A stretch of DNA of 35,363 nucleotides from a virus, in UHGV virus genome UHGV-0299546; one strand, given 5' to 3'. Under the pieces are notes generated by a model. That model was not told the origin of the DNA. It worked only from the letters and a program-made list of their open reading frames with translations, and searched no databases. The number at the start of each line of letters is the position of its first letter. Positions within the stretch are counted from its first letter, which is position 1. Positions 1 to 35,363 of the stretch are shown here, piece after piece. The position numbers and the translations under genes are program-made.

Positions 1-173
1 CTGCACCTCCTTAAGTTATACAAAGTATAACTCACGGTGCTACAGGCAACGTTTTACCCCTGCGCATTTGTGAACGCCAGCAGAGTTTTTTATGCGTTAA
101 TAGATATGGAAAGCGGCTCGGAGAGAAAAGCAAAAGGTGAGGGAATTACAAAACAGAATGCGAGTCGTCTCGC

Positions 174-211
174 AAAAAACAACGCCACCCGAAGGTGACA
201 TGAAGGTGGCC
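174..211 (-). terminator. Hairpin (GCCACC...GGTGGC) followed by a T-run on the minus strand, downstream of int; overlaps the candidate att core
   Basis: Inverted repeat 184-189/205-210; A-run 174-179 on plus strand = U-tract on the minus-strand transcript. Confidence 0.4.
183..197. repeat. Left copy of 15-bp direct repeat CGCCACCCGAAGGTG (right copy 35245-35259); candidate attL core
   Basis: Exact 15-mer found at both window ends, about 100 bp from the int stop codon. Confidence 0.35.
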
Positions 212-290
212 GAACATACCGGCCTCCCTTTGATATATCAATTAGTTACATTAATATACATAGTCTTAAGTCGGCTTATTTAGTCCTATT

Positions 291-1286
291 TTATGGGCAA
301 TATCTGGACAACTCAGCCACAGGATTAAAACGCACAGCATCCTGCAAATAATCCGGTGCAAAATGGGCATAGGTCATCGTCTGCTGAATAGTGCTATGTC
401 CAAGTATTCTCTGCAAAGTGATGATATTCCCACCATTAATCATGAAGTGAGTGGCAAAGGTATGCCGTAAAACATGTATCGACTGCCCTTCAGGAAGATC
501 GGGCCTCACCTTTCTGATAGCCGTTCTGACAGCAGAATAACTTGGATAAATTAAACGACCAGTGGCCTTTGTTTTAATCATGCACTCCAGTTCTGACGAT
601 ATAGGTATAACGCGACGCTTCCCATTTTTGGTTTCCATAAAAATGACTTTGCCGCTAATAACATGCTCCCCCTTGATATTTGCAACTTCACTCCATCTTC
701 CACCTGTTGCCAGACACAACAAGACGGCTTTTAATTCATCACCAGATAACAACTCCAGTAATCGTGGAATATCTTCATGATACAAATAAGCCATTTCAGG
801 CTGTTTGATATTAAGTTTTTTCACATCATGAAACGGATTAGCCCCAGAATATTCCTCTGCGTCAATTAGTTTTGTGAAAAAACCACTCATCATTGCGCAA
901 TAACGATTAACCGTGGATTGTTTTATTCCGCGGTTAAGCAACAATAACCGATAATTAATTATGTTTTTACGAGTAAGTTGATCACTGCGTGTAACATTAA
1001 TACTTTCAAGATCACTAATGACCGCAGCAATACGCACTCGCTCCATCGCACCGTAAGGATGATTTTTACCGTGATACAACCACCAACAATCCAGCAGCTC
1101 CCTCAGCGAGCGCCGTTCTGTTGGCTTATCAACCCAGCCTTTGTCGTGGTAATGCTGCAATACATGACGCTCATACAAAACAGCCTCACCACGAGTATCA
1201 AATCGCCGCCTGAATCTCTTTCCTTCTGATCCAGCTGGCCGCACGTCCACACAAAATTTGCCATTAGCGAGCTTCTTAATCGACAT
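291..1286 (-). CDS. int: Phage integrase, tyrosine recombinase (P2 Int-like)
   Basis: Translation resembles P2 Int along its length (C-terminal HxLRHTFATHFMINGG...TLQRILGH...YAHFAP block). Start moved to ATG at 1286 (MSIKKL...), which has a GGAGG RBS 10 nt upstream; the ORF-track start at 1322 has none. Confidence 0.93.
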   Translation of the reverse strand: MSIKKLANGKFCVDVRPAGSEGKRFRRRFDTRGEAVLYERHVLQHYHDKGWVDKPTERRSLRELLDCWWLYHGKNHPYGAMERVRIAAVISDLESINVTRSDQLTRKNIINYRLLLLNRGIKQSTVNRYCAMMSGFFTKLIDAEEYSGANPFHDVKKLNIKQPEMAYLYHEDIPRLLELLSGDELKAVLLCLATGGRWSEVANIKGEHVISGKVIFMETKNGKRRVIPISSELECMIKTKATGRLIYPSYSAVRTAIRKVRPDLPEGQSIHVLRHTFATHFMINGGNIITLQRILGHSTIQQTMTYAHFAPDYLQDAVRFNPVAELSRYCP

Positions 1287-1352
1287 AAGGAAGCCCTCCA
1301 ATGAAAACATCATTTTGATCACAGCTCTGGGAAATAAATGCCTGGTGAACCG

Positions 1353-1646
1353 TTAACCAGTTTTCTTGCCGGAGCGGGATAATTCCGCTTCGTTTTGCCC
1401 AATGTGTGCGAGAGCCGGTACAACCTGCCCGGCCTTAGGTTCAACTTCATCAAACAAAAACCAGTCGCGATATTTAGAAAATCTTGGGTGCTTGAAAAGC
1501 TTGATAGTGATCTCAAGGCCAGGAAGGTTACGACCATACTCATAACTGGTCAGAGCAGAATAAGAAATCCCAATCATATCAGCGAATTCCCGCTGAGTGA
1601 GATCTTCAGATTTACGCATGACGCGAATTTTTTGAGGAATGTCCAT
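1353..1646 (-). CDS. C: Immunity repressor C (P2 C-like)
   Basis: 98 aa from ATG at 1646 (MDIPQKIRVMRKSE...); resembles P2 C along its length, including the C-terminal PALAHIGQNE...SGKKTG; lies between int and cox as in P2. Confidence 0.85.
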   Translation of the reverse strand: MDIPQKIRVMRKSEDLTQREFADMIGISYSALTSYEYGRNLPGLEITIKLFKHPRFSKYRDWFLFDEVEPKAGQVVPALAHIGQNEAELSRSGKKTG

Positions 1647-1688
1647 TTGACAAACTCCTACATATGTGTAGATTAACACCACATATGA
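1647..1688 (+). promoter_or_regulatory. Candidate early promoter Pe with candidate C-repressor operator repeats
   Basis: Consensus -35 TTGACA at 1647-1652, 16-bp spacer, -10-like TAGATT at 1669-1674; direct repeat ACATATG at 1660-1666 and 1681-1687 (21 bp apart) flanking the -10. Confidence 0.4.
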
Positions 1689-1760
1689 ACAGCAAACAAA
1701 TGTTCTAAGTGGTTCCAACTAGTGCCAGTTAGAAAAAGCACCAATAGCGGAGGATATCAG

Positions 1761-2186
1761 ATGCAAGAAAGCACTCAAAACGCGCCTGAGTCACTTTGCG
1801 GAACACGATGCGATCACCTGTCAGAAATGCCAGAAGGTGAGCATCAAAAAACAGGACGCAAAGCACGTGAACGTGAAGAAATTCGACTTTCAGAAAATCC
1901 CTCGCATCTCCTGTCAAAAGAAGGATTTGCGATGTATATCGGAAAGACCGTTGATGCCATCGTAAGCATGGCAAAAGCAGGAAAGCTACCTGCGGTGTAT
2001 ATGGCGGACCCTCTCAAGCCAGGCGGAAACGCTGAACTCTACATCAACAGAAAAGCGTGGGATGAAGCATGCGATCGCCTCATCGAAAACGCACCTCAGG
2101 AATGGCACGACTGGGAAAACCGTCTGTTTTTGTTTAAGCCAACAAGTGGCAGACGAAACAGAAACATCAGCGGTAAAGCAGCATAA
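1761..2186 (+). CDS. cox: Cox-like excisionase / early transcriptional regulator
   Basis: Segment FAMYIGKTVDAIVSMAKAGKLPAVYMADP...ELYINRKAW resembles P2 Cox; GGAGGA RBS at 1749-1754 before ATG 1761. Start is uncertain (in-frame ATGs also at 1722, 1827, 1932). Confidence 0.6.
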   Translation: MQESTQNAPESLCGTRCDHLSEMPEGEHQKTGRKAREREEIRLSENPSHLLSKEGFAMYIGKTVDAIVSMAKAGKLPAVYMADPLKPGGNAELYINRKAWDEACDRLIENAPQEWHDWENRLFLFKPTSGRRNRNISGKAA

Positions 2187-2223
2187 CTCAAACCATAATT
2201 CATTTTAGACGGAGTATTTTGAT

Positions 2224-2574
2224 ATGAAGGAGCGGCGTAATTCTCCACAGCAGCGCTTCCGCAACGGTGCAGAACGCCATGCTAACCGTTTCGCTACCAG
2301 TGCATCACGCAGCAACTCTCGCTACAGCCTGAGCGAAACACACGCAACGCCGGATGGCTACCCCGTAAAACAAATCGGCGAGCACACCTGGCTGATTGAG
2401 AAAGCTGGAATCGTGGTCCACAAATGCCCACGCAATCCGTTTACCGGAAACCGCATTTTTGCATTGAGCTGCGGCGACAATCAGCTCGGACAGGATTTCA
2501 CATTGTACGAAGCACTACGCACGGTTGATCGTCTGCTTCGCGGGCAAGGTTTTATTAAACAGGCTGACTTATAA
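2224..2574 (+). CDS. Hypothetical early-region protein
   Basis: 116-aa ORF with GGAG RBS 9 nt upstream; position corresponds to the P2 early operon. Confidence 0.55.
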   Translation: MKERRNSPQQRFRNGAERHANRFATSASRSNSRYSLSETHATPDGYPVKQIGEHTWLIEKAGIVVHKCPRNPFTGNRIFALSCGDNQLGQDFTLYEALRTVDRLLRGQGFIKQADL

Positions 2575-2584
2575 CAGGTGATTT

Positions 2585-2872
2585 ATGACCAAAGACTATG
2601 CACAAGGTGTATTTATCCGCTTTATTGATTTTCGCGGTGAACTGTTATTACGCGCATCCGCTATTGATGGAGTGACTCCGGCGGGTAAAAACGGAGCCGC
2701 CGAAGCCACTTACGTTTATCTGAACGGCACACGACTGCTTGTGGAACTTCCGTACCAGAGCGTACGAGAAATCATTAACGAAGCTGAAAAGGCACGTCAG
2801 GTTAATGGCGATAAACCCTATATCGAAATTATTTGTATGGATTCAGAAGCAGAAATCCAGAAGGCAGATTAA
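2585..2872 (+). CDS. Hypothetical early-region protein
   Basis: 95-aa ORF, AGGTGA RBS, tightly packed with neighbours. Confidence 0.55.
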   Translation: MTKDYAQGVFIRFIDFRGELLLRASAIDGVTPAGKNGAAEATYVYLNGTRLLVELPYQSVREIINEAEKARQVNGDKPYIEIICMDSEAEIQKAD

Positions 2873-2882
2873 AGGGTGTGCG

Positions 2883-3125
2883 ATGGACAAAGAATATAAA
2901 GCTCTCGTCAATAAAGCACTTGAGCGTTTTCATTTTCGCTTAAACACATCAGGGCTTCACGCCGAACACGCAGCCCATGATTCATTAGCAAGGGCAATCA
3001 GAAGCCTTTATGACGTGGCCTTTTACGCTGACGATTTGGATGCAATTAACGAACTTTCCGAACTCGTCTGCGCTGCAGAATGCGGGGATCGCATTGAACC
3101 ATATAAACTGGGGAATATCGCATGA
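2883..3125 (+). CDS. Hypothetical early-region protein
   Basis: 80 aa from ATG 2883 (MDKEYKALVNK...), in frame with ORF-track entry 2739..3125. Confidence 0.5.
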   Translation: MDKEYKALVNKALERFHFRLNTSGLHAEHAAHDSLARAIRSLYDVAFYADDLDAINELSELVCAAECGDRIEPYKLGNIA

Positions 3126-3235
3126 GTATATTTATGTCATGGATTGTTCTGATTATTTCGGTGGCCTGCGCAATCGGGATTATGCGAATTATTCATTCAG
3201 TGAAAAAGATTGAGCGTTTTTTCTCTGACGAATAA
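3122..3235 (+). CDS. Possible 37-aa hydrophobic small membrane protein
   Basis: Hand-translated MSIFMSWIVLIISVACAIGIMRIIHSVKKIERFFSDE; ATG overlaps the upstream stop (ATGA); below the ORF-track size cutoff. Confidence 0.3.
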   Translation: MSIFMSWIVLIISVACAIGIMRIIHSVKKIERFFSDE

Positions 3236-3328
3236 CAGCACAAATAAAACACCAGATTAAATAAGAAAACGTGAAAACCATCCGAATTAGCGGAGGCATT
3301 CACACACGTAAATAATGGAGATACAAAA

Positions 3329-3739
3329 ATGAACGCAAAAGAAAAAGGCATTGTAACTGCGCTAAAAAATATATCGAAGACCGCAAACAAAGCCATTCAG
3401 GATGCAACAAATGCAGGAATGATTGGGCCTGCCACCACAGCCATGATGATAGCAAGAGTAACCGCCGAAGCAGCCGAAATTATCGAAAAACAGGATGCTG
3501 AACTAACGGTTCTCAGAACACAACCAGTCACCGGACTGGATTTGTCTAACACCGGACGCCTTATTTACACAATTGGCTCGGAGCCACAGCAATACACCAT
3601 TATCGCCGGATTACAGGATAAATACCTGATCACTCCTCACCCCATAAGGGAATCAGAAATTCTGACAAATCTCCGCCTGATAGAGCGCTCTCAAGTCGCA
3701 TTCATTGATGGCGCGCAACGTGCCGTATTTAACGCATAG
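3329..3739 (+). CDS. Hypothetical early-region protein
   Basis: 136-aa ORF with GGAG RBS. Confidence 0.55.
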   Translation: MNAKEKGIVTALKNISKTANKAIQDATNAGMIGPATTAMMIARVTAEAAEIIEKQDAELTVLRTQPVTGLDLSNTGRLIYTIGSEPQQYTIIAGLQDKYLITPHPIRESEILTNLRLIERSQVAFIDGAQRAVFNA

Positions 3740-3762
3740 GGCTATTGGGCAAAGAGAGCGTA

Positions 3763-3966
3763 ATGGCAATTAAGCATTTTCCCGTCGTTCGCTTTACCTC
3801 CAGAGGACGCGAATACGAGGTCGACGAACGCCTGATTACCACTATCGACAAACACCGTTCAGAAAAGGATGCACATCACATCTATCTCACTGACGGCACT
3901 TACTTCTGCGCCACGAATGTGGTGCGGGTGAACCTTATCCGACAGGCACAGGAGTCACGCAGATGA
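3763..3966 (+). CDS. Hypothetical early-region protein
   Basis: ATG 3763 (MAIKHF...) preceded by AGAGAG; alternative start at 3745. Confidence 0.45.
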   Translation: MAIKHFPVVRFTSRGREYEVDERLITTIDKHRSEKDAHHIYLTDGTYFCATNVVRVNLIRQAQESRR

Positions 3967-4208
3967 CCATTCTGGACTACATCGCTGCCAATCCGGGTTG
4001 TAGCGGTGGAGAAATCGCCGCAGCACTGAATACCCCAACCACAACCATTAATGCGGAGTTACGCCGACTCTGGCGCGACGGCTTAGTCATCAGAGAAGAA
4101 CGCAAAACAGGCGGTCGGTTCTCTTACCAGGTAAACCCGATGCCGTTCGGGTGTGGCAACCCACTTACTCACATGTTTAACCAGCTACTGAAGGAAGCCA
4201 GAGCATGA
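3963..4208 (+). CDS. Small putative winged-helix DNA-binding protein
   Basis: 81 aa; translationally coupled (ATGA overlaps at both ends); the winged-helix call is judged by eye from the translation. Confidence 0.5.
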   Translation: MTILDYIAANPGCSGGEIAAALNTPTTTINAELRRLWRDGLVIREERKTGGRFSYQVNPMPFGCGNPLTHMFNQLLKEARA

Positions 4209-4504
4209 GCACCATCAACCACCAGGAACTACGCGAACTGGCGACTGACCTGCAACGAATGGCAACGCATCAAAAATTACTGGCGTTTCGCGCAATGCTC
4301 TCGCCATCTGCCGTGCTGGCACTGCTGGATGAGCTGGAGCACGCCAGAACCATGGCTCCTGCCATTCGTCTGACGCTCCATCATGAAATCAAGGATTTCT
4401 GCGCACAGCTGGAGTCACCTGGTGAATCAGAAACACCGGAAGCAATGCAGCAAGAGCCGCTGCAACGCATCGACAAGGTTTTTGATTTTTTCCTTAACCA
4501 GTAA
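4205..4504 (+). CDS. Hypothetical early-region protein
   Basis: 99-aa ORF, AAGGAAG RBS, start overlaps the upstream stop. Confidence 0.5.
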   Translation: MSTINHQELRELATDLQRMATHQKLLAFRAMLSPSAVLALLDELEHARTMAPAIRLTLHHEIKDFCAQLESPGESETPEAMQQEPLQRIDKVFDFFLNQ

Positions 4505-4518
4505 GGGAGTAAATCACA

Positions 4519-5070
4519 ATGAAACTCAAACCAATGAGTACACCTGGTGTGGCTCCGGCACATGTAAAACCATGGACACAGCAGGAGGATGAACTTTTAG
4601 CCACGTTATACCACACCCACACAGCGCCGGAGCTGACCAAGCACCTTCAGAGAACCGAGTCAGCAATACGAAGCCGCATTCGTCTTTTGCTCTCTCAGGG
4701 GGTTATTCACGCCAAACGCCCCCACCTGAGCACAAAAGAACTCAGCATGCTCATCAGGAATCGCCACACAAAAACTATCCGGGAACTCGCGAATGAGCTG
4801 GGGCGCTCGCCATCCACAGTGGAACTGAACCTGAGAAAAAGAGGGTATCGGTTCAGGAAATACGGGGAACTCCACCACAGAACCAGATACAGCGATCACC
4901 TGGTGGAGTTGGTAACTGAACTGCGTGATGAGAAGGGGATGACATTCAGCGAAATCAGGAAGCACATCCGGGACACAGCCGGGATATCCCTTAAAAGATG
5001 GGTCCCCGCCCGGCTTTACGCACGATATACCGCCGCTGACACCGTGCTTTGCGAACTACTACCGGACTGA
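4519..5070 (+). CDS. Hypothetical basic protein, possibly DNA-binding
   Basis: 183 aa, AAGGGAG RBS; Arg/Lys-rich with HTH-like segments (judged by eye). Confidence 0.55.
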   Translation: MKLKPMSTPGVAPAHVKPWTQQEDELLATLYHTHTAPELTKHLQRTESAIRSRIRLLLSQGVIHAKRPHLSTKELSMLIRNRHTKTIRELANELGRSPSTVELNLRKRGYRFRKYGELHHRTRYSDHLVELVTELRDEKGMTFSEIRKHIRDTAGISLKRWVPARLYARYTAADTVLCELLPD

Positions 5071-5190
5071 GTAACCACTATGTACACACAAAAAAACCGC
5101 TTGCCATGCCGCAATCAGTCAGGTTACATTTCCGCTGCACCTCATAAAACGGGTGCCGGGATTTCCACCCCGCTGACAACTACAGCGCAC

Positions 5191-5210
5191 AACCGCGCCA
5201 GCGGTTTTTT
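5191..5210 (+). terminator. Candidate intrinsic terminator
   Basis: 6-bp stem AACCGC/GCGGTT with GCCA loop (5191-5206) followed by T7 (5204-5210). Confidence 0.4.
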
Positions 5211-5229
5211 TGTGCGTACTGTATCGCCA

Positions 5230-5390
5230 CGTCTTTTTCGCACACGAATTATGGTGGGGCGTACGGGGCCGACTTCGGTCGGGCCGGGTTCTGTAGTTGC
5301 CGGTTGTGGAAACCCTGTACGTCTCACCACCCCGAGTTTTCCACCTCTGGATGGTGAGTTTTCAAAACTTGCAACTACAGAGGCCACACC
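5230..5390 (+). other. GC-rich structured non-coding region (candidate sRNA or cis-regulatory leader)
   Basis: Hairpin GGCCGAC-TTCG-GTCGGGCC at 5265-5285 (UUCG tetraloop); inverted repeats CTCACCA/TGGTGAG (5323-5329 / 5351-5357) and CTGTAGTTGC/GCAACTACAG (5291-5300 / 5371-5380), the latter adjoining the RBS of the 5391 ORF. Confidence 0.3.
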
Positions 5391-5621
5391 ATGGCAAACC
5401 GCAAACAGCACCGCGCTATCGCGGAGCGTCGTCACATCCAGACTGAAATCAACCGCAGACTTTTCCGCGCATCACGCGTCGCGCAAATCATGCACATCAA
5501 TATGCTGCATGAGCGCAGCCACGCACTATCAAACATCTATTCCGCCGCTGTTTTCAGCTATCTGGCGGATGATCTGCACGAGCTTCAACAGCTCATCCAG
5601 CAGCAAAACAAACTCCATTAA
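5391..5621 (+). CDS. Hypothetical small helical protein
   Basis: 76-aa ORF with AGAGG RBS; composition looks protein-like, unlike the overlapping 205-aa frame. Confidence 0.5.
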   Translation: MANRKQHRAIAERRHIQTEINRRLFRASRVAQIMHINMLHERSHALSNIYSAAVFSYLADDLHELQQLIQQQNKLH

Positions 5622-5693
5622 TTCCTGTTCCGGGCCTTTCCTGCACCTTGCGGCGGGAGGCCTTCGCACATCTGTAACAAGAGGATTGCCGCA

Positions 5694-6059
5694 ATGATTC
5701 TCGCCAACGACTTTCTTGAATACCTGCTCAACACAGAACGTGATCTTGCCGCTCGCGTGCGTGAACGTTATGACATGTACCTGAAATCCCTGCCTGTACC
5801 GCAGCTCGCTGACGGAAAGATTGTTATTGATGGTCGCTACATGATTGACAGCCACGAGGGAAATTACAGGCTTTACCGCATTGAAGGTGGCACCCCGTCC
5901 GTTATTGGCATTTACCAGCGCCCATCCTCTGCAATCGTCGATGTGATTGCCGACAGCATCCGCATCACACATCGCCATGCCGACACAGAAGACACCGTGC
6001 TGGAAATTCAGCGGCTGGCTACAGTCTGCCGCGACACCCTGAATGGCATGACGAAGTAA
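5694..6059 (+). CDS. Hypothetical protein upstream of A (orf83-position)
   Basis: 121-aa ORF immediately preceding the replication gene. Confidence 0.55.
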   Translation: MILANDFLEYLLNTERDLAARVRERYDMYLKSLPVPQLADGKIVIDGRYMIDSHEGNYRLYRIEGGTPSVIGIYQRPSSAIVDVIADSIRITHRHADTEDTVLEIQRLATVCRDTLNGMTK

Positions 6060-6065
6060 ATCACT

Positions 6066-8831
6066 ATGACGGCAGAGTACATCAGGGACTGGCAACAACC
6101 GCGCCACGCAGTGGGGCGTGAAGGAACGGGGATCCCCGCTCCTGAATCCGCGCTTTCCTCCTGGCTGGATGCCTACCGGGCAGAGAACGAGCGCCGCCAG
6201 GAAATGGCTGATGCGGCGTTCTCCGCCACGCCGCTGGGCAACCTGATTAATAAAAGCCTGGACGCACAGGAAAAACAGGACAAAACCATCACACTGGCAG
6301 GAGACGCCAGAAAACAGGCACGCGGCGCGGTGGATGAAGCCATGGCCTCGCTGCGCCTGCTGCCGTCCTATCTGCGCGATCCGCTTATTCGCCACCTCTC
6401 CTTCCTTCGCAAAAAACAGGAAGCCGATCGCCGGAAAGGCAAAAAGAGCTGGCAGGCGGAACGCTATGCACGCGGAACCCTGCGCAAAATATTCGAACGT
6501 CTGGATCGCACTGACGGACGCTGGCTGACACCGGGTTATCGCTCCCTTGCCGGACGCGAACGCCTGGACGATTTGCTTTACCTGCCGCAGCTCAACAAAC
6601 ACCAGATACAGACGCTGGCCACCATGACGGCGGCGATGTTCAGCAGCACCTTCGAAAAGCTCTGCGATGGCTTTGGCGCGACTGATGGCGAGCTGACCAT
6701 GGATGTAACACTGAAGGCGTATCAGATGCTGGCCCGCATGGCGTTACACCTGCACGCTATGCCTCCACATTATGACGCTCTGACAACAGACAAAGACCGG
6801 AGGAACGAACCGGACACGGAGCTGCTGCCGGGCGCAATCCTTCGCCTGACCTGTGCGGAATGGTGGAAACGCAAACTGTGGCTGTTACGTTGCGAGTGGA
6901 GAGAAGAACAACTCCGCGCCGCCTGTCTGGTTTCCAGAAAAACATCGCCCTATCTGAGTCAGGACGCATTAAGTGAATTTCGCGCACAGCGCGAGAAAAC
7001 ACGCGATTTCCTGAAAAGTTTCATGCTGGAAAATGAAGACGGGTTCACGATTGATCTCGAGACGGTGTATTACGCGGGAGTAAGTAACCCGGTCCACCGT
7101 AAGGCAGAAATGATGGCCACCATGAAAGGGCTGGAACTTCTGGCCGAAGCCCGTGGCGACAAAGCGGTGTTTCTGACTGTCACCTGCCCGTCAAAATACC
7201 ACGCAACAACGGAGAACGGTCATCCGAACCCCAAATGGAACGGGGCCACCATGCGCGACTCCAGCGATTACCTGGTTAACACGTTTTTTGCGGCGGTCCG
7301 CAAAAAACTGAACCGCGACGGTCTGCGCTGGTATGGCATCCGCACGGTGGAGCCTCACCATGACGGCACCGTGCACTGGCATATGATGGTCTTTGCACAC
7401 CCGGACGAGATTGAAACCATCGTGTCCCACGTCTGCGATATTGCCATTCAGGAAGACCGCCACGAGCTGGGCGATGACATAACTCCGCGTTTTAAGGCGG
7501 AGTACGTAGACGGCTCAAAAGGCACGCCAACCAGCTACATCGCCACCTACATCGGAAAGAACCTGGACAGCCGCGCCGTGGATGGCATCGACCCGAAAAC
7601 GGGCAAGCCACGCATTGACCACGAAACAGGTAAATCAATGGCCGAGAGCGTGGAGCGCGCCATCGGCTGGGCGCGCCTTCACCGGGTCCGCCAGTTCCAG
7701 TTCTTTGGCATTCCCTCCCGTCAGGTGTGGCGTGAACTCCGCCGCCTTGCCAGCCAGATGGCACGCAACCCGGAAGGCCCGCAACGGCTGAAGGATGACG
7801 CAATGGATGCGGTTCTTGCTGCCGCTGATGCCGGGTGTTTTGCCACCTACATTGAAAAACAGGGTGGCGTACTTGTTCCGCGCAAGGACTACCTGATTCG
7901 CACCGCCTACGACCTCGCAGATGAGCTGAACGATTACGGCGAACAAAGCGTACAGATTTACGGGATCTGGTCGCCACTCATCGGGGAATCCTCCCGTGTG
8001 TGCACGCATCCGGATAACTGGAAGCTGGTAAGACGCAAACCGGAAGCGGAAGACAGCGCCCGCGAAAATGGTTTTGACCTTCAGGGCGGCCCTGCCGCCC
8101 CTTGGACTCGTGGCAATAACTGTCCCCGTGTACAGGAAACGGACAACAACGGGACAGAACAGCAGGAAGAACGGCCAGCACTGTGGCCGCAGCTTCCTGA
8201 CGGCGTTGATGTGGATGAATGGATGCGCTCACTGAAACGGCACGAACGCCGGGCGCTGATGCGTTCGCTTCGTGACAAACAGGCAAAAAACAGCAGTGAT
8301 GAAATGCAGAGCTGGACACAGAGCCGCAAACAGCAGCGGCCTTTGCCTGATAACCACGAATTACTCGCTAAAGAATGGCGGGAATCTGCCGAATCTCTCG
8401 GCCTGCATATCGGTGAACAGCAGATGCAGCACCTGTTACGAGGCGGCAGTCTGTACGTTGACGGCAGCATCATTGCACCGCAGGGATTTGAAATTGTACG
8501 CAAACCAGATACCCGACCGGACAGCCGAATCACGCAGCTCTGGCAGCGCCTGAGCCGTAATCACGGCGTAAACAGCACGGAAATCCGCCATAACCCGGTT
8601 TCCAGCTATCTGAAACAGCTCGAGGCATCAGACCCTGAAGCCGCTGCACGCCTGGCATCCACAATTCAGCAGGACCAGAACACCATGAAAACTCCCGTTA
8701 CCGTGCTTTCTGACATGCTGCGCGCCATCCGTGACGCAGAGCACGCACAGAGAATCAATGAAACCACTGAACGCGCACGTCACAAGGCGGGTCTGTTGCA
8801 GGACAAAGGCAATAGCGAGAAGAAAAAATAA
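6066..8831 (+). CDS. A: Replication initiation protein gpA (rolling-circle HUH endonuclease)
   Basis: 921 aa; HUH-type motif TVHWHMMVF and paired catalytic tyrosines in YIATYIGK, typical of the P2 A family. Confidence 0.9.
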   Translation: MTAEYIRDWQQPRHAVGREGTGIPAPESALSSWLDAYRAENERRQEMADAAFSATPLGNLINKSLDAQEKQDKTITLAGDARKQARGAVDEAMASLRLLPSYLRDPLIRHLSFLRKKQEADRRKGKKSWQAERYARGTLRKIFERLDRTDGRWLTPGYRSLAGRERLDDLLYLPQLNKHQIQTLATMTAAMFSSTFEKLCDGFGATDGELTMDVTLKAYQMLARMALHLHAMPPHYDALTTDKDRRNEPDTELLPGAILRLTCAEWWKRKLWLLRCEWREEQLRAACLVSRKTSPYLSQDALSEFRAQREKTRDFLKSFMLENEDGFTIDLETVYYAGVSNPVHRKAEMMATMKGLELLAEARGDKAVFLTVTCPSKYHATTENGHPNPKWNGATMRDSSDYLVNTFFAAVRKKLNRDGLRWYGIRTVEPHHDGTVHWHMMVFAHPDEIETIVSHVCDIAIQEDRHELGDDITPRFKAEYVDGSKGTPTSYIATYIGKNLDSRAVDGIDPKTGKPRIDHETGKSMAESVERAIGWARLHRVRQFQFFGIPSRQVWRELRRLASQMARNPEGPQRLKDDAMDAVLAAADAGCFATYIEKQGGVLVPRKDYLIRTAYDLADELNDYGEQSVQIYGIWSPLIGESSRVCTHPDNWKLVRRKPEAEDSARENGFDLQGGPAAPWTRGNNCPRVQETDNNGTEQQEERPALWPQLPDGVDVDEWMRSLKRHERRALMRSLRDKQAKNSSDEMQSWTQSRKQQRPLPDNHELLAKEWRESAESLGLHIGEQQMQHLLRGGSLYVDGSIIAPQGFEIVRKPDTRPDSRITQLWQRLSRNHGVNSTEIRHNPVSSYLKQLEASDPEAAARLASTIQQDQNTMKTPVTVLSDMLRAIRDAEHAQRINETTERARHKAGLLQDKGNSEKKK

Positions 8832-9011
8832 CCAAGAAAGAAATCATCAATTGTATGAAGGTAGAGTTTAGACATGGTAAGGACGTTCCATGAGGCACAC
8901 TGTAATTTCATATAGTATTCCTCTTCCCTGTTTGATAAAAAAGTGCAATACTATAAATAGTCCAGTTAAATGCTTTTTCAATTCACTTAAAATCAAGAGG
9001 TTACAGTTAAG

Positions 9012-10133
9012 ATGGGCGACTTAGGTGGTATTCAGTCAGATTTAGCCCAACTAGTTAGACTGGTAATAACTGAACAGTATGATGACGTTCGGTTATATGT
9101 CGCTCGCTTGGTGCGTAAATATCGGGAAACTATGCCTGCTCTATCCGAGCAGCTTGATCTTTATCTACGAAATAAACCGCAAAAGCCTGCACAAAGCCTG
9201 CGTAAGGTTACCGCACCAAAACAAGCGCTGCCTCAAACCATGCCTGTGGACGAGGAGTCAAGGCTTACCTTGCTTAAAGCACCAAATGAAAAGATTGTGA
9301 GCAAACCTCTACTGTCCAGTCAGATAGAAGACTCACTGGATCAAATTATTCTTGAGCGGAAGCACATCGATCGCCTCAAGACTCTCGGCTTACAACCAAC
9401 ACGCTCTGCCATTTTTGTTGGCCCTCCGGGTGTAGGTAAAACACTTACGGCAAGCTGGTTGGCTCAGAAATTAGGGGTTCCTTTTTACGTTCTTGATTTA
9501 ACGGCAGTAATGAGCAGCTATCTGGGCAAAAGCGGAAATAACCTTCGGGCAGCTCTAGATTTTGCGAAGAAAGGGCCGTGCGTTCTTCTGTTAGATGAAA
9601 TTGATTCAATCGCCAAAAAGAGAAGTGATGATTCTGATGTTGGAGAATTAAAAAGACTTGTTACCGTGATACTCCAGGAGGTTGACGAATGGCCGTCTTC
9701 TAGTTTGCTACTTGCTGCAACTAACTTCGCTGAGTTGATTGATCCAGCACTATGGAGACGTTTTGATTTAGTGCTCAATTTTGAGAAGCCAGATAGCGAA
9801 AGTATTAAAGAAGCAATTAAACGCTTTTCAGGTCCCGACTACGCGATTTTTGCACGTTGGATAGATCTACTGGCTATTATGTTCAAAAATGAATCTTTTA
9901 GTAATATTGAGCGTTCTATCAACAAATTCCGACGTTCGGTCGCTTTAGGTATTTCCTCAGATGAAGAGTTGATTGGGTCGTTCATTAAAGATGGTTTATC
10001 AGAATTAGACAGGAATGAACGTAAAGAAATTGCAGTTACTCTAAAAAGAAATTCTAAATTATCCCAGCATGCCATATCAGACTTAACCGGAGTCAGTAGG
10101 GATACAATTAGAAAATACAGTCAAAAAATGTAA
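9012..10133 (+). CDS. AAA+ ATPase with C-terminal HTH-like tail (IetA-like?); first gene of hotspot cargo
   Basis: Walker A GPPGVGKT (nt 9420-9443), Walker B VLLLDEID, sensor AATN; AT-rich relative to flanking phage genes; AAGAGG RBS. Confidence 0.85.
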   Translation: MGDLGGIQSDLAQLVRLVITEQYDDVRLYVARLVRKYRETMPALSEQLDLYLRNKPQKPAQSLRKVTAPKQALPQTMPVDEESRLTLLKAPNEKIVSKPLLSSQIEDSLDQIILERKHIDRLKTLGLQPTRSAIFVGPPGVGKTLTASWLAQKLGVPFYVLDLTAVMSSYLGKSGNNLRAALDFAKKGPCVLLLDEIDSIAKKRSDDSDVGELKRLVTVILQEVDEWPSSSLLLAATNFAELIDPALWRRFDLVLNFEKPDSESIKEAIKRFSGPDYAIFARWIDLLAIMFKNESFSNIERSINKFRRSVALGISSDEELIGSFIKDGLSELDRNERKEIAVTLKRNSKLSQHAISDLTGVSRDTIRKYSQKM

Positions 10134-10156
10134 TACAGCATAGATAAGGAGTATGT

Positions 10157-12382
10157 ATGGCGAAAACTAATTTTCTGATTGGACGCGGCGAATTATTAAC
10201 CAGCGATATTCCTGGTCCTAAAAGAGTGCCCGGAAAAGCTGAGGTTTATTCTCTTTACGAATCGAAACAACGTTTATTGCCGCAAATTGCATCTACTATA
10301 GAAAATTTTGATGATTTACCCAGTCAGGCATGTCCTTATGATTATGCTGTGGCTAAGTTGACGTTGAATCCGAGCTATATTGCACGCTCTTTTTTTCCTG
10401 CAAAAATGCTTAAGTCTACCGGGTTAACGTCTATTGGCAGCAGGACGGTAAAAATTACGCCTCAAAGCTGGAAGCGAAAAGTTACTGTGTCAGAAGTAAC
10501 TACGACACAAATGTTTGTTGCTGGTAAAAGAGAATCCTTCAAAGAGTTACCTCATTGGGTGTCAGGACTCAAAGAGTTTTCTGACGAAGCGATTGATTTT
10601 GCACGCATAGAACGGTTCGATGCCTATTTACCCGAAGAGCGTATTATTACCATTGGTGAGCAGGATTCTTCGTATTTTGAGGTTGGTGTTCATTTACTGC
10701 CAGATAATGAACAAGACTTGGTTCAGCAACAATTTGTTCAGTTTGCATCAAATTTGAACATCAAAGTACATACTTCATTAGCTTTTACCGCTGGTACATT
10801 ATGGTTCGTGCCAATCCAGGCCGATAGAATTACTATTAGTAAGCTTGCGAAATTTACATTTGTACGAGTCATAAGACCGGTTCCAAGATTGCGTGGGATT
10901 AGACCAATACAAAGGAACTACGGTCCTTTAGCTCAGTGTAAATTGCCTGCTGAGGGCCCCGTATCTTCAGAAATAAAAGTTGCGATTCTTGATGGTGGTT
11001 TACCATCAGAGCACGCTATATCGCCATGGTTAAAATCCTATAGAGTTTTGGACGATCATGCAGAGGATGATCCAGACGGTTTAGAGCATGGTTTAGCTGT
11101 GTCTTCAGCCTTTTTATTTGGACCAATAAGTAATAAATCGGAAGCGAAAAGACCATACTCTTATATTGATAACTTAAGAGTTTTGGACAACAAGACCTGC
11201 CAAGAAGATCCGCTGGAACTATATCGAACTTTGGGCTTTATTGAAGAGGTATTGTTGTCTCGCCAGTATCAGTTTATCAATCTAAGTTTAGGTCCAGACC
11301 TACCAATTGAAGATACGGAAGTTCATGCATGGACTTCCGTTATTGATGATTTGTTAAGTGATGGTGAAACATTAATGACTGTTGCTGTTGGCAACAATGG
11401 AGAAATGGATCGCAAGTCTGGTAATGCAAGAATTCAAGTACCAGCCGATTGCGTTAATGCTCTTGCTGTTGGTGCTTGTGATACAGTTAATGATACGGAA
11501 TGGAAACGAGCACCATATAGCGCCATTGGGCCAGGCAGAAGTCCTGGCGTGATGAAACCGGATTTAGTTGCGTTTGGTGGTGACACAGACGAGTACTTTC
11601 ATGTTTTAGGTAAAGGTAAGAAGCCTGTAATCATACCCCAGCTAGGAACAAGCTTTGCCTCTCCTTACGCCTTACGAGCAGCTGTTGGTGTTCGGGCAAT
11701 TTTAGGGAACGATTTGAGCCTACTAGCAATCAAAGCTTTGTTAATTCATGCGTCAAAACAGCTTGATCATCCTTGTACAGAAGTTGGCTGGGGAAAACTT
11801 CCTGAAGACTTGAACGACATTATAGTCAGCCCTGATGGTGTTGCCCGTATCGTCTACCAAGGTGAATTGAAACCAGGAAAATACTTACGCGCTCCTCTTC
11901 CAATACCTGAAGGTGGCTTGAAAGGTAGAATAAACTTAGCGGCAACTTTCTGTTATGCAACAACCACTGATCCACAAGACCCAGCTTCCTATACAAAAGC
12001 TGGTTTGGAAGTGACATTCCGGCCAAATGATTCAAAAATCAAAGACGGAAAACAAAATGCTGAAACCAAGGGATTCTTTGAACTGGCCAAATATTCAACT
12101 GAAAGTGAGCGACGTTCTGACATGGGCAAATGGGAGACCGTCTTACATAATTCGAAGAACATGCTAGGTTCAACTCTAAAAAATCCTGTATTTGACATTC
12201 ATTATAACGCTCGTGAGGCCGGTGCAAGCATAGCCAGCCATAAGGCAGAAAAAATCAAGTATGCTCTTATAATTACCATTAAGGCATCAAAGCACCAAGA
12301 CCTGTATAACGAAATTTTACGTACTTATAATCAGGTGCTCGTGCCAATTCAACCGCAAACATCAATTCCTATTCGTTCGTAA
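10157..12382 (+). CDS. Subtilisin-like serine protease, peptidase S8 family, with ~265-aa N-terminal domain of unknown function (IetS-like?)
   Basis: Catalytic triad motifs in D-H-S order: VAILD279GG (nt 10991-10993), EH311GLAVSS, GTS499FASP (nt 11651-11653); oxyanion VGNNGE; AAGGAG RBS; 23 bp after the ATPase stop. Confidence 0.88.
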   Translation: MAKTNFLIGRGELLTSDIPGPKRVPGKAEVYSLYESKQRLLPQIASTIENFDDLPSQACPYDYAVAKLTLNPSYIARSFFPAKMLKSTGLTSIGSRTVKITPQSWKRKVTVSEVTTTQMFVAGKRESFKELPHWVSGLKEFSDEAIDFARIERFDAYLPEERIITIGEQDSSYFEVGVHLLPDNEQDLVQQQFVQFASNLNIKVHTSLAFTAGTLWFVPIQADRITISKLAKFTFVRVIRPVPRLRGIRPIQRNYGPLAQCKLPAEGPVSSEIKVAILDGGLPSEHAISPWLKSYRVLDDHAEDDPDGLEHGLAVSSAFLFGPISNKSEAKRPYSYIDNLRVLDNKTCQEDPLELYRTLGFIEEVLLSRQYQFINLSLGPDLPIEDTEVHAWTSVIDDLLSDGETLMTVAVGNNGEMDRKSGNARIQVPADCVNALAVGACDTVNDTEWKRAPYSAIGPGRSPGVMKPDLVAFGGDTDEYFHVLGKGKKPVIIPQLGTSFASPYALRAAVGVRAILGNDLSLLAIKALLIHASKQLDHPCTEVGWGKLPEDLNDIIVSPDGVARIVYQGELKPGKYLRAPLPIPEGGLKGRINLAATFCYATTTDPQDPASYTKAGLEVTFRPNDSKIKDGKQNAETKGFFELAKYSTESERRSDMGKWETVLHNSKNMLGSTLKNPVFDIHYNAREAGASIASHKAEKIKYALIITIKASKHQDLYNEILRTYNQVLVPIQPQTSIPIRS

Positions 12383-12395
12383 TCCTTCAAGACAT

Positions 12396-12426
12396 AATGC
12401 CCCTCAATTTGAGGGGCATTTCTTTG
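12396..12426 (+). terminator. Intrinsic terminator ending the cargo operon
   Basis: Stem TGCCCCTCA/TGAGGGGCA (12398-12406 / 12410-12418) followed by TTTCTTT. Confidence 0.65.
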
Positions 12427-12450
12427 CACAAAAGTGCACAAATTTGCACA
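12425..12450. repeat. Three direct TGCACA(A) repeats at 10-bp periodicity
   Basis: TGCACA at 12425, 12435 and 12445; lies between the cargo and the expected cos site. Confidence 0.5.
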
Positions 12451-12824
12451 ATTTTTTTGAACGACTTTTTGCCCTTCCGGCCCGCATGGCGGCTGGATCC
12501 GTCAAGGATCCGTGCGTGCACAAAAAAACGCGCTTTTTCTGCGCGCAGGTGACGGGGGAACAGCCCGCGTTTCAGGGGGTAAATAGCGTTCCCTTAACGA
12601 TGTCGCAGCGACACGACAGAATGGCCGTATTTCTCACGCTGAGCGTGAAAAATACGTGAGGGATTCTGGTTTGATGGGGTGAAAGGTAAGGCCGTCAAAA
12701 TCGCACTGAGGCGGCGAGAACATGCAGTCAGCGCAGTGGGATTGCGTAAGAATCTGACCGTCGATGATGGCAATAAGCAGGAAAGCGTCGTGAAATTATC
12801 TGACTGATACAGGAGCTGGAGAGT

Positions 12825-12849
12825 CGGGGCATAAATTTTTTATGCCCCG
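12825..12849. other. Perfect 11-bp-stem hairpin downstream of the portal gene
   Basis: CGGGGCATAAA-TTT-TTTATGCCCCG; no U-tract follows on either strand, so function is unclear. Confidence 0.4.
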
Positions 12850-12875
12850 GCGAAGCAGCAGACAAGCGAAGCGCG

Positions 12876-13922
12876 TCAGGATGTGGGCTGGGTATCTAAC
12901 AGTGCGTAAGGGTTAAAGCGGATCACCTCTTCGCCAAGCCAGTCATTGATGTGCTTCATGGCCTCCATGACGGGCATCAGCTCGTTAATTGCGTAAACCC
13001 GCGCGGCCTTCTCCACATCACCAAACGCACTTTTTTCGCCCGGCATCGCCCCCATCAGTTGCGGCGGAACGCGGTGCGCAGCCAGCACATCATCACGGGA
13101 TGCCGCCTTAACATTCATGAACTCATCCTTTGCGGTGATCTGCTGGAACGGCAAAATTTGCACCCCCTCTTTGCCCCCGTTGGGCGCATGAATGAGCACG
13201 TTTTTAAACGCACCACCACCACGTGCCCCCTGTAGCGTTTCTTTCAGGGAGTCCATGCTTTCGCGGTTTACCTGCGCTGCACCGATGTAGATGATGCACC
13301 CGGCGTGGGATCCGTTGTCGTAGTACAGTTTTCTGAACATGTCCGCCGAATGAGAAAGGCTGGCCGAGAGTAATGCGCCAAGATATTCCGGCATGCCGTA
13401 GATTTCCTGGTTAATATCCGGATTCATCAGGTGGCACACTTTGCCAGGACGAAACTGGAACGCGTCCTTGCCATCCTGCACATACCACCATGATTCAAGA
13501 TCGCTTCCGCGTCGCATGTATTTCGCCAGTGCGTGCCGTAATTTAAGCGGTTCGCCGAGCATATTGCTCCGAAGCTCAAGGAATGCGTTACCGAACACAA
13601 ACCAGTCCAGCGCCAGCGCCGAGAAATCCTGCCGGGAAAGCAGCGGGTGCGGGATGTAGCAACCGAGTAATACATTGCGCTTAAAGTAAAGCGCAGACTG
13701 ATGCCAGGACGTTTGCCGGGCAGCTCTTGCCAGACCGTACCAGTCCACCGGGGTTTCATACCACCGCCCGTTATCAGCACAGTACATATTGTCCAGCAGA
13801 TCATGCCCGGTCAGGCGATAAGGACCATCAAATGTGAATGCACTGAGCGATGATTCTTTCCTGAGCGCATCAGCGAGATCAATGCGTGAACTCATGCGCA
13901 CTTTTTTATTTTTTCTGCTCAT
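12876..13922 (-). CDS. Q: Portal protein gpQ
   Basis: 348 aa, P2 Q-like by length and position; start overlaps the P stop (ATGA). Confidence 0.93.
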   Translation of the reverse strand: MSRKNKKVRMSSRIDLADALRKESSLSAFTFDGPYRLTGHDLLDNMYCADNGRWYETPVDWYGLARAARQTSWHQSALYFKRNVLLGCYIPHPLLSRQDFSALALDWFVFGNAFLELRSNMLGEPLKLRHALAKYMRRGSDLESWWYVQDGKDAFQFRPGKVCHLMNPDINQEIYGMPEYLGALLSASLSHSADMFRKLYYDNGSHAGCIIYIGAAQVNRESMDSLKETLQGARGGGAFKNVLIHAPNGGKEGVQILPFQQITAKDEFMNVKAASRDDVLAAHRVPPQLMGAMPGEKSAFGDVEKAARVYAINELMPVMEAMKHINDWLGEEVIRFNPYALLDTQPTS

Positions 13923-15673
13923 CAGAACTCCATAACCGTGAAACGCTCGTTTTCTCCTTCGCCGCCAATCGGTTCGTTAATGACAGCAAGCATGGTTGCC
14001 CACGCAAGGTCGCCGTGGCTGATCCCCCTCGCGCGGTCCGTTTCGTAAGTGATAAAGCCGCCCGGTGTTTTCACCTTACGCACGGCGTTAAAGGCCGCGA
14101 CCAGCTCGCGTTCGGCGCGATCGTATTCCCACCGCCCGGCACGCATTATTTGCAGCATTTTCAGTACCAGCGACCGTTTTGATGACAGCGTGAAGGTGTA
14201 CGGAATAGCAGCAGGGAAAAACCGTTTCACTATCTGATAAACAGCCTCCCCGTTCCCGCCCGTCACATCAATGCCGATGTGTTCCACGTTGTAGCGATAC
14301 GTGAACTCTTCAATGACTCTGGCCTGTTCTTCAAACTCCAGCCCCTGAACGCGTCGCGTCTCCACCGTTCGAAAACGGCCACCAGGAACAGCCGGAGGAA
14401 CCACCACGGACACAGCGCCGCTGTCGCCGTTGCCACTGCTGCCGTTTGCGTCATACCCAATCCATACCGGACGATTCCCCATCGGGCGGGGAGCAAAAGG
14501 TTTCCAGTCTTTCCAGTCGTCGTATCCGTCAACACCGCAGCCAATCAGGATATTCAGGTTAAATGCCGATTCCCCTTCGCGAACAAACTCACACATATAG
14601 AGATTGAGGAACTCGTCTTCGGTATTTTCATCACGAATTTCGTCGATATCGGTGTGTTTCCAGCCGTGATTAACCACATCTTCCAGCGTGACAATTTGCC
14701 GCCACGTCCGGTCAGGGCAGATAAGCCCGTTATGCAGCGTTTTCCAGTCCACAGAAAAACGCTGGCGTTTATGCGAGGCCTTTTTCTCGTTCCAGCGGTC
14801 GCCGTTCCAGTAGGCGTATGCCTCGTGCGTTTCGGTGGATGGCGTGGAGAAGTAGGTGCGCCGCAGTCCGCTGAGGGTTGCCATAGCGCCAGCCACCTTG
14901 CGCAGTTCAGCAAAGCGACTGACCCAGAAAAATTCATCAAAATAAAAATTGCCCGTATAGGACTGTGCCGACGCAGCAGAAGTGCCGAGAAAATGCAGCT
15001 CTGCGCCGTTGGAGAGGATGATTTTATCGCCCCCTTTCAGCTCCACATCAACTTCAGCCGCGGCCTTCTGAATAATGCTTTTAAACTGGAACGCCTGACG
15101 ACGCGACGCAGACAAAAAAATCTGGTTACGCTGGTAAGGTTGCGCCACATCGTCACGCAGCGCCATCAGCAGTGCTTCCTGTGCAAAATACCAGGTCGCC
15201 CCAATCTGTCGGGATTTCAGGATCATCCTGTTACGTATCCCGGCTTCCCTGCAAAGGGTCAGGGAGTCAAACCAGCCCCGCTGATGCCACTCCAGCCTGC
15301 TGATGATTTTTTCCCGCAGTGCGGCAATCTGTTCCTGCGTGAAATGATTTTTGAGTTTTTTCGCCCGGCCTTTCTTTCCTGCGGCCATCACATCCGGCTG
15401 GCCATCATGCAGCTTTTTAAGCTGCCGGGTCAGCAGGTCTATTTCCTTAAAGTCACCGCCTGTTTTATTCTGTTTTTCAGTAAGCTGGATGAGGCGCGCA
15501 TCGATGGACTGCGTGACACGCTGCACGGGTGGCGTTTCATCCCACTGGTCACGTTTTTTCCACGCATAAATCGTGTTCGGGTTTATTCCCATCAGACGTG
15601 ATATTTCTGCGGGCGGATAACCCTGCCAGTAAAGTTGCCGCGCACGCTGGCGCACAAAAGCGTCCTGAATCAT
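13922..15673 (-). CDS. P: Terminase large subunit gpP
   Basis: 583 aa; P2 P-like by length and position; GGGGGAG RBS. Confidence 0.93.
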   Translation of the reverse strand: MIQDAFVRQRARQLYWQGYPPAEISRLMGINPNTIYAWKKRDQWDETPPVQRVTQSIDARLIQLTEKQNKTGGDFKEIDLLTRQLKKLHDGQPDVMAAGKKGRAKKLKNHFTQEQIAALREKIISRLEWHQRGWFDSLTLCREAGIRNRMILKSRQIGATWYFAQEALLMALRDDVAQPYQRNQIFLSASRRQAFQFKSIIQKAAAEVDVELKGGDKIILSNGAELHFLGTSAASAQSYTGNFYFDEFFWVSRFAELRKVAGAMATLSGLRRTYFSTPSTETHEAYAYWNGDRWNEKKASHKRQRFSVDWKTLHNGLICPDRTWRQIVTLEDVVNHGWKHTDIDEIRDENTEDEFLNLYMCEFVREGESAFNLNILIGCGVDGYDDWKDWKPFAPRPMGNRPVWIGYDANGSSGNGDSGAVSVVVPPAVPGGRFRTVETRRVQGLEFEEQARVIEEFTYRYNVEHIGIDVTGGNGEAVYQIVKRFFPAAIPYTFTLSSKRSLVLKMLQIMRAGRWEYDRAERELVAAFNAVRKVKTPGGFITYETDRARGISHGDLAWATMLAVINEPIGGEGENERFTVMEF

Positions 15674-15827
15674 TGCTCCCCCTGAGTAATTACAGGAAGA
15701 TTACCCGCGCGCGAAACCGTTCTCCTTAACCCCCTGTTCTGACCGTTTTCTTACAACAAAAGCCCTTTGTATCAGCCTGTTACGCTTTGCCATCATGACT
15801 GAAGAACCAGTCAGAGGGGCAAAAACT

Positions 15828-16664
15828 ATGGCTAATGAAAAAAAGACATCCCGCAAAAAGTTTCGCGTGGCTGTCTCCGGATCAACTGTTGATGGCCGTG
15901 AAATCAGTCCGGTGCATCTGCGTGAAGCCGCCGAGAACTTCAACCCGGATGTTTACGCTGCCCGCGTGAACGTTGAGCACTATCTCTCGCCATGCCCGTC
16001 AAGCGAATTTTCCGCAATGGGCGATGTCACCGCACTGAGTACGGAAGACATTACGGAAGGTCCGCTGGCCGGACGTACTGCGCTGTATGCAGAAATCGAA
16101 CCGACCGAGCGCATGAAGCAGCTTGTCGCGGACGGCAAGAAAATCTATTCCAGTATCGAACTGCACCCGCAGTTCTCCGTTAACGGGCGCGCCTATCTGG
16201 TCGGGCTGGCGATGACCGACACCCCGGCAAGCCTGGGCACTGAGCGCCTGAAATTCACGGCACAGCAACGTCAGGCGGTGATGACGTTCAACAGTATCCA
16301 GGGTGAAGCGCCGCTTATCTCCGAAGCCATCGAGTCTGAAATCATCGAAATGGCAGAACAACGCCAGGAAGAAGGCACCCAGTGGTTTAACCGCGTAATG
16401 GGGATTATTGGTCGTGGCCGCAAAGCGGATGACGCCAGTTTCTCCCGTATTCAGGAAGCGCTGGAAGGCGTCGCAACGTCACAGGCCGACATTATCGACC
16501 GTTTTAATGTGCTGGAAACCCGCCATCAGCAGGACAGCCAGAAAATCACGTCACTGACCACAGAGCTGACAGCATTGAAGGAAAAACTGCGCACGCAGGA
16601 CGGCGATCCGCAGAACCGGTTCACCGCAACAGGTGCAGCCTCCGACCAGCTGGCTGACTTCTGA
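15828..16664 (+). CDS. O: Capsid scaffolding protein gpO
   Basis: Resembles P2 O from ATG 15828 (MANEKKTSRKKFRVAVSGST...); GAGGGG RBS; divergent from P. Confidence 0.88.
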   Translation: MANEKKTSRKKFRVAVSGSTVDGREISPVHLREAAENFNPDVYAARVNVEHYLSPCPSSEFSAMGDVTALSTEDITEGPLAGRTALYAEIEPTERMKQLVADGKKIYSSIELHPQFSVNGRAYLVGLAMTDTPASLGTERLKFTAQQRQAVMTFNSIQGEAPLISEAIESEIIEMAEQRQEEGTQWFNRVMGIIGRGRKADDASFSRIQEALEGVATSQADIIDRFNVLETRHQQDSQKITSLTTELTALKEKLRTQDGDPQNRFTATGAASDQLADF

Positions 16665-16687
16665 TAAGACAAAGGAGCAAATTTTTT

Positions 16688-17740
16688 ATGAATCTGGTGA
16701 TGTCAGATATTACCCGCAACAAGCTGGGTTGCTATATGGCGCAGCAGGCGTCGCTTAACAATATCCCGGTTTCTGCACTGGTATCGCGATTTACCGTGGA
16801 ACCCGCGGTGCAGCAGCGTTTTGAAAACGCCTCAAAGGAAAGTACCGAATTTACGAAAAGAATTAACGTGATCGGCGTGACCGACCAGAAAGGCGAAAAA
16901 ATCCTCCTGGATACCACAGGACCGATTGCGCGCACGAATACCAGTTATGACGGCACAAAACGCCGTAACCCGAATAACGTGGTTGATCTGAAAAACCGCA
17001 AATACCAGTGCGAACAGGTGAACTACGACACGTTTATTTCGTATCCGCAGCTTGATGCCTGGTCGGCACACCCTGATTTTCAGTCCCGCATCAGCGCACA
17101 GATTGCCCGACAGGTGGCACTTGACCGCATCATGATCGGTTTCAACGGCACGTCTCACGCGGATGAGTCCAACTTCAGCACCAACAAGTTGCTTCAGGAC
17201 GTTAACGTGGGGTGGCTGAAGCACATCAGAACCAACGCCAGCGAACGCGTTATGAATGACGTGACGCTGACCTCCCGTAACATGGACAACACCGTGGCGC
17301 ACGCGGGTAAGTATGCGAACGCTGATGCACTGGTACAGGACGCGCGCTCATCCCTGCTGGATGAATGGCACAAGGAAGCTGACGACCTCGTGGTGATTAT
17401 GGGGCGCAACCTGTTTAACTCGCTGCGTCTGCCCGTGCTGAACAGCATCAGCGGCCAGAATCCCAATGCGGAATTACTTGCCGGGCAGCTCATTCTGTCA
17501 TCGCGCACCATTGGCGGGCTGGGCGTGTTCCTTGCGCCGTTCTTCCCGGATGCAACGATGCTGATCACCTCGTTCAACAACCTGTCGATTTACTGGCAGA
17601 AAGGTTCAATGCGTCGCCTGATGAAAGACGAGCCGGAATACAACCGCATCGCCACCTACCAGTCCATCAATGACGCTTATGTCGTTGAAGACTATGGCAA
17701 GTGCGCGATGGTCACTGGCTTGAAGTTCGCCGACAGCTAA
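16688..17740 (+). CDS. N: Major capsid protein gpN
   Basis: 350 aa; P2 N-like motifs (FTVEP, GEKI, YxCEQ, DYVVEDY); AAGGAG RBS. Confidence 0.93.
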   Translation: MNLVMSDITRNKLGCYMAQQASLNNIPVSALVSRFTVEPAVQQRFENASKESTEFTKRINVIGVTDQKGEKILLDTTGPIARTNTSYDGTKRRNPNNVVDLKNRKYQCEQVNYDTFISYPQLDAWSAHPDFQSRISAQIARQVALDRIMIGFNGTSHADESNFSTNKLLQDVNVGWLKHIRTNASERVMNDVTLTSRNMDNTVAHAGKYANADALVQDARSSLLDEWHKEADDLVVIMGRNLFNSLRLPVLNSISGQNPNAELLAGQLILSSRTIGGLGVFLAPFFPDATMLITSFNNLSIYWQKGSMRRLMKDEPEYNRIATYQSINDAYVVEDYGKCAMVTGLKFADS

Positions 17741-17749
17741 TCAACTCAC

Positions 17750-17768
17750 GGCGGGCATCATGCCCGCC
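17750..17768 (+). other. Stable stem-loop between N and M
   Basis: GGCGGGCA-TCA-TGCCCGCC; no U-tract follows. Confidence 0.3.
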
Positions 17769-17785
17769 TGTAACGGAGAGAAAAA

Positions 17786-18586
17786 ATGATTACTCCTGCA
17801 CAGCAACACTGGCAGAACGTGATGGCACAGCGCGCAGGCCGGGCGAATGAAGGCGTGGACCACGCCGCGCGTACCGCGCATGAAGAGGTGCTGTATCGTC
17901 TGCGTCTGGCACAGGCCCGGCTTAAGGGCGTACAGGCCAGAAGCGCCAAAGCCGCCATCAAAAAAGAGTTGTTGCCGGACTTTTCCGGCTGGATTGAGGG
18001 AACACTGGAGGCTGACGGCGGGCAGCAGGATGAAGTGATTGCCACGCTGATGGTGTGGGCGATTGACTGCGGCGATCTTCCGCTGGCACTGCGTATTGGT
18101 GCATATGTGGTCCGTCACAACCTCATCATGCCGGATAACTTTGGACGTACTGCTGCCACGGTACTGACCGAAGAAATCTGCAACCCGGTACTGACGCAGG
18201 CCGGGACGGATGCCGACGCGGATTTGTCCGCCTTTATCGAACCACTGGATACCCTCCGGGAGATTGTCACCGACCAGGACATGCCGGACGAAGTGCGCGC
18301 CAAATTATGCAAGGCGTGCGCCTTTGCCCGCCGTGGCCTGACCGATGCGGACAGCATGGCCTCATCACTGAAGCTGCTGCGCGAAGCGATGCACCTGAAC
18401 CCGAACGCAGGTGTGAAACGCGAGATTGCAACCCTTTCCCGCGCTCTGAAAAAAGCCGATTCCGCAGCCGCACCAGAAGATGCCAGCACACCGCAGGCGC
18501 AGGACGAAAGCAGCAAAAGTAAAAAGACAACGCGGAAGCCTGCAACACGAAAAACCACCGCGACGCAGAAGGCGAAGCGCGGTTAA
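17786..18586 (+). CDS. M: Terminase small subunit gpM
   Basis: 266 aa; N-terminus and internal blocks (KKELLP, PDEVRAKL, AGVKKEI) resemble P2 M. Confidence 0.88.
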   Translation: MITPAQQHWQNVMAQRAGRANEGVDHAARTAHEEVLYRLRLAQARLKGVQARSAKAAIKKELLPDFSGWIEGTLEADGGQQDEVIATLMVWAIDCGDLPLALRIGAYVVRHNLIMPDNFGRTAATVLTEEICNPVLTQAGTDADADLSAFIEPLDTLREIVTDQDMPDEVRAKLCKACAFARRGLTDADSMASSLKLLREAMHLNPNAGVKREIATLSRALKKADSAAAPEDASTPQAQDESSKSKKTTRKPATRKTTATQKAKRG

Positions 18587-18687
18587 CGACTGACCCCGTC
18601 AGCGGGCGGCGTGCGCGGTGTTCCGGTTTGACTCCGTGACCGTTTACACCGCGCACCCACCGCCCGATTTTTTCAGGAGTGAACCCC

Positions 18688-19182
18688 ATGAGTATGGTTG
18701 CCAGAACCAACCCCGGACCCGCAGAGGACGACATCACCGATACCGATGATGGTGATACCCGTATTTCAGCGGGTGCATTCTGGCCGGATATTGTGCTGCG
18801 TGAGCTGCGTCTGGCGGTACGACTGCCGGGGCGCGTGACCACCTCCCGCCTGCTGCATACCGCCACCGGAGCTGTGGCACACGTTACCCGCGAGCTGGAA
18901 GCATGGCAGCAGGAACAGCAGGCGGCTGGCCATCAGACGCTGGCCGATGTTCCGGCACCCGTAATTAACGGAGAAAGCGTCAATCTCTGGCACTGGCGCA
19001 ATGCTGTTTATACCGCCACGCGCGCCCTGATTCTGGAGCGTTATCGTGATGCAGACACAACGGACAAGGGCGACCGCCGGGCGGACGCACTGGATATACA
19101 GACATCGGATTTGTGGCGTGATGTGAGCTGGGCCATCTCTGACATTCTGTGCCGCCCACGAATCTTTGCGGATTTGTGCTGA
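18688..19182 (+). CDS. L: Capsid completion protein gpL
   Basis: Resembles P2 L (ADVP...DGES, LWRD); ATG 18688 has a CAGGAG RBS, whereas the ORF-track GTG at 18679 has none. Confidence 0.85.
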   Translation: MSMVARTNPGPAEDDITDTDDGDTRISAGAFWPDIVLRELRLAVRLPGRVTTSRLLHTATGAVAHVTRELEAWQQEQQAAGHQTLADVPAPVINGESVNLWHWRNAVYTATRALILERYRDADTTDKGDRRADALDIQTSDLWRDVSWAISDILCRPRIFADLC

Positions 19183-19382
19183 TGAAAGTTAAGGCACTGG
19201 AAGGCGACACCGTGGATTCGCTCTGTTTCCGGTACTACGGCACGACGCAGGGCGTCACCGAAAAGGTGCTGGATGCCAACCCCGGACTCTGTCAGCAGGT
19301 ATTTCTGGACGCCGGGCAGGAAGTGGAGATGCCGGAGCCGGAGAAGAAGAAACGAGAAATGATTCAGTTGTGGGGGGAGTAG
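19182..19382 (+). CDS. X: Tail protein gpX
   Basis: MKVKALEGDTVDSLCFRYYG...ANPGL...LWGE resembles P2 X; start overlaps the L stop. Confidence 0.85.
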   Translation: MKVKALEGDTVDSLCFRYYGTTQGVTEKVLDANPGLCQQVFLDAGQEVEMPEPEKKKREMIQLWGE

Positions 19383-19384
19383 CA

Positions 19385-19708
19385 GTGAGCACCATTCAAA
19401 CAGGGATCACAGAGCAGGTTATTGCGTGGCTCTTTGACCACCTGCCAACGGTGTATGCAGTAGGCGCGGCGGTCAGCATTTCCGCGCTGATGAGTCTTTA
19501 TGACGGACGAACACTGGTTCAGACCGTAACGGGATCGCTGGCGTGCGGCGTTCTTGCCATGGCCGTGGCCGGGTCGTTGCGCTTCTTCGGGTTTCCTGAA
19601 GATGCCGTGACGTTTATCGGCGCATCAATCGGTTTTATGGGTGCAGAGAAAGCACGCGACAAGGTTATTGCGGCCTTTAATCGCAGGGTGAAGGAGAAGG
19701 ACGAATGA
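19385..19708 (+). CDS. Y: Holin (gpY-position)
   Basis: Hydrophobic 107-aa product with predicted transmembrane segments; GTG start with GGAG 6 nt upstream; precedes the endolysin. Confidence 0.65.
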   Translation: MSTIQTGITEQVIAWLFDHLPTVYAVGAAVSISALMSLYDGRTLVQTVTGSLACGVLAMAVAGSLRFFGFPEDAVTFIGASIGFMGAEKARDKVIAAFNRRVKEKDE

Positions 19709-20097
19709 GCAACACATTTAAATTCAGCAGCCGGAGCGAAAAGAATTTGCAGGGCGTAAATCCTGATCTGGTGAAAGTGACACGACGGGCACTGGAAATC
19801 TCGGAAGTGGATTTTGGTATCACCGAAGGGTTGCGCAGCCGTTACCGCCAGAAGCAACTGGTGGCCACGGGTAAGAGCCAGACCATGAACAGCCGCCACC
19901 TTACGGGGCATGCCGTGGATGTTGTGGCTTATATCGGCAGCCAGGTGTCATGGGAATGGCCGCTGTACGAAAAAATCGCTGCAGCATTCAGACAGGCCAG
20001 CCGGGAACTGAATATTCCGGTGGAATGGGGCGGCGACTGGAAGACCCTGAAAGACGGACCGCATTTTCAGTTACCACACGGAGCCTATCCGGCATGA
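19705..20097 (+). CDS. Endolysin, peptidase M15 family (not the T4-lysozyme type of P2 gpK)
   Basis: M15 zinc-peptidase motifs SRHLTGHAVD and WGGDW...DGPHFQL; sits between holin and spanins. Confidence 0.82.
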   Translation: MSNTFKFSSRSEKNLQGVNPDLVKVTRRALEISEVDFGITEGLRSRYRQKQLVATGKSQTMNSRHLTGHAVDVVAYIGSQVSWEWPLYEKIAAAFRQASRELNIPVEWGGDWKTLKDGPHFQLPHGAYPA

Positions 20098-20501
20098 AGC
20101 TCTGGCCCACGCTGGGCGTCGCTTTCCTTCTGATTGCCGCATGGGGAACATCCATGCGTCTGTCGTGGTCGCTGGGCCGGGAGAACGCCAGAAACGAAGC
20201 GCAGGCCAGCGCCCTGAAAAGTACCGTCGACACACTGAATATCATCAGTGCCGGGGTACAGGATATGCAGCAGGTGCTGGCGCAACTCCGCGTGGAAAAT
20301 CAACAGCGAAATCAGGACGGAGAGGCCAGACGTGAACAGCTACGCAACGATATTGCAAAAGATGAATGCGCCCACGCTTTGCCTGACGCTCGTTTTACTG
20401 ACAGGTTGCGCAGGCACGCAGAACGCGCCACGGCCAGCGCCGTCAGTCCGGCTTATACCGCAGACGCTGACCATCCCGGTAACGCCGCCCCCCTTCCCTG
20501 A
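20094..20501 (+). CDS. lysB: LysB / Rz-like inner-membrane spanin
   Basis: N-terminal transmembrane segment MKLWPTLGVAFLLIAAW, then a charged helical region; ATG overlaps the endolysin stop. Confidence 0.7.
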   Translation: MKLWPTLGVAFLLIAAWGTSMRLSWSLGRENARNEAQASALKSTVDTLNIISAGVQDMQQVLAQLRVENQQRNQDGEARREQLRNDIAKDECAHALPDARFTDRLRRHAERATASAVSPAYTADADHPGNAAPLP

Positions 20502-20652
20502 CCCTCCCACATGGGGAAATCTCGGTATATGGGGCGACCGCCTTCTGGATGCACTGGAAACCTGTAACGCGGATAAACGGGCCATTGAATTACTGGAACA
20601 GCGCAGGCTGCAACGACTGAACAACGAGGACAACAACCATGCTGAAAACTGA
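20362..20652 (+). CDS. lysC: LysC / Rz1-like outer-membrane lipoprotein spanin
   Basis: MNAPTLCLTLVLLTGCAG lipobox, proline-rich; +1 frame overlapping the 3' part of lysB. Confidence 0.65.
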   Translation: MNAPTLCLTLVLLTGCAGTQNAPRPAPSVRLIPQTLTIPVTPPPFPDPPTWGNLGIWGDRLLDALETCNADKRAIELLEQRRLQRLNNEDNNHAEN

Positions 20653-21106
20653 TTCCCTGCGTGAAGCCATGACCCGTTCATGCCGATGGTGTCAGGCCAA
20701 CCCGGAAAAATTCACCATTTTCGTGGAGAGCGGCAACATTGAAACGACCGGAGAAACGCCCTCGTTTGTTTACCGCTATCAGATGGTGATGTTTGTCATG
20801 GATTACGCCGGGGAGCTGGACGACCTCACGCTGCCGCTACTGGCGTGGTTATCCGAAAATCAGCCGCAATTGTTGCTCAATCCGGAGCGTAATCAGGACA
20901 TCAAATTCTCCGCCGTTATCAATGACGATGACAGCGCCGATCTCCTGTTTACGCTCCCTCTGCGGGAACGCGTTCGCATCACGCGCAGCAGTCAGGGGAC
21001 ACCGCAGGCAGAACACCTGCCGGAGCCAAAACCCCGTCTGCCATCTTCCGAAGGCGACTGGTCGCATGTATTCCAGGATGTGACGTGGGGTGAAAGCGAT
21101 GGATAA
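20639..21106 (+). CDS. R: Tail completion protein gpR
   Basis: 155 aa; MLK.DSLR...LAWL.ENQP resembles P2 R. Confidence 0.85.
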   Translation: MLKTDSLREAMTRSCRWCQANPEKFTIFVESGNIETTGETPSFVYRYQMVMFVMDYAGELDDLTLPLLAWLSENQPQLLLNPERNQDIKFSAVINDDDSADLLFTLPLRERVRITRSSQGTPQAEHLPEPKPRLPSSEGDWSHVFQDVTWGESDG

Positions 21107-21734
21107 GGCATTCACCCGCGTGGATGAAACCTTTGAGGCTATCCGCGACAGCCTGAATCAGCAGGCCATCAATAACATCGCCAGAAAGCTGGCACAGGAT
21201 TTACGTCGCGCCCAGCAGGCACGTATCCGGTCACAGAAAGCGCCGGACGGGACTGCATGGACACCACGCAGACGCCGCGTAACCCGGATACAGGAGCGTA
21301 TTCGCTTTATCTGGAATAACGAAGCACGCACGCTGAAAAACTGGCATCACGACACGGGGAAATACGGGCGAACCATCACCGGGTGGGATGAGGATAAAAA
21401 CAGCATCCGCACGTTTTACCGGGATGACATCGACCGCTTTCTGGAAATACGCACCCGGCGCATCAACCAGGACAGCACAAAGCGCGTCCCCATGTTCGTA
21501 AAACTGCGCACCGCCCGCTACCTGAAAGCCCGTGCAGATGCTTCCGGTGTGACGGTGGGTTACAGCGGCGTGGCCGCACGTATTGCACGCGTTCATCAGT
21601 TCGGTGAGCGCGATCAGGTTGCGCCGGGCATTTTCACCGATTACCCGGTACGTGAGCTGTTGGGCATCAGTCAGGCAGATGAACGCCTGATTTATAACAC
21701 GGTGCTGGGCCGGATTGCGGAGGCTGTACGGTGA
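21099..21734 (+). CDS. S: Tail completion / virion morphogenesis protein gpS
   Basis: Assigned by position between R and V; ATG 21099 overlaps the R stop. Confidence 0.7.
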   Translation: MDKAFTRVDETFEAIRDSLNQQAINNIARKLAQDLRRAQQARIRSQKAPDGTAWTPRRRRVTRIQERIRFIWNNEARTLKNWHHDTGKYGRTITGWDEDKNSIRTFYRDDIDRFLEIRTRRINQDSTKRVPMFVKLRTARYLKARADASGVTVGYSGVAARIARVHQFGERDQVAPGIFTDYPVRELLGISQADERLIYNTVLGRIAEAVR

Positions 21735-22312
21735 GCGCAGAACTCATGCGACTGCTGAGCAATATCATCCGCACCGGGATCATCTCTGAAGTTGATGAGA
21801 AGTCCTGGCGCGTGCGCGTTCGCAGCGGCGAACTGGAAACAGGCTGGTTGCGCTGGAACACCACGCGCGCGGGAGCCTTCAATGTGTGGCTGCCGCCATC
21901 ACCAGGCGAACAGGTGGTAATTGCCTGCATTGGCGGCAACCCGGAAACCGCCATGATAATTGGCAGCCTGTGGAGTGATGCCAGTCCGGCACCCGGCAAA
22001 AGCCTGAAAGAAATCGTGATCAGCGCGCCGGACGGCGCGGTGTTCCGCTACGACGCGGACGCAGGCGCACTGAGCGCCAGCGGCATGAAAACGGCCACTT
22101 TACAGGCATCCGTCAGCGTGAAACTGGATACGCCCGTCGTGGAATGCACAAACCTTCTGAGAACGGCGACGCTTGACGTCACAAAAGGAGGAAAGATGAG
22201 CGGCAATATCACGCACAGCGGCGGCAACTTCACCTCAAACGGCATTACCGTGCATACGCATAAACACGGTGGCGTGAAAGGCGGCAGCGATTCGACAGGA
22301 GGCCCGCAGTGA
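21731..22312 (+). CDS. V: Baseplate spike protein gpV
   Basis: C-terminal GNITHSGG...SNG..VHTHKH..GG resembles P2 V. Confidence 0.9.
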   Translation: MSAELMRLLSNIIRTGIISEVDEKSWRVRVRSGELETGWLRWNTTRAGAFNVWLPPSPGEQVVIACIGGNPETAMIIGSLWSDASPAPGKSLKEIVISAPDGAVFRYDADAGALSASGMKTATLQASVSVKLDTPVVECTNLLRTATLDVTKGGKMSGNITHSGGNFTSNGITVHTHKHGGVKGGSDSTGGPQ

Positions 22313-22659
22313 CAACCCGCTACACAGGAATGAATCCGGACGGGACGGGAAACCTGAACGATATGGAGCACCTGAAACAGTCAGTCAGGGACATCCTGAC
22401 CACCCCGCTGGCAAGCCGGGTTATGCGACGGGAATATGGCAGCCTTGTGCCTGATTTGATTGACGAACCCATGAATAACACCACGCGTCTGCAATGCATG
22501 AGTGCTGCCGTGATTGCGCTGACACGATGGGAACCCCGCATTGCCCTGGATGCCATCGACGTTGTCTGGAAAGCGGGAGGCCGCGCCGGGGTGACGCTGT
22601 CGGGCACTGTCATGCAGACCATGCAGAATGTTGAATTAACCATCACGCTAAGGGAGTAA
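22309..22659 (+). CDS. W: Baseplate protein gpW
   Basis: MTTRYTGMN...RVMRREYGSL...WEPR resembles P2 W. Confidence 0.9.
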   Translation: MTTRYTGMNPDGTGNLNDMEHLKQSVRDILTTPLASRVMRREYGSLVPDLIDEPMNNTTRLQCMSAAVIALTRWEPRIALDAIDVVWKAGGRAGVTLSGTVMQTMQNVELTITLRE

Positions 22660-22662
22660 ATC

Positions 22663-23559
22663 ATGCCCGCCGTTGACCTTTCACAGTTACCGGACCCCGC
22701 CATCATCGCGGAGCCTGACTTTGAGGCAATTCTGGCTGACACAAAGGCCATGATGATTGCGGCTTATCCCGCCGAACAGCGTGAAGCCGTTTCCGCCGCG
22801 CTGGAGCTGGAATCGGAACCCCTTAACGTTATCGCTCAAACCATGTCGTTTCGTGAAATGCTGTTACGCCAGCGGGTTAACGAGGGTGCACGCGCCTGCA
22901 TGTTAAGCCACAGCGCCGGGACAGACCTGGACAACCTCGCGGGCAATATGAACACAAAGCGCCTGGTTATCACTCCGGCAACGGATACCACCGACGCGGT
23001 GATGGAAAGCGACACCTCGCTGAGACTGCGGGCGCAACGGGCGTACGACGGCCTGAGTGTTGCTGGCCCGTCAGGTGCATACGAGTATTTTGCCCGCAGC
23101 GCCAGCGGTCTGGTGCGTGATGCGCGGGCTATCAGTCCGTCTCCGGCAAATGTGACGGTTTCCATCCTGTCCACTGAAGGCGACGGCACAGCAACGGAGG
23201 CGTTGCTTAATACCGTTCGCGCCGTTCTGAATGCAGAGGATACCCGCCCGGTGGCCGACCGCCTGACCGTACAGAGTGCCAGAATCGTGACATGGCGGCT
23301 GAATGCAAAACTGTACTTTTACCCCGGCCCGGAATCCGAACCTATTCTGGCTGCGGCGGAATCGTCGTTCAGGAAGTGGCTGGCTGAGCAGGGGCTTATC
23401 GGTCAGGACGTGGCGTTGTCCGCCATTGCTGCCGCACTGCATGTGCACGGTGTGCAACGCGTGGAGATAATCGAACCCACACAGAATATGGCCATCAGCG
23501 ACATACAGGCGGCGCGCTGTGAGTCGTTCACCATCAGCGAAGGTGGGCGCAATGAGTAA
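22663..23559 (+). CDS. J: Baseplate protein gpJ
   Basis: 298 aa, in P2 J position. Confidence 0.88.
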   Translation: MPAVDLSQLPDPAIIAEPDFEAILADTKAMMIAAYPAEQREAVSAALELESEPLNVIAQTMSFREMLLRQRVNEGARACMLSHSAGTDLDNLAGNMNTKRLVITPATDTTDAVMESDTSLRLRAQRAYDGLSVAGPSGAYEYFARSASGLVRDARAISPSPANVTVSILSTEGDGTATEALLNTVRAVLNAEDTRPVADRLTVQSARIVTWRLNAKLYFYPGPESEPILAAAESSFRKWLAEQGLIGQDVALSAIAAALHVHGVQRVEIIEPTQNMAISDIQAARCESFTISEGGRNE

Positions 23560-24082
23560 TTCACTGTTACCGCCATCAGCCAGCAGTTTCATGCGTTGTG
23601 CCGAAGCTGTCGGAACGCGCATTACAGACATCCCGGTAGACCTCAACACACTGTGGTCGCCGGATACCTGCCCGGTGCATCTGCTGCCTTATCTCGCCTG
23701 GGCATTTTCCGTTGACCGCTGGGATCGCAACTGGCCGGAAGAGACAAAGCGACAGGTTATTCGTGATGCATGGCTGATACACCGACACAAAGGGACCATC
23801 AGCGCACTGCGCAGGGCCATTGAACCACTGGGATACCTCATTCGCGTGTCTGAGTGGTGGGAGTTCGGCGGAGAACCGGGAACATTTACCGTTGAAGTCG
23901 GCACGCTGGACAGTGGCGTGACGGAGGAAATGTATCTGGAAATGGAGCGGTTGATTGCTGATGCCCGCCCGGTCAGCCGCCACATGACAGGGCTGAATAT
24001 CATTCAGGAGATTCAGGGAGATATTTTCGCGGCGGCAGCAACTTACGACGGCGAAGTCATTACCATTTATCCAGGCGATTAA
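23552..24082 (+). CDS. I: Baseplate protein gpI
   Basis: ATG 23552 (MSNSLLPP...) overlaps the J stop. Confidence 0.82.
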   Translation: MSNSLLPPSASSFMRCAEAVGTRITDIPVDLNTLWSPDTCPVHLLPYLAWAFSVDRWDRNWPEETKRQVIRDAWLIHRHKGTISALRRAIEPLGYLIRVSEWWEFGGEPGTFTVEVGTLDSGVTEEMYLEMERLIADARPVSRHMTGLNIIQEIQGDIFAAAATYDGEVITIYPGD

Positions 24083-24084
24083 GT

Positions 24085-26256
24085 ATGAGTACCACAACAC
24101 GAAAATTTAAAACCGTTATCACCGATACGGGTGCAAAAAAATTAGCTCAGGCAGCCGCGCCAGATGGTAAGCCTGTCCGCCTGACTCATATGGCCGTGGG
24201 CGACGGTGGCGGCACGTTGCCCACACCAGACAGTAAGCAGACCCGTCTGGTGCATGAGGTGTGGCGACACACTGTTAATCGCGTCATCCTGGACGCAACA
24301 CATCAGAACCGCATTATTGCGGAGCTGGTTATTCCTCCTGAAACGGGCGGATTCTGGATCCGGGAAATTGGTGTATTTGATGAGCACGGCGATTTAATCG
24401 CGGTGGGCAATACTGCCGAAAGTTACAAACCAACCGTTGCCGAAGGGTCCGGACGTGCACAAACATTTCGCACCATTCTGACCGTATCCAGCACTGCCAC
24501 CGTGGCGCTTACCGTGGATAACACCATGGTGATGGCCACAGTGGATTACGTGGATGACAAACTGAAAGAGCATGAACAGTCACGACGTCACCCGGATGCC
24601 TCGCTGACCGCAAAAGGCTTTGTTCAACTCAGTAGCGCCACTAACAGCGATTCTGAAACGCTGGCTGCAACGCCGAAAGCGGTTAAGGCCGCGTATGACC
24701 TGGCTAACGGAAAATATACCGCTCAGGACGCCACGACGGCACGAAAAGGGATAGTCCAGCTCAGCAGTGCAACCAACAGCACGTCTGAAACGCTGGCAGC
24801 GACACCAAAAGCTGTTAAGGCGGTAATGGATGAAACGAACAAGAAAGCGCCCTTAAACAGTCCTGCGCTGACCGGAACACCAACAACACCAACTGCGCCA
24901 AAAGGTACTAACAATACTCAGATCGCAAGCACGGCTTATGTTATGGCTGCGATCGCTGCCCTCGTGGACTCGTCGCCTGACGCACTGAATACGCTGAACG
25001 AGCTGGCTGCGGCGTTGGGCAACGACCCGAATTTTGCGACCACCATGACTAACGCGCTTGCGGGTAAGCAACCGAAAGATGCCACCCTGACGGCGCTGGC
25101 CGGGCTTGCTACTGCGGCAGACAGGTTTCCGTATTTTACGGGGAATGATGTTGCCAGCTTGGCAACCCTGACAAAAGTTGGGCGGGATATTCTTGCGAAA
25201 TCGACCGTTGCCGCCGTTATCGAATACCTCGGTTTACAGGAAACGGTAAACAAGGCTGGTAACGCCGTTCAGCGTTCCGGCGATAAAATGACCGGAGAAC
25301 TGAAAATTGGCACGATGAATGCGCTGCGAATTTTTAATGATGCCTTCGGTCTTATTTTCCGTCGTTCAGAAGAGTACCTTCATTTCATCCCTACGGCTGA
25401 AGGACAAGGCGAAAACGGTGATATCGGCCCATTAAGGCCATTCGCTATAAATCTGAGAACAGGTGCTATATCTGTCAGCCACGGGGCCAAAATTGATGGT
25501 GGGCTGGCGCTTGGTACAGATAACGCACTGGGCGGTAATTCCATTACTCTCGGAGATAACGACACTGGTATTAAACAGGGCGGCGACGGTGTCCTTTTAT
25601 TCTATTCAAATGGACAACTGGCATTTGGGCTTCAACCCGCATCTGCTGATTTTTATAAGCGGGTTGCATATATTCATCAGGGAATAATTCCTGATGGAAG
25701 TGGCGCATTTGCAGACCAGTTGAATAATGCCACCGCGCCTTTTGTTCAGACGCAGTTTGCCTGGAATCCCACTCCTGGTGGTCATTACGTGCCGATAGTT
25801 AAGGGCTTGTCCATTCGCAATGGACAGGGCTATCCCGGCGCGGTCAGCTTTGGGTATTTACTGACAGAACAGTATGGATTTCCGGTTCCATGTATTCATA
25901 TGCGTGGCGATGGCGGTAATGATGCTTTATGGCAGTTTAACCCGAACGATAAATCCTTTATTTCACCGGGTGCTCTTATTGCGGGTGGCGTCCATTATAA
26001 CACCGATGGAAATATATTTGGTGGGTGCTGGGGTTCAAACTTAAATGATTACCTGAATAGTTCTTTTATCAGAAATGTGCGTCTGGGAGGCAGACGTTCT
26101 GACGTATTATATCGCGGAGGACTTTGCGAACCAGGTAATGGTCATGTGACAACAGGATTGCAAATTATTGGTGAGGTTGATGGAGATGACTGGATGGTGT
26201 CACGACCACTACAAAAATACATTTCTGGTAACTGGTATAACGTTGAACAGGCATAG
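24085..26256 (+). CDS. H: Tail fibre protein gpH
   Basis: 723 aa; conserved P2 H-like N-terminus; internal phage tail-fibre repeats; variable C-terminal receptor-binding region. Confidence 0.9.
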   Translation: MSTTTRKFKTVITDTGAKKLAQAAAPDGKPVRLTHMAVGDGGGTLPTPDSKQTRLVHEVWRHTVNRVILDATHQNRIIAELVIPPETGGFWIREIGVFDEHGDLIAVGNTAESYKPTVAEGSGRAQTFRTILTVSSTATVALTVDNTMVMATVDYVDDKLKEHEQSRRHPDASLTAKGFVQLSSATNSDSETLAATPKAVKAAYDLANGKYTAQDATTARKGIVQLSSATNSTSETLAATPKAVKAVMDETNKKAPLNSPALTGTPTTPTAPKGTNNTQIASTAYVMAAIAALVDSSPDALNTLNELAAALGNDPNFATTMTNALAGKQPKDATLTALAGLATAADRFPYFTGNDVASLATLTKVGRDILAKSTVAAVIEYLGLQETVNKAGNAVQRSGDKMTGELKIGTMNALRIFNDAFGLIFRRSEEYLHFIPTAEGQGENGDIGPLRPFAINLRTGAISVSHGAKIDGGLALGTDNALGGNSITLGDNDTGIKQGGDGVLLFYSNGQLAFGLQPASADFYKRVAYIHQGIIPDGSGAFADQLNNATAPFVQTQFAWNPTPGGHYVPIVKGLSIRNGQGYPGAVSFGYLLTEQYGFPVPCIHMRGDGGNDALWQFNPNDKSFISPGALIAGGVHYNTDGNIFGGCWGSNLNDYLNSSFIRNVRLGGRRSDVLYRGGLCEPGNGHVTTGLQIIGEVDGDDWMVSRPLQKYISGNWYNVEQA
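24613..24825 (+). repeat. Intragenic tandem repeat in H, two ~44-aa units
   Basis: GFVQLSSATNSDSETLAATPKAVKA and GIVQLSSATNSTSETLAATPKAVKA, 132 bp apart. Confidence 0.6.
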
Positions 26257-26271
26257 CCATCAGGAGAATAT

Positions 26272-26799
26272 ATGCAACATCTGAAAAATATTACCGCCGG
26301 AAACCCCAAAACCATTGAGCAGTATCAGCTTACGAAAAAAGCTGGCGTTATCTGGCTATATACAGAAGACGGTAAAAACTGGTATGACGAATTAAAAAAC
26401 TTTCAGGATGATACTTTAAAAATAGCTTATGACCAGAAGGGGATTATTCGTTGTATTGAGAAAGACGTATCAATGCTTAACCCTGACGGGTTAAGTGTTG
26501 TTGAGTTACCGAATATAACAGCCAACCGTCGCGCCGATATCTCGGGAAACTGGAAGTTTCTGGATGGTAAAGTAGTAAAGCGGGAATATACAAAACAGGA
26601 ACTGCAACAGCAGGCAGAGTTACAAAAAGCCGCTTTGCTTTCCGAAGCGGAGTCTGTGATTCAACCGCTGGAACGTGCTGTCAGACTGAATATGGCAACT
26701 GATGAGGAACGCACACGACTGGAATCATGGGAACGCTACAGCGTTATGGTCAGCCGTGTGGATACTGCAAAGCCTGAATGGCCACAGAAACCAAAATAA
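26272..26799 (+). CDS. G: Tail fibre assembly chaperone gpG
   Basis: 175 aa following H; AGGAG RBS. Confidence 0.85.
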
Positions 26800-26808
26800 C
26801 AACAAATT

Positions 26809-26830
26809 AAGGCCCGTACGGGCCTTTTCT
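26809..26830 (+). terminator. Intrinsic terminator after the tail fibre operon
   Basis: AAGGCCCG-TA-CGGGCCTT followed by TTCTT. Confidence 0.6.
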
Positions 26831-26862
26831 TATTCTGGTGGTTCCGGGAATGTTACAGGAAG

Positions 26863-27018
26863 AACCAAATAGCAAGGCTGATCAAAAACGGTCATGACAG
26901 GAAACAACTGGCGATCATTTACGACATCGGCATATCGACGATTTATCGTTATCACCCTGTAGGCGATATACAGGCTGAAGAAACAACCAGGCAGACTCAG
27001 GAAAATGAAAACCGCTAA
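26863..27018 (+). pseudogene. C-terminal fragment of a serine DNA invertase (Hin/Gin/Pin family), no start codon
   Basis: Frame reads ...NQIARLIKNGHDRKQLAIIYDIGISTIYRYHPVGD...*, resembling the HTH domain of Hin; no ATG/GTG/TTG start (the frame opens at the G stop codon) and no catalytic domain. Confidence 0.5.
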
Positions 27019-27035
27019 TCTGACCATTAGCGGTT
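27005..27035. terminator. Bidirectional hairpin between the invertase remnant and the end of U
   Basis: AAACCGCTAAT-CTGACC-ATTAGCGGTTT with T-rich flanks on both strands. Confidence 0.5.
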
Positions 27036-27044
27036 TTGCGTTAA

Positions 27045-27539
27045 TCAAAACAGCCCTTTAACGGAGCTGGCCGCGCTGTTAAGGGATGATGTGACCTTAT
27101 CTTTGAAGCCGGACAGCATATCACTGAACGATGAGGATTGCAGGCGCTCCCGCAAATCCTCATCACAGCGTTCAAGGGTCAGTGAAAATTCTATCTTTTT
27201 CGCCTTACCGTAGCGATCAAACTCGGAGCGGGTCGTATTCGTTTCAGTCAGTACATACATGCCGTAAATCTGCCCGACACCATCAATCAGAGGCCAGGGG
27301 CGTCCTGTATATGCCTGCGTGGTCAGCAACGAAAGCGACACTTCGCCACCTGTAATTTCAGGATAAAGCACACCAGAAAGAACGATGCGATCATCACCTG
27401 CACCGATATACTGCCAGCTTGCTGAACGGTTAACGCGTTCATTTTTCACATGCCGCCAGCTTTTGTTTTGCTGTAACTGCTGATGCGGCAGCGTGCGCAG
27501 CTCAAAAACAAACATGCCGTAGATCATCATCATGACCAT
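27045..27539 (-). CDS. U: Tail protein gpU
   Basis: 164 aa, P2 U-like by position and length; start among a run of Met codons is uncertain. Confidence 0.85.
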   Translation of the reverse strand: MVMMMIYGMFVFELRTLPHQQLQQNKSWRHVKNERVNRSASWQYIGAGDDRIVLSGVLYPEITGGEVSLSLLTTQAYTGRPWPLIDGVGQIYGMYVLTETNTTRSEFDRYGKAKKIEFSLTLERCDEDLRERLQSSSFSDMLSGFKDKVTSSLNSAASSVKGLF

Positions 27540-27545
27540 GACTCC

Positions 27546-30362
27546 TCAATCTTTATCGTAAAAACTGCCACGCCCGGCACGGGCGCGCCGTTCCATTTCT
27601 GCCCTGACCATTTCACCGACCAGTTTCGCCAGTTCGCGGGGATTCTGTGTAACAACGTTATGCAGATGAACATGAATTTCACCGCCAAATCCGGAGGCAA
27701 CAGGCTCCCGGTTACGGGAAGTTGCAGGAACTGATGCCACTGGAGATCGTATGGCCTCTGCCACCGGGCGGGAGCTGGCCGCAACAACAGGGACCAGCGC
27801 CGGAGGCAGCGGAGCCGGAACCACAGGTGTGATATTAATTGCGGGGGCAGGCTTACTGACCTGCGCAATCTTCCGCTCCTGCCACTCCCCACGAACGGCA
27901 AGTGCGCGGGGCAGGTTCTTAAAGACAATATCGCCGGGGCCAATACGTTTTTTCGTCTCATCAACCAGCTTACCTGTGTTATCAGCAATTTTGCTGAGTC
28001 TGCGTAGCGTACCGGTATTGCTGTCTGTGAGCGGTTTATTGTCTTTGGTTTTATCACCTCCGGTGCCATTGCCATTTTCCGCAGACTTCGGCGGATTGAT
28101 TTTCGCAATGTCTCCCTGAAACAGAGCAACCTTGTCCTGAAGAATGGCCGCACGCTGTGCGTCTTCGATTTTCTTTCTCGCCCTTTCCGCTTCATCCGGA
28201 AGCACACCGAGTTTTTCAAGTATCCACGCCAGCGTATCCAGCAACATTTTTGCGGGCGTCAGAACAAGCTGTAACGCACCGCCAAGAACGTTACCGAATA
28301 TCTCGCCAGCACTGGTACATTTATCCAGCGTTTCCTTGCTGGACTCCATCGGTGACAGCAGCGATTTAAACCAGTTAAACACCTGACTTATCCCGCTTCC
28401 GATTGCGTCAAAAACAGGACCAAACCGTTCAAAGGTTTCGCGTAACGGGGCCAGCCGCTCCATAATCCCGCTGAACACCCCGGCATAAAACGCCTTGATG
28501 GGTTCCCAGTATTTCCAGATGAGAACTGCCGCAGCCACAAACGCAGCAGCAATCAATCCGACCGGGCTGAACAGCGCCCCGATAGCGCCCCCCAGTAACG
28601 AAACGGAACCCGTCACCATTCCCCATAGTGCTGGCAGGAGCCTGACAGCATTCATTGATCCGGTCAGGAGAGAAAAACCAAGACGCAACGTGGCCAGCTT
28701 CCCGTGAAGCACTCCAATAACCAGCGACAACGAGCCAACCGTTGCAGTCATTGCCAGCAGCGCACCGCCTGCTATCAGTAACTGGCGCGTCAGTACCGGA
28801 TGGGCCTGTGCCAGCGCCGTCACCTTTGAGACCACCCGCGTGAGCCACTGCGTGACAGAACGCAGCGGACCATCAATCAGATCTGCAATGCGGATACGCA
28901 GCCCTTCCCATGCACTGCCGAGTGATTTCAGGTCGCCATCAAGGTTATTGGCCATAACCTTTGCCGTGCGTTCAGCCTCACCGCGTGCGCCCTCAAGTTC
29001 TTTTCTCAGTTTGGGCAGGGAGCCGTCACCCGCCGCATCAACGAGAGCCATAAACGACGTGAAAGCCTCTTCCCCGGCAATGTCCTTAAAGAACGATACC
29101 CGGTCAACTTCCCCGTATTTACGGGTGGCTTTATAAAGGTCGGCCAGCACATCTTCCATCGGGCGCATTTTGCCGTTCGCATCAGAGACGGACACACCCA
29201 GCTCTTTCAGCGCTTCTGCTGCCGCCTTTGGCGGTGATGCCAGACGAGCCAGGCTGGCACGCATTGCCGTCCCGGCATCACTCCCTCTGATACCCATATT
29301 CGCCAGCACGCCCGCCATCGCTGCGGCCTGCTCCAGCGATATTCCCAGCTTACCCGCCACCGGACCTGCATATTTCATGGTTTCGCCCAGTGCGCGAAGG
29401 TCAGTGTTAGTACGGGTAAACACTGCTGTAAGCGTGTCACCGACCCGGTCCATCTGGTCAGCGGAGAGGCCGAACTGCGTCAGGATATTTGAGCCAATAT
29501 CTGCCGTCTCGCCAAGGTCCATACCGCCAGCCGTTGCCATGCTCAGCACGCCGGGAAGCGCAGCCTGAATGGCCTGCGGTGTGAAGCCAGCCATTGCCAG
29601 AAATGCCTGCCCACTGGCGGCATCGCCTGCGGTGAACTGCGTTTCAGAGCCAAGTTTTAACGCCTGCTCACGCAGCGCCTTAAACTGCGGGCTGTTTTTG
29701 TCGATTCGCGTCAGTGCCTGAACGCGGGACATCTCTTTCCCGAACCCGATCGCAGGCTGCAAAAAACGCCCGGCAGCATAGCTGCCAGCCGCTGTCGCAC
29801 CAATTGCCAGCGCACCACCTGTTTTCAGTTTTCCCGCGGTTTCCTGCGCGCGCGAATACCGCTCACGCGCACGTGTTACACGCGCAAGCGCCTGCCGTTC
29901 GCGTTCAAGCTGGTTGTTGTACTGTTCGGTGCGTCTGATGGCCTGCTGGATGGTGTTATCGCTGCCTGTCAGGGAAATGCCGTGGCGTTTCAGCTCTCCG
30001 CCAAGCTCCCGCATTTTCTGAATTTCCCGTGTACGCGATTCATTCAGGCGTTCAAGCCGGGTGCTTAACTGCTGCATCAGCTTTTGTTGTTTTTCGCTGA
30101 GCACTGTACCCGTGCGTTGTAACTGATTAAGGGCGTTAAGCTGGCGTCGTGCTTTCACGATGCCCGCATCCGCTTTACTGACAGCGTCACGGGCGCGCTC
30201 AAATGAACGCGCCTGACGCTCGAGATTTTTGATCGCCCCCTGCGTTCGCTGGATGGAGTCACCAAACTGCCCCATCAGGCGGCGGGCGTTTTCGGCAGGC
30301 CGGGTCAGCCTGTCAACGGCGCTGAAAGCGACCCGGATATCAAGAGTCTTCATTGTCTGCAT
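27546..30362 (-). CDS. T: Tail tape measure protein gpT
   Basis: ~940 aa, Ala/Gly-rich with coiled-coil N-terminus and hydrophobic central region; start set at ATG 30362 (GTG 30389 or ATG 30353 possible); overlaps the end of E'. Confidence 0.9.
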   Translation of the reverse strand: MQTMKTLDIRVAFSAVDRLTRPAENARRLMGQFGDSIQRTQGAIKNLERQARSFERARDAVSKADAGIVKARRQLNALNQLQRTGTVLSEKQQKLMQQLSTRLERLNESRTREIQKMRELGGELKRHGISLTGSDNTIQQAIRRTEQYNNQLERERQALARVTRARERYSRAQETAGKLKTGGALAIGATAAGSYAAGRFLQPAIGFGKEMSRVQALTRIDKNSPQFKALREQALKLGSETQFTAGDAASGQAFLAMAGFTPQAIQAALPGVLSMATAGGMDLGETADIGSNILTQFGLSADQMDRVGDTLTAVFTRTNTDLRALGETMKYAGPVAGKLGISLEQAAAMAGVLANMGIRGSDAGTAMRASLARLASPPKAAAEALKELGVSVSDANGKMRPMEDVLADLYKATRKYGEVDRVSFFKDIAGEEAFTSFMALVDAAGDGSLPKLRKELEGARGEAERTAKVMANNLDGDLKSLGSAWEGLRIRIADLIDGPLRSVTQWLTRVVSKVTALAQAHPVLTRQLLIAGGALLAMTATVGSLSLVIGVLHGKLATLRLGFSLLTGSMNAVRLLPALWGMVTGSVSLLGGAIGALFSPVGLIAAAFVAAAVLIWKYWEPIKAFYAGVFSGIMERLAPLRETFERFGPVFDAIGSGISQVFNWFKSLLSPMESSKETLDKCTSAGEIFGNVLGGALQLVLTPAKMLLDTLAWILEKLGVLPDEAERARKKIEDAQRAAILQDKVALFQGDIAKINPPKSAENGNGTGGDKTKDNKPLTDSNTGTLRRLSKIADNTGKLVDETKKRIGPGDIVFKNLPRALAVRGEWQERKIAQVSKPAPAINITPVVPAPLPPALVPVVAASSRPVAEAIRSPVASVPATSRNREPVASGFGGEIHVHLHNVVTQNPRELAKLVGEMVRAEMERRARAGRGSFYDKD

Positions 30363-30869
30363 TCCCGCTGCGAAGTGCCGCCCGCTCACGCCAGCTAACC
30401 ACTTCGCCGGGCGTCATCATGAAGATTTCGGCGGGCGACCAGTTAAAAATAACGGCAATATCTGCCACAAAGTCTTCTATGTGCTCAAAGCACACAACCG
30501 TGATCAGGCTTCCGTCGCCTGTTCGTTCTTCCCGCCAGAGTCCGCACCGCTCAAAAAATTTACGGCAACCACACATAACTGAATAAAGTCACAGGATGCC
30601 ATTTTTTTGATCGTCACTTCATCCAGTCGCGGTGATGTCACGCGTGACAGCAGCGTAAACATGGATTCCGCTTTCAGATTCAGCACATCAGACAGCGACA
30701 AATCTCGCAGAGATCCAGCCTGCTCAATAGCTCCGGTGATCTCCACATACGTGATTTTTTCGCCGCTTCGCTCAATTGGTTGGGTAAGTTTTACGCCACG
30801 CTCACTGGTTTCTTTCACAGTGTCAGCAACGACCGTGTTTTCGTTATCGATGTTTTTCGTCTCTTTCAT
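30340..30869 (-). CDS. gpE+E' fusion made by programmed -1 ribosomal frameshift (about 175 aa)
   Basis: The E frame contains the heptamer T_TTT_TTG (minus strand, 30558 to 30552); the -1 frame is open from there to the stop at 30340; same arrangement as lambda G/GT and P2 E/E'. Confidence 0.6.
30504..30869 (-). CDS. E: Tail assembly chaperone gpE
   Basis: VTSPRLDE...FLSG resembles P2 E. Confidence 0.85.
   Translation of the reverse strand: MKETKNIDNENTVVADTVKETSERGVKLTQPIERSGEKITYVEITGAIEQAGSLRDLSLSDVLNLKAESMFTLLSRVTSPRLDEVTIKKMASCDFIQLCVVAVNFLSGADSGGKNEQATEA
30552..30558 (-). other. Slippery heptamer T_TTT_TTG for the E to E' -1 frameshift
   Basis: Hand-translated: zero frame ...V N F L S G..., -1 frame ...F F E R C G L W... 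Confidence 0.6.
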
Positions 30870-30923
30870 CAGGAAACTCCTTTCAGTCAGAGGCGACGCA
30901 CTGCGCCGCCTGCATATTACTTA

Positions 30924-31436
30924 TCAGCCAAGCCCAAGCGCGGAACGGATGCGATCGGGCACAATGTCCTTGCCGTCCTTCCGGTAAATGAAGTTCAGCA
31001 GGTCAATCTCCCACAACGGGCGATCGTTAACACTCAGCTTGTAGTAGGTGTTTTTAATGGCGTAAGTGTGTGATGTGGCTTCGCCCTGTTTGGCTTCCCC
31101 CATATCAATTTCCGTCACACGTCCGCGCATTTCGACTTCATACAGGTCGCTTTCTGCATCGGTGTAGTATTCACCCGCAAAACGCAGCAGCGTGCCGTCA
31201 ATCGTGCCGCCATACTTAAGGAACAGCTCACGAACTGCGCCCCCCATGACAAAGCTCGCATCAAGCGCGGAGTCGTCCAGACCGAGATCAATACTTACCG
31301 CACCCATCATGCCGCCCCCCCGGTAGCTGTCGGTTTTGCGCGTCAGTTTGGGCAGAGTGACGGACGTCACCTTACCCACTTCGTTTTCACCATCCACAAA
31401 CAGCGTAAAAAAGCGAAGATGTTTTGGCACAGCCAT
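30924..31436 (-). CDS. FII: Tail tube protein gpFII
   Basis: 170 aa, P2 FII-like by length and position. Confidence 0.92.
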   Translation of the reverse strand: MAVPKHLRFFTLFVDGENEVGKVTSVTLPKLTRKTDSYRGGGMMGAVSIDLGLDDSALDASFVMGGAVRELFLKYGGTIDGTLLRFAGEYYTDAESDLYEVEMRGRVTEIDMGEAKQGEATSHTYAIKNTYYKLSVNDRPLWEIDLLNFIYRKDGKDIVPDRIRSALGLG

Positions 31437-32620
31437 CAGGCACCTCCCAGCACCGCAAATGCGGGTTCAAAGTATTCATCAGTAAACGTCTGGTAAAGCT
31501 CCATGTCTTCCAGTGGCGGAACGGGCGTATATTTGTAGCGAATACGCACACGCCCCTGACGTAAATCCGTGGTGCTGTTATCCACCACGTCATACCAGCA
31601 CTCCGCACCAATCAGTTTCCCGGCAGTAACCAGTGAATCCAGTTTTGCCCTGATGGCACTGATAACATCCTTCACGTTCGCAGGCGTCAGTGGACTGTCG
31701 ATGGTTTCAAACTGCGCTTCCGCAATTGAATCAGCCAGCACCTGTGCGGTTCGGGTATACACCTCAAAGATGTAGGCGTTCGTTTCCGGTGTGCGGTTGC
31801 CCCAGAAGCGGAACCCGTTGCGACGAATAATGGTCGTGATTTCTTTGTTGTTAAGGCTGTTGGCATCACTGTCTTCGGCCTGCAACGACCAGAACACATG
31901 CCTGGACATCCCCAGCACATTTTTAACCGGAACGTTGGACAGCGATTTGTGCCAGCCCTGCTCATGGTCAATGTACGCACGAAGGCCGCACGCATAGGCA
32001 GGCGCGGGGAACGTTTCGTTTTTGCCACTTTTCGGGTTGTAGGCGATGAAGTCCGGCCATAAGAGCATCACCTCACGTTCGTTGAATTTCTGGCGGTAGG
32101 TAATCGCCTCAGCCATCGTGTTACAGCCGTGACATGAGGCATACACAAACGCGCGCAGTTTACCCGCAATCACGCACAGGGATTTTGTTACCGCCTCCGT
32201 GTCCAGCTCCGGCGCGGCCAGAATACGCGGACGGTATCCGATGCTTTCATCCTGCTCTGCAACAAGCAGCGCATACATCCCCGTATAGCTGCCGTCAGAT
32301 TCAGAACCACCGATAACCAGTTGATCCTGCGTTTTTCCGTCTTCTTCTTTGTGTTCAGCCACGCGAACGACGATCACCTTTGTGCTCACCTGGTCTGCGA
32401 TGGCCTTAAGCGCACGATAAAGCGTCCCCGTTGTCCCGCATTTTCCCAGCACGTCATTGACGCGGGTCAGCAGTGTGGGCTTGTTCAGCGGGAACAGCTT
32501 CGCGTCCGCATCATCCGCCGTTGCCACGATACCGATAACGCTGGAATCAACATCGTTAATCGCTGTTACCAGGTCGGTATTTTCCGTAACACGGGCACCA
32601 TGAAAACGAGTTTCACTCAT
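31436..32620 (-). CDS. FI: Tail sheath protein gpFI
   Basis: 394 aa; resembles P2 FI in several blocks (FPLNKP, KLRAF, WPDF, QGWHK.LSNV, RRNGFRFWGNRT, YTRTAQV, YTPVPPLE). Confidence 0.95.
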   Translation of the reverse strand: MSETRFHGARVTENTDLVTAINDVDSSVIGIVATADDADAKLFPLNKPTLLTRVNDVLGKCGTTGTLYRALKAIADQVSTKVIVVRVAEHKEEDGKTQDQLVIGGSESDGSYTGMYALLVAEQDESIGYRPRILAAPELDTEAVTKSLCVIAGKLRAFVYASCHGCNTMAEAITYRQKFNEREVMLLWPDFIAYNPKSGKNETFPAPAYACGLRAYIDHEQGWHKSLSNVPVKNVLGMSRHVFWSLQAEDSDANSLNNKEITTIIRRNGFRFWGNRTPETNAYIFEVYTRTAQVLADSIAEAQFETIDSPLTPANVKDVISAIRAKLDSLVTAGKLIGAECWYDVVDNSTTDLRQGRVRIRYKYTPVPPLEDMELYQTFTDEYFEPAFAVLGGA

Positions 32621-32777
32621 AGCTTCAGCCCCTTGTATCCGTTAAATGATTCGGCAACAATCATCACCCACCACGCGCGCAATCTCACCCCTGCGCCATT
32701 CTCCCGCCACGGCGACAACAAAAAGCAGTAACCCCCTCCGCACGCACATGCGACCATGCCACACAGGGAGGGAGCAG

Positions 32778-33887
32778 ATGACCGACACCACCATGCAATT
32801 GCTCAGTCAGGGCACAGACCCCGTGAAAATGCCGGATTTTGATATTCTCGCGGAGGGTAAAACGCTGTCAGGCGTGGCAGAACGCCTGATGAGCCTGTCA
32901 CTGACCGACAACCGGGGATTTGAGGCGGACCAGCTCACCATCATGCTGGATGATGCGGATGGTCAGTTGCAGCTACCGCAACGGGGCGCGCGCCTGACGG
33001 TTCTCATTGGCTGGAAGGGAGAACCGCTGACAGAAAAAGGCACTTACATTGTTGATGAAATCGCTCACGAAGGACCGCCGGACAGGCTGACTGTTTCAGC
33101 CAGAAGCGCAGATTTTCGGGATGAATTTAACGTTAAACGTGAGGTGTCCTGGCATGATGTGACCGTTGAGCGTGTGGTATCCGCCATCGCTCATCGGTAT
33201 GGTCTGAAACCGCAAATCAGCGAAATGCTGATGGATATCGAAATCGACCACGCCGACCAGACCGAAGAAAGCGACATGTCCTTCCTTACGCGCATGGCGG
33301 AAATGCTGGGCGCAATCACCACGGTAAAAAGCGGCAATCTGTTATTCATCATGCCAGGTGGTGGCGTGAACGCACAGGGCCAGCCGTTGCCCTCGTTCGC
33401 CATTACACGCAGCAGCGGCGATCGCCATCAGTTCCGCATTGCTGACCGCGAAGCGTATACGGGGGTACGCGCCTACTGGCTTGATCTTAATTACGGGAAA
33501 AAGAAAAAAGTCAGCGTGAAACGCCGTAAACCGCCAAAACCCAAAAAGGAGAAAAGCAGCAGCCGTGAAGGTGATTATATGGAAGGCGCGGAAGGCAATG
33601 TGTTTGTGTTACGCAAGACTTATCAGAACGAGCAGGCAGCAAGACGCGCAGCGGCGGCAAAGTGGCAGCAACTACAACGCGGAGCCGCATCATTCTCCAT
33701 CACGCTGGCGCGTGGACGTGCAGAACTCTACCCCGAAATGCATGGCACGGTAACAGGATTTAAAAGCGAGATTGATAATCAGGACTGGATCATTGCAAAA
33801 GCCGAGCACACCATTGATAACAGCGGCTTTACCACGCAGCTTGAGCTTGAGGCAAAAATCCCGGAATGGATAGCGGAAACAGAGTGA
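32778..33887 (+). CDS. D: Tail protein gpD
   Basis: ATG 32778 with GGGAGGGAG RBS; P2 D-like by length and position. Confidence 0.88.
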   Translation: MTDTTMQLLSQGTDPVKMPDFDILAEGKTLSGVAERLMSLSLTDNRGFEADQLTIMLDDADGQLQLPQRGARLTVLIGWKGEPLTEKGTYIVDEIAHEGPPDRLTVSARSADFRDEFNVKREVSWHDVTVERVVSAIAHRYGLKPQISEMLMDIEIDHADQTEESDMSFLTRMAEMLGAITTVKSGNLLFIMPGGGVNAQGQPLPSFAITRSSGDRHQFRIADREAYTGVRAYWLDLNYGKKKKVSVKRRKPPKPKKEKSSSREGDYMEGAEGNVFVLRKTYQNEQAARRAAAAKWQQLQRGAASFSITLARGRAELYPEMHGTVTGFKSEIDNQDWIIAKAEHTIDNSGFTTQLELEAKIPEWIAETE

Positions 33888-33929
33888 GCAACTTAGAATA
33901 GCGGCAGCACCACGTTAAGGGAGGTCGCT

Positions 33930-34190
33930 ATGTTCCGTTGTCCGCTTTGTGGCGCATCTGCCCGTATCCGCACCAGTCGTCCGGAAAATGATTCAAACAC
34001 CGTGCGGCAAAAGTATTACCAGTGTAACAATCTGGAATGCGGCGTATGCTTCTCAACACTGGAAGCTTTCCATAAATTCACATCAAAACACGCCTCCGGC
34101 GTTCACTCATCAGAAGGTATCCCGTGGCATGATCTGCCAGCTTCACACAGGGGAAACAATCAGATGAGTTTGCCTTTATCTCAGAATTAA
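33930..34190 (+). CDS. ogr: Late transcription activator, Ogr/Delta zinc-finger family
   Basis: MFRCPLCGASARIRTSR...YYQCNNLECGVCF resembles P2 Ogr, including the four Cys ligands. Confidence 0.88.
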   Translation: MFRCPLCGASARIRTSRPENDSNTVRQKYYQCNNLECGVCFSTLEAFHKFTSKHASGVHSSEGIPWHDLPASHRGNNQMSLPLSQN

Positions 34191-34199
34191 CAGGCAGAA

Positions 34200-34228
34200 T
34201 TGCCGGAGTAACAAAAAAGCGATAGATT
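34200..34228 (+). promoter_or_regulatory. Candidate sigma70 promoter for the mok/hok-like locus
   Basis: TTGCCG (34200-34205), 17-bp spacer, TAGATT (34223-34228). Confidence 0.3.
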
Positions 34229-34250
34229 ACGCGCGGGTGCCTTTCGGCTG

Positions 34251-34463
34251 ATGGTCGGAGGGAATACCCGAAGGCCGGATGTGGAAAGGCCCCGGAAAAC
34301 ATATCTGTTTAACCGAGGCCCTAACCGCATTACCTTGACAAGTGAAAGGTTAGCGCCTCTCCGGAAAAGGAGCAAGTGCTATGTCGCAAAAATCGCTTAC
34401 GGCCATCACGTTCTGCGTGACGGCAATCCTCATCATCTGGATGCTGCACGGTTCGCTGTGTGA
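34251..34463 (+). CDS. mok-like overlapping reading frame (70 aa)
   Basis: ORF starting upstream of, and overlapping, the hok-like gene in another frame, as in hok/mok/sok loci. Confidence 0.35.
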   Translation: MVGGNTRRPDVERPRKTYLFNRGPNRITLTSERLAPLRKRSKCYVAKIAYGHHVLRDGNPHHLDAARFAV

Positions 34464-34521
34464 AATACGGATGAGTTTCTGGGGAGCGGAGTTTGCGGCG
34501 TTCTTACAGTGTAAGCAGTAA
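34381..34521 (+). CDS. hok: Hok/Gef-family type I toxin (46 aa)
   Basis: Hand-translated MSQKSLTAITFCVTAILIIWMLHGSLCEIRMSFWGAEFAAFLQCKQ: transmembrane helix, then SLCEI and AAFLxCK motifs as in HokA; AAGGAG RBS 7 nt upstream. Confidence 0.7.
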   Translation: MSQKSLTAITFCVTAILIIWMLHGSLCEIRMSFWGAEFAAFLQCKQ

Positions 34522-34610
34522 GGAAACCGCGACGGGGGAGCAATCCCCCGTCAATCGGTTGCCAGGGTAAGGTCGATAAGGTACCCTATCTCACAGACAC
34601 GAACAACAAA

Positions 34611-34632
34611 CCCGCAGCGTAAAGACTGCGGG
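34611..34632 (+). terminator. Intrinsic terminator after the hok-like gene
   Basis: CCCGCAG-CGTAAAGA-CTGCGGG followed by a T-rich tract. Confidence 0.55.
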
Positions 34633-34633
34633 T

Positions 34634-34669
<36 letters not shown>

Positions 34670-34674
34670 AACAA

Positions 34675-34698
34675 AATAGTTAATTAAAATTAACTATT
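34675..34698. repeat. Perfect 11-bp inverted repeat AATAGTTAATT-aa-AATTAACTATT
   Basis: Overlaps the stop codon of the minus-strand ORF; AT-rich palindrome. Confidence 0.7.
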
Positions 34699-34971
34699 AT
34701 GCTCTTGTCTCCATTGCCTAACCATTTCATCAGTAACATCACTCGCATAACAAATCACGTTATATCCTCCGCTACGGCTGTACGCACTACGCCCACCGCA
34801 TCGACTTCCATTTCTTGCATGATTATAAGGGCATGCACAATTTCCGGGATAAGATTCAATAGATTCCCTGATTATTTCTTGTTTAATTTGACTGTCAGAT
34901 TTATTAGTCTTTGCGTACCCCAACACAGACACAAAACAAAGACACATCCCAATAAAAATTTTAACTTTCAT
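34690..34971 (-). CDS. Small signal-peptide protein (93 aa), AT-rich moron-like gene
   Basis: ATG 34971 with AGGGAG RBS; N-terminal MKVKIFIGMCLCFVSVLGYA signal-like segment; Cys/Gly-rich mature part. Confidence 0.55.
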   Translation of the reverse strand: MKVKIFIGMCLCFVSVLGYAKTNKSDSQIKQEIIRESIESYPGNCACPYNHARNGSRCGGRSAYSRSGGYNVICYASDVTDEMVRQWRQEHNS

Positions 34972-35243
34972 ATAAAGCTCCCTGTTAAAAACCAGCAATA
35001 AAATTACTACCAAGTAGTAATGGGAATTTCTGGAACAAAGATCACAAAACAAAACAGCTAATATAAAAGCTATATAATTTTTAATTCCTATAGAAAAAGC
35101 CCAACAACCACGCGACGACACCAAGCAGCCATCACCACATAAACAAAGCCCGCATTAAACAGTGCGGGCTTTAAATCGCTATGGCAATAAGTGGACAACA
35201 CAAAAAATAATCCATTATTTTTCATTGTGTTATGCGGATTTTC

Positions 35244-35273
35244 GCGCCACCCGAAGGTGGCGTGCTTTTATTA
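35244..35273 (+). terminator. Hairpin GCGCCACC-CGAA-GGTGGCG followed by a T-rich tract; contains the right copy of the 15-bp repeat (candidate attR core)
   Basis: Stem-loop 35244-35261, then TGCTTTTATTATT. Confidence 0.4.
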
Positions 35274-35363
35274 TTACTTATCCCTGTCTAACCAGTCGCC
35301 GCTTTCAATTAGCTTTAATCCATCGACGGGTCGTTGATAAACGTACATCCATGCACTCCCGTA

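What the first reader, a model, noticed from the sequence alone, without database searches (positions are those of the whole stretch)
183..197. 15-bp direct repeat at both window ends: candidate att core and prophage boundaries
CGCCACCCGAAGGTG occurs at 183-197 (about 100 bp beyond the int stop) and at 35245-35259. Both copies lie within hairpins that resemble terminators. If these are attL and attR, the prophage is about 35.1 kb and includes the hok-like and signal-peptide genes as cargo. The alternative is that both are copies of a hairpin-forming repetitive element unrelated to integration.
Basis: seen in the sequence. Interest (0 to 1): 0.45.

Follow-up and report, generated by a model that had tools for sequence, protein, structure and literature searches.

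The report
Known P88-type prophage attachment sites
The 15-base repeat at both ends of the window marks where a P2-like E. coli prophage of the published P88 type is inserted into the terminator hairpin after the host gene ytfP, so the finding is correct but already known.

Summary
CGCCACCCGAAGGTG occurs exactly twice, at 183-197 and 35245-35259, and no shuffle of the window gave two copies.

Joining window 1-197 to 35260-35363 gives a 301-base sequence that is 100% identical to the uninterrupted chpS-ytfP intergenic region of many E. coli genomes. That region holds a single copy of the 15-mer.

In genomes without the prophage, similarity to the right junction begins exactly at base 35245. About 35 of 5426 complete E. 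coli genomes carry the occupied form.

The integrase (291-1286, minus strand) is 99% identical to that of the inducible coliphage P88 (Xuanwuvirus, Peduoviridae). Its publication gives the attP core as GCCACCCGAAGGTG, which is bases 2-15 of this repeat. The circular P88 GenBank record is opened exactly there.

The reconstructed attP has the layout of P2 attP. It has paired TGGACA-type arm repeats on both sides of the core, and the P' arm overlaps the int stop codon.

The prophage is 35,062 bp and includes the hok and signal-peptide genes. The bacterial site is the bidirectional terminator hairpin 15-29 nt downstream of ytfP. The repetitive-element alternative is rejected. Novelty: already known. 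Interest is low.

The parts
1..182 (.). Host DNA: the chpS-ytfP intergenic region on the chpS side. The chpS start codon lies just outside window base 1, on the - strand.
   Evidence: Identical to the uninterrupted locus of E. coli M217 and others.
183..197 (+). attL core (B-O-P' junction), next to int.
   Evidence: Exact repeat. Host identity runs up to 197, then phage sequence follows. Bases 184-197 equal the published P88 attP core.
182..201 (-). Hybrid terminator-like hairpin at attL: a phage-derived 5' half-stem, the shared loop and 3' half-stem, and the host T run (TGTTTTTTGC). It lies downstream of int.
198..293 (.). P' side of attP between the core and the arm sites. It holds an exact IHF-consensus match, TATCAATTAGTTA, at 236-248. 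It corresponds in position to the Cox-binding stretch of P2 attP.
   Evidence: Consensus scan and collinear alignment to the annotated P2 attP. Protein binding was not tested.
294..312 (+). P' arm-type Int sites: TGGGCAA and TGGACAA, 11 bp apart, directly abutting the int stop codon (291-293).
   Evidence: The same motif occurs in the P arm and in P88. P2-type arm consensus is tgTGGaCa (PMC3448106).
291..1286 (-). int, a tyrosine integrase of 331 aa.
   Evidence: Pfam Int_N and Phage_integrase. 327/331 identical to P88 Int. 46% identical to P2 Int with the catalytic motifs aligned.
1353..1646 (-). C-type immunity repressor (HTH, 97 aa).
   Evidence: Pfam HTH_3. Translation. Annotation of the UPEC132 and P88 homologues.
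1761..2186 (+). cox, the Cox-family excision directionality factor and repressor.
   Evidence: Pfam Phage_Cox, 96.8 bits. Translation.
33930..34190 (+). ogr, the late-gene activator.
   Evidence: Pfam Ogr_Delta.
34381..34521 (+). hok/gef-family toxin gene (46 aa), inside the prophage.
   Evidence: Pfam HOK_GEF, 29.9 bits against a cut-off of 22. Also present in P88.
34690..34971 (-). Cargo gene inside the prophage: a 93-aa cysteine-rich protein with a signal-peptide-like N-terminus. It sits in a slot that varies between lysogens.
   Evidence: ORF. No Pfam family. Other lysogens carry a DUF4177 protein, a BRCT-domain protein or no annotated gene here.
35144..35173 (-). Terminator-like hairpin just outside the P arm.
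   Evidence: A hairpin-forming sequence appears at this position in each cargo variant aligned (read by eye).
35182..35199 (+). P arm-type Int sites: TGGCAA and TGGACAA, 10 bp apart, 63 bp upstream of the core.
   Evidence: Conservation among seven lysogens starts abruptly at this motif.
35245..35259 (+). attR core (P-O-B' junction).
   Evidence: Exact repeat. In prophage-free genomes, homology starts exactly at 35245.
35243..35264 (+). Complete host-type hairpin at attR, with the T run kept on the + strand only.
35274..35363 (-). Host ytfP 3' end, with the stop codon at 35274-35276.
   Evidence: Annotation of the empty locus mapped onto the window.

Best explanation
The two 15-mers are the attL and attR cores of a 35,062-bp P2-like prophage (P88 type, genus Xuanwuvirus). 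It is inserted by its tyrosine integrase into the bidirectional intrinsic-terminator hairpin 15-29 nt downstream of the E. coli gene ytfP, in the ytfP-chpS spacer.

Shown: attB is ...AAAAAACAA CGCCACCCGAAGGTG GCGTGCTTTT.... The attP reconstructed from the window is ...GGATTTTCG CGCCACCCGAAGGTG ACATGAAGGTGGCC.... Recombination within the shared 14-15 bp yields the two hybrid junctions seen in the window.

Inferred, by analogy with P2 Int: Int dimers bind the inverted core half-sites (CGCCACC and GGTGACA or GGTGGCG) and the paired arm repeats (35182-35199 and 294-312). A bending protein such as IHF helps assemble the complex, strands are exchanged across a 6-8 bp overlap inside the core, and Cox directs excision.

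One consequence, shown at sequence level only: the host terminator is split. The stem-loop is duplicated. The T run that served ytfP now follows int at attL. The T run on the opposite strand stays at attR.
For: - The repeat is exact and exceeds chance.
- The joined flanks are 301/301 identical to uninterrupted E. coli loci, and 5198 of 5426 genomes match at least 80% of the joined sequence in one place.
- The empty locus is annotated chpB-chpS | ytfP-tamB and holds one core copy.
- Prophage-free genomes match the attR region from exactly base 35245 onward. 35 genomes have the occupied attR form and 34 the occupied attL form.
- A second lysogen, UPEC132, has the same core at both ends of a similar 35.5-kb prophage although its left host flank differs.
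- The circular record of phage P88 begins at core base 2 and closes onto the homologous P arm. The published P88 attP is GCCACCCGAAGGTG, and P88 was induced as a viable phage (PMC5285337).
- Int is 99% identical to P88 Int and 46% to P2 Int. Cox and a C-type repressor are present.
- The attP region aligns collinearly with the annotated P2 attP: score 113 against 64 +/- 7.6 (maximum 85) for shuffles, with the arm repeats coinciding.
- Among seven lysogens with at least three different neighbouring cargo contents, conservation begins abruptly at the P-arm repeat and runs to the core.
- attB is called as a terminator on both strands.
Against: - No experiment was done on this particular prophage, so activity of its Int and att sites is inferred from P88.
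- The exact cleavage positions within the core are unknown.
- The only exact IHF-consensus match lies on the P' side (236-248), whereas P2 has its IHF site on the P side. The sequence at the P2-equivalent position resembles the P2 IHF region but does not match the consensus.
- The P88 paper gives 14 bp, not 15. The first C is not shared by all lysogens.
Confidence: 0.95

Rival explanations
1. Both copies belong to a dispersed hairpin-forming repetitive element (REP/BIME-like, or a generic terminator motif), and their position near the prophage ends is coincidental.
For: Both copies lie in GC-rich hairpins with T runs. The 15-mer also occurs sporadically in unrelated bacteria, at about the rate a 15-mer would by chance in 596 Gb (my estimate is roughly a thousand).
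Against: The copies sit exactly at the two points where identity to the uninterrupted host locus stops and resumes. The empty locus has one copy, each lysogen has two, and P88 has one. No further copy exists in the 35-kb window even with 2 mismatches. The sequence is the published attP core of a 99%-identical integrase.
Confidence: 0.01
2. The true phage boundary lies between ogr and hok. On this view the hok and signal-peptide genes belong to the host or to a separate islet, and the right-hand 15-mer is not the junction.
For: The segment after hok is variable between strains, which could suggest a separate element.
Against: The empty ytfP-chpS locus contains none of this DNA. Host homology starts at 35245, not at about 34200. 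The P88 virion-derived circular genome includes hok and a downstream gene. The conserved P arm lies to the right of the cargo slot.
Confidence: 0.02
3. The repeats are genuine att scars, but this copy of the prophage is no longer able to excise. It would be a domesticated or defective prophage, so the sites are historical rather than functional.
For: No induction data exist for this strain. One related lysogen (IAL7250) has int and ogr only about 17 kb apart, which indicates a deleted derivative at the same site.
Against: Both cores and both arm repeats are intact. int, cox and C are full-length ORFs, and Int differs from that of the inducible P88 at 4 of 331 residues. The full complement of P2-type late-gene ORFs is present.
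Confidence: 0.12

Closest known systems
Escherichia phage P88 (KP063541 / NC_026014; Xuanwuvirus P88, Peduoviridae) and its 14-bp attP GCCACCCGAAGGTG (Chen et al. 2017, PMC5285337)
   Same: The core is the same: bases 2-15 of the repeat. Int is 99% identical. The P' arm motif is identical and the P arm nearly so. The gene order is the same, including FI-U on the opposite strand to P2, and hok lies before the att site.
   Different: The base before the core is C here and T in P88, so attP-attB identity is 15 bp instead of 14. The cargo differs in two slots. Here IetAS lies between A and Q, and a signal-peptide gene lies after hok. P88 has recombinase and partition-type genes in the first slot and a different small ORF in the second. 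This prophage lacks the invertase and alternative tail-fibre segment.
Bacteriophage P2 Int / attP / Cox site-specific recombination system
   Same: It has a tyrosine integrase 46% identical to P2 Int. int lies next to attP with the P' arm overlapping the 3' end of int. Paired direct arm repeats of the tgTGGaCa type lie on both sides. The P-arm-to-core distance is the same (63 bp). A Cox-family protein and a C repressor are present. Integration is intergenic, not into a tRNA gene (PMC3448106).
   Different: The core sequence is unrelated: P2 has AAAAAATAAGCCCGTGTAAGGGAGATT. The chromosomal site is different. Variable cargo lies between ogr and attP. No experimental footprints exist for this attP.
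Integration of temperate phages into terminator or stem-loop sequences at the 3' ends of genes (general theme; stated from my own knowledge)
   Same: The core coincides with a dyad-symmetric hairpin downstream of a host gene, and the hairpin is rebuilt at the junction next to that gene.
   Different: Here only the stem-loop is rebuilt for ytfP. Its T run moves to attL.

Membership tests
P2-type (Peduoviridae) integrase / att system | Tyrosine recombinase with the catalytic Arg, His-x-x-Arg, His and Tyr motifs | tested here: met
   Pfam Phage_integrase and Int_N. The alignment to P2 Int shows RW(S/G)E, H-x-LRH, LGH and YAHF aligned and conserved.
P2-type (Peduoviridae) integrase / att system | Core sequence identical in attP and attB, deducible from attL and attR | tested here: met
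   15 bp are shared by attL, attR and attB, and 14 bp with the P88 attP.
P2-type (Peduoviridae) integrase / att system | At least two direct arm repeats of the tgTGGaCa type on each side of the core | tested here: met
   TGGCAA/TGGACAA at 35182-35199 and TGGGCAA/TGGACAA at 294-312. They are conserved in P88 and in six other lysogens. The consensus is from PMC3448106. Binding was not tested.
P2-type (Peduoviridae) integrase / att system | Cox-family directionality factor and C-type repressor in a divergent switch next to int | tested here: met
   Phage_Cox at 96.8 bits and HTH_3. The order is int-C on the - strand and cox on the + strand.
P2-type (Peduoviridae) integrase / att system | IHF site between the P arm and the core | tested here: inconclusive
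   The AT-rich stretch 35202-35240 aligns with the P2 IHF region but does not match the consensus within one mismatch. The only exact consensus match is at 236-248, on the P' side.
P88-like phages (Xuanwuvirus) | Near-identical Int, the same att core, and the same genome organisation | tested here: met
   Int is 327/331 identical. The nucleotide match from the core through int is 97.2%. The gene order matches the P88 annotation.
P88-like phages (Xuanwuvirus) | Excision to a circular attP form and production of viable phage | not testable with these tools
   Shown for P88 by induction (PMC5285337). Not testable for this window.
Dispersed repetitive extragenic palindromes (REP/BIME-like) | Many copies per genome, at positions unrelated to the boundaries of mobile elements | tested here: not met
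   The window and lysogen L001 each have two copies, only at the junctions. The empty locus has one copy, and the window has no degenerate copies. A whole-genome count per E. coli strain could not be made.

The most novel reading that the evidence does not exclude
Because integration splits a bidirectional terminator, the 3' end of the C-int transcript depends on the state of the phage. In the prophage, the hybrid hairpin at attL is followed by the host T run, so transcription should terminate there and be insulated from chpSB. In the circular phage, the same hairpin is followed by CGAAAATCC and should be read through. Conversely, ytfP loses its T run in lysogens. This could be a sib-like, position-dependent control of Int expression. 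It could also subtly change ytfP and chpSB expression in lysogens.
Probability: 0.15. Interest if true: 0.3.

Novelty: already known. Interest (0 to 1): 0.08.

Why it matters
The result fixes the prophage boundaries at single-base resolution: 183/197 on the left and 35245/35259 on the right, for a length of 35,062 bp. It therefore assigns the hok toxin gene, the signal-peptide gene and the IetAS defence pair to the phage as cargo.

It also identifies the chromosomal target of P88-type phages as the ytfP terminator upstream of the chpSB toxin-antitoxin operon. I did not find this location stated in the searchable literature. This is useful for annotation and for engineering P88-type phages, but it opens no new question.

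Tried and rejected
1. I scanned the GTDB species-representative genomes for the exact 15-mer, to see whether it is a dispersed repeat and how far attB is conserved. The 80 rows shown are scattered single matches, almost all in unrelated bacteria, as chance predicts for a 15-mer in 596 Gb.

2. I did not attempt a genome-wide count of the 15-mer within one E. coli genome. BLAST cannot seed on 15 bases at a useful E-value, and loci are limited to 50 kb. The junction-exact evidence made the count unnecessary.

3. An Rfam search of the window found nothing at either att site and no Sok RNA next to hok at gathering threshold.

4. A literature search for ytfP together with prophage or P2-like integration sites found no description of this attB location. 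The survey of P2-like integrases (PMC3448106) mentions neither ytfP nor chpS.

5. My first Pfam attempt on hok used coordinates copied from another strain and hit a stop codon. I corrected it using the ORF list.

6. I considered whether the FI-U tail block on the minus strand was a rearrangement peculiar to this prophage. It is shared with P88 and UPEC132, so it is a lineage feature.

Full report
**Observation.** The 15-mer CGCCACCCGAAGGTG occurs on the + strand at 183-197 and 35245-35259 and nowhere else in the window, even with two mismatches. Shuffled windows give 0.12 copies on average, and none of 100 gave two. The repeat finder extends the similarity to 18 of 20 bases, 183-202 against 35245-35264. 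The bases immediately to the left differ between the copies. The left copy ends 93 nt beyond the int stop codon at 291-293. The start-to-start distance is 35,062 bp. Both copies lie in terminator-like hairpins.

**Empty-site test.** I joined window 1-197 to 35260-35363, which removes everything between the repeats and keeps one copy, and searched 5426 complete E. coli genomes.
- Many chromosomes match all 301 bases at 100% identity in a single alignment. 5198 genomes match at least 80% of the sequence in one place.
- In strain M217 the match lies between chpS and ytfP. The chpS start codon abuts window base 1, on the minus strand. The ytfP stop codon maps to window 35274-35276, on the minus strand.
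- A search with the right junction alone (35140-35363) gave the converse result. 35 genomes match across the junction. The other genomes listed match from query base 106 onward, which is window base 35245, the first base of the repeat.
- The left junction is occupied in 34 genomes.
- A four-way alignment shows attL following attB up to the end of the core and attR following attB from the core onward.

**The circular form is on record.** A reconstructed attP (34600-35259 joined to 198-800) matched Escherichia phage P88 (KP063541, a circular record of 35,814 bp; Xuanwuvirus, Peduoviridae) at 97.2% identity. The match starts at record base 1, which corresponds to core base 2.
- The last 70 bases of the P88 record are homologous to window 35176-35244, so P88 closes into the same attP.
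- The P88 paper reports that the phage was induced from E. coli K88. It states that the attP site "was determined as a 14-bp fragment (GCCACCCGAAGGTG)" (PMC5285337).
- That paper is the only one in the searchable library that contains this sequence.

**The recombinase and its site.**
- int (291-1286, minus strand, 331 aa) carries the Int_N and Phage_integrase domains. It is 327/331 identical to P88 Int. It is 46% identical to P2 Int, with the catalytic motifs aligned.
- A C-type HTH repressor (1353-1646, minus strand) and a Cox-family protein (1761-2186, plus strand) form the adjacent switch.
- The attP region has the P2 layout. Paired direct repeats lie 63 bp upstream of the core (TGGCAA and TGGACAA, 35182-35199) and 97 bp downstream of it (TGGGCAA and TGGACAA, 294-312). 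The downstream pair directly abuts the int stop codon.
- P2-type arm sites have the consensus tgTGGaCa (PMC3448106). In the annotated P2 record, the P arm also starts 63 bp before the core and the P' arm overlaps the end of int.
- A global alignment of the two attP regions is collinear. It scores 113, against 64 +/- 7.6 (maximum 85) for shuffled P2 sequence.
- Seven lysogens were aligned. Their annotations next to the att site differ: a signal-peptide protein, a DUF4177 protein, a BRCT-domain protein, or no annotated gene. Sequence conservation begins abruptly at the P-arm repeat and continues to the core. This is what is expected if that block is a functional attP arm.
- In four of the seven lysogens, and in P88, the base before GCCACC is T. 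The universally shared core is therefore 14 bp, and the 15th base here is a lineage variant that matches the host.
- The IHF site is unresolved. The only exact consensus match is at 236-248 on the P' side. The stretch that aligns with the P2 IHF site does not meet the consensus.

**What the bacterial site is.** In the empty locus the core lies in an 8-bp-stem hairpin, ACGCCACC-loop-GGTGGCGT, with T runs on both strands. The scan calls it a terminator in both directions. It lies 15-29 nt after the ytfP stop codon. Integration duplicates the stem-loop but separates the two T runs.
- At attL, on the minus strand, a hybrid hairpin (ATGTCACC/GGTGGCGT, with G-T pairs) is followed by the host TGTTTTTTGC. 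It now lies downstream of int.
- At attR the perfect hairpin keeps only the plus-strand T run.
- In the ytfP sense, the hairpin at attR is followed by CGAAAATCC. The next terminator-like hairpin on that strand is at 35173-35144.
- Whether this changes ytfP, int or chpSB expression is inference only.

**Rivals.**
- Dispersed hairpin repeat: excluded by the base-exact coincidence of the copies with the limits of host homology, and by the copy numbers (one in the empty locus, two in each lysogen, one in P88).
- Boundary between ogr and hok: excluded because the empty site lacks that DNA, host homology starts at 35245, and the P88 genome itself carries hok and a downstream gene.
- Excision competence of this particular copy is untested. 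All parts are intact.

**Comparison and verdict.** This is a member of the P88 lineage of P2-like phages. It uses a P2-type Int, Cox and arm-site system with the published P88 core. The only additions here are the identification of attB as the ytfP bidirectional terminator upstream of chpSB, the arm-site anatomy, and an occupancy of about 0.6% among complete E. coli genomes. The finding is correct but ordinary. Novelty: already known. Interest is low.

Noticed in passing
window 9012-12382 (+): There is a two-gene IetA (AAA ATPase, 373 aa) and IetS (subtilase, 741 aa) anti-phage defence pair (PADLOC E-values 1e-77 and 7e-52). It sits between the replication gene A (6066-8831) and the portal gene (12876-13922), which is the slot where P2 carries tin/old. 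P88 and the UPEC132 prophage carry different genes in this slot.
   Followed up: partly
window 5137-5211 and 5247-5334 (+): Rfam matches above gathering score to the isrK Hfq-binding RNA (63.6 bits) and the C4 antisense RNA (80.5 bits). They lie just upstream of a 76-aa ORF (5391-5621) whose P88 counterpart is annotated 'derepression protein'. This looks like a P1/P7-type antisense immunity module inside a P2-like early region.
   Followed up: no
window 34690-35180, compared with L125-L129: The slot between hok and the P arm is a variable cargo site. Here it holds a 93-aa cysteine-rich protein with a signal peptide and no Pfam family. Other lysogens at the same attB hold a DUF4177 protein (some annotations add a YidD-like gene nearby), a BRCT-domain protein, or no annotated gene. 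Each variant appears to have its own hairpin just before the conserved P arm.
   Followed up: partly
window 34381-34521 (+): A hok/gef-family toxin ORF of 46 aa (Pfam 29.9 bits). No Sok antisense RNA was found by Rfam at gathering threshold.
   Followed up: partly
window 34634-34668: A 9-bp tandem repeat, TTTCTTTTA (three overlapping 17-nt copies in the repeat finder, about four units). It lies immediately after a bidirectional terminator-like hairpin at 34608-34635, downstream of hok.
   Followed up: no
window 27045-32620 (-): The tail genes U, T, E, FII and FI lie on the minus strand, and D and ogr on the plus strand. This is an inversion of the block relative to P2. It is shared with P88 and the UPEC132 prophage, so it is a lineage trait.
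   Followed up: yes
window 26800-27045: This prophage lacks the DNA invertase and the alternative tail-fibre and assembly genes that P88 and the UPEC132 prophage carry between gene G and gene U.
   Followed up: no
L001 (UPEC132) 1-1323, and window 1-49: The host flank to the left of attB is not constant. In UPEC132 the chpSB operon is replaced by licT and a glycoside hydrolase gene, and similarity to the window starts only at window base 50. The attB hairpin itself is conserved. About 680 of the 5426 genomes show no megablast match to the left flank.
   Followed up: partly
NZ_CM130729.1 (IAL7250) 2373177-2391514: In this genome the same int and ogr-hok ends lie only about 17 kb apart at the same attB. 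It appears to be an internally deleted derivative of the prophage.
   Followed up: no

What the first reader, a model, noticed from the sequence alone, without database searches (positions are those of the whole stretch)
1647..1760. Immunity switch: consensus -35 abutting the repressor start codon, with 21-bp-spaced ACATATG repeats
The rightward promoter has a perfect TTGACA that begins one base after the C start codon (1646), and two ACATATG copies bracket its -10. This matches the known P2 design in which C binds direct repeats flanking the Pe -10. The specific operator sequence may define this phage's immunity group.
Basis: partly seen in the sequence, partly recalled or inferred. Interest (0 to 1): 0.4.

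Follow-up and report, generated by a model that had tools for sequence, protein, structure and literature searches.

The report
P2-type phage immunity switch operator
This is the lysis/lysogeny control region of a P2-family (P88-like) prophage: the early promoter starts right beside the repressor gene, and two conserved ACATATG elements bracket its -10 box as the likely repressor binding sites, making it an ordinary but uncharacterised immunity type.

Summary
CAT (C start codon, 1644-1646, minus strand) is followed directly by TTGACA (1647-1652), a 16-nt spacer and TAGATT (1669-1674). ACATATG lies at 1660-1666 and 1681-1687, 21 bp apart, on either side of the -10.

A 7-mer repeat alone is weak evidence: 17.5% of shuffles have one somewhere, and 2.8% have one bracketing the -10. 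The comparative evidence is strong.
- In 17 distinct variants with the same repressor HTH (E. coli, Salmonella, Yersinia), the -35, the -10 and both ACATATG cores are nearly invariant, while neighbouring bases vary.
- The paired motif occurs only upstream of this repressor type.
- Against its 96.6%-identical relative P88, the window differs in one ~270-bp cassette, made of the HTH half of C plus this operator.

The repressor is a clear P2 C homologue (PDB 2XCJ, E=2.6e-25), and the layout matches the annotated P2 Pe/O1/O2.

One caveat: the core ACATATGT is self-complementary, so the pair also reads as the inverted repeat CATATGTG-N11-CACATATG. Sequence cannot settle the orientation, though direct is slightly favoured.

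Verdict: a new immunity specificity of a known switch type.

The parts
1353..1646 (-). C immunity repressor gene (97 aa plus stop). The N-terminal HTH half sets specificity. The C-terminal half is shared with heteroimmune relatives.
   Evidence: ORF list. Pfam HTH_3 at 2e-9. P2 C structures 2xcj/2l49 at E=2.6e-25. An identical protein, P0001, occurs in E. coli. Alignment A2.
1655..1659 (-). Shine-Dalgarno AGGAG for C, 8 nt before the ATG. It lies inside the Pe spacer.
   Evidence: Read from the sequence. Relatives carry CTCC or CCTC, both of which keep GGAG/GAGG.
1647..1652 (+). Pe -35 hexamer TTGACA, immediately after the C start codon.
   Evidence: Promoter scan. Invariant in 17/17 type-A variants. 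Also present in types B and E and in P2.
1660..1667 (.). Left operator element ACATATG(T), a self-complementary 8-mer in the Pe spacer.
   Evidence: Mean per-column diversity is 0.017, against 0.27-0.43 in neighbouring non-promoter columns.
1669..1674 (+). Pe -10 hexamer TAGATT.
   Evidence: Promoter scan. Invariant in 17/17 variants.
1681..1687 (.). Right operator element ACATATG, covering the predicted Pe start (about 1681-1682). It is 21 bp from the left element.
   Evidence: Diversity 0.034. Natural one-base variants occur in L057 (ACATGTG) and L062 (ACATATA).
1703..1734 (.). Three Cox-box-like elements matching TTCYAANTRG: 1703-1712 (+), 1713-1722 (+) and 1725-1734 (-). They are the inferred Cox operator between Pe and Pc.
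   Evidence: These are the only three matches in the window, though the consensus was derived from them. They are shared with heteroimmune P88, which has the same Cox. All three change together to TTCCAA in Yersinia.
1751..1778 (-). Best candidate for the leftward repressor promoter Pc: TTGAGT (1778-1773), 16 nt, then the extended -10 TGaTATCCT (1759-1751). Tentative.
   Evidence: Relaxed scan, 8/12 plus TG. TGnTATCCT is conserved in distant relatives. It overlaps the cox ribosome-binding site, so the conservation is ambiguous.
1761..2186 (+). cox-like gene (141 aa), the first gene of the early Pe operon. A ~40-aa N-terminal extension precedes the Phage_Cox domain.
   Evidence: Pfam Phage_Cox at 5.4e-28, aa 40-120. 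The P88 annotation matches.
1464..1732 (.). Immunity cassette: the only strongly diverged block against phage P88. It comprises the HTH half of C, Pe and the operator.
   Evidence: Identity per 40-nt block: 95-100% outside the cassette, 35-72% inside, with the minimum of 35% at 1660-1692.

Best explanation
This is the P2-type lysis/lysogeny switch of a P88-like (Xuanwuvirus, Peduoviridae) prophage.

**Early promoter.** Pe (TTGACA-16-TAGATT, predicted start about 1681) drives cox and the early genes rightward.

**Repression.** The C repressor is made from the leftward operon (C-int). It most likely binds the two ACATATG(T) elements, which lie 21 bp apart (two helical turns, so on the same face of the helix). 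By analogy with P2, one dimer probably binds each element, cooperatively. The bound dimers would sandwich the -10 and cover the start site, so RNA polymerase is excluded from Pe. This maintains lysogeny and gives immunity to phages carrying the same operator.

**Specificity.** It resides in the N-terminal HTH half of C. That half and the operator are exchanged together as a ~270-bp cassette.

**The other arm.** Cox probably acts through three 10-bp boxes at 1703-1734 to shut off the leftward promoter Pc. The position of Pc is uncertain.

**Shown versus inferred.** Shown: homology, gene order, promoter and repeat positions, their conservation, and their co-variation with HTH type. Inferred: actual binding, stoichiometry, orientation, the transcription start sites, and the Pc and Cox sites.
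For: - **Homology and context.** The genes are C (HTH_3), Phage_Cox and an integrase, in P2 order. C matches P2 C (2xcj) at E=2.6e-25 and 44% identity. The window is 96.6% identical to phage P88 over 80% of its first 25 kb.
- **Same layout as the experimentally defined P2 switch.** In P2 the -35 overlaps the C start codon and the 8-bp O1 and O2 flank the -10 at 22 bp (PMC1904268; PMC2995052).
- **Phylogenetic footprint.** In 26 loci (17 distinct sequences), mean per-column diversity is 0 at the -35, 0.017 at left ACATATG, 0 at the -10 and 0.034 at right ACATATG. It is 0.275 between the -10 and the right site, 0.429 just downstream, and 0.125 in the adjacent C codons. The 21-bp spacing survives a 1-nt deletion upstream in Salmonella variants.
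- **Specificity.** ACATATG-N14-ACATATG occurs in 19 loci, all directly upstream of an operator-proximal type-A C gene. It is absent from the other 48 loci and occurs nowhere else in the window.
- **Co-variation with the HTH.** Types B (P88) and E, and P2, have other repeats at the same place. The chimera L027 (type-A N-terminus, type-E C-terminus) carries the type-A operator.
- **Cassette.** Divergence from P88 is confined to about 1464-1732 and is deepest at the operator.
Against: - No binding, footprint or transcript data exist for this immunity type.
- The 7-mer repeat on its own is near chance level.
- Conservation of the left element is confounded by its position in the Pe spacer and the C mRNA leader. 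Conservation of the right element is confounded by the Pe start region.
- Natural variants with one mismatch in the right element exist (L057, L062), and one variant has a mismatch in the left (L009).
- Pc could not be placed confidently. No minus-strand promoter passes the standard scan.
- The nearest heteroimmune relative (P88 type) has a 16-bp near-palindrome rather than clear direct repeats. The family is therefore not uniform in operator design.
Confidence: 0.8

Rival explanations
1. The operator is an inverted repeat, CATATGTG (1661-1668)-N11-CACATATG (1680-1687). C would recognise it symmetrically, for example as two dimers head to head, unlike the direct-repeat recognition described for P2 C. 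The switch would be the same but the binding geometry different.
For: The 8-bp arms are perfectly complementary in the window, which happens in 4% of shuffles. On the reverse strand the paired pattern matches with only one mismatch. P2 C is a symmetric dimer that resembles binders of palindromes (PMC2995052). Related types show palindromic elements at Pe: type B has AGTAAGTTAACTCACT and type E has AATTTACA-N5-TGTAAATT.
Against: The extra inverted pair (1668/1680) is lost in most Salmonella variants, where 1668 is A but 1680 stays C. In Salmonella L011/L023 the direct repeat extends to 17 nt at 94%, against 16 nt at 75% for the inverted reading. Flank matches summed over all variants favour direct, 84 to 59. 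Everything beyond the self-complementary core is at chance level for both readings.
Confidence: 0.15
2. The two elements matter mainly as RNA. In the leftward C mRNA leader they pair into an 8-bp hairpin just upstream of the C Shine-Dalgarno sequence, tuning C translation or stability rather than acting as the repressor's DNA site (or in addition to doing so).
For: The minus-strand RNA of 1640-1745 folds with this hairpin next to the SD: -28.7 kcal/mol, z = -2.3, with 5 of 200 shuffles folding at least as well.
Against: There are no compensatory changes. The natural substitutions (L009, L057 and position 1668) break pairs without a matching change. The start of the Pc transcript is unknown. 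This reading does not explain why the elements are swapped together with the HTH domain.
Confidence: 0.04
3. The repeat is a chance feature of an AT-rich promoter region, and the real C site lies elsewhere in the spacer.
For: 17.5% of shuffled spacers contain a direct repeat of >=7 nt. Another 7-mer repeat (AAAGCAC) lies nearby.
Against: Both cores and their spacing are conserved across three genera while flanking bases vary. The pair is exclusively associated with the type-A HTH. The rest of the spacer (1703-1760) is shared with heteroimmune P88, so it cannot determine immunity.
Confidence: 0.03

Closest known systems
Bacteriophage P2 C / Pe-Pc / Cox transcriptional switch (operators O1 and O2)
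   Same: The repressor is a homologous ~100-aa HTH protein (E=2.6e-25 to PDB 2XCJ). The gene order int-C / cox is the same. A consensus TTGACA -35 sits at the C start codon. Two short repeats about two helical turns apart flank the Pe -10. The promoters are face to face, with a Cox-family protein on the lytic side.
   Different: The operator sequence is ACATATG(T) rather than GTTTAGAT. The spacing is 21 bp rather than 22. The -35 abuts the start codon rather than overlapping it. The half-site is self-complementary, whereas P2's is explicitly non-palindromic. Cox carries a ~40-aa N-terminal extension (141 aa against 91). The intergenic spacer is about the same length (114 bp here, the same as P2's 114 bp between the C start and the cox ATG), but Pc is not at an obviously equivalent position.
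Escherichia phage P88 (Xuanwuvirus P88), the nearest sequenced phage
   Same: It is 96.6% identical over most of the genome. cox, its leader from about 1733 onward and the C-terminal half of C are the same.
   Different: It is heteroimmune by sequence. The N-terminal 56 aa of C are only 53.7% identical. Its Pe region carries AGTAAGTTAACTCACT and a partial second copy 25 bp away instead of the ACATATG pair.
P2 Hy dis and W-phi C repressors (other characterised P2-type immunity classes)
   Same: They are small C proteins that bind two repeated half-sites at Pe. Sequence, length and spacing differ between classes (PMC1904268).
   Different: Their half-sites are 8 bp at 26 bp around the -35 (P2 Hy dis) and 10 bp at 34 bp around the -10 (W-phi). 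Here the half-sites are 7-8 bp at 21 bp around the -10.
Coliphage 186 CI / pR-pL / Apl switch
   Same: The lytic and lysogenic promoters are face to face. Direct-repeat sites for an excisionase-type regulator, spaced one helical turn apart, lie between them (PMC7498355 abstract). If Pc is the 1751-1778 candidate, the arrangement of the boxes between the two starts resembles 186.
   Different: 186 CI is about twice the size, cannot be aligned with C proteins, and binds inverted repeats (PMC1904268 and PMC3448106). The repressor here is of the C type.

Membership tests
P2-type C immunity repressor family | A small (~100 aa) protein with an N-terminal HTH and a conserved C-terminal part, homologous to P2 C. 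| tested here: met
   97 aa. HTH_3 at 2e-9. P2 C (2l49/2xcj) at E=2.6e-25 across residues 3-97. 44% identity, with the family's conserved GQxxPAL segment present as GQVVPALA against P2's GQIAPALA (PMC3448106).
P2-type C immunity repressor family | [quoted passage not shown] | tested here: met
   int 291-1286(-), C 1353-1646(-), cox-like 1761-2186(+). The order matches the P2 and P88 annotations.
P2-type Pe operator | Two repeated half-sites 2-3 helical turns apart that flank the -10 or -35 of Pe. | tested here: met
   ACATATG at 1660 and 1681, 21 bp apart, flanking TAGATT. Conserved in 17 variants.
P2-type Pe operator | The half-sites are non-palindromic direct repeats. | tested here: inconclusive
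   The core ACATATGT is self-complementary. The window reads as a 7-bp direct or an 8-bp inverted repeat. Salmonella variants favour direct, with 17 nt at 94%, and flank matches favour direct 84 to 59.
P2-type Pe operator | C binds the half-sites and represses Pe, and both sites are needed in vivo. | not testable with these tools
   This needs EMSA or footprinting and reporter assays. Only conservation and co-variation with the HTH type are available.
Distinct immunity class within P2-type switches | C proteins are >=95% identical within a class, and the C-cox spacer cannot be aligned between classes (PMC3448106). | tested here: met
   The HTH half is 53.7% identical to P88, the best hit among sequenced phages. 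The operator block is 35% identical to P88. C differs from P2 (44% identity) and from class IX of UTI89. I could not compare it with classes II-VIII and X, whose sequences are not held.
Phage_Cox (P2 Cox / RDF) on the lytic arm | A Cox-family protein is encoded first in the Pe operon, with repeated boxes near Pc. | tested here: inconclusive
   The Pfam Phage_Cox match is met at 5.4e-28. The boxes TTCYAANTRG x3 are inferred only from repetition and co-variation. They do not match the P2 box, which I recall as TTAAA(G/C)NCA.

The most novel reading that the evidence does not exclude
In this immunity class the C repressor would recognise a self-complementary 8-bp element, so each site can be read in either orientation. 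The operator would then work as a true inverted repeat (CATATGTG-N11-CACATATG). That would make it a natural intermediate between the palindrome-binding HTH repressors and the unusual direct-repeat recognition of P2 C, and a handle on how a symmetric C dimer reads asymmetric DNA.
Probability: 0.15. Interest if true: 0.5.

Novelty: new member of a known kind. Interest (0 to 1): 0.3.

Why it matters
It gives a concrete, testable operator (ACATATG-N14-ACATATG) and a ~270-bp specificity cassette for an uncharacterised immunity type. That type is widespread in E. coli, Shigella, E. albertii, Salmonella and Yersinia prophages. This helps predict superinfection immunity among P2-like prophages and supports engineering of orthogonal repressor/operator pairs. 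Because the half-site is palindromic, this type is also a convenient system for asking how symmetric P2-type C dimers read repeated half-sites. It does not change the known picture of the P2 switch.

Tried and rejected
- **Repeat significance from this sequence alone.** Shuffles show it is not decisive, so I turned to comparative data.
- **GTDB representative genomes.** The scan returned only distant heteroimmune relatives (40-57% identity) and no type-A locus. It was useful only for the family-wide view and the Pc motif.
- **Matching to named immunity classes.** Karlsson 2006 is not held. Nilsson 2011 has no supplement held as text. The UTI89 PhiECO5 prophage (class IX) turned out to carry a different, 113-aa C. 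Whether the Yersinia enterocolitica 8081 prophage PhiYE98 is this type could not be checked.
- **Locating Pc.** The standard scan finds nothing on the minus strand. The relaxed scan gives two weak candidates. CTGGCA-17-GAACAT (1728-1700) is not conserved in relatives and was set aside. TTGAGT-16-TGaTATCCT is conserved but overlaps the cox RBS.
- **An Rfam-described RNA.** Nothing relevant was found in 1-4000. The only match is a chance-level snoRNA hit at E=0.24.
- **The RNA hairpin reading.** It has modest stability and no covariation.
- **A larger palindrome around each core.** I looked for one, as in type B, and found none by inspection.

Full report
**What is in the sequence**

The window starts with the left end of a P2-family prophage.
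- An integrase gene lies at 291-1286 (minus strand).
- A 97-aa HTH_3 protein is encoded at 1353-1646 (minus strand).
- A 141-aa Phage_Cox-family protein is encoded at 1761-2186 (plus strand).
- A DUF4761 gene follows.

The minus-strand start codon of the HTH gene is CAT at 1644-1646. It is followed directly by TTGACA (1647-1652), a 16-nt spacer and TAGATT (1669-1674). This promoter scores 10/12 and is the only promoter-like site found on either strand between 1300 and 2300.

ACATATG occurs at 1660-1666 and 1681-1687, 21 bp apart. The copies lie 2 nt before and 6 nt after the -10.

The repressor's Shine-Dalgarno sequence (AGGAG, the complement of 1655-1659) lies inside the Pe spacer.

**Is it more than chance?**

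Taken alone, only marginally.
- The heptamer is not enriched in the window: 4 occurrences against 3.66 expected.
- 17.5% of dinucleotide shuffles of the 114-nt spacer contain some direct repeat of >=7 nt.
- 2.8% contain one that brackets the -10.
- A second 7-mer repeat (AAAGCAC) lies nearby.

The paired pattern ACATATG-N14-ACATATG is, however, unique in the 35-kb window even with three mismatches allowed.

ACATATGT is self-complementary. The same bases therefore form a perfect 8-bp inverted repeat, CATATGTG (1661-1668) / CACATATG (1680-1687), separated by 11 nt. On the reverse strand the paired pattern matches with one mismatch.

**Identity of the element**

The window is 96.6% identical to Escherichia phage P88 (Xuanwuvirus, Peduoviridae) over 80% of its first 25 kb.

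The HTH protein matches the solved P2 C repressor (2xcj/2l49) at E=2.6e-25 over its whole length and is 44% identical to it.

The P2 GenBank record annotates the same design:
- the Pe -35 TTGACA overlaps the C start codon;
- O1 (GTTTAGAT) is followed by the -10 TAGTAT and then O2 (GTTTAGAT), with the two sites 22 bp apart;
- Pc lies further right, facing Pe.

The literature confirms that P2-type C proteins bind two repeated half-sites whose sequence, length, spacing and position differ between immunity classes. The values are 8 bp at 22 bp in P2, 8 bp at 26 bp in P2 Hy dis and 10 bp at 34 bp in W-phi (PMC1904268). Two dimers are thought to bind cooperatively (PMC2995052).

**Comparative test of the operator**

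A protein search gave a graded series of C homologues. The C-terminal half is shared. The N-terminal HTH half falls into discrete types. The window's type, which I call type A, occurs in E. coli, E. albertii, Shigella, Salmonella and Yersinia enterocolitica.

I collected 26 loci with an operator-proximal type-A gene, giving 17 distinct spacer sequences. The alignment shows a clear footprint in mean per-column diversity:

| Segment | Mean per-column diversity |
|---|---|
| -35 (1647-1652) | 0.000 |
| Left ACATATG (1660-1666) | 0.017 |
| -10 (1669-1674) | 0.000 |
| Between -10 and right site (1675-1680) | 0.275 |
| Right ACATATG (1681-1687) | 0.034 |
| Downstream (1688-1702) | 0.429 |
| Adjacent C codons (1617-1646) | 0.125 |

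The 21-bp spacing is kept in every variant, including Salmonella variants that have lost one base just upstream of the left element.

A few natural one-base variants exist: ACACATG on the left in L009, ACATGTG on the right in L057, and ACATATA on the right in L062. P2 Hy dis O2 likewise carries a natural mismatch.

**Co-variation with the repressor**

The exact pair occurs in 19 fetched loci, always immediately upstream of an operator-proximal type-A C gene. It is absent from the other 48 loci.

Heteroimmune relatives keep TTGACA at the same place but carry other elements around the -10.
- P88 (type B) has AGTAAGTTAACTCACT plus a partial second copy 25 bp away.
- A Salmonella type (type E) has AATTTACA-N5-TGTAAATT.
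- A Scandinavium prophage has a 9-bp direct repeat at 21 bp.

A natural chimera, L027, has a type-A N-terminus and a type-E C-terminus and carries the type-A operator. The operator therefore follows the HTH half.

The identity profile against P88 is 95-100% on both sides. It falls to 35-72% only between about 1464 and 1732, with the minimum (35%) exactly over 1660-1692. That ~270-bp block, made of the HTH half of C plus Pe and its operator, is the immunity cassette.

No phage genome in the INPHARED collection carries this HTH type. The best match is P88 at 53.7% over the N-terminal 56 aa.

**Direct or inverted?**

| Comparison | Direct reading | Inverted reading |
|---|---|---|
| Window, exact repeat | 7 nt | 8 nt |
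| Salmonella L011/L023 | 17 nt at 94% (CCACATATG[T/A]ATAGATT twice, a 21-bp tandem unit) | 16 nt at 75% |
| Flank matches summed over 17 variants | 84 | 59 |

The innermost inverted pair (1668/1680) is lost in most Salmonella variants.

Only the self-complementary core is truly conserved, so sequence cannot fix the orientation. The direct reading is slightly favoured and agrees with family precedent. The P88 type's 16-bp near-palindrome shows that the family is not uniform.

**The other arm of the switch**

Between Pe and cox lie three 10-bp elements matching TTCYAANTRG: 1703-1712 (+), 1713-1722 (+) and 1725-1734 (-). These are the only such matches in the window, although the consensus was derived from them.

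They are shared with heteroimmune P88, whose Cox is the same. All three change together to TTCCAA in Yersinia. I infer that they are Cox boxes.

Pc is not secure. The standard scan finds no minus-strand promoter. A relaxed scan gives TTGAGT-16-TGaTATCCT (1778 to 1751), whose extended -10 is conserved as TGnTATCCT even in distant relatives. It overlaps the cox ribosome-binding site, so that conservation is ambiguous. A second candidate, CTGGCA-17-GAACAT (1728-1700), is not conserved.

**Mechanism proposed**

C dimers bind the two ACATATG(T) elements on one face of the helix. They sandwich the -10 and cover the start of Pe, which blocks early transcription and gives class-specific immunity. Cox made from Pe counteracts this by repressing Pc through the boxes.

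Binding, stoichiometry, orientation and the transcription start sites are inferred, not shown.

**Rivals**
- A truly inverted operator, with the same switch and a different binding geometry: about 0.15.
- An RNA hairpin in the C leader: -28.7 kcal/mol, z = -2.3, no compensatory changes. About 0.04.
- Chance: about 0.03.

**Novelty**

This is a new immunity specificity within the well-known P2-type switch. I could not check whether it already carries one of the published class numbers. Karlsson 2006 is not held. Nilsson 2011 has no supplement held as text. Class IX, from UTI89, is a different protein.

Interest is modest. The palindromic half-site is the one feature a specialist might want to exploit.

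Noticed in passing
L024:1192-1797, L025:1190-1797, L027:1501-2102 (Salmonella prophages): Some Salmonella P2-like prophages carry two C-type repressor genes in tandem before int. The operator-proximal gene matches the local operator. The distal gene has a different HTH type: type-A-like in L024/L025 and type-B-like in L027. No cognate ACATATG pair lies within 1.5 kb. The extra repressor might extend immunity to a second phage type.
   Followed up: partly
L027:1501-1791: A natural chimeric repressor combines a type-A HTH half with the C-terminal half of the type-E protein (EENLRAGQEVPSLVKVWEQ...). It is paired with the type-A operator. This shows that the two halves recombine independently.
   Followed up: partly
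L012:1473-1488 (P88-type Pe region; same sequence in L001): The P88 immunity type has a 16-bp near-palindrome, AGTAAGTTAACTCACT, filling the Pe spacer, instead of clear direct repeats. Its operator may be a classical inverted repeat.
   Followed up: no
window 1761-1880: The Cox homologue has a ~40-aa N-terminal extension ahead of the Phage_Cox domain. It is 141 aa here and 135-169 aa in relatives, against 91 aa in P2. The extension is variable apart from its first ~7 codons (MQExxQN), which overlap the candidate Pc -35.
   Followed up: partly
window 1749-1763 and loci L028-L048: The string GGAGGATAGCA(A/G)ATG at the cox start is conserved well beyond what a ribosome-binding site needs, across distant Enterobacterales prophages. 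On the opposite strand it reads as an extended -10, TGCTATCCT.
   Followed up: partly
window 1666-1673: GTGTAGAT, which overlaps the Pe -10, matches the P2 operator half-site GTTTAGAT at 7 of 8 positions. It is a single copy, so it is probably a vestige or a coincidence.
   Followed up: no
window 1671-1679 (minus strand): Read leftward, the Pe -10 region gives TGtTAATCT, an extended -10-like motif 31 nt upstream of the C start. The TG is present only in some variants, including the window's. Its significance is unknown.
   Followed up: no
window 2652-2770 and 2930-3010: These are further short blocks of low identity to P88 (52-80%) within otherwise 90-100% identical early genes. They are additional mosaic joints.
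   Followed up: no
L069:1570-1720 (E. coli UTI89 prophage PhiECO5): This prophage has a different, 113-aa C-type repressor. TTGACAT overlaps its start codon, and its Pe region has TTCACCA repeats and a TTCACCACATGGTGAA palindrome.
   Followed up: no

Follow-up and report, generated by a model that had tools for sequence, protein, structure and literature searches.

The immunity region of the satellite phage P4 reads, in order, PLE, seqA, the CI RNA with seqB, seqC, kil/eta, epsilon and alpha. The CI loop, CCUGUGAA, finds its complement UUCACAGG twice, upstream in seqA and downstream in seqC, and the junction UUCUCAC of the same RNA is complementary to GUGAGAA on both sides. seqA is the target required for termination, and epsilon is the protein by which P4 derepresses P2-type helpers. 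In the immI region of P1 and P7, the C4 RNA reportedly follows a scheme set out by Citron and Schuster in 1990, in which its elements a' and b' face a2 and b2 at the icd-ant ribosome-binding site; the Rfam family RF01695 is founded on these two phages. C4 represses ant in P1 (PMC8198154). In P1/P7 it is released from a longer transcript by RNase P and serves in trans as an immunity factor (work cited in PMC4919922). The RNase P cut of P1 makes the 5' end. The third system is the isrK - orf45 (STnc1160) - anrP locus of Gifsy-1, for which the IsrK mechanism has been worked out and compared with CI, seqA and seqC of P4 (PMC4825925). There, IsrK is transcribed from a promoter of its own up to a leaky terminator, with a processed ~80-nt RNA downstream and then the anti-repressor gene; the long form of IsrK is translationally silent and the short form activates translation, STnc1160 not being treated as a repressor by the authors (PMC4825925). 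The small frame orf45 is translated and needed for coupling to anrP, and Hfq binding with trans activation of the downstream ORF is reported for Gifsy-1 only (PMC4825925).

Here we describe a previously unannotated instance of this already known P4/P1-type immunity switch. It occupies a 320-bp gap (5071-5390) in a stretch of 35,363 bases, the window, which is a phage P88-like prophage (Peduoviridae, P2-like). We consider it an RNA immunity module of the P4/P1 type, inserted in the early operon of that prophage, with a probability of about 0.82. Similar sequence is present in 1179 of 5426 complete E. coli genomes, at 1364 places in all, meaning that the annotation of a very common prophage region is corrected. 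Such regions are at present left blank, assigned to a hypothetical protein read from the wrong strand, or entered as a pseudogene under the name "ash family protein".

IsrK and C4 RNA genes in the early operon

The element that hosts the module is a whole P2-like phage, equipped with a C repressor and a Cox of its own, and the gap consists of two small RNA genes of known families, an IsrK RNA and a C4/CI antisense RNA (Table 1). Both covariance-model matches are full-length and confined to the + strand: isrK scores 63.6 bits against a gathering score of 50 (model positions 1-77 of 77) and C4 scores 80.5 bits against 45 (positions 1-87 of 87), the second RNA starting 35 nt downstream of the end of the first. 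The original prediction had proposed a GC-rich, structured non-coding region that could be an sRNA, an RBS-sequestering leader or a set of iteron-like protein sites. Its first two suggestions hold together: two separate RNA genes are matched by Rfam models, and their loops are complementary to sequence adjoining the RBS of the 5391 ORF. The individual elements it listed are all found where it placed them, the terminator-like hairpin (AACCGC-GCCA-GCGGTT, 5191-5206, with seven T at 5205-5211), the UUCG-tetraloop hairpin (CCGAC-UUCG-GUCGG, 5269-5282) and a third repeat copy at 5177-5185. "GC-rich" is apt for the C4 part (62.5% G+C) and weak for the region as a whole (54.1% vs 51.8% for the window).

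Table 1. Coordinates of the features of the IsrK-C4 locus and of the operon behind it, numbered in the window.
Feature	Position	Strand	Description
205-aa open frame ("Ash"/eta-like)	5080-5697	+	Pfam PF10554 Phage_ASH, marginal
Long-range inverted repeat	5' arm 5082-5104, partner 5197-5219	+	repeat I1, 23 nt, 91% complementary
Predicted sigma-70 promoter of IsrK	5101-5130	+	TTGCCA, 18-nt spacer, TACATT; predicted start ~5137
IsrK-family small RNA	5137-5211	+	Rfam RF01394; two hairpins, linker, intrinsic terminator
a1 UUUCCAC	5162-5168	+	loop of IsrK hairpin 2; complementary to a'
b1 CAACUACAG	5177-5185	+	IsrK linker; complementary to b'
IsrK intrinsic terminator	5191-5211	+	6-bp stem, GCCA loop, U7 tract
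C4/CI-type antisense RNA	5247-5334	+	Rfam RF01695
b' UCUGUAGUUG	5290-5299	+	12-nt loop of C4 hairpin 2; specificity element
a' GUGGAAA	5306-5312	+	single-stranded junction 3' of hairpin 2; second specificity element
a2 UUUCCAC	5338-5344	+	downstream target of a'
b2 CAACUACAGA	5372-5381	+	downstream target of b'; overlaps Shine-Dalgarno GAGG 5380-5383
Epsilon-like first gene, 76 aa	5391-5621	+	Pfam PF25738 Derepression, 31.8 bits vs cut-off 27
orf121	5694-6059	+	same operon, candidate for polarity
Replication initiator gpA	6066-8831	+	Phage_GPA, E = 6.5e-130; same operon, candidate for polarity

The IsrK gene shows the layout that defines RF01394, a predicted promoter-like site and a Rho-independent terminator directly upstream of a C4-type RNA, and it corresponds to the seqA region of P4 and to a1b1 of P1 (the family is also known as c4-a1b1 / P4 seqA region). 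The promoter-like site ends 7 nt upstream of the isrK model match; none of 16 relatives departs from TTGCC of the first hexamer or from GGTTACATT, in which the second hexamer lies entire, and in 4 of these 16 the spacer sequence is replaced while the hexamers are kept. The RNA itself folds with z = -3.5. Its terminator has a competitor, the long-range repeat, whose partner arm overlaps the terminator from its 3' half through the U tract; the helix displaces the terminator in the minimum-energy fold (z = -6.0) and has two compensatory pairs in the relatives L195 and L217. A transcript has to begin upstream of the IsrK promoter to contain the 5' arm. The helix was examined in P88-type relatives, and it is not seen in the P4 sequence.

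In the C4 RNA, hairpin 1 (5269-5282, with the UUCG loop) and hairpin 2 (5283-5304) sit within an outer stem of 17 bp (5252-5268 with 5313-5329), and the minimum-energy fold (-45.3 kcal/mol, z = -3.4) and the centroid both equal the Rfam consensus. Folding the whole leader (5137-5400) gives another picture: 5290-5313 pairs with 5358-5381, so that the C4 loop and junction are engaged with b2 and the Shine-Dalgarno (z = -4.3). These are the nested inverted repeats of the original prediction, whose outer arm does lie beside the RBS, ending on the GAGG. Such a fold invites a reading purely in cis, whereby the C4 loop and junction of an unprocessed transcript sequester the RBS of the 5391 ORF and no stable trans RNA is made, and "structure A" of Gifsy-1 is likewise an intramolecular inactive fold. 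We nevertheless judge it improbable: the Rfam family conserves the closed 17-bp outer stem, whose 3' end is tRNA-like, as a unit by itself; a processed RNA of ~80 nt accumulates in P1, P4 and Gifsy-1; and a leader working in cis alone would have no need of a further a1/b1 copy upstream, carried by a small RNA with a terminator of its own.

Other searches of the window gave little. ARAGORN finds no tRNA or tmRNA in it, and matches to the IMPDH and anti-hemB Rfam families lie far under their cut-offs and are attributed to chance. PADLOC gives at most weak CasR-like matches for the upstream 183-aa helix-turn-helix protein and no match for orf121.

Matched a and b elements

The sequence CAACTACAG stands at 5177-5185 and 5372-5380 and, as its reverse complement, at 5291-5299, and these are its sole three occurrences in the window; shuffled controls contain 0.18 copies on average and reach three in 1 of 100 shuffles. 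The original prediction did not identify these copies as b1, b' and b2 of the P1/P4 antisense scheme. Nor did it include a further repeated element: TTTCCAC stands at 5162-5168 and again at 5338-5344, and the complementary sequence at 5306-5312. C4 is perfectly complementary to its downstream targets, over 10 nt for b' and 7 nt for a', and the Shine-Dalgarno that b2 overlaps lies 7 nt upstream of ATG 5391.

Across relatives the sequences of the elements change and their pairing is kept. Among 16 P88-type modules we count 14 different a/b combinations, in which all three copies change together. The a'-a2 and b'-b2 alignments contain standard pairs in 98.9% of cells, with 11 of 17 pairs altered on both sides, and drop to 42-51% when the partner is slid; a1-a' and b1-b' are paired in 100% of cells, with 11 of 16 pairs compensatory, against 28-53% when slid. 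The same holds at larger distance: with 107 distinct hairpin-2 loops, a perfect complement of at least 8 nt to the own loop is present upstream in 45% of cases and downstream in 53%, compared with 1.5% and 2.0% for loops of other loci, and in 48 of 49 loci a' meets perfectly matching partners of 7 nt or more both upstream and downstream (controls 1-2%). All these covariation counts are made on related sequences chosen in part by a pattern and folding filter. In distant relatives the downstream copy lies 21-33 nt past C4, again adjoining a Shine-Dalgarno and a start codon. With their elements re-assorted in many ways and the three copies agreeing within every type, the a/b types amount to a natural library of orthogonal RNA-RNA specificities.

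The iteron-like sites of the original prediction fare badly in this comparison. Three 9-mer copies inside 200 bp, near replication genes, could indeed be protein-binding sites in the DNA, akin to iterons or operators, such as those of a replication origin. We hold this to be extremely improbable, given that the copies, two direct and one inverted, keep fixed places with respect to the RNA helices and form no tandem array; that the covariance-model matches are strand-specific; that the covariation keeps RNA complementarity and tolerates G:U, which would be mismatches in DNA; and that the downstream copy always adjoins a Shine-Dalgarno and a start codon.

The open frame across the RNA genes

"No credible ORF", the original prediction had said of this region. 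The statement needs qualification: the 205-aa frame passes the Phage_ASH cut-off (27.2 bits vs 26, over residues 16-107, that is nt 5125-5400) and is open in all 16 relatives, and what stands of the statement is that the frame does not evolve in a protein-like way. It begins upstream of the IsrK promoter, crosses both RNA genes and then the epsilon-like gene in another frame, and its stop (TGA, 5695-5697) overlaps the ATG (5694) of orf121. On alignment, then, one frame does stay open, with no amino-acid conservation: identity in it is not above that of a stop-containing frame, and the variable columns by codon position number 21, 24 and 20, showing no codon periodicity.

Could the region simply be an ordinary gene for an Ash family protein, with no RNA locus at all? 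The Pfam score, the "ash family protein" label in RefSeq and the frame kept open in relatives would favour it. Such a gene is nonetheless very improbable, because the Pfam match spans exactly the two RNA genes, the substitutions lack codon periodicity and occur as coordinated triplets that preserve RNA pairing, and both covariance models score far over their cut-offs. In P4, the "cI protein" assigned to the equivalent frame later proved to be an RNA. CI of P4 is described as a processed RNA (PMC4825925).

A different possibility is that the frame is translated as well, in early-operon transcripts only, so that translation would override the RNA block and be coupled to that of the replication genes. 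This reading complements the RNA module and does not replace it; we take it seriously while leaning against it. The long frame appears to be under selection to stay open. At 23 loci the first gene after C4 is in another frame, and the Ash frame is open across that whole gene in 16 of them, where synonymous resampling expects 1.7 (the other alternative frame is open once, 0.84 being expected); these frame counts overstate independence because the loci are phylogenetically related. The frame's stop also overlaps or adjoins the start of the next gene in most lineages, the ATGA overlap falling at orf121 here and at an 830-835-aa replication gene in L195 and L217. Known systems offer parallels: a 214-aa ORF of P4 begins upstream of its promoter, in frame with kil, and translated orf45 of Gifsy-1, in the equivalent position, is required for coupling to anrP. 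Against translation, there is no Shine-Dalgarno before ATG 5080 or ATG 5251, the upstream in-frame ATG is absent in two relatives, the lack of amino-acid and codon-position signal applies here too, and RefSeq labels the equivalent stretch a truncated "ash family protein" pseudogene. With a frame across the whole region that is apparently selected to stay open, the region is therefore not simply "non-coding".

A P4/P1-type module in a P2-like phage

The gene that the RNA would regulate encodes a 76-aa protein with 29% identity to P4 epsilon (BLASTP, E = 2e-8), which on sequence similarity is a homologue of the epsilon "derepression" (anti-repressor) protein; orf121, behind it, has no significant similarity to P4 orf151. 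Most likely the module acts by antisense repression of the translation of this anti-repressor homologue, possibly reaching the replication genes, with IsrK as a decoy or an activator. In the lysogen, the predicted promoter would make IsrK, and read-through of its terminator would give a precursor from which C4 may be cut out, as in P1, P4 and Gifsy-1. C4 would then pair with a2 and b2, in trans or in cis within an unprocessed leader, and block ribosome binding, and the untranslated RNA would be terminated prematurely, by Rho if the P4-type operon is followed. The epsilon-like protein, orf121 and gpA would then not be expressed, and repression would extend to a superinfecting phage that shares the a/b type. 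We infer promoter use, read-through, RNase P cleavage and trans action in the P88-like prophage from these analogies. The upstream copy is ambiguous in the same comparison: a1/b1 in IsrK could compete for the same elements of C4 as a decoy or activator, like the short IsrK of Gifsy-1, or could be a second target site for termination, like seqA of P4. That orf121 and gpA come under the control of the module is likewise suggested by P1, by the statement on P4 in PMC4825925 and by other P4 literature. Polarity on gpA is an extrapolation, because kil is absent and the replication gene is a P2-type gpA, not the alpha primase of P4.

RNA made from the upstream early promoter is probably spared the block, since ribosomes would traverse the region on it, its folding would hide the IsrK terminator, or both. 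The module might even sense the origin of a transcript, early-operon (lytic) RNA being translated and antiterminated through it and RNA from the IsrK promoter being processed into IsrK and C4 and blocked; we offer this tentatively, and think it rather unlikely, on the ground that the open frame and the 5082-5104/5197-5219 helix exist only in transcripts from upstream of the IsrK promoter. If true, the part that concerns the open frame would be general to C4 modules, many of which likewise keep this frame open with its stop similarly placed, and the Pfam "Ash" family would be a translated, sequence-unconstrained frame laid over RNA genes.

P2-type C repressors are not known to be SOS-cleavable. 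P88 is yet inducible by mitomycin C (PMC5285337), and the module is therefore a candidate induction or commitment switch. A LexA-box search of the window found no link between the IsrK promoter and the SOS response: the sole LexA-box-like site (CTGT-N8-ACAG) in the window is at 8120, inside gpA, at chance level.

How the locus departs from the known systems can be seen by taking each in turn. Gifsy-1, compared here by description, is lambdoid, and its orf45 has 45 codons against 148-205 codons here; its ORF starts at the point that corresponds to the AUG at the C4 5' end. Among lambdoid phages, an Stx2a phage carries the same tandem RNAs, 76% identical over 5138-5369. At the level of the scheme, immI of P1/P7 is like the window, with a'+b' against a2+b2, a1+b1 upstream and an anti-repressor downstream; P1 differs in having icd before ant and an operon that is also under C1 repressor control. 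P4 shares both Rfam families, identically ordered and similarly spaced, followed there by kil and epsilon, a downstream target that adjoins the Shine-Dalgarno of the first gene, a long ORF running from upstream of the promoter through the RNAs and an epsilon homologue downstream. The differences from P4 are as follows: (i), the host is a complete P2-like phage and not a satellite; (ii), there is no kil, the RNA targeting the epsilon-like gene directly; (iii), the long ORF and the first gene are read in different frames, and the a/b sequences differ; (iv), the replication gene is a P2-type gpA and not the alpha primase(-helicase). With an epsilon homologue as its first gene and Phage_GPA as its replication gene, the element is therefore a carrier of a P4-like module rather than a P4-like satellite itself. 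A P4-type RNA switch inside a complete P2-like phage would directly gate a homologue of the anti-repressor epsilon, and cross-talk between helper phages and satellites could run through the module.

Two RNA genes upstream of the 76-aa ORF

The gap at 5071-5390 follows the stop codon of ORF 4519-5070, which encodes a 183-aa helix-turn-helix protein, and ends just before the ATG that opens a 76-aa ORF (5391-5621). It holds exactly two Rfam families above gathering score, isrK and the C4 antisense RNA, and these are the only ones in the whole window. The original prediction had read the gap as a GC-rich, structured non-coding region that could be an sRNA; it does contain RNA genes, two in number and both from known families, the GC enrichment being marginal only (54.1% vs 51.8% for the window), and the terminator-like hairpin with its T7 tract and the UUCG-tetraloop hairpin lie where they had been seen. 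On its own, the C4 segment folds as its family does, into a 17-bp outer stem enclosing the UUCG hairpin and another hairpin whose loop has 12 nt (-45.3 kcal/mol, z = -3.4), and the IsrK segment forms two hairpins and a terminator (z = -3.5). The sole sigma-70-like site in 4800-5800 ends 7 nt before the IsrK match and is conserved: in an alignment of 16 different P88-type modules taken from viral contigs, neither TTGCC within the -35 hexamer nor GGTTACATT, with the -10 hexamer inside it, ever varies, the spacer being replaced in four sequences.

The repeats of CAACTACAG are likewise all present and, within the window, unique to the gap: counting its reverse complement, the 9-mer occurs three times in 35 kb (shuffles: mean 0.18, three reached in 1/100). 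A repeat finder returned a second set, TTTCCAC and its reverse complement. Both sets coincide with the recognition elements listed below.

Features of the gap, in window coordinates
Feature	Sequence	Position	Remark
Inverted repeat, 5' arm		5082-5104	23 nt; upstream of, and overlapping, the -35 hexamer
Sigma-70-like site	TTGCCA-18-TACATT	5101-5130	
isrK (RF01394)		5137-5211	+ strand; 63.6 bits, cut-off 50
a1	UUUCCAC	5162-5168	loop of IsrK hairpin 2
b1	CAACUACAG	5177-5185	IsrK linker
Terminator-like hairpin	AACCGC/GCGGTT	5191-5206	then T7 ending at 5211
Inverted repeat, 3' arm		5197-5219	covers 3' half of IsrK terminator, U tract, few further bases
C4 (RF01695)		5247-5334	+ strand; 80.5 bits, cut-off 45
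UUCG-tetraloop hairpin		5269-5282	
b'	UCUGUAGUUG	5290-5299	loop of C4 hairpin 2
a'	GUGGAAA	5306-5312	C4 junction
a2	UUUCCAC	5338-5344	
b2	CAACUACAGA	5372-5381	overlaps Shine-Dalgarno of 76-aa ORF
Shine-Dalgarno	GAGG	5380-5383	ATG at 5391
9-mer repeat	CAACTACAG	5177-5185, 5372-5380	reverse complement 5291-5299
7-mer repeat	TTTCCAC	5162-5168, 5338-5344	reverse complement GTGGAAA 5306-5312

Covariation of the recognition elements

The order a1-b1-b'-a'-a2-b2 is that needed for antiparallel pairing of C4 with an upstream and a downstream pair of elements, and it follows the scheme that Citron and Schuster, cited in PMC8198154, reportedly set out for phage P1 in 1990. Among the 16 aligned modules there are 5 a-types, 11 b-types and 14 combinations, and all three copies match in every sequence. 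The downstream interaction (b'-b2 plus a'-a2) gives standard pairs in 98.9% of cells, with both sides changed in 11/17 pairs, against 42-51% pairing when the partner is slid; for the upstream interaction (a1-a' plus b1-b') the figures are 100%, 11/16 and 28-53%. In both tests 0/500 shuffles reach the observed cells paired, pairs or cells changed on both sides, or covariation score. The earlier suggestion of iteron-like protein-binding sites does not sit well with these co-varying elements: the few G:U pairs among the a/b pairings fit RNA pairing, not DNA sites. The same b-type also occurs with different a-types (L143 vs L161, L139 vs L194, L174 vs L230), so that types are re-assorted between otherwise similar modules despite six interleaved sites, which implies repeated coordinated replacement of the three copies.

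The same relations were examined in 240 loci gathered by a pattern scan of viral contigs and of one genome per species. Among their 107 distinct hairpin-2 loops, from loci that had been selected by sequence pattern and by filtering on the outer stem and that are in many cases related, a fully matched complement of 8 nt or more to the locus's own loop lies upstream in 45% and downstream in 53%, compared with 1.5% and 2.0% for loops from other loci; the own-versus-other and slide controls are unaffected by locus selection. The downstream complement falls 21-33 nt after C4 and leads into a Shine-Dalgarno sequence and ATG. Perfect complements to the 7-nt junction element lie both beside b1 and between C4 and b2 in 48/49 loci (Enterobacterales, Pseudomonas, Burkholderia, Ralstonia and others; controls 1-2%). 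One viral contig of the collection (L148) has two C4 core pattern matches on the same strand, 7265-7304 and 9895-9934, 2.6 kb apart.

An open frame across the RNA genes and a predicted long-range helix

That the gap holds no credible ORF proved only partly right. The 205-aa frame at 5080-5697 is open in 16/16 relatives and lies just over the cut-off for Pfam Phage_ASH (PF10554; 27.2 bits, cut-off 26), the match spanning residues 16-107 (model positions 1-98 of 107), which are nt 5125-5400 and hence the two RNA genes; the stretch appears in RefSeq as a truncated 'ash family protein' pseudogene, and RNA genes mistaken for protein may make up much of the Pfam 'Ash protein family'. In its evolution the frame is unlike a protein, having neither codon periodicity (21, 24 and 20 variable columns at codon positions 1, 2 and 3 in 5251-5390) nor amino-acid conservation: where it overlaps the epsilon-like gene (the 76-aa ORF), its amino-acid identity between relatives is below that of the epsilon frame in 7/10 comparisons, equal in 3/10, and never above that of the third, stop-containing frame. 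It is nevertheless kept open. From a conserved AUGG at the C4 5' end it is open across the entire first gene in 16 of the 23 loci (within L131-L348) whose first gene downstream of C4 uses a different frame, where synonymous resampling expects 1.7; the other alternative frame is open across that gene in 1/23, with 0.84 expected. Its stop usually overlaps or adjoins the start of the next gene, as ATGA at orf121 (5694-6059) in the window, at the 830-835-aa replication gene in L195 and L217, and in L144 and L199, or as ATGnnTAA in L136, L204 and L348. L195 (6001-6156) and L217 (6282-6437) are diverged relatives that lack orf121 and have the 830-835-aa ORF in the replication-gene position.

The P4 equivalent is a 214-aa ORF that starts upstream of P4's own promoter, in frame with the 65-aa kil, the two being presumably the nested eta/kil genes, whose translation, Forti and colleagues are said to have found in 1999, prevents immunity-specific termination. 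Translation of the 205-aa frame for regulatory reasons is plausible, though somewhat less likely than not; that it is a protein gene seems highly improbable.

The 23-nt inverted repeat forms a helix that supplants the terminator in the minimum-energy fold of RNA 5071-5225 (z = -6.0) and is kept in the consensus fold of the 16 relatives, where L195 and L217 show two compensatory pairs. Transcripts starting at 5137 lack its 5' arm, and the helix could be a promoter-specific antiterminator that masks the IsrK terminator in upstream-started transcripts; alternatively, the A tract may simply be a UP element. Of the features of the locus, it is this putative antiterminator and the open frame, conserved as it is, that merit follow-up.

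Proposed regulation and comparison with known systems

The window encodes integrase, Cox, gpA and portal protein and is as a whole a P2-like prophage; over 5087-5700 it matches Escherichia phage P88 (Peduoviridae, Xuanwuvirus) at 100% identity, and similar sequence occurs in 1179/5426 complete E. coli genomes. Identity to P88 runs rightwards from a mosaic junction at ~5081-5087, upstream of which the genes differ (the 183-aa helix-turn-helix protein in the window, an SPFH-domain protein in P88), and the RNA module and promoter behave as the left edge of a conserved block. In GenBank KP063541, P88 5033-5221 (window 5142-5330) is a minus-strand 'hypothetical protein' opposite the RNA genes, most probably a false annotation. 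At 9012-12382, gpA and the portal gene are separated by two genes that match the components of Ietas, an anti-phage defence system: IetA (an AAA ATPase, E = 1e-77) and IetS (a subtilase, E = 7e-52). The pair looks like defence cargo carried in the P2-type hotspot, and P88 has different genes there.

By analogy with P1, P4 and Gifsy-1, we hypothesize that C4 would be cut out of a read-through transcript and would prevent ribosome binding at 5391; the untranslated RNA would then be terminated, so that neither the lysogen nor a superinfecting phage of the same type would express the epsilon-like protein, orf121 or gpA. IsrK would compete for C4, as activator as in Gifsy-1 or as a second target as in P4. 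The RBS-sequestering leader proposed earlier agrees with the position of b2 and with the whole-leader fold, which pairs the a and b elements in cis (z = -4.3). In P1, according to a reference cited in PMC4919922, C4 is excised by RNase P. We give this antisense explanation as a whole a probability of roughly 0.8, and are less sure of the polarity on gpA and of the sign of the IsrK effect.

Both families also occur in the P4 genome, again with isrK first (8692-8615, the seqA region) and C4 second (8507-8420, the CI RNA). Its CI loop CCUGUGAA is complementary to UUCACAGG upstream, as b' is to b1, and also to UUCACAGGA beside the kil Shine-Dalgarno; its junction UUCUCAC is complementary to GUGAGAA on both sides, and kil, then epsilon (the anti-repressor), follow. 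The 76-aa ORF of the window matches Pfam 'Derepression' (31.8 bits, cut-off 27) and P4 epsilon (29% identity, E = 2e-8). The shared Rfam pair, the complementarities and the epsilon homologue therefore give the window the P4 layout, except that it has no kil and that its replication gene is P2-type gpA (6066-8831), not the alpha primase. A lambdoid Stx2a phage, 76% identical over window 5138-5369, also carries isrK and C4 in tandem; ~1.9 kb from this pair, the phage (L002) has an ALIL pseudoknot (6066-6182, minus strand, 120.9 bits), which is the frameshift element of an IS3-family insertion sequence. In Gifsy-1, an IsrK promoter, read-through past the IsrK terminator, a processed RNA of ~80 nt (STnc1160) and a downstream anti-repressor gene have been described, and that study explicitly compares the locus with P4 CI/seqA/seqC (PMC4825925). 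Earlier work had already described the two RNA families, recognition through two elements, and the architectures of P4 and Gifsy-1. New are the instance itself, which has either no annotation or a wrong one although P88-like Peduoviridae prophages of this kind are very common; an epsilon homologue as the predicted direct target within a phage of the helper type; and the re-assortment of a-types and b-types documented here.

Follow-up and report, generated by a model that had tools for sequence, protein, structure and literature searches.

What is the AT-rich pair of genes that lies between the replication and portal genes of the viral genome UHGV-0299546, and what might its products do? We addressed this on the whole available stretch of 35,363 nucleotides (hereafter the window), considering the setting of the pair, the families to which its proteins belong, its putative control elements and its likeness to described systems.

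The pair occupies a cargo slot of a P88-like prophage

The host element is a P88-like (Xuanwuvirus, P2-like) prophage of Escherichia coli; the UMNK88 prophage is 97.8% identical and, with P88, was the source of the flank annotation. The initial annotation had located the pair in the P2 A-to-portal cargo slot, and its neighbours are indeed a gpA-type gene and the portal gene:

6066..8831, + strand: gpA-type replication endonuclease, left flank, 921 aa (RefSeq annotation of UMNK88 prophage and P88)
8777..12417, no strand: cargo segment, a 3641-bp AT-rich insert bounded by the ends of P88 homology (blastn)
9012..10133, + strand: ietA, open reading frame of 373 aa with ATG start, AAA+ ATPase
10157..12382, + strand: ietS, open reading frame of 741 aa with ATG start, S8 (subtilisin-like) serine peptidase
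12876..13922, - strand: portal (gpQ homologue), right flank, 348 aa (RefSeq annotation)

Homology to P88 stops at window position 8776 and restarts at 12418 (blastn), and the 3641-bp insert between these points takes in the final 55 nt of the replication gene. Its GC fraction is 0.414 versus 0.530 for the remaining window. Over 9000-12500 the values run from 0.38 to 0.46, versus 0.52-0.60 on either side, which bears out the earlier statement that the segment is lower in GC than the flanking phage genes; the insert is foreign by composition. The two genes lie on the same strand with a gap of 23 nt, and AAGGAG stands 7 nt 5' of the ietS ATG; both open reading frames are exactly as first described, a 373-aa ATPase and a 741-aa S8 subtilase in a two-gene operon with 23 bp between them. 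Beyond the pair, the cos site probably lies in the intergenic stretch 12421-12875.

Phage P88 holds ParM/StbA and partition genes in this slot, and the window has ietAS there instead. A comparison of slot content across related prophages, proposed in the initial annotation, was carried out in IMG/VR, where relatives of the portal are encoded in 586 stretches. The 65 loci with ~100% identical portals carry cargos of 1.5-5.2 kb that form at least 17 clusters. PADLOC matches of the alternative cargos were to PD-Lambda-5_B, PDC-S20, AbiLi/AbiLii, PDC-M11A, RmrA, PDC-M04A and a second IetAS type; most of these cargos match known or candidate defence families, in agreement with Table S5B of PMC9122126. 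Its gene content marks the slot as a defence hotspot with variable cargo, swapped between near-identical phages. This gpA-gpQ hotspot has been defined in PMC9122126 and PMC13586616.

The pair adjoins packaging and head genes, and assembly might in principle employ an ATPase and a protease as a chaperone and a maturation protease, which would make them morphogenesis or housekeeping genes of the phage rather than accessory cargo. We consider this next to impossible. The window's pair is missing from P88 and from all 65 surveyed same-portal loci, the phage has its own gpO scaffold/protease, the composition of the insert is foreign, and homologous pairs were found on plasmids, chromosomal islands and filamentous phages. 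Identity as a morphogenesis protease was rejected because of the presence/absence pattern among the same-portal loci.

The two proteins match the IetA and IetS families

A profile search with PADLOC and Pfam models, suggested as a check at the outset, returned matches to all of IetA, IetS, AAA and Peptidase_S8. The first protein matched PADLOC IetA (PDLC02196) at E=1e-77, with residues 9-372 on profile positions 5-370 of 374, and the second matched PADLOC IetS (PDLC02197) at E=6.7e-52, with residues 36-726 on positions 38-733 of 749. These scores agree with the earlier proposal of an IetAS-type pairing of ATPase and S8 peptidase and, on profile evidence, the two are genuine members of the IetA and IetS families, which make up the system named ietAS in PADLOC and Gao_Iet in DefenseFinder. 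An ietA gene upstream of and co-oriented with ietS is also found in pTiC58, phiT5282H, Serratia, Salmonella, Stenotrophomonas and E24377A, and this gene order was kept in every relative examined.

The NCBIfam families IteA (NF042959) and IteS (NF042956), which stand for anti-phage IetAS in the naming that follows Gao et al. 2020, were the best and sole specific matches and covered nearly the whole length of the proteins. Both equivalog cut-offs were missed (223.3 vs 510 bits for IteA; 136.6 vs 900 bits for IteS), and plasmid genes annotated iteS are 23-28% identical to the window IetS. By these comparisons the window pair belongs to a subfamily apart from the NCBIfam IteA/IteS equivalogs. Because the scores lie far below the equivalog cut-offs and the iteS records are 23-28% identical, the homologues that have been tested against phages may be distant. 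The same shortfall explains why the RefSeq names of the two proteins go no further than 'AAA family ATPase' and 'S8 family peptidase', an annotation that can therefore be sharpened.

Homologues of the pair occupy the same slot in phiT5282H (38-42% identity), in Serratia prophages (77% identity) and in E. coli CFSAN051542 (85% nucleotide identity). A megablast search with the operon gave no match among 50,697 phage records, and relatives in isolated phages surfaced only by protein search. At a nucleotide identity of at least 99.6%, the operon is present in 43 of the 5,426 complete E. coli genomes, in every case on the chromosome. In a decayed Enterobacter prophage remnant, ietA is kept beside an ietS that is split by an IS.

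Domain architecture of IetA and IetS

IetA, which is 100% identical to WP_000502620, is a classical-clade AAA+ ATPase of 373 aa. It is laid out as an N-terminal helical region, an AAA+ core (~110-330) and a C-terminal helix-turn-helix (~335-372). Pfam AAA matched at E=2.6e-30, helix-turn-helix matches were sub-threshold, and residues 1-100 had no Pfam match even at E up to 1. The ATPase motifs are intact (Walker A and B, sensor 1 and arginine finger): K143, D195/E196, N238 and R249/R250 line up with Cdc48/p97 and do not vary across 49 sequences, and the Walker A lysine is K143, as the initial annotation had it. A pore-loop-like S-Y-L-G stands at residues 169-172. The AF2 model of IetA has a pLDDT of 75, and its Foldseek matches are p97 D2, FtsH and FIGL-1.

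IetS is 100% identical to WP_001140702. Pfam Peptidase_S8 spans only residues 271-546, and this core is flanked by family-specific N-terminal (~30-244) and C-terminal (~555-735) domains; residues 1-270 and 550-741 had no Pfam match, even at E up to 1. The long N-terminal domain had been read as the possible mark of a divergent or new variant. That reading does not hold, since the span of the PADLOC IetS profile includes this region, making it standard for the family. D279, H311 and N413 (triad residues and oxyanion Asn) align to subtilisin. For S499, which stands in GTSFASP, we read the motif as the counterpart of subtilisin GTSMA, the subtilisin alignment stopping short of S499. All four residues are invariant in 63 sequences, and the catalytic serine had been correctly assigned to S499.

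The AF2 model of IetS has a mean pLDDT of 58, and its S8 core (~245-511) lies below 50, probably because the alignment is shallow in diversity (at least 65% identity). The N-terminal region (pLDDT 85-93) resembles tandem ACT/ferredoxin-like domains, and Foldseek ranked pro-Tk-SP (3afg_B, E=9e-6) first for IetS. Since the model is poor, these fold matches are hints only, and a zymogen-like reading of IetS is weak.

Candidate control elements

Three putative control elements were found around the two genes:

8910..8955, + strand: inverted repeat ATATAGTATT ... AATACTATA, from a repeat search, bracketing the -35-like hexamer
8932..8961, + strand: sigma-70-like promoter candidate, TTGATA, 18-nt spacer, AATAGT, 9 of 12 consensus matches
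12396..12420, + strand: intrinsic-terminator-like hairpin, 11-bp stem in the minimum-free-energy structure, z = -5.6

A candidate promoter had been proposed around 8932-8958. TTGATA is present at 8932-8937 and is followed by an A/T-rich -10 region, but a consensus scan did no better than shuffles, finding 7 sigma-70-like sites in 8500-13000 versus 7.6 expected. Because this regional count shows no excess, the promoter is unproven, and 8932-8961 is a plausible candidate for it. The inverted repeat may represent an operator. Its arms are kept in the orthologous Serratia locus L086 (TACATATAGTATT / AATACTATAAGTA), where the spacer differs.

The strong terminator reported at the end of the operon is supported by a terminator-like structure. 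The hairpin starts 14 nt past the ietS stop codon and has a G+C-rich 11-bp stem (arms 12396-12406 and 12410-12420) and a 3-nt loop, followed by TCTTTG; the 91-nt stretch that contains it folds at -27.3 kcal/mol (z = -5.6 vs shuffles). A consensus terminator scanner missed the hairpin at 12396-12420 and gave instead another hairpin at 12434-12449, which is weaker and precedes a T7 run. The junction to the P88-like flank falls within the 3' arm of the first hairpin.

How IetA and IetS may act

The original description of IetAS is of a toxin-antitoxin for plasmid stability on pTiC58 (Yamamoto et al. 2009, cited in PMC13069673), in which IetS is the toxin and IetA the antitoxin (PMC13069673), and the S026/S025 homologues of SGI1 form a toxin-antitoxin system that promotes island maintenance (PMC5006074). 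The protease active site is needed in members of the family (PMC13069673, PMC5006074). In ietHAS, ietA mutants were uncloneable, which was taken as lost antitoxin function (PMC13069673). IetAS homologues also protect against phages (10.1101/2022.08.21.504612, 10.1101/2022.08.27.505566, PMC13069673): in Bacillus cereus, a homologue works through abortive infection with a single phage protein as trigger (10.1101/2022.08.27.505566), and the ietAS of E. coli ECOR52, when combined with Zorya II, is active against phage, single systems including ietAS having given limited protection only (Wu et al., 10.1101/2022.08.21.504612). The cloning primers for ECOR52 ietAS had no match in the window (up to 3 mismatches allowed) and none in 85 retrieved loci, and the 44 complete E. 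coli genomes with the operon do not include ECOR52. In the literature searched, we found no experiment on this exact IetAS variant or subfamily and no mechanistic study of IetA or IetS.

We think it very probable that the pair is IetAS cargo of its P88-like E. coli prophage. In the model that we favour, it would act as a toxin-antitoxin-like abortive-infection system in which IetA restrains IetS. The lysogen would express both genes from the pair's own promoter, which the C-terminal helix-turn-helix of IetA may repress via the conserved inverted repeat. IetA would be a hexamer that remodels proteins in the manner of p97 and FtsH, carrying a pore-loop-like motif (Y-L-G), and would spend ATP to hold IetS inactive. 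IetS itself would be pro-subtilisin-like, its S8 core lying between an N-terminal tandem ferredoxin-like region and a C-terminal beta-sandwich. When another phage infects, one of its proteins or replication intermediates might then upset the control of IetS by IetA. Freed IetS would cut essential cell or phage proteins and the growth of the infected cell would stop, leading to failure of the competing phage.

In this as in other family members, IetA could either restrain or activate IetS. As a sensor and activator, it would respond to a phage cue by remodelling or removing the propeptide-like N-terminus of IetS, thereby switching a latent zymogen on. The modelled pro-subtilisin-like layout of IetS, with its pro-Tk-SP fold match and N-terminal tandem ferredoxin-like region, is consistent with such a role, as is the nature of IetA as a classical-clade protein-remodelling AAA+ with a pore-loop-like motif. 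Mutation of the ATPase is also said to have abolished defence in the 2020 study by Gao and colleagues. Activation nonetheless seems unlikely to us: overall confidence in the IetS model is low, the uncloneable ietA mutants of ietHAS were read as antitoxin loss (PMC13069673), and the toxin and antitoxin assignments in pTiC58 and SGI1 imply that IetS is active without IetA (PMC13069673, PMC5006074).

A further alternative to restraint of IetS for phage defence is that ietAS serves mainly as a prophage addiction or maintenance module, killing cells post-segregationally on its loss, with phage protection secondary. The founding pTiC58 system (cited in PMC13069673) and the SGI1 homologues (PMC5006074) have such roles, ietAS replaces the ParM/StbA and partition module of P88, whose function is likewise maintenance, and the Enterobacter remnant retains its ietA. 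Against this, the alternative cargos in the slot are overwhelmingly of defence type and IetAS homologues do protect against phages. The integrase at 291-1322 indicates that the prophage is integrated, and segregational loss is therefore a lesser problem than for a plasmid. Addiction as the main function is in our judgement very unlikely, and the addiction and defence roles are compatible rather than mutually exclusive.

Both roles would be joined in a P88-type system built on parts not known to have been described for IetAS: a latent, pro-subtilisin-like IetS whose confidently modelled N-terminal ferredoxin/ACT-like tandem serves as inhibitor within the molecule or as sensor, a p97-like IetA unfoldase as its gate, and autoregulation of the operon by the IetA C-terminal helix-turn-helix via ATATAGTATT/AATACTATA. 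We regard this composite as rather doubtful. If it were true, P88-type IetAS would be a tractable E. coli model for the IetAS mechanism. The addiction role would, in such a system, stand in for the ParM partition cassette.

Comparison with known systems

The family, the hotspot and the exact protein pair at this hotspot are already known, and our finding is correct but ordinary. Rousset et al. 2022 (PMC9122126, Table S5) listed WP_000502620 and WP_001140702 in the gpA-gpQ hotspot and labelled the AAA + Peptidase_S8 cassette "ietAS (Gao et al., 2020)", at rank 7 with 400 of 18,150 loci. Their cassette has the same proteins, slot and label as ours, with no difference of substance, and the finding is not new because the identical pair was listed as ietAS at the same hotspot in 2022; the representative sequence in their table is of the phiT5282H-like type, only 38-42% identical to the window pair. 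As a discovery the pair is of little weight, and standard defence-finding tools call it. As a native, compact, stand-alone E. coli variant in a clean promoter-to-terminator unit, it is convenient for solving the IetAS mechanism. Near-identical phages hold two IetAS types, ~40% identical, in one slot, and therefore offer a natural comparison of trigger specificity.

The founding pair on pTiC58 likewise has two genes, an AAA+ ATPase 5' of an S8 peptidase, and its proteins match the PADLOC IetA and IetS families as do those of the window. Over the AAA+ core the two IetA proteins share 35% identity (E=1e-41). However, pTiC58 IetA has 328 aa and its profile match ends at position 322 of 374, versus 370 in the window, where the C-terminal helix-turn-helix region is included. 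pTiC58 IetS, of 836 aa, is barely alignable to the window IetS by BLASTP, with homology at the profile level only, and matches sub-model PDLC02198 versus PDLC02197 for the window protein. The pTiC58 pair is carried on a plasmid, whereas that of the window is in a prophage.

Island-type ietAS/ietHAS, as in E. coli E24377A, is made up of the same two families, likewise ordered A then S, and PADLOC calls both ietAS. The E24377A type (IetA 326 aa, IetS 795 aa) lies in a tRNA-Phe island between an SNF2 helicase on the upstream side and a methyltransferase and helicase on the downstream side, whereas the window pair stands alone. In P2 itself, old and tin occupy the same slot between gpA and portal and are likewise prophage-borne exclusion cargo (PMC9122126), although their proteins and mechanisms are unrelated to ietAS.

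An ietAS cargo segment in a P2-family prophage

The window is an essentially complete P2-family prophage. Over 5000-17000 it matched Escherichia phage P88 (Peduoviridae, Xuanwuvirus) at ~98% identity throughout, with the exception of a two-gene segment. P88 homology ended at 8776, leaving the last 55 nt of the replication gene inside the insert, and restarted at 12418, within the 3' arm of a terminator hairpin, and we therefore took 8777-12417 as the cargo. Its GC content was 0.414, versus 0.530 elsewhere in the window; over 9000-12500, GC fell to 0.38-0.46 between flanks of 0.52-0.60, in line with the lower GC that the initial annotation had remarked. The compact ATPase and S8 peptidase operon that it described, with a 23-bp gap between the genes, was likewise recovered.

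Features of the cargo segment and its flanks
6066-8831, + strand: replication endonuclease, upstream flank, 921 aa (RefSeq name in the near-identical prophage of E. coli UMNK88)
8777-12417: cargo segment bounded by P88 homology, 3641 bp
9012-10133, + strand: ORF 1, ietA (AAA+ ATPase), 373 aa
10157-12382, + strand: ORF 2, ietS (S8 peptidase), 741 aa
12396-12420, + strand: hairpin with an 11-bp G+C-rich stem, 3' of the ietS stop codon
12876-13922, - strand (opposite to ietAS): phage portal protein, downstream flank, 348 aa (RefSeq name in the near-identical UMNK88 prophage)

The two genes run in the same direction, 23 nt apart, with an AAGGAG ribosome-binding site ahead of ietS. The stretch containing the 12396-12420 hairpin folded far more stably than shuffled sequences (z = -5.6), in keeping with the strong terminator that had been proposed. 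The proposed promoter fared less well: its hexamers are present, with TTGATA at 8932, but sigma-70-like sites around the operon were no more frequent than in shuffled sequence, so that the promoter is only plausible. An inverted repeat with 9-10-nt arms flanks the -35-like hexamer on both sides. Its arms are kept in a Serratia orthologue in which the spacer has diverged, and distant IetAS loci carry different palindromes at this position.

Just right of the cargo junction, within flank common to P88, TGCACAA occurs three times in phase (starts 12425, 12435 and 12445; 10-bp spacing), followed by a run of seven T (window 12424-12459). An array of protein-binding sites near cos is one possibility for these copies, a recombination junction another.

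The pair belongs to the IetAS family

We found that both proteins matched the PADLOC families for this system nearly end to end: IetA matched PDLC02196 over residues 9-372 (E=1e-77) and IetS matched PDLC02197 over residues 36-726 (E=6.7e-52), confirming the suspected IetAS membership. Pfam covered the cores only (AAA, 134-258 of IetA; Peptidase_S8, 271-546 of IetS). Since the IetS profile spans residues 36-726, the long region N-terminal to the S8 core is standard IetS architecture, and not the mark of a new variant as had been suggested. The NCBIfam equivalog models IteA and IteS were the best and only specific NCBIfam matches, at scores far under their cut-offs (223 vs 510 bits and 137 vs 900, respectively). 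Consequently, RefSeq names the proteins only "AAA family ATPase" and "S8 family peptidase", and the subfamily here differs from the one behind these models; identity of IetS to plasmid genes annotated iteS was 23-28%.

Catalytic motifs were intact. In IetA, Walker A K143, Walker B D195/E196, sensor-1 N238 and arginines R249/R250 were invariant in an alignment of 49 homologues, and in IetS, D279, H311, oxyanion N413 and S499 were invariant among 63; K143 and S499 had been correctly numbered at the outset. We regard it as nearly certain that the pair is an IetAS family member carried as hotspot cargo.

The replication gene-portal slot carries exchangeable cargo

The slot between replication and portal genes of P2-like phages was defined as the gpA-gpQ hotspot by Rousset et al. 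2022 (PMC9122126), and was confirmed as the main P2 defence hotspot by PMC13586616. To compare related prophages, 80 IMG/VR loci were fetched by portal protein (portals ~100% identical), 65 of which had both flanks. Their inserts, 1.5-5.2 kb long, formed 17 or more sequence clusters, as expected from the initial reading of this site as a swap hotspot, and the window's cargo was found in 0 of the 65. PADLOC matches among representative cargo proteins were PD-Lambda-5_B (with an ATPase), PDC-S20 (KAP NTPase), AbiLi/AbiLii, PDC-M11A, RmrA and PDC-M04A.

Three loci, of the L013 type, carried ParM and a second ATPase/S8 pair. This second IetAS type is that of Enterobacter phage phiT5282H (Peduoviridae, Novemvirus), where it also lies between replication gene and portal, and its identity to the window's pair is only 42% (IetA) and 38% (IetS). 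At the equivalent position, other P2-like prophages of Serratia (77% protein identity) and of E. coli CFSAN051542 (85% nucleotide identity) carry closer relatives of the window's pair. More distant homologues (65-66%) occur in Salmonella and Stenotrophomonas, in chromosomal regions of variable content, and there ietA invariably precedes ietS. Plasmids of many phyla carry others, as do a Pseudomonas Pf phage and Paenibacillus phages. Among the IetAS homologue locations examined there was no housekeeping context.

In Enterobacter hormaechei FDAARGOS_1433 'plasmid unnamed1' (NZ_CP077309.1), a 606-kb linear record typed as plasmid that carries sodA, cpxAR and pfkA and is probably a chromosome fragment, the cpxP-fieF interval holds a decayed prophage remnant with part of gpA, ietA and an ISEc52-interrupted ietS, an example of stranded defence cargo. 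In E. coli E06 (NZ_CM143910.1), ISKpn26 (IS5-like) interrupts ietS, a natural inactivation of the toxin gene.

AT-rich cargo at two of the IMG/VR loci, L047 and L082 (GC 0.34-0.35, between portal and replication gene), encodes proteins of 458-471 aa and 263-269 aa, neither with a PADLOC match. Rank 19 of Rousset Table S5B, labelled with HATPase_c and DUF4325, has as its first and third sequences proteins that match the two from L082; the third protein is given there with one transmembrane helix (PMC9122126). We found no report of a test of this candidate defence system.

Elsewhere in the window, 5080-21429 matched the UMNK88 prophage at 97.8% identity, and the early region 2209-5080 was mosaic, matched only in patches at 87-90%. 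This mosaic region encodes a 183-aa HTH protein (4519-5070) without a strong family match. Two gathering-level Rfam matches lie in tandem on the + strand, an isrK Hfq-binding RNA (5137-5211; 63.6 bits) and a C4 antisense RNA (5247-5334; 80.5 bits), within or over an Ash-family ORF (5080-5697) of the early region; the pair looks like an immunity-type small-RNA module. Near the right prophage end, an AT-rich stretch (34500-35124; GC 0.39) with a 144-aa ORF (34690-35124, - strand; no Pfam or PADLOC match) may be another accessory locus, beside the attachment site.

The system and its hotspot are already catalogued

Among 5,426 complete E. coli genomes, 43 carry the operon at 99.6-99.9% identity, in every case on the chromosome, and the window's two proteins are 100% identical to UMNK88 WP_000502620 (IetA) and WP_001140702 (IetS). 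Exactly these accessions form a locus entry in Rousset Table S5, "AAA/HTH_50 + Peptidase_S8, WP_000502620 + WP_001140702", and the cassette of Peptidase_S8 and AAA, with the label "ietAS (Gao et al, 2020)", has abundance rank 7 there (400 of 18,150 loci; PMC9122126). Wu et al. described E. coli ietAS as prophage-located (10.1101/2022.08.21.504612), and ietAS has been reported in 35 porcine ETEC strains (PMC11267873); our operon matches include porcine ETEC1749, ETEC4085, ETEC1732 and ETEC1734, plus UMNK88 from porcine neonatal diarrhoea. The observation holds, and the initial annotation read it correctly; it is a textbook case, a known system in a known hotspot. Its remaining value lies in the unsolved mechanism of IetAS and in a subfamily for which we found no test.

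A proposed toxin-antitoxin-like model for IetAS

The literature searched gives no mechanism for IetAS, and several papers call it unknown (e.g. PMC11267873, PMC13069673). In pTiC58, the Agrobacterium Ti plasmid with the founding pair, IetS is a toxin and IetA its antitoxin, as cited in PMC13069673, and the same roles are reported for the SGI1 homologues (PMC5006074). In ietHAS, an island-type E. coli system, defence needs the protease site and ietA mutants were not clonable (PMC13069673). Abortive infection is reported for a B. cereus homologue; co-expression of a single SPbeta protein makes it toxic, and escape mutations fall in replication functions (10.1101/2022.08.27.505566).

IetA is a classical-clade AAA+ protein whose predicted model best matched p97 D2, FtsH and FIGL-1. 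Its pore-loop position is occupied by S-Y-L-G. Its C-terminal three-helix region gave many sub-threshold HTH matches and contains an invariant SRDTIRK; the WP_000502620 entry is likewise AAA/HTH_50 (PMC9122126). For IetS, confident modelling was confined to residues 30-244 and portions of the C-terminus. The model's best PDB match was the pro-form of Tk-SP subtilisin; it resembles tandem ACT/ferredoxin-like domains in its N-terminal part and beta-sandwiches towards the C-terminus.

On the basis of these family reports and features, we propose that the system would be toxin-antitoxin-like and abortive. ATP-using IetA would keep a pro-subtilisin-like IetS inactive, perhaps also repressing its own operon, and a phage product would break this control. 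This variant probably has a defensive or abortive role; the specific gating of IetS by IetA is put forward tentatively. That IetA is instead an activator of IetS seems unlikely, set beside the antitoxin role reported for its homologues.

The slot itself bears on a further reading. In P88 it holds ParM, a partition protein and small ORFs, and the window's pair replaces this partition module, for which reason a mainly addictive role deserves mention; we consider such a role unlikely, and favor abortive defence. A ParM/StbA-type actin-like ATPase with a partition protein was present in the hotspot of most P88-like phages (P88, 4379-5654 of its locus; L013, L020 and others), an odd cargo for an integrating P2-like phage. 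IetAS stands in its place in the window, and in L013-type loci ParM is accompanied by the other IetAS type.

Comparison with described IetAS systems

A different ietAS type lies in a tRNA-Phe island of E. coli E24377A (NC_009801.1 3330029-3340792), with an SNF2 helicase upstream and a methyltransferase and DEAD/DEAH helicase downstream. This is the layout described for ietHAS (PMC13069673), and the arrangement may be behind the reported co-localization of RM III and ietAS (10.1101/2022.08.21.504612). Compared with the founding pair (27874-31374 of the pTiC58 locus), the window's IetA shared 35% identity over the AAA+ core (E=1e-41), whereas the two IetS proteins were barely alignable by BLASTP. 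Both pTiC58 proteins nonetheless matched the same PADLOC families, with IetS scoring more weakly than the IetS described here.

Follow-up and report, generated by a model that had tools for sequence, protein, structure and literature searches.

IetAS is a toxin-antitoxin and anti-phage pair composed of an AAA+ ATPase, IetA, and an S8 protease, IetS. The iet locus of pTiC58 was reportedly described by Yamamoto in 2009, and ietAS is said to have been found to be anti-phage by Gao in 2020. The module is carried on mobile elements, and E. coli ietAS is reported to be often prophage-borne. The E. coli strain ECOR52 carries ietAS (bioRxiv 10.1101/2022.08.21.504612).

Pairs with the same gene roles include SgiAT of Salmonella Genomic Island 1 (PMC5006074) and the Mycoplasma AAA-ATPase/subtilisin pair TA132/133 (PMC8562856). 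Each is a two-gene operon with a gap of ~20 bp, with the ATPase as antitoxin and the S8 protease as toxin. SgiAT does not cause post-segregational killing from its native promoter (PMC5006074), which fits tight expression control. Neither PMC5006074 nor PMC8562856 mentions a helix-turn-helix (HTH) or an operator. In ietHAS (Liu-DS4), the IetA/IetS core is accompanied by an extra SNF2 helicase gene. Defence by this system depends on the protease, and attempts to clone an ietA mutant were unsuccessful, in line with an antitoxin role of the ATPase (PMC13069673). Neutralisation of the toxic protease by the ATPase is described for several homologues (PMC5006074, PMC8562856, PMC13069673), and in one homologue abortive infection is triggered by a phage protein (bioRxiv 10.1101/2022.08.27.505566).

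An ietAS pair in a P2-like prophage

The window, which is the whole stretch of 35,363 nucleotides of viral DNA that was analysed, has an ATPase gene followed by a protease gene, in the same order as in IetAS:

9012..10133, + strand: ietA, 373 aa plus stop, a classical-clade AAA+ ATPase and the predicted antitoxin/regulatory partner of IetS
10157..12382, + strand: ietS, a 741-aa S8 (subtilisin-like) serine protease, the predicted toxin/effector
12399..12426, + strand: intrinsic terminator-like hairpin GCCCCTC-AATTT-GAGGGGC followed by ATTTCTTTG, read directly from the sequence

Each of the two proteins has a full-length match to its PADLOC model. IetA matches PDLC02196 (E=1e-77; residues 9-372, aligned to positions 5-370 of the 374 in the profile), and IetS matches PDLC02197 (E=6.7e-52, coverage 36-726). 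IetS contains a Pfam Peptidase_S8 domain at residues 271-546 (E=2.5e-19). Its catalytic triad is intact at the level of motifs (D278, H311 and S499), and the oxyanion Asn lies in a GNNG motif at 412-415. The two genes are on the same strand with a gap of 23 nt, a layout like that of SgiAT and TA132/133, and a Shine-Dalgarno sequence, TAAGGAG, precedes ietS. The hairpin at 12399..12426, which the scan program did not report, is the probable end of the operon.

On these profile matches, the open reading frame at 9012-10133 is IetA of the already known IetAS pair and does not represent a new system. The NCBIfam equivalog cut-offs are not reached, with scores of 223 vs 510 bits for IteA_antiphage (NF042959) and 137 vs 900 for IteS_antiphage (NF042956). 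Relative to the NCBIfam model, the window pair thus belongs to a diverged subfamily of the same family, and its function is extrapolated. Window IetA is ~32-35% identical to IetA of Agrobacterium/Rhizobium plasmids, and its role as an ATP-dependent antitoxin of IetS would follow by analogy from homologues that are 32-50% identical or less. The association of the two genes is strict, with ietS located directly after ietA in 77/80 genome loci and 77/80 viral loci (154/160 in total), and IetA and IetS diverge in parallel across loci.

By flanking annotation, ietAS is located between the genes for the replication endonuclease (gpA) and the phage portal (gpQ). The insert has a GC content of 0.40-0.43 vs 0.52-0.58 in the flanks and consists of two genes only, ietA and ietS; the SNF2 helicase gene of ietHAS has no counterpart in the window. 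Phage P88 has ParM/partition genes at the same site, and the gpA-gpQ interval is a P2 defence hotspot (PMC9122126). The window pair is ordinary cargo of this hotspot in a P2-like E. coli prophage. Among complete E. coli genomes, 44 of 5426 carry the pair, and strain ECOR52 is not visible among the matches listed.

The first-pass annotation of this DNA had described an AAA+ ATPase and suggested it as the sensing or regulatory partner of the protease. Its open reading frame is exact and on the + strand, and a Pfam AAA match (E=2.6e-30) bears out the family. The regulatory partnership agrees with the 154 loci in which ietS follows and with the neutralisation of the protease by homologous ATPases. 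The named IetAS system and the known P2 defence hotspot were overlooked.

The IetA motor and its C-terminal tail

IetA is divided into the following parts:

9012..9176, + strand: N-terminal helical domain, residues 1-55, specific to the IetA family (AlphaFold2 pLDDT 70-80)
9243..9278, + strand: conserved linear motif PVDEESRLTLLK, residues 78-89, within a predicted disordered linker
9309..9797, + strand: AAA+ large subdomain, residues 100-262, with Walker A, pore loop, Walker B, sensor-1 and arginines
9798..10010, + strand: AAA+ lid (small helical subdomain), residues 263-333, with model helices at 262-329
10011..10130, + strand: C-terminal tri-helical HTH domain, residues 334-373, with the predicted recognition helix S362-RDTIRKY

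Judged by its motifs, the AAA+ motor is complete and intact, and it belongs to the classical clade, with p97 D2, FtsH and FIGL-1 as its best Foldseek matches. The Pfam AAA domain (PF00004) covers residues 134-258, with Walker A (GPPGVGKT) at 137-144 and Walker B (LLLDEID) at 192-198, and the Walker A/B core had been correctly placed at about residues 130-260. The motor also has a pore loop (S169-Y170-L171-G172), a sensor-1 residue (N238) and a second region of homology with a pair of arginines (R249/R250). Across 81 locus-derived and 123 representative sequences, K143, D195, E196, N238, R249 and R250 are invariant or nearly so, and position 170 is Y, F or L. The lid has a mean conservation of 0.70.

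AAA+ proteins with a C-terminal DNA-binding domain include the NtrC/PspF enhancer-binding proteins and DnaA. IetA is similar to these in domain order only, and its motor is of the classical clade (p97/FtsH-like), so that the likeness is one of analogy and not of membership. A Pfam search of IetA, which listed 20 families with E up to 0.1, returned no Sigma54-activator or DnaA match.

An N-terminal extension of ~130 aa had also been proposed. The extension is present, but its length was slightly overstated, since AlphaFold2 places the first AAA+ helix at 103-124 and leaves a family-specific part of ~100 aa. This part is modelled as a three-helix bundle (7-53) followed by a low-confidence linker (57-95). 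A 30-member profile of the N-terminal domain gave no Pfam or PDB sequence match: the best Pfam value was E=0.007, in one member of the 30, and the PDB matches were designed helical proteins only. A resemblance to MIT domains had been a tentative idea for this part. The motif in the linker, P-[VI]-D-x-[DE]-[ST]-R-L-x-L-[LV]-[KR], is retained in relatives down to ~25% N-terminal identity, and pLDDT is <50 around residues 78-89.

The tail is, by profile and model, a conserved and well-folded tri-helical HTH similar to DNA-binding HTH families. AlphaFold2 predicts helices at 334-347, 352-359 and 363-372, with a pLDDT of ~80-84 when the whole protein is modelled and 92 when the domain is modelled alone. 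The string that was first read as HTH-like, KLSQHAISDLTGVSRDTIRKYSQK, is located at residues 349-372 within this domain, and the domain search and structure prediction that had been proposed for it describe a tri-helical tail that is not disordered. Window IetA alone scores under the Pfam thresholds for HTH families (19.1 bits for HTH_11 vs a cutoff of 25), so the call is made at the level of the family. C-terminal fragments match Pfam HTH_23 in 23/39 family members (best E=2e-10), and the family profile matches the HTH of the Bacillus DeoR regulator (7bhy, E=3.9e-6), Fis and resolvase. The domain is basic, with a pI of 10.6. It is retained across the HTH-bearing subfamily, and its conservation is nearly equal to that of the ATPase core.

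Window IetA differs in this respect from pTi-type IetA (328 aa), which has no HTH tail. At the pTi locus without the HTH, the gene of a separate AbiEi_4-type regulator lies just upstream, and phased heptamers of the kind described below were not found. No paper in the literature searched remarks on the HTH of IetA or on heptamers in the ietA promoter or first codons. In many relatives, a basic tail is added after the HTH.

Heptamers in the promoter and first codons of ietA

The region upstream of ietA and its first codons contain the following elements:

8924..8952, + strand: putative ietAS promoter, with -35-like TTCCCT at 8924-8929 and -10-like AATACT at 8947-8952
8958..8964, + strand: putative operator half-site O2, TAGTCCA, at the predicted transcription start
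8989..9003, + strand: conserved leader block AAAATCAA-GAGG-TTA, in fixed register at +33..+46 from O2
9013..9019, - strand: putative half-site O3', TGGGCGA, an inverted copy of the heptamer overlapping the start codon
9043..9049, + strand: putative half-site O3, TAGCCCA, inside codons Leu11-Ala12-Gln13

The predicted promoter was placed by its register with the gap-free family consensus ..cTTCACA..N..TGnGAcAAT-N5-TAGTCCA, which was derived from 50 non-redundant loci. Its spacer is 17 nt and ends in TG (8944-8945, an extended -10). A simple promoter scan of the window gave nothing above chance.

Among the 50 non-redundant relatives, TAGTCCA is near-invariant and in fixed register, with a majority fraction of at least 0.8 in every column. 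For comparison, four-fold degenerate sites of these genes have a mean of 0.44 and do not exceed 0.76, and synonymous sites are saturated. O3 is a direct copy of O2 and is found at +85 in 42/50 loci, at +84 in 5 and at +86 in 2. The codons beneath it are constrained. Leu11 is TTA or CTA in ~46/50 loci (41 in frame plus 5 register-shifted) vs 16% gene-wide, and Ala12 is GCC in 36 in-frame rows, and apparently in ~7 register-shifted rows too, vs 32% gene-wide. In a set of 139 distinct loci, the heptamer of codons 11-13 recurs 74-87 nt upstream in 65, vs 2.7 (max 8) in shuffles, and an inverted copy with at most one mismatch is located 30 nt upstream of O3 in 51. The O2-O3 spacings fall mainly into two groups, 75 and 85 bp, that differ by one helical turn; the spacings in the window are 55, 30 and 85 bp. 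Taken together, the alignments suggest that the heptamers are phased, clade-specific and under selection, with synonymous codon positions frozen.

In distant clades, TAGTCCA has an inverted partner, TGGACTA, located 29-32 nt upstream. Exact inverted pairs of 7-mers 27-33 nt apart occur in 21/143 upstream regions vs 3.0 +/- 1.7 (max 8) in shuffles. The inverted pair of distant clades brackets the -35 and -10. In several distant loci both upstream half-sites precede the -10 and are therefore untranscribed. In the window's own clade, no inverted half-site is conserved at -30, and the layout of one promoter-proximal site plus two intragenic sites is unusual for an operator.

The heptamer changes together with the recognition helix. 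SRDT occurs with TGGACTA/TAGTCCA, AR[ED]T with TGGAAGA/TCTTCCA, ARDTIRRH with TGGCGAA/TTCGCCA, and SHPTIANK with TGGTAAC/GTTACCA. The clades are phylogenetically non-independent, and this co-variation amounts to ~5-6 independent switches. The window itself shows no enrichment of TAGTCCA (3 copies vs 2.05 expected) and no sign of a wider regulon. The heptamer signal comes from the cross-locus comparison only.

Proposed regulation of the pair

Type II antitoxins with an HTH, such as HigA, MqsA and HipB, autoregulate their operons. Clade specificity of a heptamer and its co-variation with the recognition helix are what such an autoregulatory operator would be expected to show. The most likely function of the HTH tail is to switch off the pair's own promoter, as judged from sequence comparison. 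We assign a probability of roughly 70% to the reading that this IetA, as part of an IetAS cargo in a prophage hotspot, represses ietAS through its C-terminal HTH and the phased heptamers in the manner of an antitoxin. The suggestion of nucleic-acid binding or autoregulation in the first-pass annotation gains support from the conserved HTH and the co-varying heptamers, a comparative argument for the predicted DNA binding.

In the proposed mechanism, the HTH would bind the phased half-sites: TAGTCCA at the start of transcription, the inverted TGGGCGA across the start codon and TAGCCCA within codons 11-13. IetA, presumably a hexamer with several HTHs, would then repress transcription of ietAS, and this repression would control the toxin:antitoxin ratio as in the autoregulation of type II antitoxin operons. 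By extension from published homologues, IetS would be toxic alone and neutralised by IetA in an apparently ATPase-dependent manner. Phage infection or a specific phage protein would release the toxicity, and the infection would be aborted. The likeness to type II systems is in the HTH-bearing antitoxin and its proposed binding to repeats over its own promoter. In contrast to those systems, the predicted antitoxin is no small labile protein but a 373-aa ATP-driven motor, it is paired with a protease as the toxin, and the candidate operator has three phased half-sites that reach into the coding region.

IetAS is a known system, and these observations add a modest mechanistic lead that leaves the system assignment unchanged. 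What is new relative to the literature searched is the conserved HTH that ends most IetA proteins and the matching phased, clade-specific heptamers in their own promoter and first codons. The candidate operator, within positions 8920-9060 of the window, is a concrete and cheap experimental target. Moreover, constructs with a swapped native promoter, recoded first 13 codons or a truncated C-terminus may mis-regulate the toxic protease. An extended and unlikely version of the mechanism has, in the resting cell, an IetA ring on the ietAS promoter and 5' end, where it would contact the three heptamers through several HTHs. The DNA-bound ring would both repress the operon and be necessary for holding IetS inactive, until phage events dislodge it and free the protease. 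Phage-induced events at DNA, such as replication or SSB-type proteins, host-DNA damage or transcription takeover, would then couple sensing directly to the release of the protease, and IetAS would be a defence system with its own operator complex as the sensor.

It is improbable that the HTH is a sensor in place of an autoregulator, such that binding of phage DNA or a replication intermediate turns IetA off and leaves the protease free, though the two roles are not mutually exclusive. [quoted passage not shown] However, the heptamers belong to the promoter and 5' end of ietAS itself, and their sequence follows the recognition helix from clade to clade, in unrelated bacteria facing unrelated phages, which a sensor of phage DNA would not predict. 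That co-variation also weighs against the still less probable idea that the tail is a protein-protein module, docking to IetS or neighbouring subunits, and that the heptamers are host-factor sites or promoter features unrelated to IetA. The tail profiles match DNA-binding HTH families specifically, the domain is basic, and the pTi locus that has no HTH has a separate regulator and no phased heptamers. As for a generic housekeeping or phage ATPase of the chaperone type that is simply next to a protease gene, the Foldseek best matches of IetA (p97 D2, FtsH and FIGL-1) and its RefSeq label, only 'AAA family ATPase', would suit it. This reading, against which the first-pass annotation had set its own, is effectively refuted by the full-length IetA model matches, the strict and co-diverging pairing with IetS, and the low-GC cargo island in a defence hotspot.

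It is also improbable that the heptamers act at the RNA level, where they would control the translation of ietA or serve IetA or some other factor as binding sites in the leader mRNA, and not as a DNA operator. In the window clade all three sites are at or after the predicted transcription start and one covers the start codon. Moreover, most relatives do not have a good Shine-Dalgarno sequence and instead carry a conserved AAATCAA..GTTA block; the family consensus of this leader block is aAAATCAA..agTTa, and the window's Shine-Dalgarno, GAGG, is inside it. Against an RNA-level role, the inverted pair of distant clades is untranscribed, spacing differences of ~10 bp indicate DNA helical phasing, and the HTH matches DNA-binding families. 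Nor is any RNA secondary structure conserved. Hairpins that were noticed by inspection downstream of TAGTCC, considered as a structured 5' leader RNA, were not upheld by folding. Leader MFE z-scores average -0.05 over 50 loci (z=+1.47 for the window leader), RNAalifold gave 0 pairs for 42 sequences over +1..+100, and the leader had no match in Rfam. No RNA structure accounts for the heptamer repeats.

An inverted repeat at 8911-8925/8941-8955, identified from the window alone, was considered as a family-wide element and set aside, as it is conserved only in the closest enterobacterial relatives. Its ATAGT core is present three times.

ietAS and its place in the prophage

The gene ietA (9012-10133) encodes IetA of IetAS, an already described system, and sits at a prophage hotspot that is likewise known. 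The addition to this system is a helix-turn-helix (HTH) found family-wide at the IetA C-terminus and a matching, phased candidate operator at ietA; the literature searchable here makes no mention of either. Together, they are a direct experimental handle on the control of the poorly understood IetAS.

IetAS was originally reported as a plasmid-stabilizing toxin-antitoxin system in which the protease is the toxin and the ATPase the antitoxin (Yamamoto 2009, as cited in PMC13069673, PMC5006074 and PMC8562856). SgiAT of SGI1 (PMC5006074) and a Mycoplasma pair (PMC8562856) show the same behavior. Because these published homologues pair an ATPase antitoxin with a protease toxin, the first-pass annotation, which took the ATPase to be the regulatory partner of the protease, is right at the level of the family. 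One ietAS from Bacillus is triggered by a phage protein and works through abortive infection (bioRxiv 10.1101/2022.08.27.505566). According to a 2026 paper, how ietAS counters phages "remains unknown", and an ietA mutant was uncloneable (PMC13069673).

The ietA-ietS pair is a low-GC island (0.40-0.43 vs 0.52-0.58) flanked on one side by a replication endonuclease gene (6066-8831) and on the other by minus-strand portal and terminase genes. RefSeq annotation of E. coli genomes gives the same picture, with a replication endonuclease and a phage portal protein in the flanks. Only these flanks are matched by phage P88 and its relatives, in which ParM/partition genes occupy the ietAS site. The gpA-gpQ position is a defense hotspot of P2-like phages (PMC9122126), and the island sits in it. 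Of 5426 complete E. coli genomes, 43 carry the ietAS cargo at ≥99.6% identity, and there is one further, diverged copy; all copies are chromosomal. Some E. coli copies are interrupted or flanked by insertion sequences (NZ_CM143910.1, NZ_CP169013.1, NZ_CP077596.1; matches H13-H15, H76). ISKpn26 splits the S8 peptidase gene in strain E06, IS1203 adjoins the pair in two O111/veal strains, and in one genome (H114) all that remains of the query is its 3' 43%. The gpA-like endonuclease ORF encodes 921 aa, which exceeds the length of P2 gpA, and its C-terminal ~200 aa appear charged and of low complexity. Other low-GC stretches of the prophage (1-4000, 25000-27000 and 34000-35363; 0.41-0.50 vs ~0.55) may be additional accessory or hotspot cargo.

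IetA, IetS and the C-terminal HTH

The ietA ORF was placed exactly at first pass (plus strand, 373 aa). Its product matches the PADLOC IetA model PDLC02196 end to end (E=1e-77, residues 9-372, profile length 374). The window proteins score below the NCBIfam equivalog cut-offs (IteA, 223 bits vs 510; IteS, 137 bits vs 900), and the pair thus falls within the family as a diverged subfamily. The Walker A/B core expected at about residues 130-260 was recovered as Pfam AAA (PF00004, residues 134-258, E=2.6e-30), with the Walker A (GPPGVGKT, 137-144) and Walker B (LLLDEID, 192-198) motifs. Among 81 locus-derived and 123 representative sequences, K143, D195/E196, N238 and R249/R250 are invariant and pore-loop 1 is S-[Y/F/L]-L-G. 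The best Foldseek matches, which include no solved IetA structure, are p97 D2, FtsH and FIGL-1, and the modeled motor belongs in the classical AAA+ clade. The AlphaFold2 model (20-sequence alignment as input; mean pLDDT 72.9) has the following parts:

Residues 7-53, N-terminal three-helix bundle
Residues 57-95, linker, low confidence
From about residue 100, AAA+ large subdomain
Residues 262-329, lid
Residues 334-347, 352-359 and 363-372, three short C-terminal helices (pLDDT ~80-84)

An N-terminal extension is present as claimed, but it is nearer 100 aa than ~130 aa because the modeled large subdomain starts at about residue 100. Within the linker, which is predicted to be disordered, residues 78-89 (window 9243-9278) carry a conserved P-[VI]-D-x-[DE]-[ST]-R-L-x-L-[LV]-[KR]. 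This motif (PVDxESRLxLL) is kept even where relatives have ~25-30% N-terminal identity, and it may serve as a peptide that docks to IetS or to the motor.

The ietS ORF (10157..12382) starts 23 nt past ietA. Its product matches PADLOC IetS (E=6.7e-52) and Pfam Peptidase_S8, with the D278, H311 and S499 motifs intact. ietS directly follows ietA in 77 of 80 genome loci spanning 50-94% IetA identity and many phyla, where the divergence of the two proteins runs parallel. Two loci lacking it (L030, L079) clearly stop at a contig edge, and L034 has ~450 nt downstream of ietA with no IetS match. In IMG/VR, 438 stretches encode IetA relatives, and ietS is downstream in 77 of the 80 loci retrieved. Directly 3' of ietS is a clean terminator-like hairpin, GCCCCTC-AATTT-GAGGGGC with a T-rich tail (12399-12426), which is absent from the consensus-scan list. 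A second palindrome, GTGCACAAATTTGCAC (12434-12449), precedes a T-run.

The IetA tail, KLSQHAISDLTGVSRDTIRKYSQK (residues 349-372), had been read as HTH-like, and this holds. The C-terminal region as a whole forms the three predicted helices and is not disordered; the HTH domain-only model has a pLDDT of 92, and the segment is basic (pI 10.6). Pfam HTH_23 was matched by 23 of 39 C-terminal fragments scanned singly (best E=2e-10), and others matched HTH_7, HTH_28, HTH_38 or Sigma70_r4. The fragment profile matches the B. subtilis DeoR HTH (7bhy, E=3.9e-6), Fis-like proteins, IS21 transposase and resolvases. Mean majority-residue conservation in 81 sequences is 0.85 for the HTH segment (350-369), 0.89 for the AAA core and 0.70 for the lid. 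L350, Q352, S356, T359 and S362-K368 are invariant among relatives with ≥64% overall identity, and the segment can be aligned in 122/122 full-length-like cluster representatives (38-58% identity). The HTH is not universal in IetA. A pTi-borne IetA (328 aa) lacks it, with the same PADLOC model matched only to position 322; the pRi1724 IetA has it. Most relatives (L003-L080) carry a basic tail of 10-25 residues after the HTH, such as KKRRREA or RKGRGLK. The E. coli allele ends early, in ...KYSQKM (window 10119-10133), and close Salmonella and Citrobacter alleles end in ...KYSPKKSNAA.

A candidate operator at ietA

Candidate half-sites lie across the ietA promoter and first codons:

8958-8964, direct, O2, TAGTCCA
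9013-9019, inverted, O3', TGGGCGA
9043-9049, direct, O3, TAGCCCA

A gap-free alignment of upstream regions from 50 non-redundant loci gives an extended -10-like TGnGAcAAT, 5 nt, and TAGTCC(A/G), with the start codon exactly 54 nt on. At every TAGTCC position, the majority base reaches a fraction of ≥0.8; in these genes, the four-fold degenerate sites of invariant residues average 0.44 (maximum 0.76). In more distant clades, the heptamer is arranged as an inverted pair, TGGACTA-N23-TAGTCCA, whose arms start 29-32 nt apart and which flanks or overlaps the -35/-10 in the few loci read (L116, L133). The upstream inverted half-site is absent in the window's own clade. Among 143 distinct upstream regions, an unbiased count finds 21 with an exact inverted pair of 7-mers spaced 27-33 nt apart, vs 3.0 ± 1.7 (maximum 8) in dinucleotide shuffles. 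Across the window as a whole, the heptamer shows no enrichment. The arms switch with the recognition helix, the last HTH helix, in a handful of independent clade switches.

Table. Recognition helices and inverted-pair arms
SRDT[IL]R: TGGACTA / TAGTCCA
AR[ED]TIR[AT]: TGGAAGA / TCTTCCA
ARDTIRRH: TGGCGAA / TTCGCCA
SHPTIANK: TGGTAAC / GTTACCA

An additional copy lies within ietA, where codons 10-13 encode the conserved D-[LF]-[AV]-[QHN] motif. Its offset from the first site, for the clade of the window, is +85 in 42 of 50 loci, +84 in 5 and +86 in 2. The Leu11 codon is TTA or CTA in ~46/50 loci (16% gene-wide) and the Ala12 codon is GCC in essentially all (32% gene-wide), a pattern in which the internal heptamer fixes synonymous positions. 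Probing with this heptamer finds a direct copy 74-87 nt upstream in 65 of 139 loci (2.7 expected, maximum 8); in 51 loci, the start codon is covered by an inverted copy 30 nt upstream of the heptamer. The O2-O3 distance in other clades is 75 or 85 bp, differing by one helical turn. RNA structure was rejected as an explanation of the set, as RNA folding analyses give no account of it.

From phased heptamers linked to the recognition helix, an HTH that is the sole recognizable DNA-binding domain of the operon, and a pTi locus lacking both, we infer that IetA autoregulates ietAS through the candidate sites. The first-pass proposal of nucleic-acid binding or autoregulation by the tail appears essentially right. 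The pTi locus (L081 2469-4298, A. tumefaciens), a single example, is without such phased heptamers and has an AbiEi_4/DUF6088 transcriptional-regulator-like gene immediately upstream, which may supply the HTH in trans. A 30-bp inverted pair (~100 Å) would span roughly the diameter of an AAA+ ring.

Other elements surround these sites. Just before the start codon, a leader block, aAAATCAA..agTTa (8989-9003), keeps a fixed register of +33..+46 from TAGTCCA in the 50 loci; a good Shine-Dalgarno is missing at this position in most relatives, and the window has GAGG within the block. The pentamer ATAGT occurs three times, once inverted, within 50 nt near the putative promoter (8912-8916, 8950-8954, 8957-8961). 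The outer arms form a 15-nt inverted repeat (8911-8925/8941-8955) whose conservation does not reach beyond the closest enterobacterial relatives. In Firmicute-type relatives (L120-L123, L127/L129/L136/L158), the recognition helices differ (GLSRPTIKK, SVSRSLIRK), and, by eye, multiple direct GGTAAA or GGTAT/GGTTT repeats 5' of ietA replace the TAGTCCA set.

Follow-up and report, generated by a model that had tools for sequence, protein, structure and literature searches.

A predicted P2-family cos site with a conserved four-site repeat layout in a P88-like prophage

The interval at 12425-12566 of a 35,363-nucleotide stretch of viral DNA (UHGV virus genome UHGV-0299546; the whole stretch is referred to here as the window) is, judging from its sequence, very probably the cos (cohesive-end, DNA-packaging) site of a P88-like P2-family prophage, and the four short repeats that it carries (R1-R4) would be read by the terminase. 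The element is of a known kind, a P2-family cos in P88-like form. The most interesting by-product of the analysis is its layout of four sites with a 72-bp spacer. The original prediction had expected a P2-type cos between the cargo terminator and the portal gene; this is borne out by a four-site TGCAY layout that is found at matching distances from the cohesive end in P2, 186, P4 and the wider family.

Genomic setting of the interval

The window is a P88-like (Xuanwuvirus) P2-family prophage, and its gene order is that of P2: GPA, cargo, the interval, portal, large terminase, scaffold, capsid and small terminase. The features considered here are as follows.

6066-8831: GPA replication protein (gene A)
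9012-10133: IetA, an AAA ATPase; cargo adjoining cos
10157-12382: IetS, an S8 peptidase; cargo adjoining cos
12396-12425, plus strand: intrinsic terminator of the IetA/IetS operon (stem, loop and T-rich tail); end of the variable cargo
12425-12451: R1, R2 and R3, three TGCACAA repeats with 10-bp phasing (-123, -113 and -103 relative to the predicted cohesive end)
12452-12516: R3-R4 spacer of conserved length, with a T7 tract, an imperfect GC-rich dyad at about 12476-12496 and two copies of GGATCCGT
12517-12547: R4 (TGCACAA, at -31), A-run and, directly next to the cut site, a short GC dyad (about 12528-12546)
12548-12566, plus strand: predicted cosN, GGTGACGGGGGAACAGCCC, with the nick predicted between 12547 and 12548 (GCA^GG)
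12567-12824: left-end leader from cosN to the portal terminator, conserved only within P88-like phages
12825-12849, minus strand: hairpin, 27 nt past the portal stop codon, without a U-tract
12876-13922, minus strand: portal, gpQ homologue (Pfam Phage_portal)
13922-15673, minus strand: large terminase, gpP homologue (Pfam Terminase_6N, Terminase_6C, Terminase_5, HTH_23)
17786-18586, plus strand: small terminase subunit, gpM homologue (Pfam Phage_term_smal, E = 5.7e-37)

The interval has the IetA/IetS cargo on one side and the portal gene on the other, which is the position of cos in P2 and 186, whose records annotate cos directly upstream of the portal terminator. It is thus flanked by the replication/cargo region and by the 3' end of the portal gene, within a P2 gene order and together with P2-type terminase genes. 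IetA and IetS (9012-12382) form an anti-phage defence pair, placed here in the P2 cos-proximal hotspot that is known from P2-like phages (PMC9122126). The residues 6-63 of the gpP homologue make up an N-terminal helix-turn-helix (Terminase_5, HTH_23), so that the large terminase, besides the small subunit, may be a reader of cos DNA.

The interval shares 92-98% identity with Escherichia phage P88 and other Xuanwuvirus records, and it was found in 1142 of 5426 complete E. coli genomes. The cargo terminator that had been predicted to the left of the repeats is real: a 12-nt perfect inverted repeat (stem 12396-12420) is followed by TTCTTT, and its RNA fold (dG -18.1) stands out from shuffles with a z of -4.96. 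Homology to other P88-like prophages ends just right of this terminator. In P88-like phages and E. coli genomes, one sampled genome excepted, the left limit of homology to the interval falls at window positions 12418-12425, that is, at R1, and the cargo to the left of R1 varies from phage to phage. Because homology to the interval starts there, R1 appears as a sharp outer wall of the variable hotspot. The genome NZ_CP173557.1 is the only sampled one that has the cargo terminator in common with the window.

On the portal side, the 11-bp-stem hairpin reported at 12825-12849 was found with its arms at 12825-12835 and 12839-12849. As RNA, it folds with a dG of -21 kcal/mol (z -4.7) on the minus strand and of -29 (z -6.4) on the plus strand. 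Its position is that of the annotated terminators tQ of P2 and tW of 186, and it is probably the terminator of the portal-terminase operon. The G-rich tract noted near 12711 is likewise present, as GGCGGCGAGAACATGCAG at 12710, within a 42-aa ORF. Neither this tract nor the hairpin, both of which had been listed among the motifs of the expected cos region, is part of cos; the tract was rejected as a cos candidate on the grounds that the leader is conserved only among P88-like phages and that a P2-like context is missing around it. The leader at 12567-12824, in which homology to Enterobacter phage phiT5282H stops at about 12569, is without a recognisable cos role. Two further observations concern this leader. 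A 15-bp inverted repeat at 12626-12656 (CGTATTTCTCACGCT / AGCGTGAAAAATACG; dG -15, z -3.2) lies ~80-110 bp inside the predicted left end. The 42-aa ORF (12679-12807), located between cos and the portal terminator, is annotated as 'hypothetical protein' in P88 and P88_4B11 and gave no Pfam match; the P2 leader, which is shorter, is without a counterpart of it.

The repeat array and its likely reader

An exact search returned the three TGCACA repeats of the original prediction at 12425, 12435 and 12445, with the exact 10-bp spacing claimed for them, as well as a fourth copy at 12517 that the prediction lacked. The pattern TGCAC-N5-TGCAC-N5-TGCAC, with one mismatch at most, occurs once in the 35-kb window against 0.02 occurrences expected from shuffles; the triple repeat is therefore more than chance. 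As for the two GGATCCGT repeats described in the spacer, the second stands at 12506-12513 as claimed, while the first occupies 12495-12502, one base away from its original coordinate, so the copies are 11 bp apart, not 10. GGATCnG at -42, which belongs to the second copy, is conserved in the consensus of the GGTGA-type sequences described below, whereas the first copy is not; near the position of the second copy, related phages carry GGTCTGA...CGGATCGG, and 186-like phages carry GGCGCGGATCC.

Three records were used as anchors for the comparison across the family: those of P2 and 186, which annotate the 19-nt cohesive end, and that of P4, which begins with the P2 19-mer. In all three, TGCAT stands at -124/-123, -111, -101 and -29 from the cohesive end, and an A-run and then a short GC dyad come after the copy at -29. 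In the window, anchored on 12548, TGCAC stands at -123, -113, -103 and -31, and the same order of TGCAY, A-run and short GC dyad is found directly upstream of the end, at 12517-12546. The layout recurs in P88, P88_4B11, phiT5282H, the Klebsiella phages 3LV2017 and Kp4845-1, an Arsenophonus element, PSP3 and Ralstonia phage RSA1; in PSP3 and RSA1, TGCAT is at -120/-129, -111/-110, -101/-100 and -29. phiCTX has a TGCAG/CGCAG variant at -109, -99 and -28.

Two IMG/VR scans with the cosN sequence as query then gave 100 distinct GGTGA-type and 103 distinct P2-type upstream sequences, and the layout was seen in about 190 distinct sequences. Since the sets were retrieved with cosN, the conservation of cosN within them is circular; the repeats lie outside the query. 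TGCAY, with a background of 0.0022 per position, was present in the GGTGA-type set (n=100) at -123 in 55, at -113 in 60, at -103 in 67 and at -31 in 79 sequences, and in the P2-type set (n=103) at -124/-121/-120 in 69, at -111/-110 in 76, at -101/-100 in 85 and at -29 in 99. Counted at the modal position alone, R1-R3 are found in 55-67% of the 100 GGTGA-type and 43-71% of the 103 P2-type sequences, and some P2-type phages have only one or two of the three. The distance from R2 to R3 is always 10 bp in these sets, and that from R3 to R4 is 72 bp in 69 of 74 GGTGA-type and 70 of 87 P2-type sequences; the identity of the R3-R4 spacer between sequences is 0.54 in the GGTGA type and 0.37 in the P2 type. 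This four-site layout, conserved at fixed distances from the cohesive end in P2, 186, P4 and the family, upholds the suggestion that the phased repeats are part of the packaging signal.

We propose a model in which the terminase, made up of the gpP and gpM homologues, would cut at GCA^GGTGACGGGGGAACAGCCC (12548-12566) and leave a 5' overhang that is rich in G, as is the 19-nt one of P2 and 186. The site is composite and consists of R1-R3, with three TGCAC motifs on one helix face (12425-12451), a spacer that is fixed in length (72 bp from R3 to R4) and free in sequence, and R4 with its A-run and small GC dyad (12517-12546), followed by the cut site. R1-R4 would be recognised by the terminase, via gpM or the N-terminal HTH of gpP, and a bend or wrap of the DNA across the fixed-length spacer would bring the protein on R1-R3 to the cut site, in much the way that cosB acts for cosN in lambda. 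The small subunit gpM (Phage_term_smal) and the gpP N-terminal HTH are thus the candidate readers of the repeats, and R1-R3 are proposed to be an accessory terminase-recognition array that also marks the outer edge of the conserved cos region. What the analysis shows are the motifs, the family-wide conservation of their positions and the homology to the cohesive ends given in the P2 and 186 records; we infer the bending and the identity of the binding protein, as well as the exact nick positions and the overhang length.

The repeats might instead be binding sites for a DNA-bending protein of the host (IHF, Fis or the like), not for the terminase, and have a purely architectural role at cos, a reading that we consider unlikely. 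The 10-bp phasing, the flanking A/T tracts and the fixed-length, free-sequence spacer would suit such a role, and lambda cosB, which contains an IHF site, would be a precedent. However, the IHF consensus WATCAANNNNTTR, allowing at most one mismatch, had no match in 12383-12875, which tells against the IHF sites that had been entertained for the phased repeats, and TGCAY is unlike this consensus as well as, by inspection, unlike that of Fis. Moreover, the motif differs between phage lineages, being TGCAC in P88-like phages, TGCAT in P2/186 and TGCAG in phiCTX. Because it shifts between lineages that infect similar hosts, a phage-encoded reader fits better than a conserved host protein.

That the repeats serve the adjoining cargo hotspot as promoter, operator or recombination boundary, and have nothing to do with packaging, seems to us very improbable. 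R1 does coincide with the edge of the variable region, and in P2 the old-tin transcript starts on the minus strand ~25 bp left of R1, so that the repeats there overlap the promoter region. Nevertheless, a scan of both strands found no sigma-70-like promoter in 12300-12950; in the window, P88 and 186 the upstream genes point to cos and a terminator stands just before R1; and the distance from the repeats to cosN is constant regardless of the cargo. In P4, furthermore, the repeats come after the conserved psu gene and the variable hotspot is on the opposite side of cos (PMC9122126). Since the P4 hotspot is across cos from the repeats, these are not a hotspot feature.

A side observation concerns the R4/A-run/GC-dyad segment (12517-12546), which on the minus strand resembles an intrinsic terminator, with a hairpin and a T-run directed from cos into the cargo; its RNA fold is not better than that of shuffles (z -1.1). 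This terminator-like layout is common to P2, 186 and RSA1 with differing stem sequences, and the changes may be compensatory.

Placement of the cohesive end

The original prediction had left the 19-nt cohesive end unplaced. The G-rich tract that it noted near 12548 is present as GGTGACGGGGGAACAG at 12548, and as this tract occupies the position of the P2 cohesive end, the end can be placed by homology. The alignment with the P2 and 186 cos sequences, which had been suggested as a check, showed that the repeats are conserved and that their distances to the cohesive end match. We therefore predict cosN at about 12548-12566, give or take a few bases, with an overhang that may measure 16-19 nt. 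The predicted end GGTGACGGGGGAACAGCCC, read in the P2 orientation, is identical to the P2 cohesive end at 13 of 19 positions, a score also within reach of several unrelated places in the window, which scored 13-15/19 in a scan with the P2 and 186 19-mers. Since chance matches elsewhere in the window reach this score, it is the context, and not the 19-mer alone, that supports the placement: a G-rich end related to GGCGAGGCGGGGAAAGCAC and in the same orientation is specific here by its surroundings rather than by its score.

Several features of this context point to 12548. The junction GCGCGCA^GG(C/T)GA at this position matches 186 and Klebsiella phage 3LV2017, and the 24-nt block GCGCAGGTGACGGGGGAACAGCCC (12543-12566) is identical in phiT5282H, a phage whose flanks are down to 73% identity. 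Compared with P2, the GGTGA type has 2 nt fewer in front of the CGGGG core, so the top-strand nick could be at 12546 instead of 12548. Counted from CGGGG, all four repeats are at P2 distances, with R4 36 nt away in both cos types. The right flank is weak: the window has CCCGCG around +17..+22 (consensus AGCCCnCG), as against TGCGCGC in the P2-type core.

The plaque-forming phage P88_4B11 (LR595891 79-100) has GGTGACGGGGGGACAG followed by GTTTCAGG and is without the CCCGCG of the window and P88. The right flank of cosN accordingly tolerates a 6-nt deletion, and, as P88_4B11 has no CCCGCG right after ...ACAG, the right-hand (bottom-strand) nick is less certain than the left-hand one. An attempt to derive it from the GCGCGCA/TGCGCGC flank symmetry of P2, 186 and 3LV2017 was abandoned, the right flank being too weak here and absent in P88_4B11.

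The phage records, viral contigs and papers searched contained no mapped virion end for a GGTGA-type cos, and none of the retrieved phage records and viral contigs starts at the equivalent of 12548. Contig starts lack power as evidence here, since even the known cos is not the starting point of any contig in the P2-type sample. A GGTGA-type cos sequence in a phage context was not found in the searched literature.

We give hardly any credence to the idea that P88-like phages have their real cohesive end at another place, such as 12470 (TGCCCTTCC...), with the GGTGACGGGGG tract then a relic. The linear record LR595891 (P88_4B11) does begin at the counterpart of 12470, which lies 78 bp to the left of the predicted cosN, and P2-like records of the same study begin at or near the P2 cos, but nt 1 of LR595891 was chosen 'relative to reference genomes' after assembler-repeat trimming and its ends were not mapped (PMC6969025). 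The sister records vary in their starts, which fall on P2 position 1, on P2 position 20 and 21 bp ahead of P2 position 1. Subgroups show poor conservation around 12470, while the 12543-12566 block is identical in phiT5282H, and the spacing of R1-R4 from 12548 agrees with that seen from the annotated ends in P2, 186 and P4. Its start, being the authors' choice, is a convention and was dropped as a mapped end (PMC6969025). The record offsets of 78 and 21 bp resemble the k-mer sizes of assemblers, a likeness on which we place no weight.

Klebsiella phage 3LV2017 has at 3008-3150 a hybrid cos, in which window-type TGCAC repeats stand at the same distance from a nearly P2-identical end (GGCGAGGCGGGGG / GGCGAGGCGGGGGAGCAAG). 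As this phage combines both, repeat type and cut-site type are separable, which would help to match each of them to a terminase subunit.

Satellites, significance and comparison with known systems

P4 and P2 have only cos in common, and P4-like satellites need the terminase of the helper (PMC9122126). In P4, all four sites are at the P2 positions with unrelated sequence in between. Among 120 P2-type IMG/VR loci, 20 lacked a portal gene at up to 2.5 kb from cos and can be presumed to be P4-like satellites; all four sites are kept in 16 of these 20. The sequences of these portal-less loci diverge directly after +26 (TGCGCGC). No clear satellite with a GGTGA-type cos was seen among the 120 loci of the GGTGA type, the portal-less L053 being a possible exception.

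A '55-bp core' of the P2-family cos has been described by Ziermann & Calendar 1990, as cited in PMC5694545 and PMC3931495. By our alignment, this core corresponds to -29..+26, with R4 inside and R1-R3 outside, and R4 with the A-run and the dyad is, as aligned, the counterpart of the right half of the P2/P4 core (TGCATTAAAACCG, dyad). Because they lie outside the core, R1-R3 may be dispensable and may only raise packaging efficiency. The papers searched contained no description of the four-site array, and the citing reviews and genome papers mention the 55-bp core only; Ziermann & Calendar 1990 or the phiCTX genome paper may already note the array.

As a more tentative proposal, which we regard as possible rather than probable, the four-site TGCAY array (R1-R3 in phase, R4 72 bp further on and 36 bp from CGGGG) could be the terminase-recognition element ('cosB') of the entire P2 family, copied by satellites and forming the outer wall of the hotspot. 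If so, the array would be the only sequence besides the 55-bp core that P4-like satellites must copy for packaging.

The placement of cos fixes the genome ends of the virion for a prophage type that is present in about one fifth of complete E. coli genomes, together with the right-hand edge of a defence-gene hotspot, occupied here by IetAS. The four-site layout and its fixed-length spacer offer a cheaply testable model of how P2-type terminases recognise DNA and of how P4-like satellites mimic the packaging signal, and they are usable in the design of P2/P4-based cosmids and transducing particles.

The closest known systems are the cos sites of P2, 186 and P4, with 19-nt 5' cohesive ends (GGCGAGGCGGGGAAAGCAC / GGCGTGGCGGGGAAAGCAT). 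The window shares with them the genomic position, from the cargo region to the portal terminator, and the orientation; a G-rich end that starts with GG after GCA/GCG; a common order of R4 (TGCAY and A-run), GC dyad and cosN; three phased TGCAY motifs ~100-124 bp upstream, with R3 72 bp from R4; and the terminase families (Phage_term_smal, Terminase_5/6N/6C). It differs in that its end is identical at only 13 of 19 positions and 2 nt shorter before CGGGG, and in that its repeat is TGCAC rather than TGCAT, with an R1-R2 spacing of 10 bp instead of 12-13. In addition, the GCGCGC right flank of P2 is weakly present in the window, and the leader to the portal measures ~310 bp as compared with ~165 bp in P2. 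The window ends are predicted by homology, whereas those of P2 and 186 are annotated in their records.

Pseudomonas phage phiCTX also has a P2-family cos, and its record annotates a 'region3' with R3-R6 repeats around cosR/cosL. By our own count, TGCAG/CGCAG stands at -109, -99 and -28 from the annotated 21-nt end, although the R repeats of its authors may be other elements. It differs from the window in its GCAG motif and in that only two upstream copies are evident.

The cos of lambda is organised as cosQ-cosN-cosB, with R3-I1-R2-R1 bound by gpNu1 and IHF. It resembles the window cos in combining a nicking site with an array of short repeats that would position the terminase, and in that geometry outweighs spacer sequence. 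The two have no sequence or protein homology, and the window repeats are on the side of cosN that faces away from the terminase genes. An IHF consensus such as lies between the repeats in lambda cosB was not found in 12383-12875 of the window with at most one mismatch, and binding of the window repeats by terminase is inferred. P2-type terminase, unlike that of lambda, takes circular monomers as its substrate (PMC5557969).

Follow-up and report, generated by a model that had tools for sequence, protein, structure and literature searches.

Probable remains of a tail fibre switch downstream of the fibre genes in a P88-type Escherichia prophage

The DNA analysed here (35,363 nucleotides, one strand; referred to as the window) constitutes a complete P2-like prophage of the P88 type (Xuanwuvirus) from Escherichia. 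Downstream of its tail fibre genes, it carries the 3' end of a DNA invertase gene (26866 to 27018, plus strand), consisting of codons 150 to 199 and the stop codon and encoding a helix-turn-helix domain with no start codon. We consider it very likely (probability of about 0.9) that this fragment is a dead relic of a fibre-switch invertase that was lost by ordinary gene decay, and the prophage would then have a fixed rather than a switchable receptor-binding fibre. The basis for this reading is the identity of each piece, the joint between them, the absence of a catalytic domain and of a second crossover site, and the intact architecture of relatives.

Membership of the P88-like group is indicated by nucleotide similarity to phage P88 (Xuanwuvirus; 96.6% identity across 80% of positions 1 to 25000) and by synteny, including a minus-strand FI-FII-E-T-U block before D. 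Read 5' to 3', the gene order runs from int through A, two accessory genes, Q/P, and capsid, lysis and baseplate genes to H and G; past the relic region, U, T, E, FII and FI lie on the minus strand (27045 to 32620), and D follows on the plus strand. A 15-bp direct repeat at both prophage ends (183 to 197 and 35245 to 35259) provides a candidate att core, CGCCACCCGAAGGTG. The right end (33900 to 35363) carries ogr and a Hok/Gef-family gene beside host ytfP, and the ytfP-side flank was matched in all 5,426 complete E. coli genomes. At 9012 to 12382, replication gene A and portal gene Q flank the other accessory hotspot of P2-like phages, which holds the anti-phage defence pair IetA/IetS (an AAA ATPase, E = 1e-77, and an S8 protease, E = 7e-52, respectively).

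The frame containing the relic is open from 26800, directly after the G stop codon, to a TAA at 27016 to 27018, and there is no in-frame ATG, GTG or TTG within it. Its C-terminal part, reading QIARLIKNGHDRKQLAIIYDIGISTIYRYHP…, matched Pfam HTH_7 in a profile search (E = 3e-9; 37.3 bits, with a gathering cut-off of 23.8 bits), the solved Hin DNA-binding domain 1hcr (E = 1.7e-10) and Gin (E of about 1e-5, aligned to residues 148 to 185 of 193), and the fragment is the C-terminal HTH_7 DNA-binding domain of a Hin/Gin (Din) invertase. A tblastn search of the whole window with an intact 199-aa relative invertase gave a sole match, to aa 150 to 199 at 26866 to 27015, with 100% identity. The catalytic resolvase domain with its serine nucleophile is absent from the whole window by tblastn, and Pfam yields HTH_7 only. 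Invertase nt 1 to 447, i.e., codons 1 to 149, are gone, and the relic is without the GRRPK arm that precedes helix 1 in the intact invertase. This arm (Hin residues 139-140) is required for DNA binding, and the recombinational enhancer (Fis sites) of Hin, Gin and Cin sits in the 5' part of the invertase gene. Neither a promoter-like site nor a significant match to an Rfam family was found in 26600 to 27200; with no start codon and no promoter-like site, the fragment is not a complete translatable invertase gene. A sequence-only reading of this DNA had described a start-less segment of the Hin/Gin type with no catalytic domain and had proposed a protein-level search against serine recombinases. 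That search, with its Hin/Gin helix-turn-helix match and full identity to aa 150 to 199, confirmed the description, although homology begins at 26866 instead of 26863.

The beginning of the open frame (26800 to 26865) is not invertase but the G terminator and then, in antisense, the final 12 codons of G', a former convergent fibre assembly gene. The hairpin between G and G' (26809 to 26826; 7-bp stem with 5 GC pairs) is terminator-like on both strands. The G' remnant (26830 to 26865, minus strand) comprises the stop codon and the last 11 sense codons (...VLPVTFPEPPE*); the intact G' genes of the Mu-like Yersinia phage vB_YpM_3 and of many E. coli prophages end in exactly this sequence. Over the 71 nt on the left, identity is 100% to intact G/G' pairs of many E. 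coli prophages, where they are annotated 'tail fiber assembly protein (x2)'. The joint falls between 26865 and 26866 (left parent ...GAAGAAC/CGAGG; right parent ...CATGAG/CAAATAG), with microhomology of at most 1 nt (C). To its right lie the 3' invertase end and gene U of P88-like phages, with 95% identity to P88 (26866 to 28000), 99 to 100% identity to E. coli prophages and 100% identity of the invertase end to intact recombinase genes. A perfect 12-bp inverted repeat at 27008 to 27037 forms a terminator common to the invertase and the convergent tail operon and is kept in P88 and other relatives. The hotspot had been proposed to hold only an invertase fragment; its 245 nt do lack a cargo gene, yet they also contain the G' stump and the terminators. 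In annotation, an invertase pseudogene fragment with a G' stump would describe the stretch better than an ORF.

An antisense ORF of 72 aa (27048 to 26830, minus strand) crosses the relic and ends in frame within the G' stump. As a query, this junction-spanning ORF gave two matches only, and a related antisense ORF is annotated 'putative lipoprotein' in another locus (P0001). It is probably spurious, because the terminator hairpin lies inside it.

Both fibre genes upstream are intact. H (24085 to 26256, plus strand; 723 aa; Pfam Phage_tail_fib and Phage_fiber_2) has a constant part up to a crossover site and then a variable receptor-binding part, Hv (25243 to 26256), and 23001 to 25271 matches P88 H. 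G (26272 to 26799, plus strand; 175 aa) is a tail fibre assembly gene (Pfam Caudo_TAP, E = 8.8e-35). The 26-bp invertase crossover site inside H (ixL; 25217 to 25242, minus strand) reads TTCCTGTAAACC GA GGTATTCGATAA and is an orphan: a scan of the window allowing up to three mismatches returned this match alone, with 0 expected. Intact relatives have two inverted 26-bp sites, reading TTCCTGTAAACC GA GGT…GATAA, and truncated relatives that share the window's fibre type have one. The corresponding site of vB_YpM_3 is TTCCTGTAAACCGAGGTTTTGGATAA, and the site bears a close resemblance to Mu gix. Within the relic, an ix-like element, TGATCAAAAACGGTCATGACAGGAA (26880 to 26904), has both outer half-site blocks yet is 1 bp short, and it is weaker in the P88 allele.

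At the orphan crossover site, similarity to P88 stops and similarity to a foreign cassette starts. The retained half of the invertible cassette (25210 to 26866, plus strand) consists of the variable H end, G, the terminator and the 3' end of G'; in place of two convergent fibre-end/chaperone sets, the window has Hv-G and a 36-nt G' stump only. This half is 98.9% identical to vB_YpM_3 (locus L002, 3010 to 4667) and about 97% identical to lambdoid E. coli prophages (L010 and L011), and the Hv-G cassette is 97 to 99% identical to cassettes across L002, L010, L011, L112 and L114. The lambdoid prophages with the same cassette sit near trpA/ompW, and the adjacent invertase is truncated there to its N terminus only.

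Relatives retain the complete system at the same spot. In P88, E. coli 14EC047 and ZY22049, the order is H and G on the plus strand, G' and H'v on the minus strand, a crossover site, the invertase on the plus strand, and U-T-E-FII-FI on the minus strand; a full invertase and invertible segment are also found there in 503458, 520873, P884B11, phiSM and many E. coli prophages. The P88 DNA invertase (YP_009113086.1) and the E. coli alleles WP_000905055.1 and WP_001165544.1 occupy this site, between the fibre genes and minus-strand U. The window relic corresponds to aa 150 to 199 of these P88-type alleles and is 100% identical to the ZY22049 allele. On the IMG/VR contigs with this allele, 95 of 99 were checked, and the gene is intact across nt 448. 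The comparison with relatives carrying an intact invertase and an invertible segment, as the sequence-only reading had proposed, located both at this spot.

The same comparison did not bear out the suggestion that the relic marks the left breakpoint of an inverted tail block. The minus-strand tail block is a genus trait and has the ancestral orientation. Gene U (27045 to 27539, minus strand; Pfam Phage_P2_GpU) is the last gene of the FI-FII-E-T-U block, and this block adjoins the invertase position in every P88-like relative examined, whether the invertase is intact, truncated or replaced. Because relatives keep the same FI-to-U block there, its edge is no breakpoint private to this genome, and an intact invertase abuts U likewise. 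No crossover-like sites or inverted repeats were found at either end of the tail block in the window.

We propose that an ancestor carried a host-range switch like the Mu G segment, in which the constant part of H was followed by a crossover site, two convergent sets (Hv-G and G'-H'v), a second crossover site and the invertase. The coordinates would put the loss at about 1.9 kb, beginning 36 nt into the 3' end of G' and reaching invertase nt 447; it would have included H'v, the right crossover site (ixR) and the invertase promoter region, and it probably came about by illegitimate deletion or recombination in a single event. What survives is Hv, G and ixL, and what is lost is most of G', H'v, ixR and invertase nt 1 to 447. 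The fragment had been thought to be the relic of a deleted invertible fibre module; the relic stands, yet the module was not deleted whole. The remaining 26800 to 27044 would be noncoding debris, made up of the G terminator, 12 antisense G' codons, 50 invertase codons and the shared terminator. Having a single crossover site and lacking a recombinase, the segment would not be expected to invert, even with an invertase supplied in trans, and the phage would make one fixed fibre from H (723 aa) and G.

The relic itself is probably silent because it has no start codon, lies behind an upstream terminator, lacks the GRRPK arm and has a sister lineage with relaxed substitution. In that sister lineage (L124), the relic has 4 nonsynonymous and 3 synonymous substitutions, compared to 2 and 7 between intact alleles, a pattern that fits decay. 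In the window lineage itself, decay is not demonstrable because the relic is identical to a living allele. Two observations run against this reading: the relic is in frame with G, as it is in E. coli 4238, and the invertase cut point recurs in unrelated contexts, a pattern not predicted for a random deletion.

The E. coli 4238 prophage provides a close parallel and shows that the relic is of an already-known kind: NCBI PGAP annotates its equivalent as a pseudogene (M5T38_RS06110, 'helix-turn-helix domain-containing protein; incomplete; missing N-terminus'). The prophage type, the 153-nt relic and its right endpoint are the same as in the window. The left endpoint inside G' leaves 35 nt, compared to 36 nt in the window, and the Hv end and G belong to a different cassette type (64 to 89% identity to the window). 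Compared to the intact ZY22049 prophage, to which both flanks of the E. coli 4238 relic are 100% identical, E. coli 4238 lacks 1,973 nt, and its ix site is the hybrid that a single inversion would produce.

The exact window joint was found in none of 5,426 complete E. coli genomes, among which strain 4238 carries the variant only, and species-representative genomes scanned for the joint and the allele gave no matches. It is present in one IMG/VR contig (99% identity over 14.9 kb) and one JGI metagenome contig, and the locked prophage with the exact joint occurs in at least eight distinct draft-genome or metagenome contigs. In a P2-like context, the exact window G protein is always accompanied by the truncation; elsewhere, lambdoid prophages and Mu-like phages carry it. 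Among the relatives searched, none was an intact P88-like parent with this Hv-G cassette, and for this reason the cassette may have been imported rather than its neighbour deleted in place. Under such an import, a P88-like prophage whose invertase was already truncated would have acquired the Hv-G half-cassette from a lambdoid or Mu-like phage, with the left crossover at or near ixL and the nonhomologous G' tail of the donor trimmed at the pre-existing heterology boundary. The 97 to 99% identity of 25210 to 26866 to lambdoid and Mu-like phages, in a combination never seen intact in a P88-like context, is consistent with this proposal. E. coli 4238 is also consistent with it, sharing the right endpoint and differing by 1 nt at the left, with a left flank that is homologous but of the other type and pure up to the joint. 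However, an exchange of this kind needs homeologous pairing at 64 to 89% identity, several intact prophages are at least as close to the right flank of the window as E. coli 4238 is, and the same cut point in two other lineages (L119 and L124), with unrelated left flanks, is left unexplained. We regard import as less likely but plausible.

Recurrence of the cut point is not confined to the window and E. coli 4238. Truncated relics in several other P88-like prophages begin at nearly the same invertase nucleotide (nt 445 to 449; window position 26866 is nt 448), and their left flanks are unrelated (flank alignment z of about 0). The loci whose relic endpoints were compared were L003, L119 to L127, L128, L158, L164, L007 and L008. 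The L119 type has an 865-aa fibre with no chaperone and the joint …GAACATT/CAAATAGC, and the L124 type has an 805-aa pectate-lyase-type fibre and the joint …GCC(GAG)/CAAATAGC. The joint reads …GGCAGGC/CAAATAGC in E. coli 4238, after a G' stump of the other cassette type, and …GAAGAAC/CAAATAGC after the G' stump of the window. The L119-type joint occurs in 8 of the 5,426 complete genomes, its relic shares no more than about 90% identity with any intact allele, and a search for the native context of its fibre module in phages gave no match. Further endpoints lie at about nt 392, 455 to 462, 460 to 466, 530 and 580.

Several candidate mechanisms for the joint were considered and rejected. Recombination at an invertase quasi-site is disfavoured since, by hand comparison, neither side resembles a 26-bp crossover site centred on the break, and the only ix-like element of the relic, 25 bp in length, is found 14 nt away from it. 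Microhomology-mediated deletion would have had at most 1 nt available in the window and none in E. coli 4238. On the plus strand, positions 26836 to 26843 form a Chi-like octamer, TCTGGTGG (7 of 8), where the E. coli 4238 cassette type has TCTGGTTG; for Chi-limited RecBCD resection, it is correctly oriented but 23 nt to the left of the joint, and there is none on the right side. The att core is unrelated to the joint, which dismisses an integrase secondary site, and the DNA fold of invertase nt 360 to 520 (z = −1.1) gives no hairpin at the cut point. Across the relics compared, no crossover-like site, microhomology, Chi, att core or hairpin explains the cluster.

A hotspot, gene conversion limited by a boundary, weak selection or sampling may account for the cluster; the search that yielded the relic lineages favoured ORFs with the helix-turn-helix only. 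Nucleotides 445 to 449 coincide with the boundary between the catalytic and DNA-binding domains. That this boundary is a recurrent joint between unrelated receptor-binding modules and the retained helix-turn-helix end, through either a hotspot or selection for a product of that domain alone, is a speculative proposal that we consider improbable. Such selection is conceivable since the L119 type has its own Shine-Dalgarno sequence and GTG start; if it occurred, the product might occupy crossover sites and so hold the fibre in its locked state when invertases act in trans. The clustering of truncation points alone might merit a population-scale look.

A related proposal is that the window fragment is itself a functional small gene, in which the invertase DNA-binding domain alone is expressed, either by initiation at a non-canonical codon or by translation through the stop codon of G, and might, for instance, occupy crossover sites and prevent the invertases of other prophages from causing inversion. 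The position of the relic in frame with G, 66 nt past its stop codon (63 nt in E. coli 4238), would allow read-through, some annotators call a 70-aa ORF here, and the cut point is the start of helix 1 of the domain. Moreover, in the L119 lineage, GGAGG-N10-GTG precedes the same 50 codons to give a 53-aa ORF. Against this, the window frame has no ATG, GTG or TTG, ends at a TAA stop and lies behind a terminator hairpin, and the GRRPK arm is missing. The L128 and L158 lineages are cut within helix 1, a Leu-to-Gln change falls in helix 2 in P0011, and nonsynonymous substitutions in the L124 core are not outnumbered by synonymous ones (4 and 3). A functional product is accordingly very improbable. 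The alternative that the helix-turn-helix similarity is fortuitous and the region ordinary intergenic DNA, which the sequence-only reading had named as its own refutation, is dismissed by a complete match to intact invertases (100% across 50 residues and 153 nt) and by a Pfam score above the gathering threshold.

The interpretation of the fragment as a dead invertase relic places the locus among known fibre-switching systems. Its map position, downstream of H-G, is that of the Z/fun hotspot of P2, although no cargo gene is present at this spot in the window. At the Z/fun hotspot, fibre genes are reportedly swapped, and a DNA invertase with inverted adjacent genes is often found (preprint 10.1101/2024.10.15.618418); invertible fibre loci of P2-like prophages phase-vary in EPEC (PMC4272514). 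The downstream terminator and the ixL site in H are the same in the window and the P88-type invertase systems, and the window differs from them in lacking codons 1 to 149 and the start codon of the invertase, its promoter region, ixR, G' (apart from the stump) and H'v. In contrast to the systems of Mu, P1, e14 and Salmonella Hin, the locus in the window is apparently dead, with one site and no enzyme. Its intact relatives resemble Mu Gin/G, P1 Cin/C, e14 Pin/P and Salmonella Hin (Din family serine invertases) in logic, sharing with Din systems 26-bp inverted sites with a GA core, a split fibre gene, an adjacent invertase and two convergent fibre/chaperone sets. The window would thus provide another case of invertible fibre cassettes that are common to P2-like, Mu-like and lambdoid phages and are lost by deletion.

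Follow-up and report, generated by a model that had tools for sequence, protein, structure and literature searches.

A reversed sheath-to-U block is probably the standard architecture of a P88-like branch of P2-like phages

We analyzed a 35,363-nucleotide stretch of viral DNA (UHGV virus genome UHGV-0299546), which we will call the window. Its tail genes FI, FII, E/E', T, and U run leftward, while the late genes on both sides run rightward. We put the probability at roughly 85% that this reversed block is the normal arrangement in a large, monophyletic group of P2-like phages in the Enterobacterales, that it arose by one ancient inversion, and that the spacer between FI and D holds the divergent promoters that we predict below.

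Layout of the late tail genes

As judged from the strands of the open reading frames and from their PHROGs and Pfam identities, H and G are rightward, U-T-E/E'-FII-FI are leftward (27045-32620), and D and ogr are rightward again. The earlier note had described FI through U as being on the minus strand, with G and U converging and FI and D diverging, and the positions and strands of the open reading frames bear this out.

H (24085-26256, plus strand) is followed by the tail fiber assembly gene G (26272-26799, plus strand; phrog_136, E = 8e-77; 74% identical to P2 G). G closes the rightward late operon and converges on U. The minus-strand block comprises the tail protein U (27045-27539; Pfam Phage_P2_GpU, 133 bits; 46% identical to P2 U), the tape measure protein T (27546-30353; phrog_28, E = 3e-213), E (30504-30869; phrog_103), the tail tube protein FII (30924-31436; Pfam Phage_tube, 159.6 bits), and the tail sheath protein FI (31436-32620; phrog_23, E = 1e-127, with three Pfam sheath domains). 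For T, the start at 30353 follows the annotation of P88; the longest open reading frame for T begins at a GTG at 30389.

Reading the sequence directly, we found a slippery heptamer (TTTTTTG) at 30552-30558, and the E' frame is open to 30340. We predict that E+E' (30340-30869) is the product of a -1 frameshift at this heptamer. The frameshift heptamer of P2 is also TTTTTTG, and a -1 frameshift site is annotated in the E+E' of P2, so by sequence the window shares this arrangement.

On the plus strand, D (32778-33887) encodes the tail/baseplate hub protein (Pfam Phage_GPD; phrog_52, E = 4e-165). A 413-codon open reading frame that starts at 32646 was rejected as an alternative form of D: it would cross an indel-rich spacer that resembles non-coding DNA, and D of P88 is annotated from the equivalent of 32778. 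The late-gene activator ogr (33930-34190, plus strand) follows D after a gap of 42 bp and encodes a zinc finger protein (Pfam Ogr_Delta, 52.4 bits versus a cutoff of 26.3). Its cysteines are spaced as CX2CX24CX4C, versus CX2CX22CX4C in the Ogr of P2 (PMC3931495).

All of the P2-type late tail homologs (FI sheath, FII tube, E/E', T tape measure, U, and D) have PHROG or Pfam matches in the window, and the proteins are 32-49% identical to those of P2. In the reference record for P2, FI-FII-E-E'-T-U-D share a strand with V-G and are annotated as one F operon, transcribed from PF, so the earlier note described P2 correctly. Gene content and internal order are the same in the window, and P2 also has an Ogr-family activator gene after D. 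But the P2 operon is codirectional with V-G and includes D, whereas in the window FI-U is reversed and D, cut off from the F operon, is a separate unit.

Distribution and origin of the reversed block

Based on nucleotide identity and shared gene order, we classify the window as a P88-like prophage (Xuanwuvirus, Peduoviridae). It is 96-98% identical to P88 (Xuanwuvirus P88, NC_026014) over about 80% of its length, and the gene order and strands are the same: H and G (plus), U-T-E'-E-FII-FI (minus), and D (plus). The FI/D spacer of P88 is likewise 157 bp, with the same dyad (see below). The window lacks the alternative tail-fiber genes H'/G' and most of the invertase (P88 25449-27423), it has IetA/IetS cargo where P88 has ParM/partition genes, and the distal part of H differs. 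Apart from these differences in cargo and tail fibers, the two are fully colinear. The likeness extends to the P88 relatives P884B11, phiSM, 520873, 500465-2, PhiR44_2, and Chuche.

The same inverted block is found in phiT5282H (Novemvirus), 3LV2017 (Reginaelenavirus), and SEN5 (Senquatrovirus). More broadly, SEN4 and SEN5 (Senquatrovirus, from Salmonella), phiT5282H (from Enterobacter), 3LV2017 (from Klebsiella), and KSP20 (from Serratia) all have an inverted FI-U block facing away from D across a spacer that contains one dyad. These phages differ from the window in their hosts, in their sequences (65-73% nucleotide identity), in the length of the spacer (136-171 bp), and in the lack of an invertase where G meets U.

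FI, the spacer, and D form a single colinear match in 43 phage records. We surveyed 85 loci, from over 25 enterobacterial genera, that came from the best 80 of 429 matches, all of them in Enterobacterales; 64 of these loci were inverted and 20 were canonical. Among 5,426 complete E. coli genomes, 1,356 have a contiguous FI/D junction, and it is also present in closed chromosomes from other genera. A single orientation was seen in all 64 inverted loci and in all 1,356 of these E. coli genomes.

The earlier note had read the layout as an anomaly and had proposed a comparison with P2 and its relatives. That reading fails, as most of the relatives (64 of 85 loci, P88 itself, and the 1,356 E. coli genomes) share this arrangement. 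Could the inversion nevertheless be recent in this one genome, or be an artifact of assembly? The contrast with P2 might suggest so, as might the exact left junction with its truncated invertase, which is rare: it is covered to at least 80% in just one of the 5,426 complete E. coli genomes. However, the rarity of the left junction reflects a deletion within the tail-fiber cassette, not the inversion, while the FI/D junction is contiguous in so many E. coli genomes, and the layout recurs in P88, in at least eight other sequenced phages, and in closed chromosomes of other genera. We give this explanation virtually no chance. Because the layout is normal in P88 and in a large group of P2-like phages, it is ordinary and inherited, not a local rearrangement, and an assembly error is excluded.

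We next consider how the layout arose. On a simple neighbor-joining tree of D, which adjoins the breakpoint, the inverted loci were monophyletic (63 of 63) among the best 80 of 429 matches, all from Enterobacterales. In P2, phiCTX, and HP1, the tail genes are all on one strand. We propose one ancient inversion that became fixed, because the inverted loci form one clade and because the outgroups phiCTX and HP1 have the single-strand arrangement. The reversal of FI-U separates the branch that includes P88, SEN4, Novemvirus, and Reginaelenavirus from P2, the 186-type relatives, and phiCTX. The earlier note had proposed an inversion of ~5.6 kb relative to P2 that detached D; this stands as an old evolutionary event but not as a peculiarity of this genome, given that the layout is lineage-wide.

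A single ancient inversion would have run from just upstream of the late promoter PF, including its activator site, to the boundary between U and D. The inverted block would still be a complete F-type operon, starting from its own promoter, keeping the E/E' frameshift, and ending in a terminator downstream of U. D would have become a separate rightward unit, with ogr behind it.

Alternatively, recombination might have brought in a foreign sheath-to-U module, in the opposite orientation, that took the place of the original. Phage genomes are mosaic, and the tail-fiber region beside the block has clearly been exchanged between relatives. But the divergence of the block's proteins from P2 (32-46% identity) is in line with that of late proteins outside the block (36% for O, 42% for N, 44% for P, and 47% for Q and V), although it is slightly below the nearest flanks (49% for D and 54% for J). 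Also, the activator dyad is at about the distance from FI that is seen for PF in P2, and both the internal gene order and the E/E' frameshift are as in P2. We consider replacement by a foreign module to be unlikely, and we favor inversion of the resident genes.

We did not find an explicit description of the inverted block in the papers on P88 and phiSM, in the Myoviridae classification paper, in the literature retrieved with the genus names, or in the papers on the tailocins kosakonicin and xenorhabdicin. On the basis of the deposited annotated genomes, the layout is already known. In the paper on the Xenorhabdus tailocin (xenorhabdicin), the sheath gene is separated from the main tail-fiber gene fragment by a variable region, an order that we take to be canonical.

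For annotation and for genome scans, this means that the gene map of P2 cannot serve as the guide to the P88-like branch. About one in four complete E. coli genomes harbors a member of that branch, and finding its sheath-to-U genes inverted is not grounds for flagging a rearrangement or a misassembly.

The G/U junction and the invertase remnant

The convergent interval between G and U (26800-27044) contains two terminator-like hairpins and the remnant of an invertase. Directly after the stop codon of G, on the plus strand, is a hairpin with a T-run (26809-26836, with the hairpin at 26809-26826; AAGGCCCGTACGGGCCTT then TTCTTATTCT), which is also found in P88. On the minus strand, directly downstream of the stop codon of U, a second hairpin (26998-27037, with the hairpin at 27037-27008) has a 12-bp stem, AAAACCGCTAAT...ATTAGCGGTTTT, and it too is kept in P88. 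We predict that this second hairpin marks the end of the leftward FI-U operon.

No intact serine invertase adjoins the FI-U block. Just the C-terminal ~48 codons are present (26866-27009, plus strand; Pfam HTH_7, 35.2 bits). This remnant aligns to P88 27424-27564, which is the 3' end of the invertase gene of P88, and the preceding part of P88 (25449-27423) is absent from the window. The remnant is what is left of a degraded tail-fiber switching cassette.

The earlier note had linked the left junction to this remnant. One might suppose that a neighboring invertase of the Hin/Gin/Cin type inverted the block, or still switches it, by means of crossover sites at its ends; the remnant does lie at the left junction, and P88 has an intact invertase there. 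But Novemvirus, Reginaelenavirus, and Senquatrovirus share the inversion without any invertase at that junction. In P88, the two crossover sites (core AAACCTCGGTTTACAGGAAAC) bracket the H'/G' tail-fiber cassette and not the FI-U block. Scanning the window identified one crossover site, inside H (25224-25244); allowing 3 mismatches still gave no site close to 27045 or 32620. Furthermore, no inverted repeats bracket the block in the window, and the block points the same way in all 64 inverted loci. We judge that an invertase is very improbable as the cause, and that the truncated invertase lies at the left junction by chance. So, the note was correct that the remnant is at the junction, but a causal role for it is unsupported, given the three genera that are inverted without an invertase and the location of the sole site in H.

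The comparison to known invertible tail-fiber segments leads to the same distinction. The window resembles Mu (G segment), P1 (C segment), e14 (P segment), and P88 in having a crossover site in H and, by the junction, what remains of an invertase. Those systems flip a tail-fiber cassette of 1-4 kb between two inverted crossover sites. In contrast, the 5.6-kb FI-U block lacks such paired sites and has one orientation in every genome that we examined.

The earlier note had reported no long inverted repeats at the junctions, which agrees with our search, and had pointed to a shared 9-mer in inverted orientation (TTTAACGGA / TCCGTTAAA). The 9-mer is real, but it is at chance level: 12% of shuffled sequences had at least one such match. 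One copy is within the coding sequence of U, and it is not conserved in P88, where it reads TTTAACTGA. We therefore rejected the 9-mer as a recombination scar.

A proposed shared activator site between FI and D

The divergent control region between FI and D is 157 bp (32621-32777) and has conserved blocks across 61 unique spacers from the clade. It contains a P2-type activator (Ogr) dyad, TCT-N12-ACA, at 32700-32717 (center 32708.5), which is extended as ACAACAA to 32721. The late promoters of P2 have TGT-N12-ACA and depend on Ogr (PMC3931495). A search for perfect TGT-N12-ACA was empty in the late spacers of the window, but an alignment of 61 relatives revealed the TCT half-site, so we rejected the idea that the late spacers have no P2-type site. 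The TCT half-site (instead of TGT) is common to part of the clade.

Across the 35-kb window, there are just two perfect matches to T[CG]T-N12-ACAACAA, and both are in divergent late spacers: 32700-32721 and 15738-15759. The latter is in the spacer between P and O (terminase and scaffold), which is, by its sequence, a putative second late control region of the prophage. The P/O spacer has -10-like elements at 15698-15703 (minus strand) and 15791-15796 (plus strand), in the same register as those between FI and D, with the O side shifted by one base at most.

One such dyad was found in 55 of 60 unique spacers from the clade. From the center of the dyad to the ATG of FI, the median distance in the clade is 82.5 nt, which is the same as for PF in P2; the canonical relatives have 79.5-86.5 nt and the window has 88.5 nt.

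A fixed-register profile of the 61 unique spacers showed an xAxxAT pattern, similar to a -10 element, that is conserved at 44-49 nt from the center of the dyad on both sides. On the D side, a TG is also conserved at 41-42 nt from the center. In the window, we predict a -10 element for a leftward FI promoter (GATGAT, 32660-32665, minus strand), with a start near 32653, and an extended -10 element for a rightward D promoter (TGcGACCAT, 32749-32757, plus strand), with a start near 32764. The predicted leader of D is only ~14 nt. A generic sigma-70 scan found no consensus promoter in the FI/D spacer, which is as expected of promoters that depend on an activator.

A known counterpart is the PP/PO pair of P2, where a single activator site (center 3071.5) lies between starts at 3016 and 3127, or 55.5 nt to each side. 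The reference record lists those two positions as transcription start sites; in the window, the predicted starts are ~56 nt from the center of the dyad on both sides. The half-site is TGT in P2 and TCT in the window. We infer that the FI/D spacer is a bidirectional pair of Ogr-dependent promoters, like PP/PO. Under this model, one symmetric Ogr-binding dyad (32700-32717) would drive both units from ~55-56 bp upstream of each divergent start, which would be the same design as in PP/PO and in the prophage's own P/O spacer.

A competing model is that the dyad serves FI-U alone and D has its own promoter that does not require Ogr. Such a rightward promoter would be useful, as ogr is just downstream of D and is needed before the late genes. 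Also, the predicted D leader is very short and the -10 element on the D side (GACCAT) is weak in the window. But the TG and the xAxxAT on the D side are kept at a fixed register from the dyad across 61 unique spacers, the geometry of the D side mirrors that of PP/PO, the spacer has no sigma-70 consensus promoter, and gpD is a late structural protein in P2. Points against the shared dyad are the TCT half-site, the 88.5-nt distance to FI in place of the clade median, and the need of ogr for a promoter that is independent of Ogr; the sigma-70 scan gave no convincing candidate for the latter, as its hits outside the spacer, among them a possible ogr promoter at 33750-33779, were at chance level. 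We are doubtful of an independent promoter for D, without dismissing it, and we prefer the shared dyad. The FI/D spacer is a testable case of one Ogr site with two divergent late promoters.

If the shared dyad is correct, then PF may have been carried next to D by the inversion. We lean slightly towards a specific version of this scenario: PF and its symmetric Ogr dyad were moved before D, D gained a mirror-image -10 element, and the whole late regulon now relies on two bidirectional spacers (P/O and FI/D), with one activator site each and without a separate PV promoter. If true, the lineage would neatly illustrate, in nature, how a symmetric activator site can be put to a second use and so save a gene that was severed from its operon. 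The arrangement of the spacer points to a way in which D could have kept its late control once it was outside the operon. Among the canonical loci, the U/D junction matches even a relaxed form of the dyad pattern in only one.

Layout of the reversed tail genes

Using an ORF listing and profile searches, we placed H (24085-26256) and G (26272-26799) on the plus strand, U (27045-27539), T (27546-30353/30389), E (30504-30869), FII (30924-31436), and FI (31436-32620) on the minus strand, and D (32778-33887) and ogr (33930-34190) on the plus strand. This bears out the strand layout that was described in an earlier note on this sequence. The block from FI to U is a complete F-type tail operon. A TTTTTTG slippery site at 30552-30558 gives access to the E' frame; the slippery heptamer of P2 is also TTTTTTG. 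There is a strong hairpin terminator 3' of U (27037-27008, minus strand) and another hairpin terminator 3' of G (26809-26826, plus strand). The P2 reference record has FI-FII-E-E'-T-U-D as a single operon on the strand of V-G, so the gene order that the earlier note gives for P2 is correct. The block is a P2-type tail module that departs from its type only in lacking the canonical operon orientation.

Escherichia phage P88 (Xuanwuvirus, Peduoviridae) is colinear with ~80% of the window, at 96-98% nucleotide identity. The P88 annotation has the identical strand pattern, and its FI/D spacer is likewise 157 bp. The direct repeat CGCCACCCGAAGGTG... occurs at 183-202 and 35245-35264 (35,062 bp apart), and window position 184 corresponds to the first base of the P88 record. 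The prophage is probably bounded by these repeats, as its attL and attR cores. A small ORF of 46 amino acids (MSQKSLTAITFCVTAILIIWMLHGSLCEIR..., 34381-34521), to the right of ogr and short of the right prophage end, sits where the P88 annotation has a MokW-like/hok-gef host-killing protein. Also, replication gene A and portal gene Q are separated by a two-gene cargo of low GC content (~40%; 9012-12382). It matches IetA (AAA ATPase, E = 1e-77) and IetS (S8 protease, E = 7e-52), which form an anti-phage defence system. At this location, ParM and partition genes are found in P88; phiT5282H has an AAA ATPase and an S8 peptidase at the equivalent place.

Spread and origin of the reversed block

With FI, the spacer, and D as the query, 43 phage records matched as a single colinear piece. 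These included Novemvirus (phiT5282H), Reginaelenavirus (3LV2017), Senquatrovirus (SEN4/SEN5), and Serratia phage KSP20, at 65-73% identity. A contiguous FI/D junction is also present in 1,356 of 5,426 complete E. coli genomes. We then scanned one genome per species with a profile of the D protein and took the best 80 of 429 matches, all of which were from Enterobacterales. Local tblastn with the tail proteins was used to class each locus. Among the 85 loci (these best matches and the references), 64 were inverted, from over 25 genera of Enterobacterales, and 20 were canonical. Neighbour-joining analysis of D places the inverted loci in one clade (63/63) that includes no canonical locus.

In phiCTX and HP1, which are more distant relatives, a single strand carries all the tail genes, so the reversed state is derived. 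When P2 is the reference, the ~5.6-kb inversion proposed in the earlier note is real. It is, however, ancient and lineage-wide, not local: by the note's own criterion the reading as an anomaly fails, as P88 and most of the classed loci share the layout. We exclude both an assembly artefact and a recent event. Another explanation would be that a foreign module was imported. Compared with P2, the proteins of the block show 32-46% identity, in the same range as late proteins from elsewhere in the prophage (O 36%, N 42%, P 44%, Q 47%, V 47%) and a little lower than those of the nearest flanks (D 49%, J 54%). This range argues for inversion in place and against import. The simplest reading is a single ancient inversion that was fixed in the branch containing P88. 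The reversed block is already known as the architecture of P88 and related deposited genomes; our literature search found no explicit discussion of it, though it is plain in public annotations.

The same type of enterobacterial prophage (~94-98% identity) is found in a 226-kb contig labelled as a Firmicute (NZ_JBQPOM010000071.1, 'Vagococcus sp. WN89Y'). This is most likely contamination or mislabelling.

The invertase remnant

All that remains of a serine invertase is its C-terminal helix-turn-helix, encoded at 26866-27009. The earlier note pointed out that this remnant coincides with the left junction of the block. The crossover sites in P88 flank the H'/G' tail-fibre cassette, and the sole crossover site in the window lies inside H (25224-25244), with none near the ends of the block. 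As the earlier note had found for long inverted repeats at the junctions, no inverted repeats bracket the block, and the 9-mer shared by the junctions is a chance match. Moreover, the inversion is common to Novemvirus, Reginaelenavirus, and Senquatrovirus, all without any invertase. Given these three genera and the lack of repeats or crossover sites at the block's ends, the invertase is a neighbour of the inversion, not its cause. By every criterion, the block is not a site-specific invertible segment.

Compared with P88, ~2 kb is gone from the window (P88 25449-27423), and with it the alternative tail-fibre genes H' and G' and roughly three quarters of the invertase. This prophage has a frozen tail-fibre switch. 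A similar junction of G, remnant, and U was found in just 1 of the 5,426 complete E. coli genomes (90% identity).

A candidate shared activator site

The late promoters of P2 are Ogr-dependent and contain a TGT-N12-ACA dyad (PMC3931495). When 61 unique FI/D spacers of the clade were aligned, a conserved core emerged, which in the window is the dyad TCT-N12-ACAACAA (32700-32721). The core pattern has just one other perfect match in the window, at 15738-15759 within the divergent P/O (terminase/scaffold) spacer. A single T[GC]T-N12-ACA dyad is present in 55 of 60 unique spacers, and the median distance from its centre to the start of FI is 82.5 nt, the same as for the PF promoter of P2. The distance is 88.5 nt in the window and 79.5 to 86.5 nt in canonical relatives. 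At the U/D junction of canonical loci, only one has a match to the relaxed pattern.

A gap-free profile aligned on the centre of the dyad shows a -10-like xAxxAT conserved at positions 44-49 on both flanks; on the D side, TG is also conserved at positions 41-42, making an extended -10. From these elements, divergent starts are predicted ~56 nt to either side of the centre: FI-U transcription would start near 32653, and D transcription near 32764, with a short leader (~14 nt). The record for P2 places the PP and PO starts each 55.5 nt from one common activator site, and the window's P/O spacer has its -10 elements in the identical register, or displaced by one base on the O side. We propose that the inversion carried PF and its activator site with the block, which would have brought both in front of D, and that one symmetric Ogr site would drive both directions. 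Such shared control of FI-U and D, as suggested by these motifs, is a modest addition that can be tested. We looked for the Ogr-independent promoter that ogr requires and did not find one.

The window's Ogr homologue (33930-34190) has the zinc-finger spacing CX2CX24CX4C, instead of CX2CX22CX4C as in P2 (PMC3931495). The activator half-site is TCT in the P88-like and Novemvirus-like subgroups and TGT in the remaining clade. This hints that the activator and its site co-vary. The overlap of S and V (21090-22312) leaves no intergenic region between them and no equivalent of the PV promoter of P2. There is no activator dyad from 15800 to 26800, and O through G may be a single ~11-kb transcript. 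The 490 bp that separate the Iet cargo from the 3' end of Q contain a perfect TGT-N12-ACA dyad (12601-12618), which could be due to chance (~9 such sites are expected per window).

Three gene models at this locus are probable annotation slips: the window's longest ORF for D (start 32646, 413 amino acids), which would cross the promoter region; a 'hypothetical protein' in the P88 record (33155-33286) that overlaps the FI/D spacer; and FI in the phiT5282H record (5397-6623), which is annotated as 45 nt longer than its homologues.
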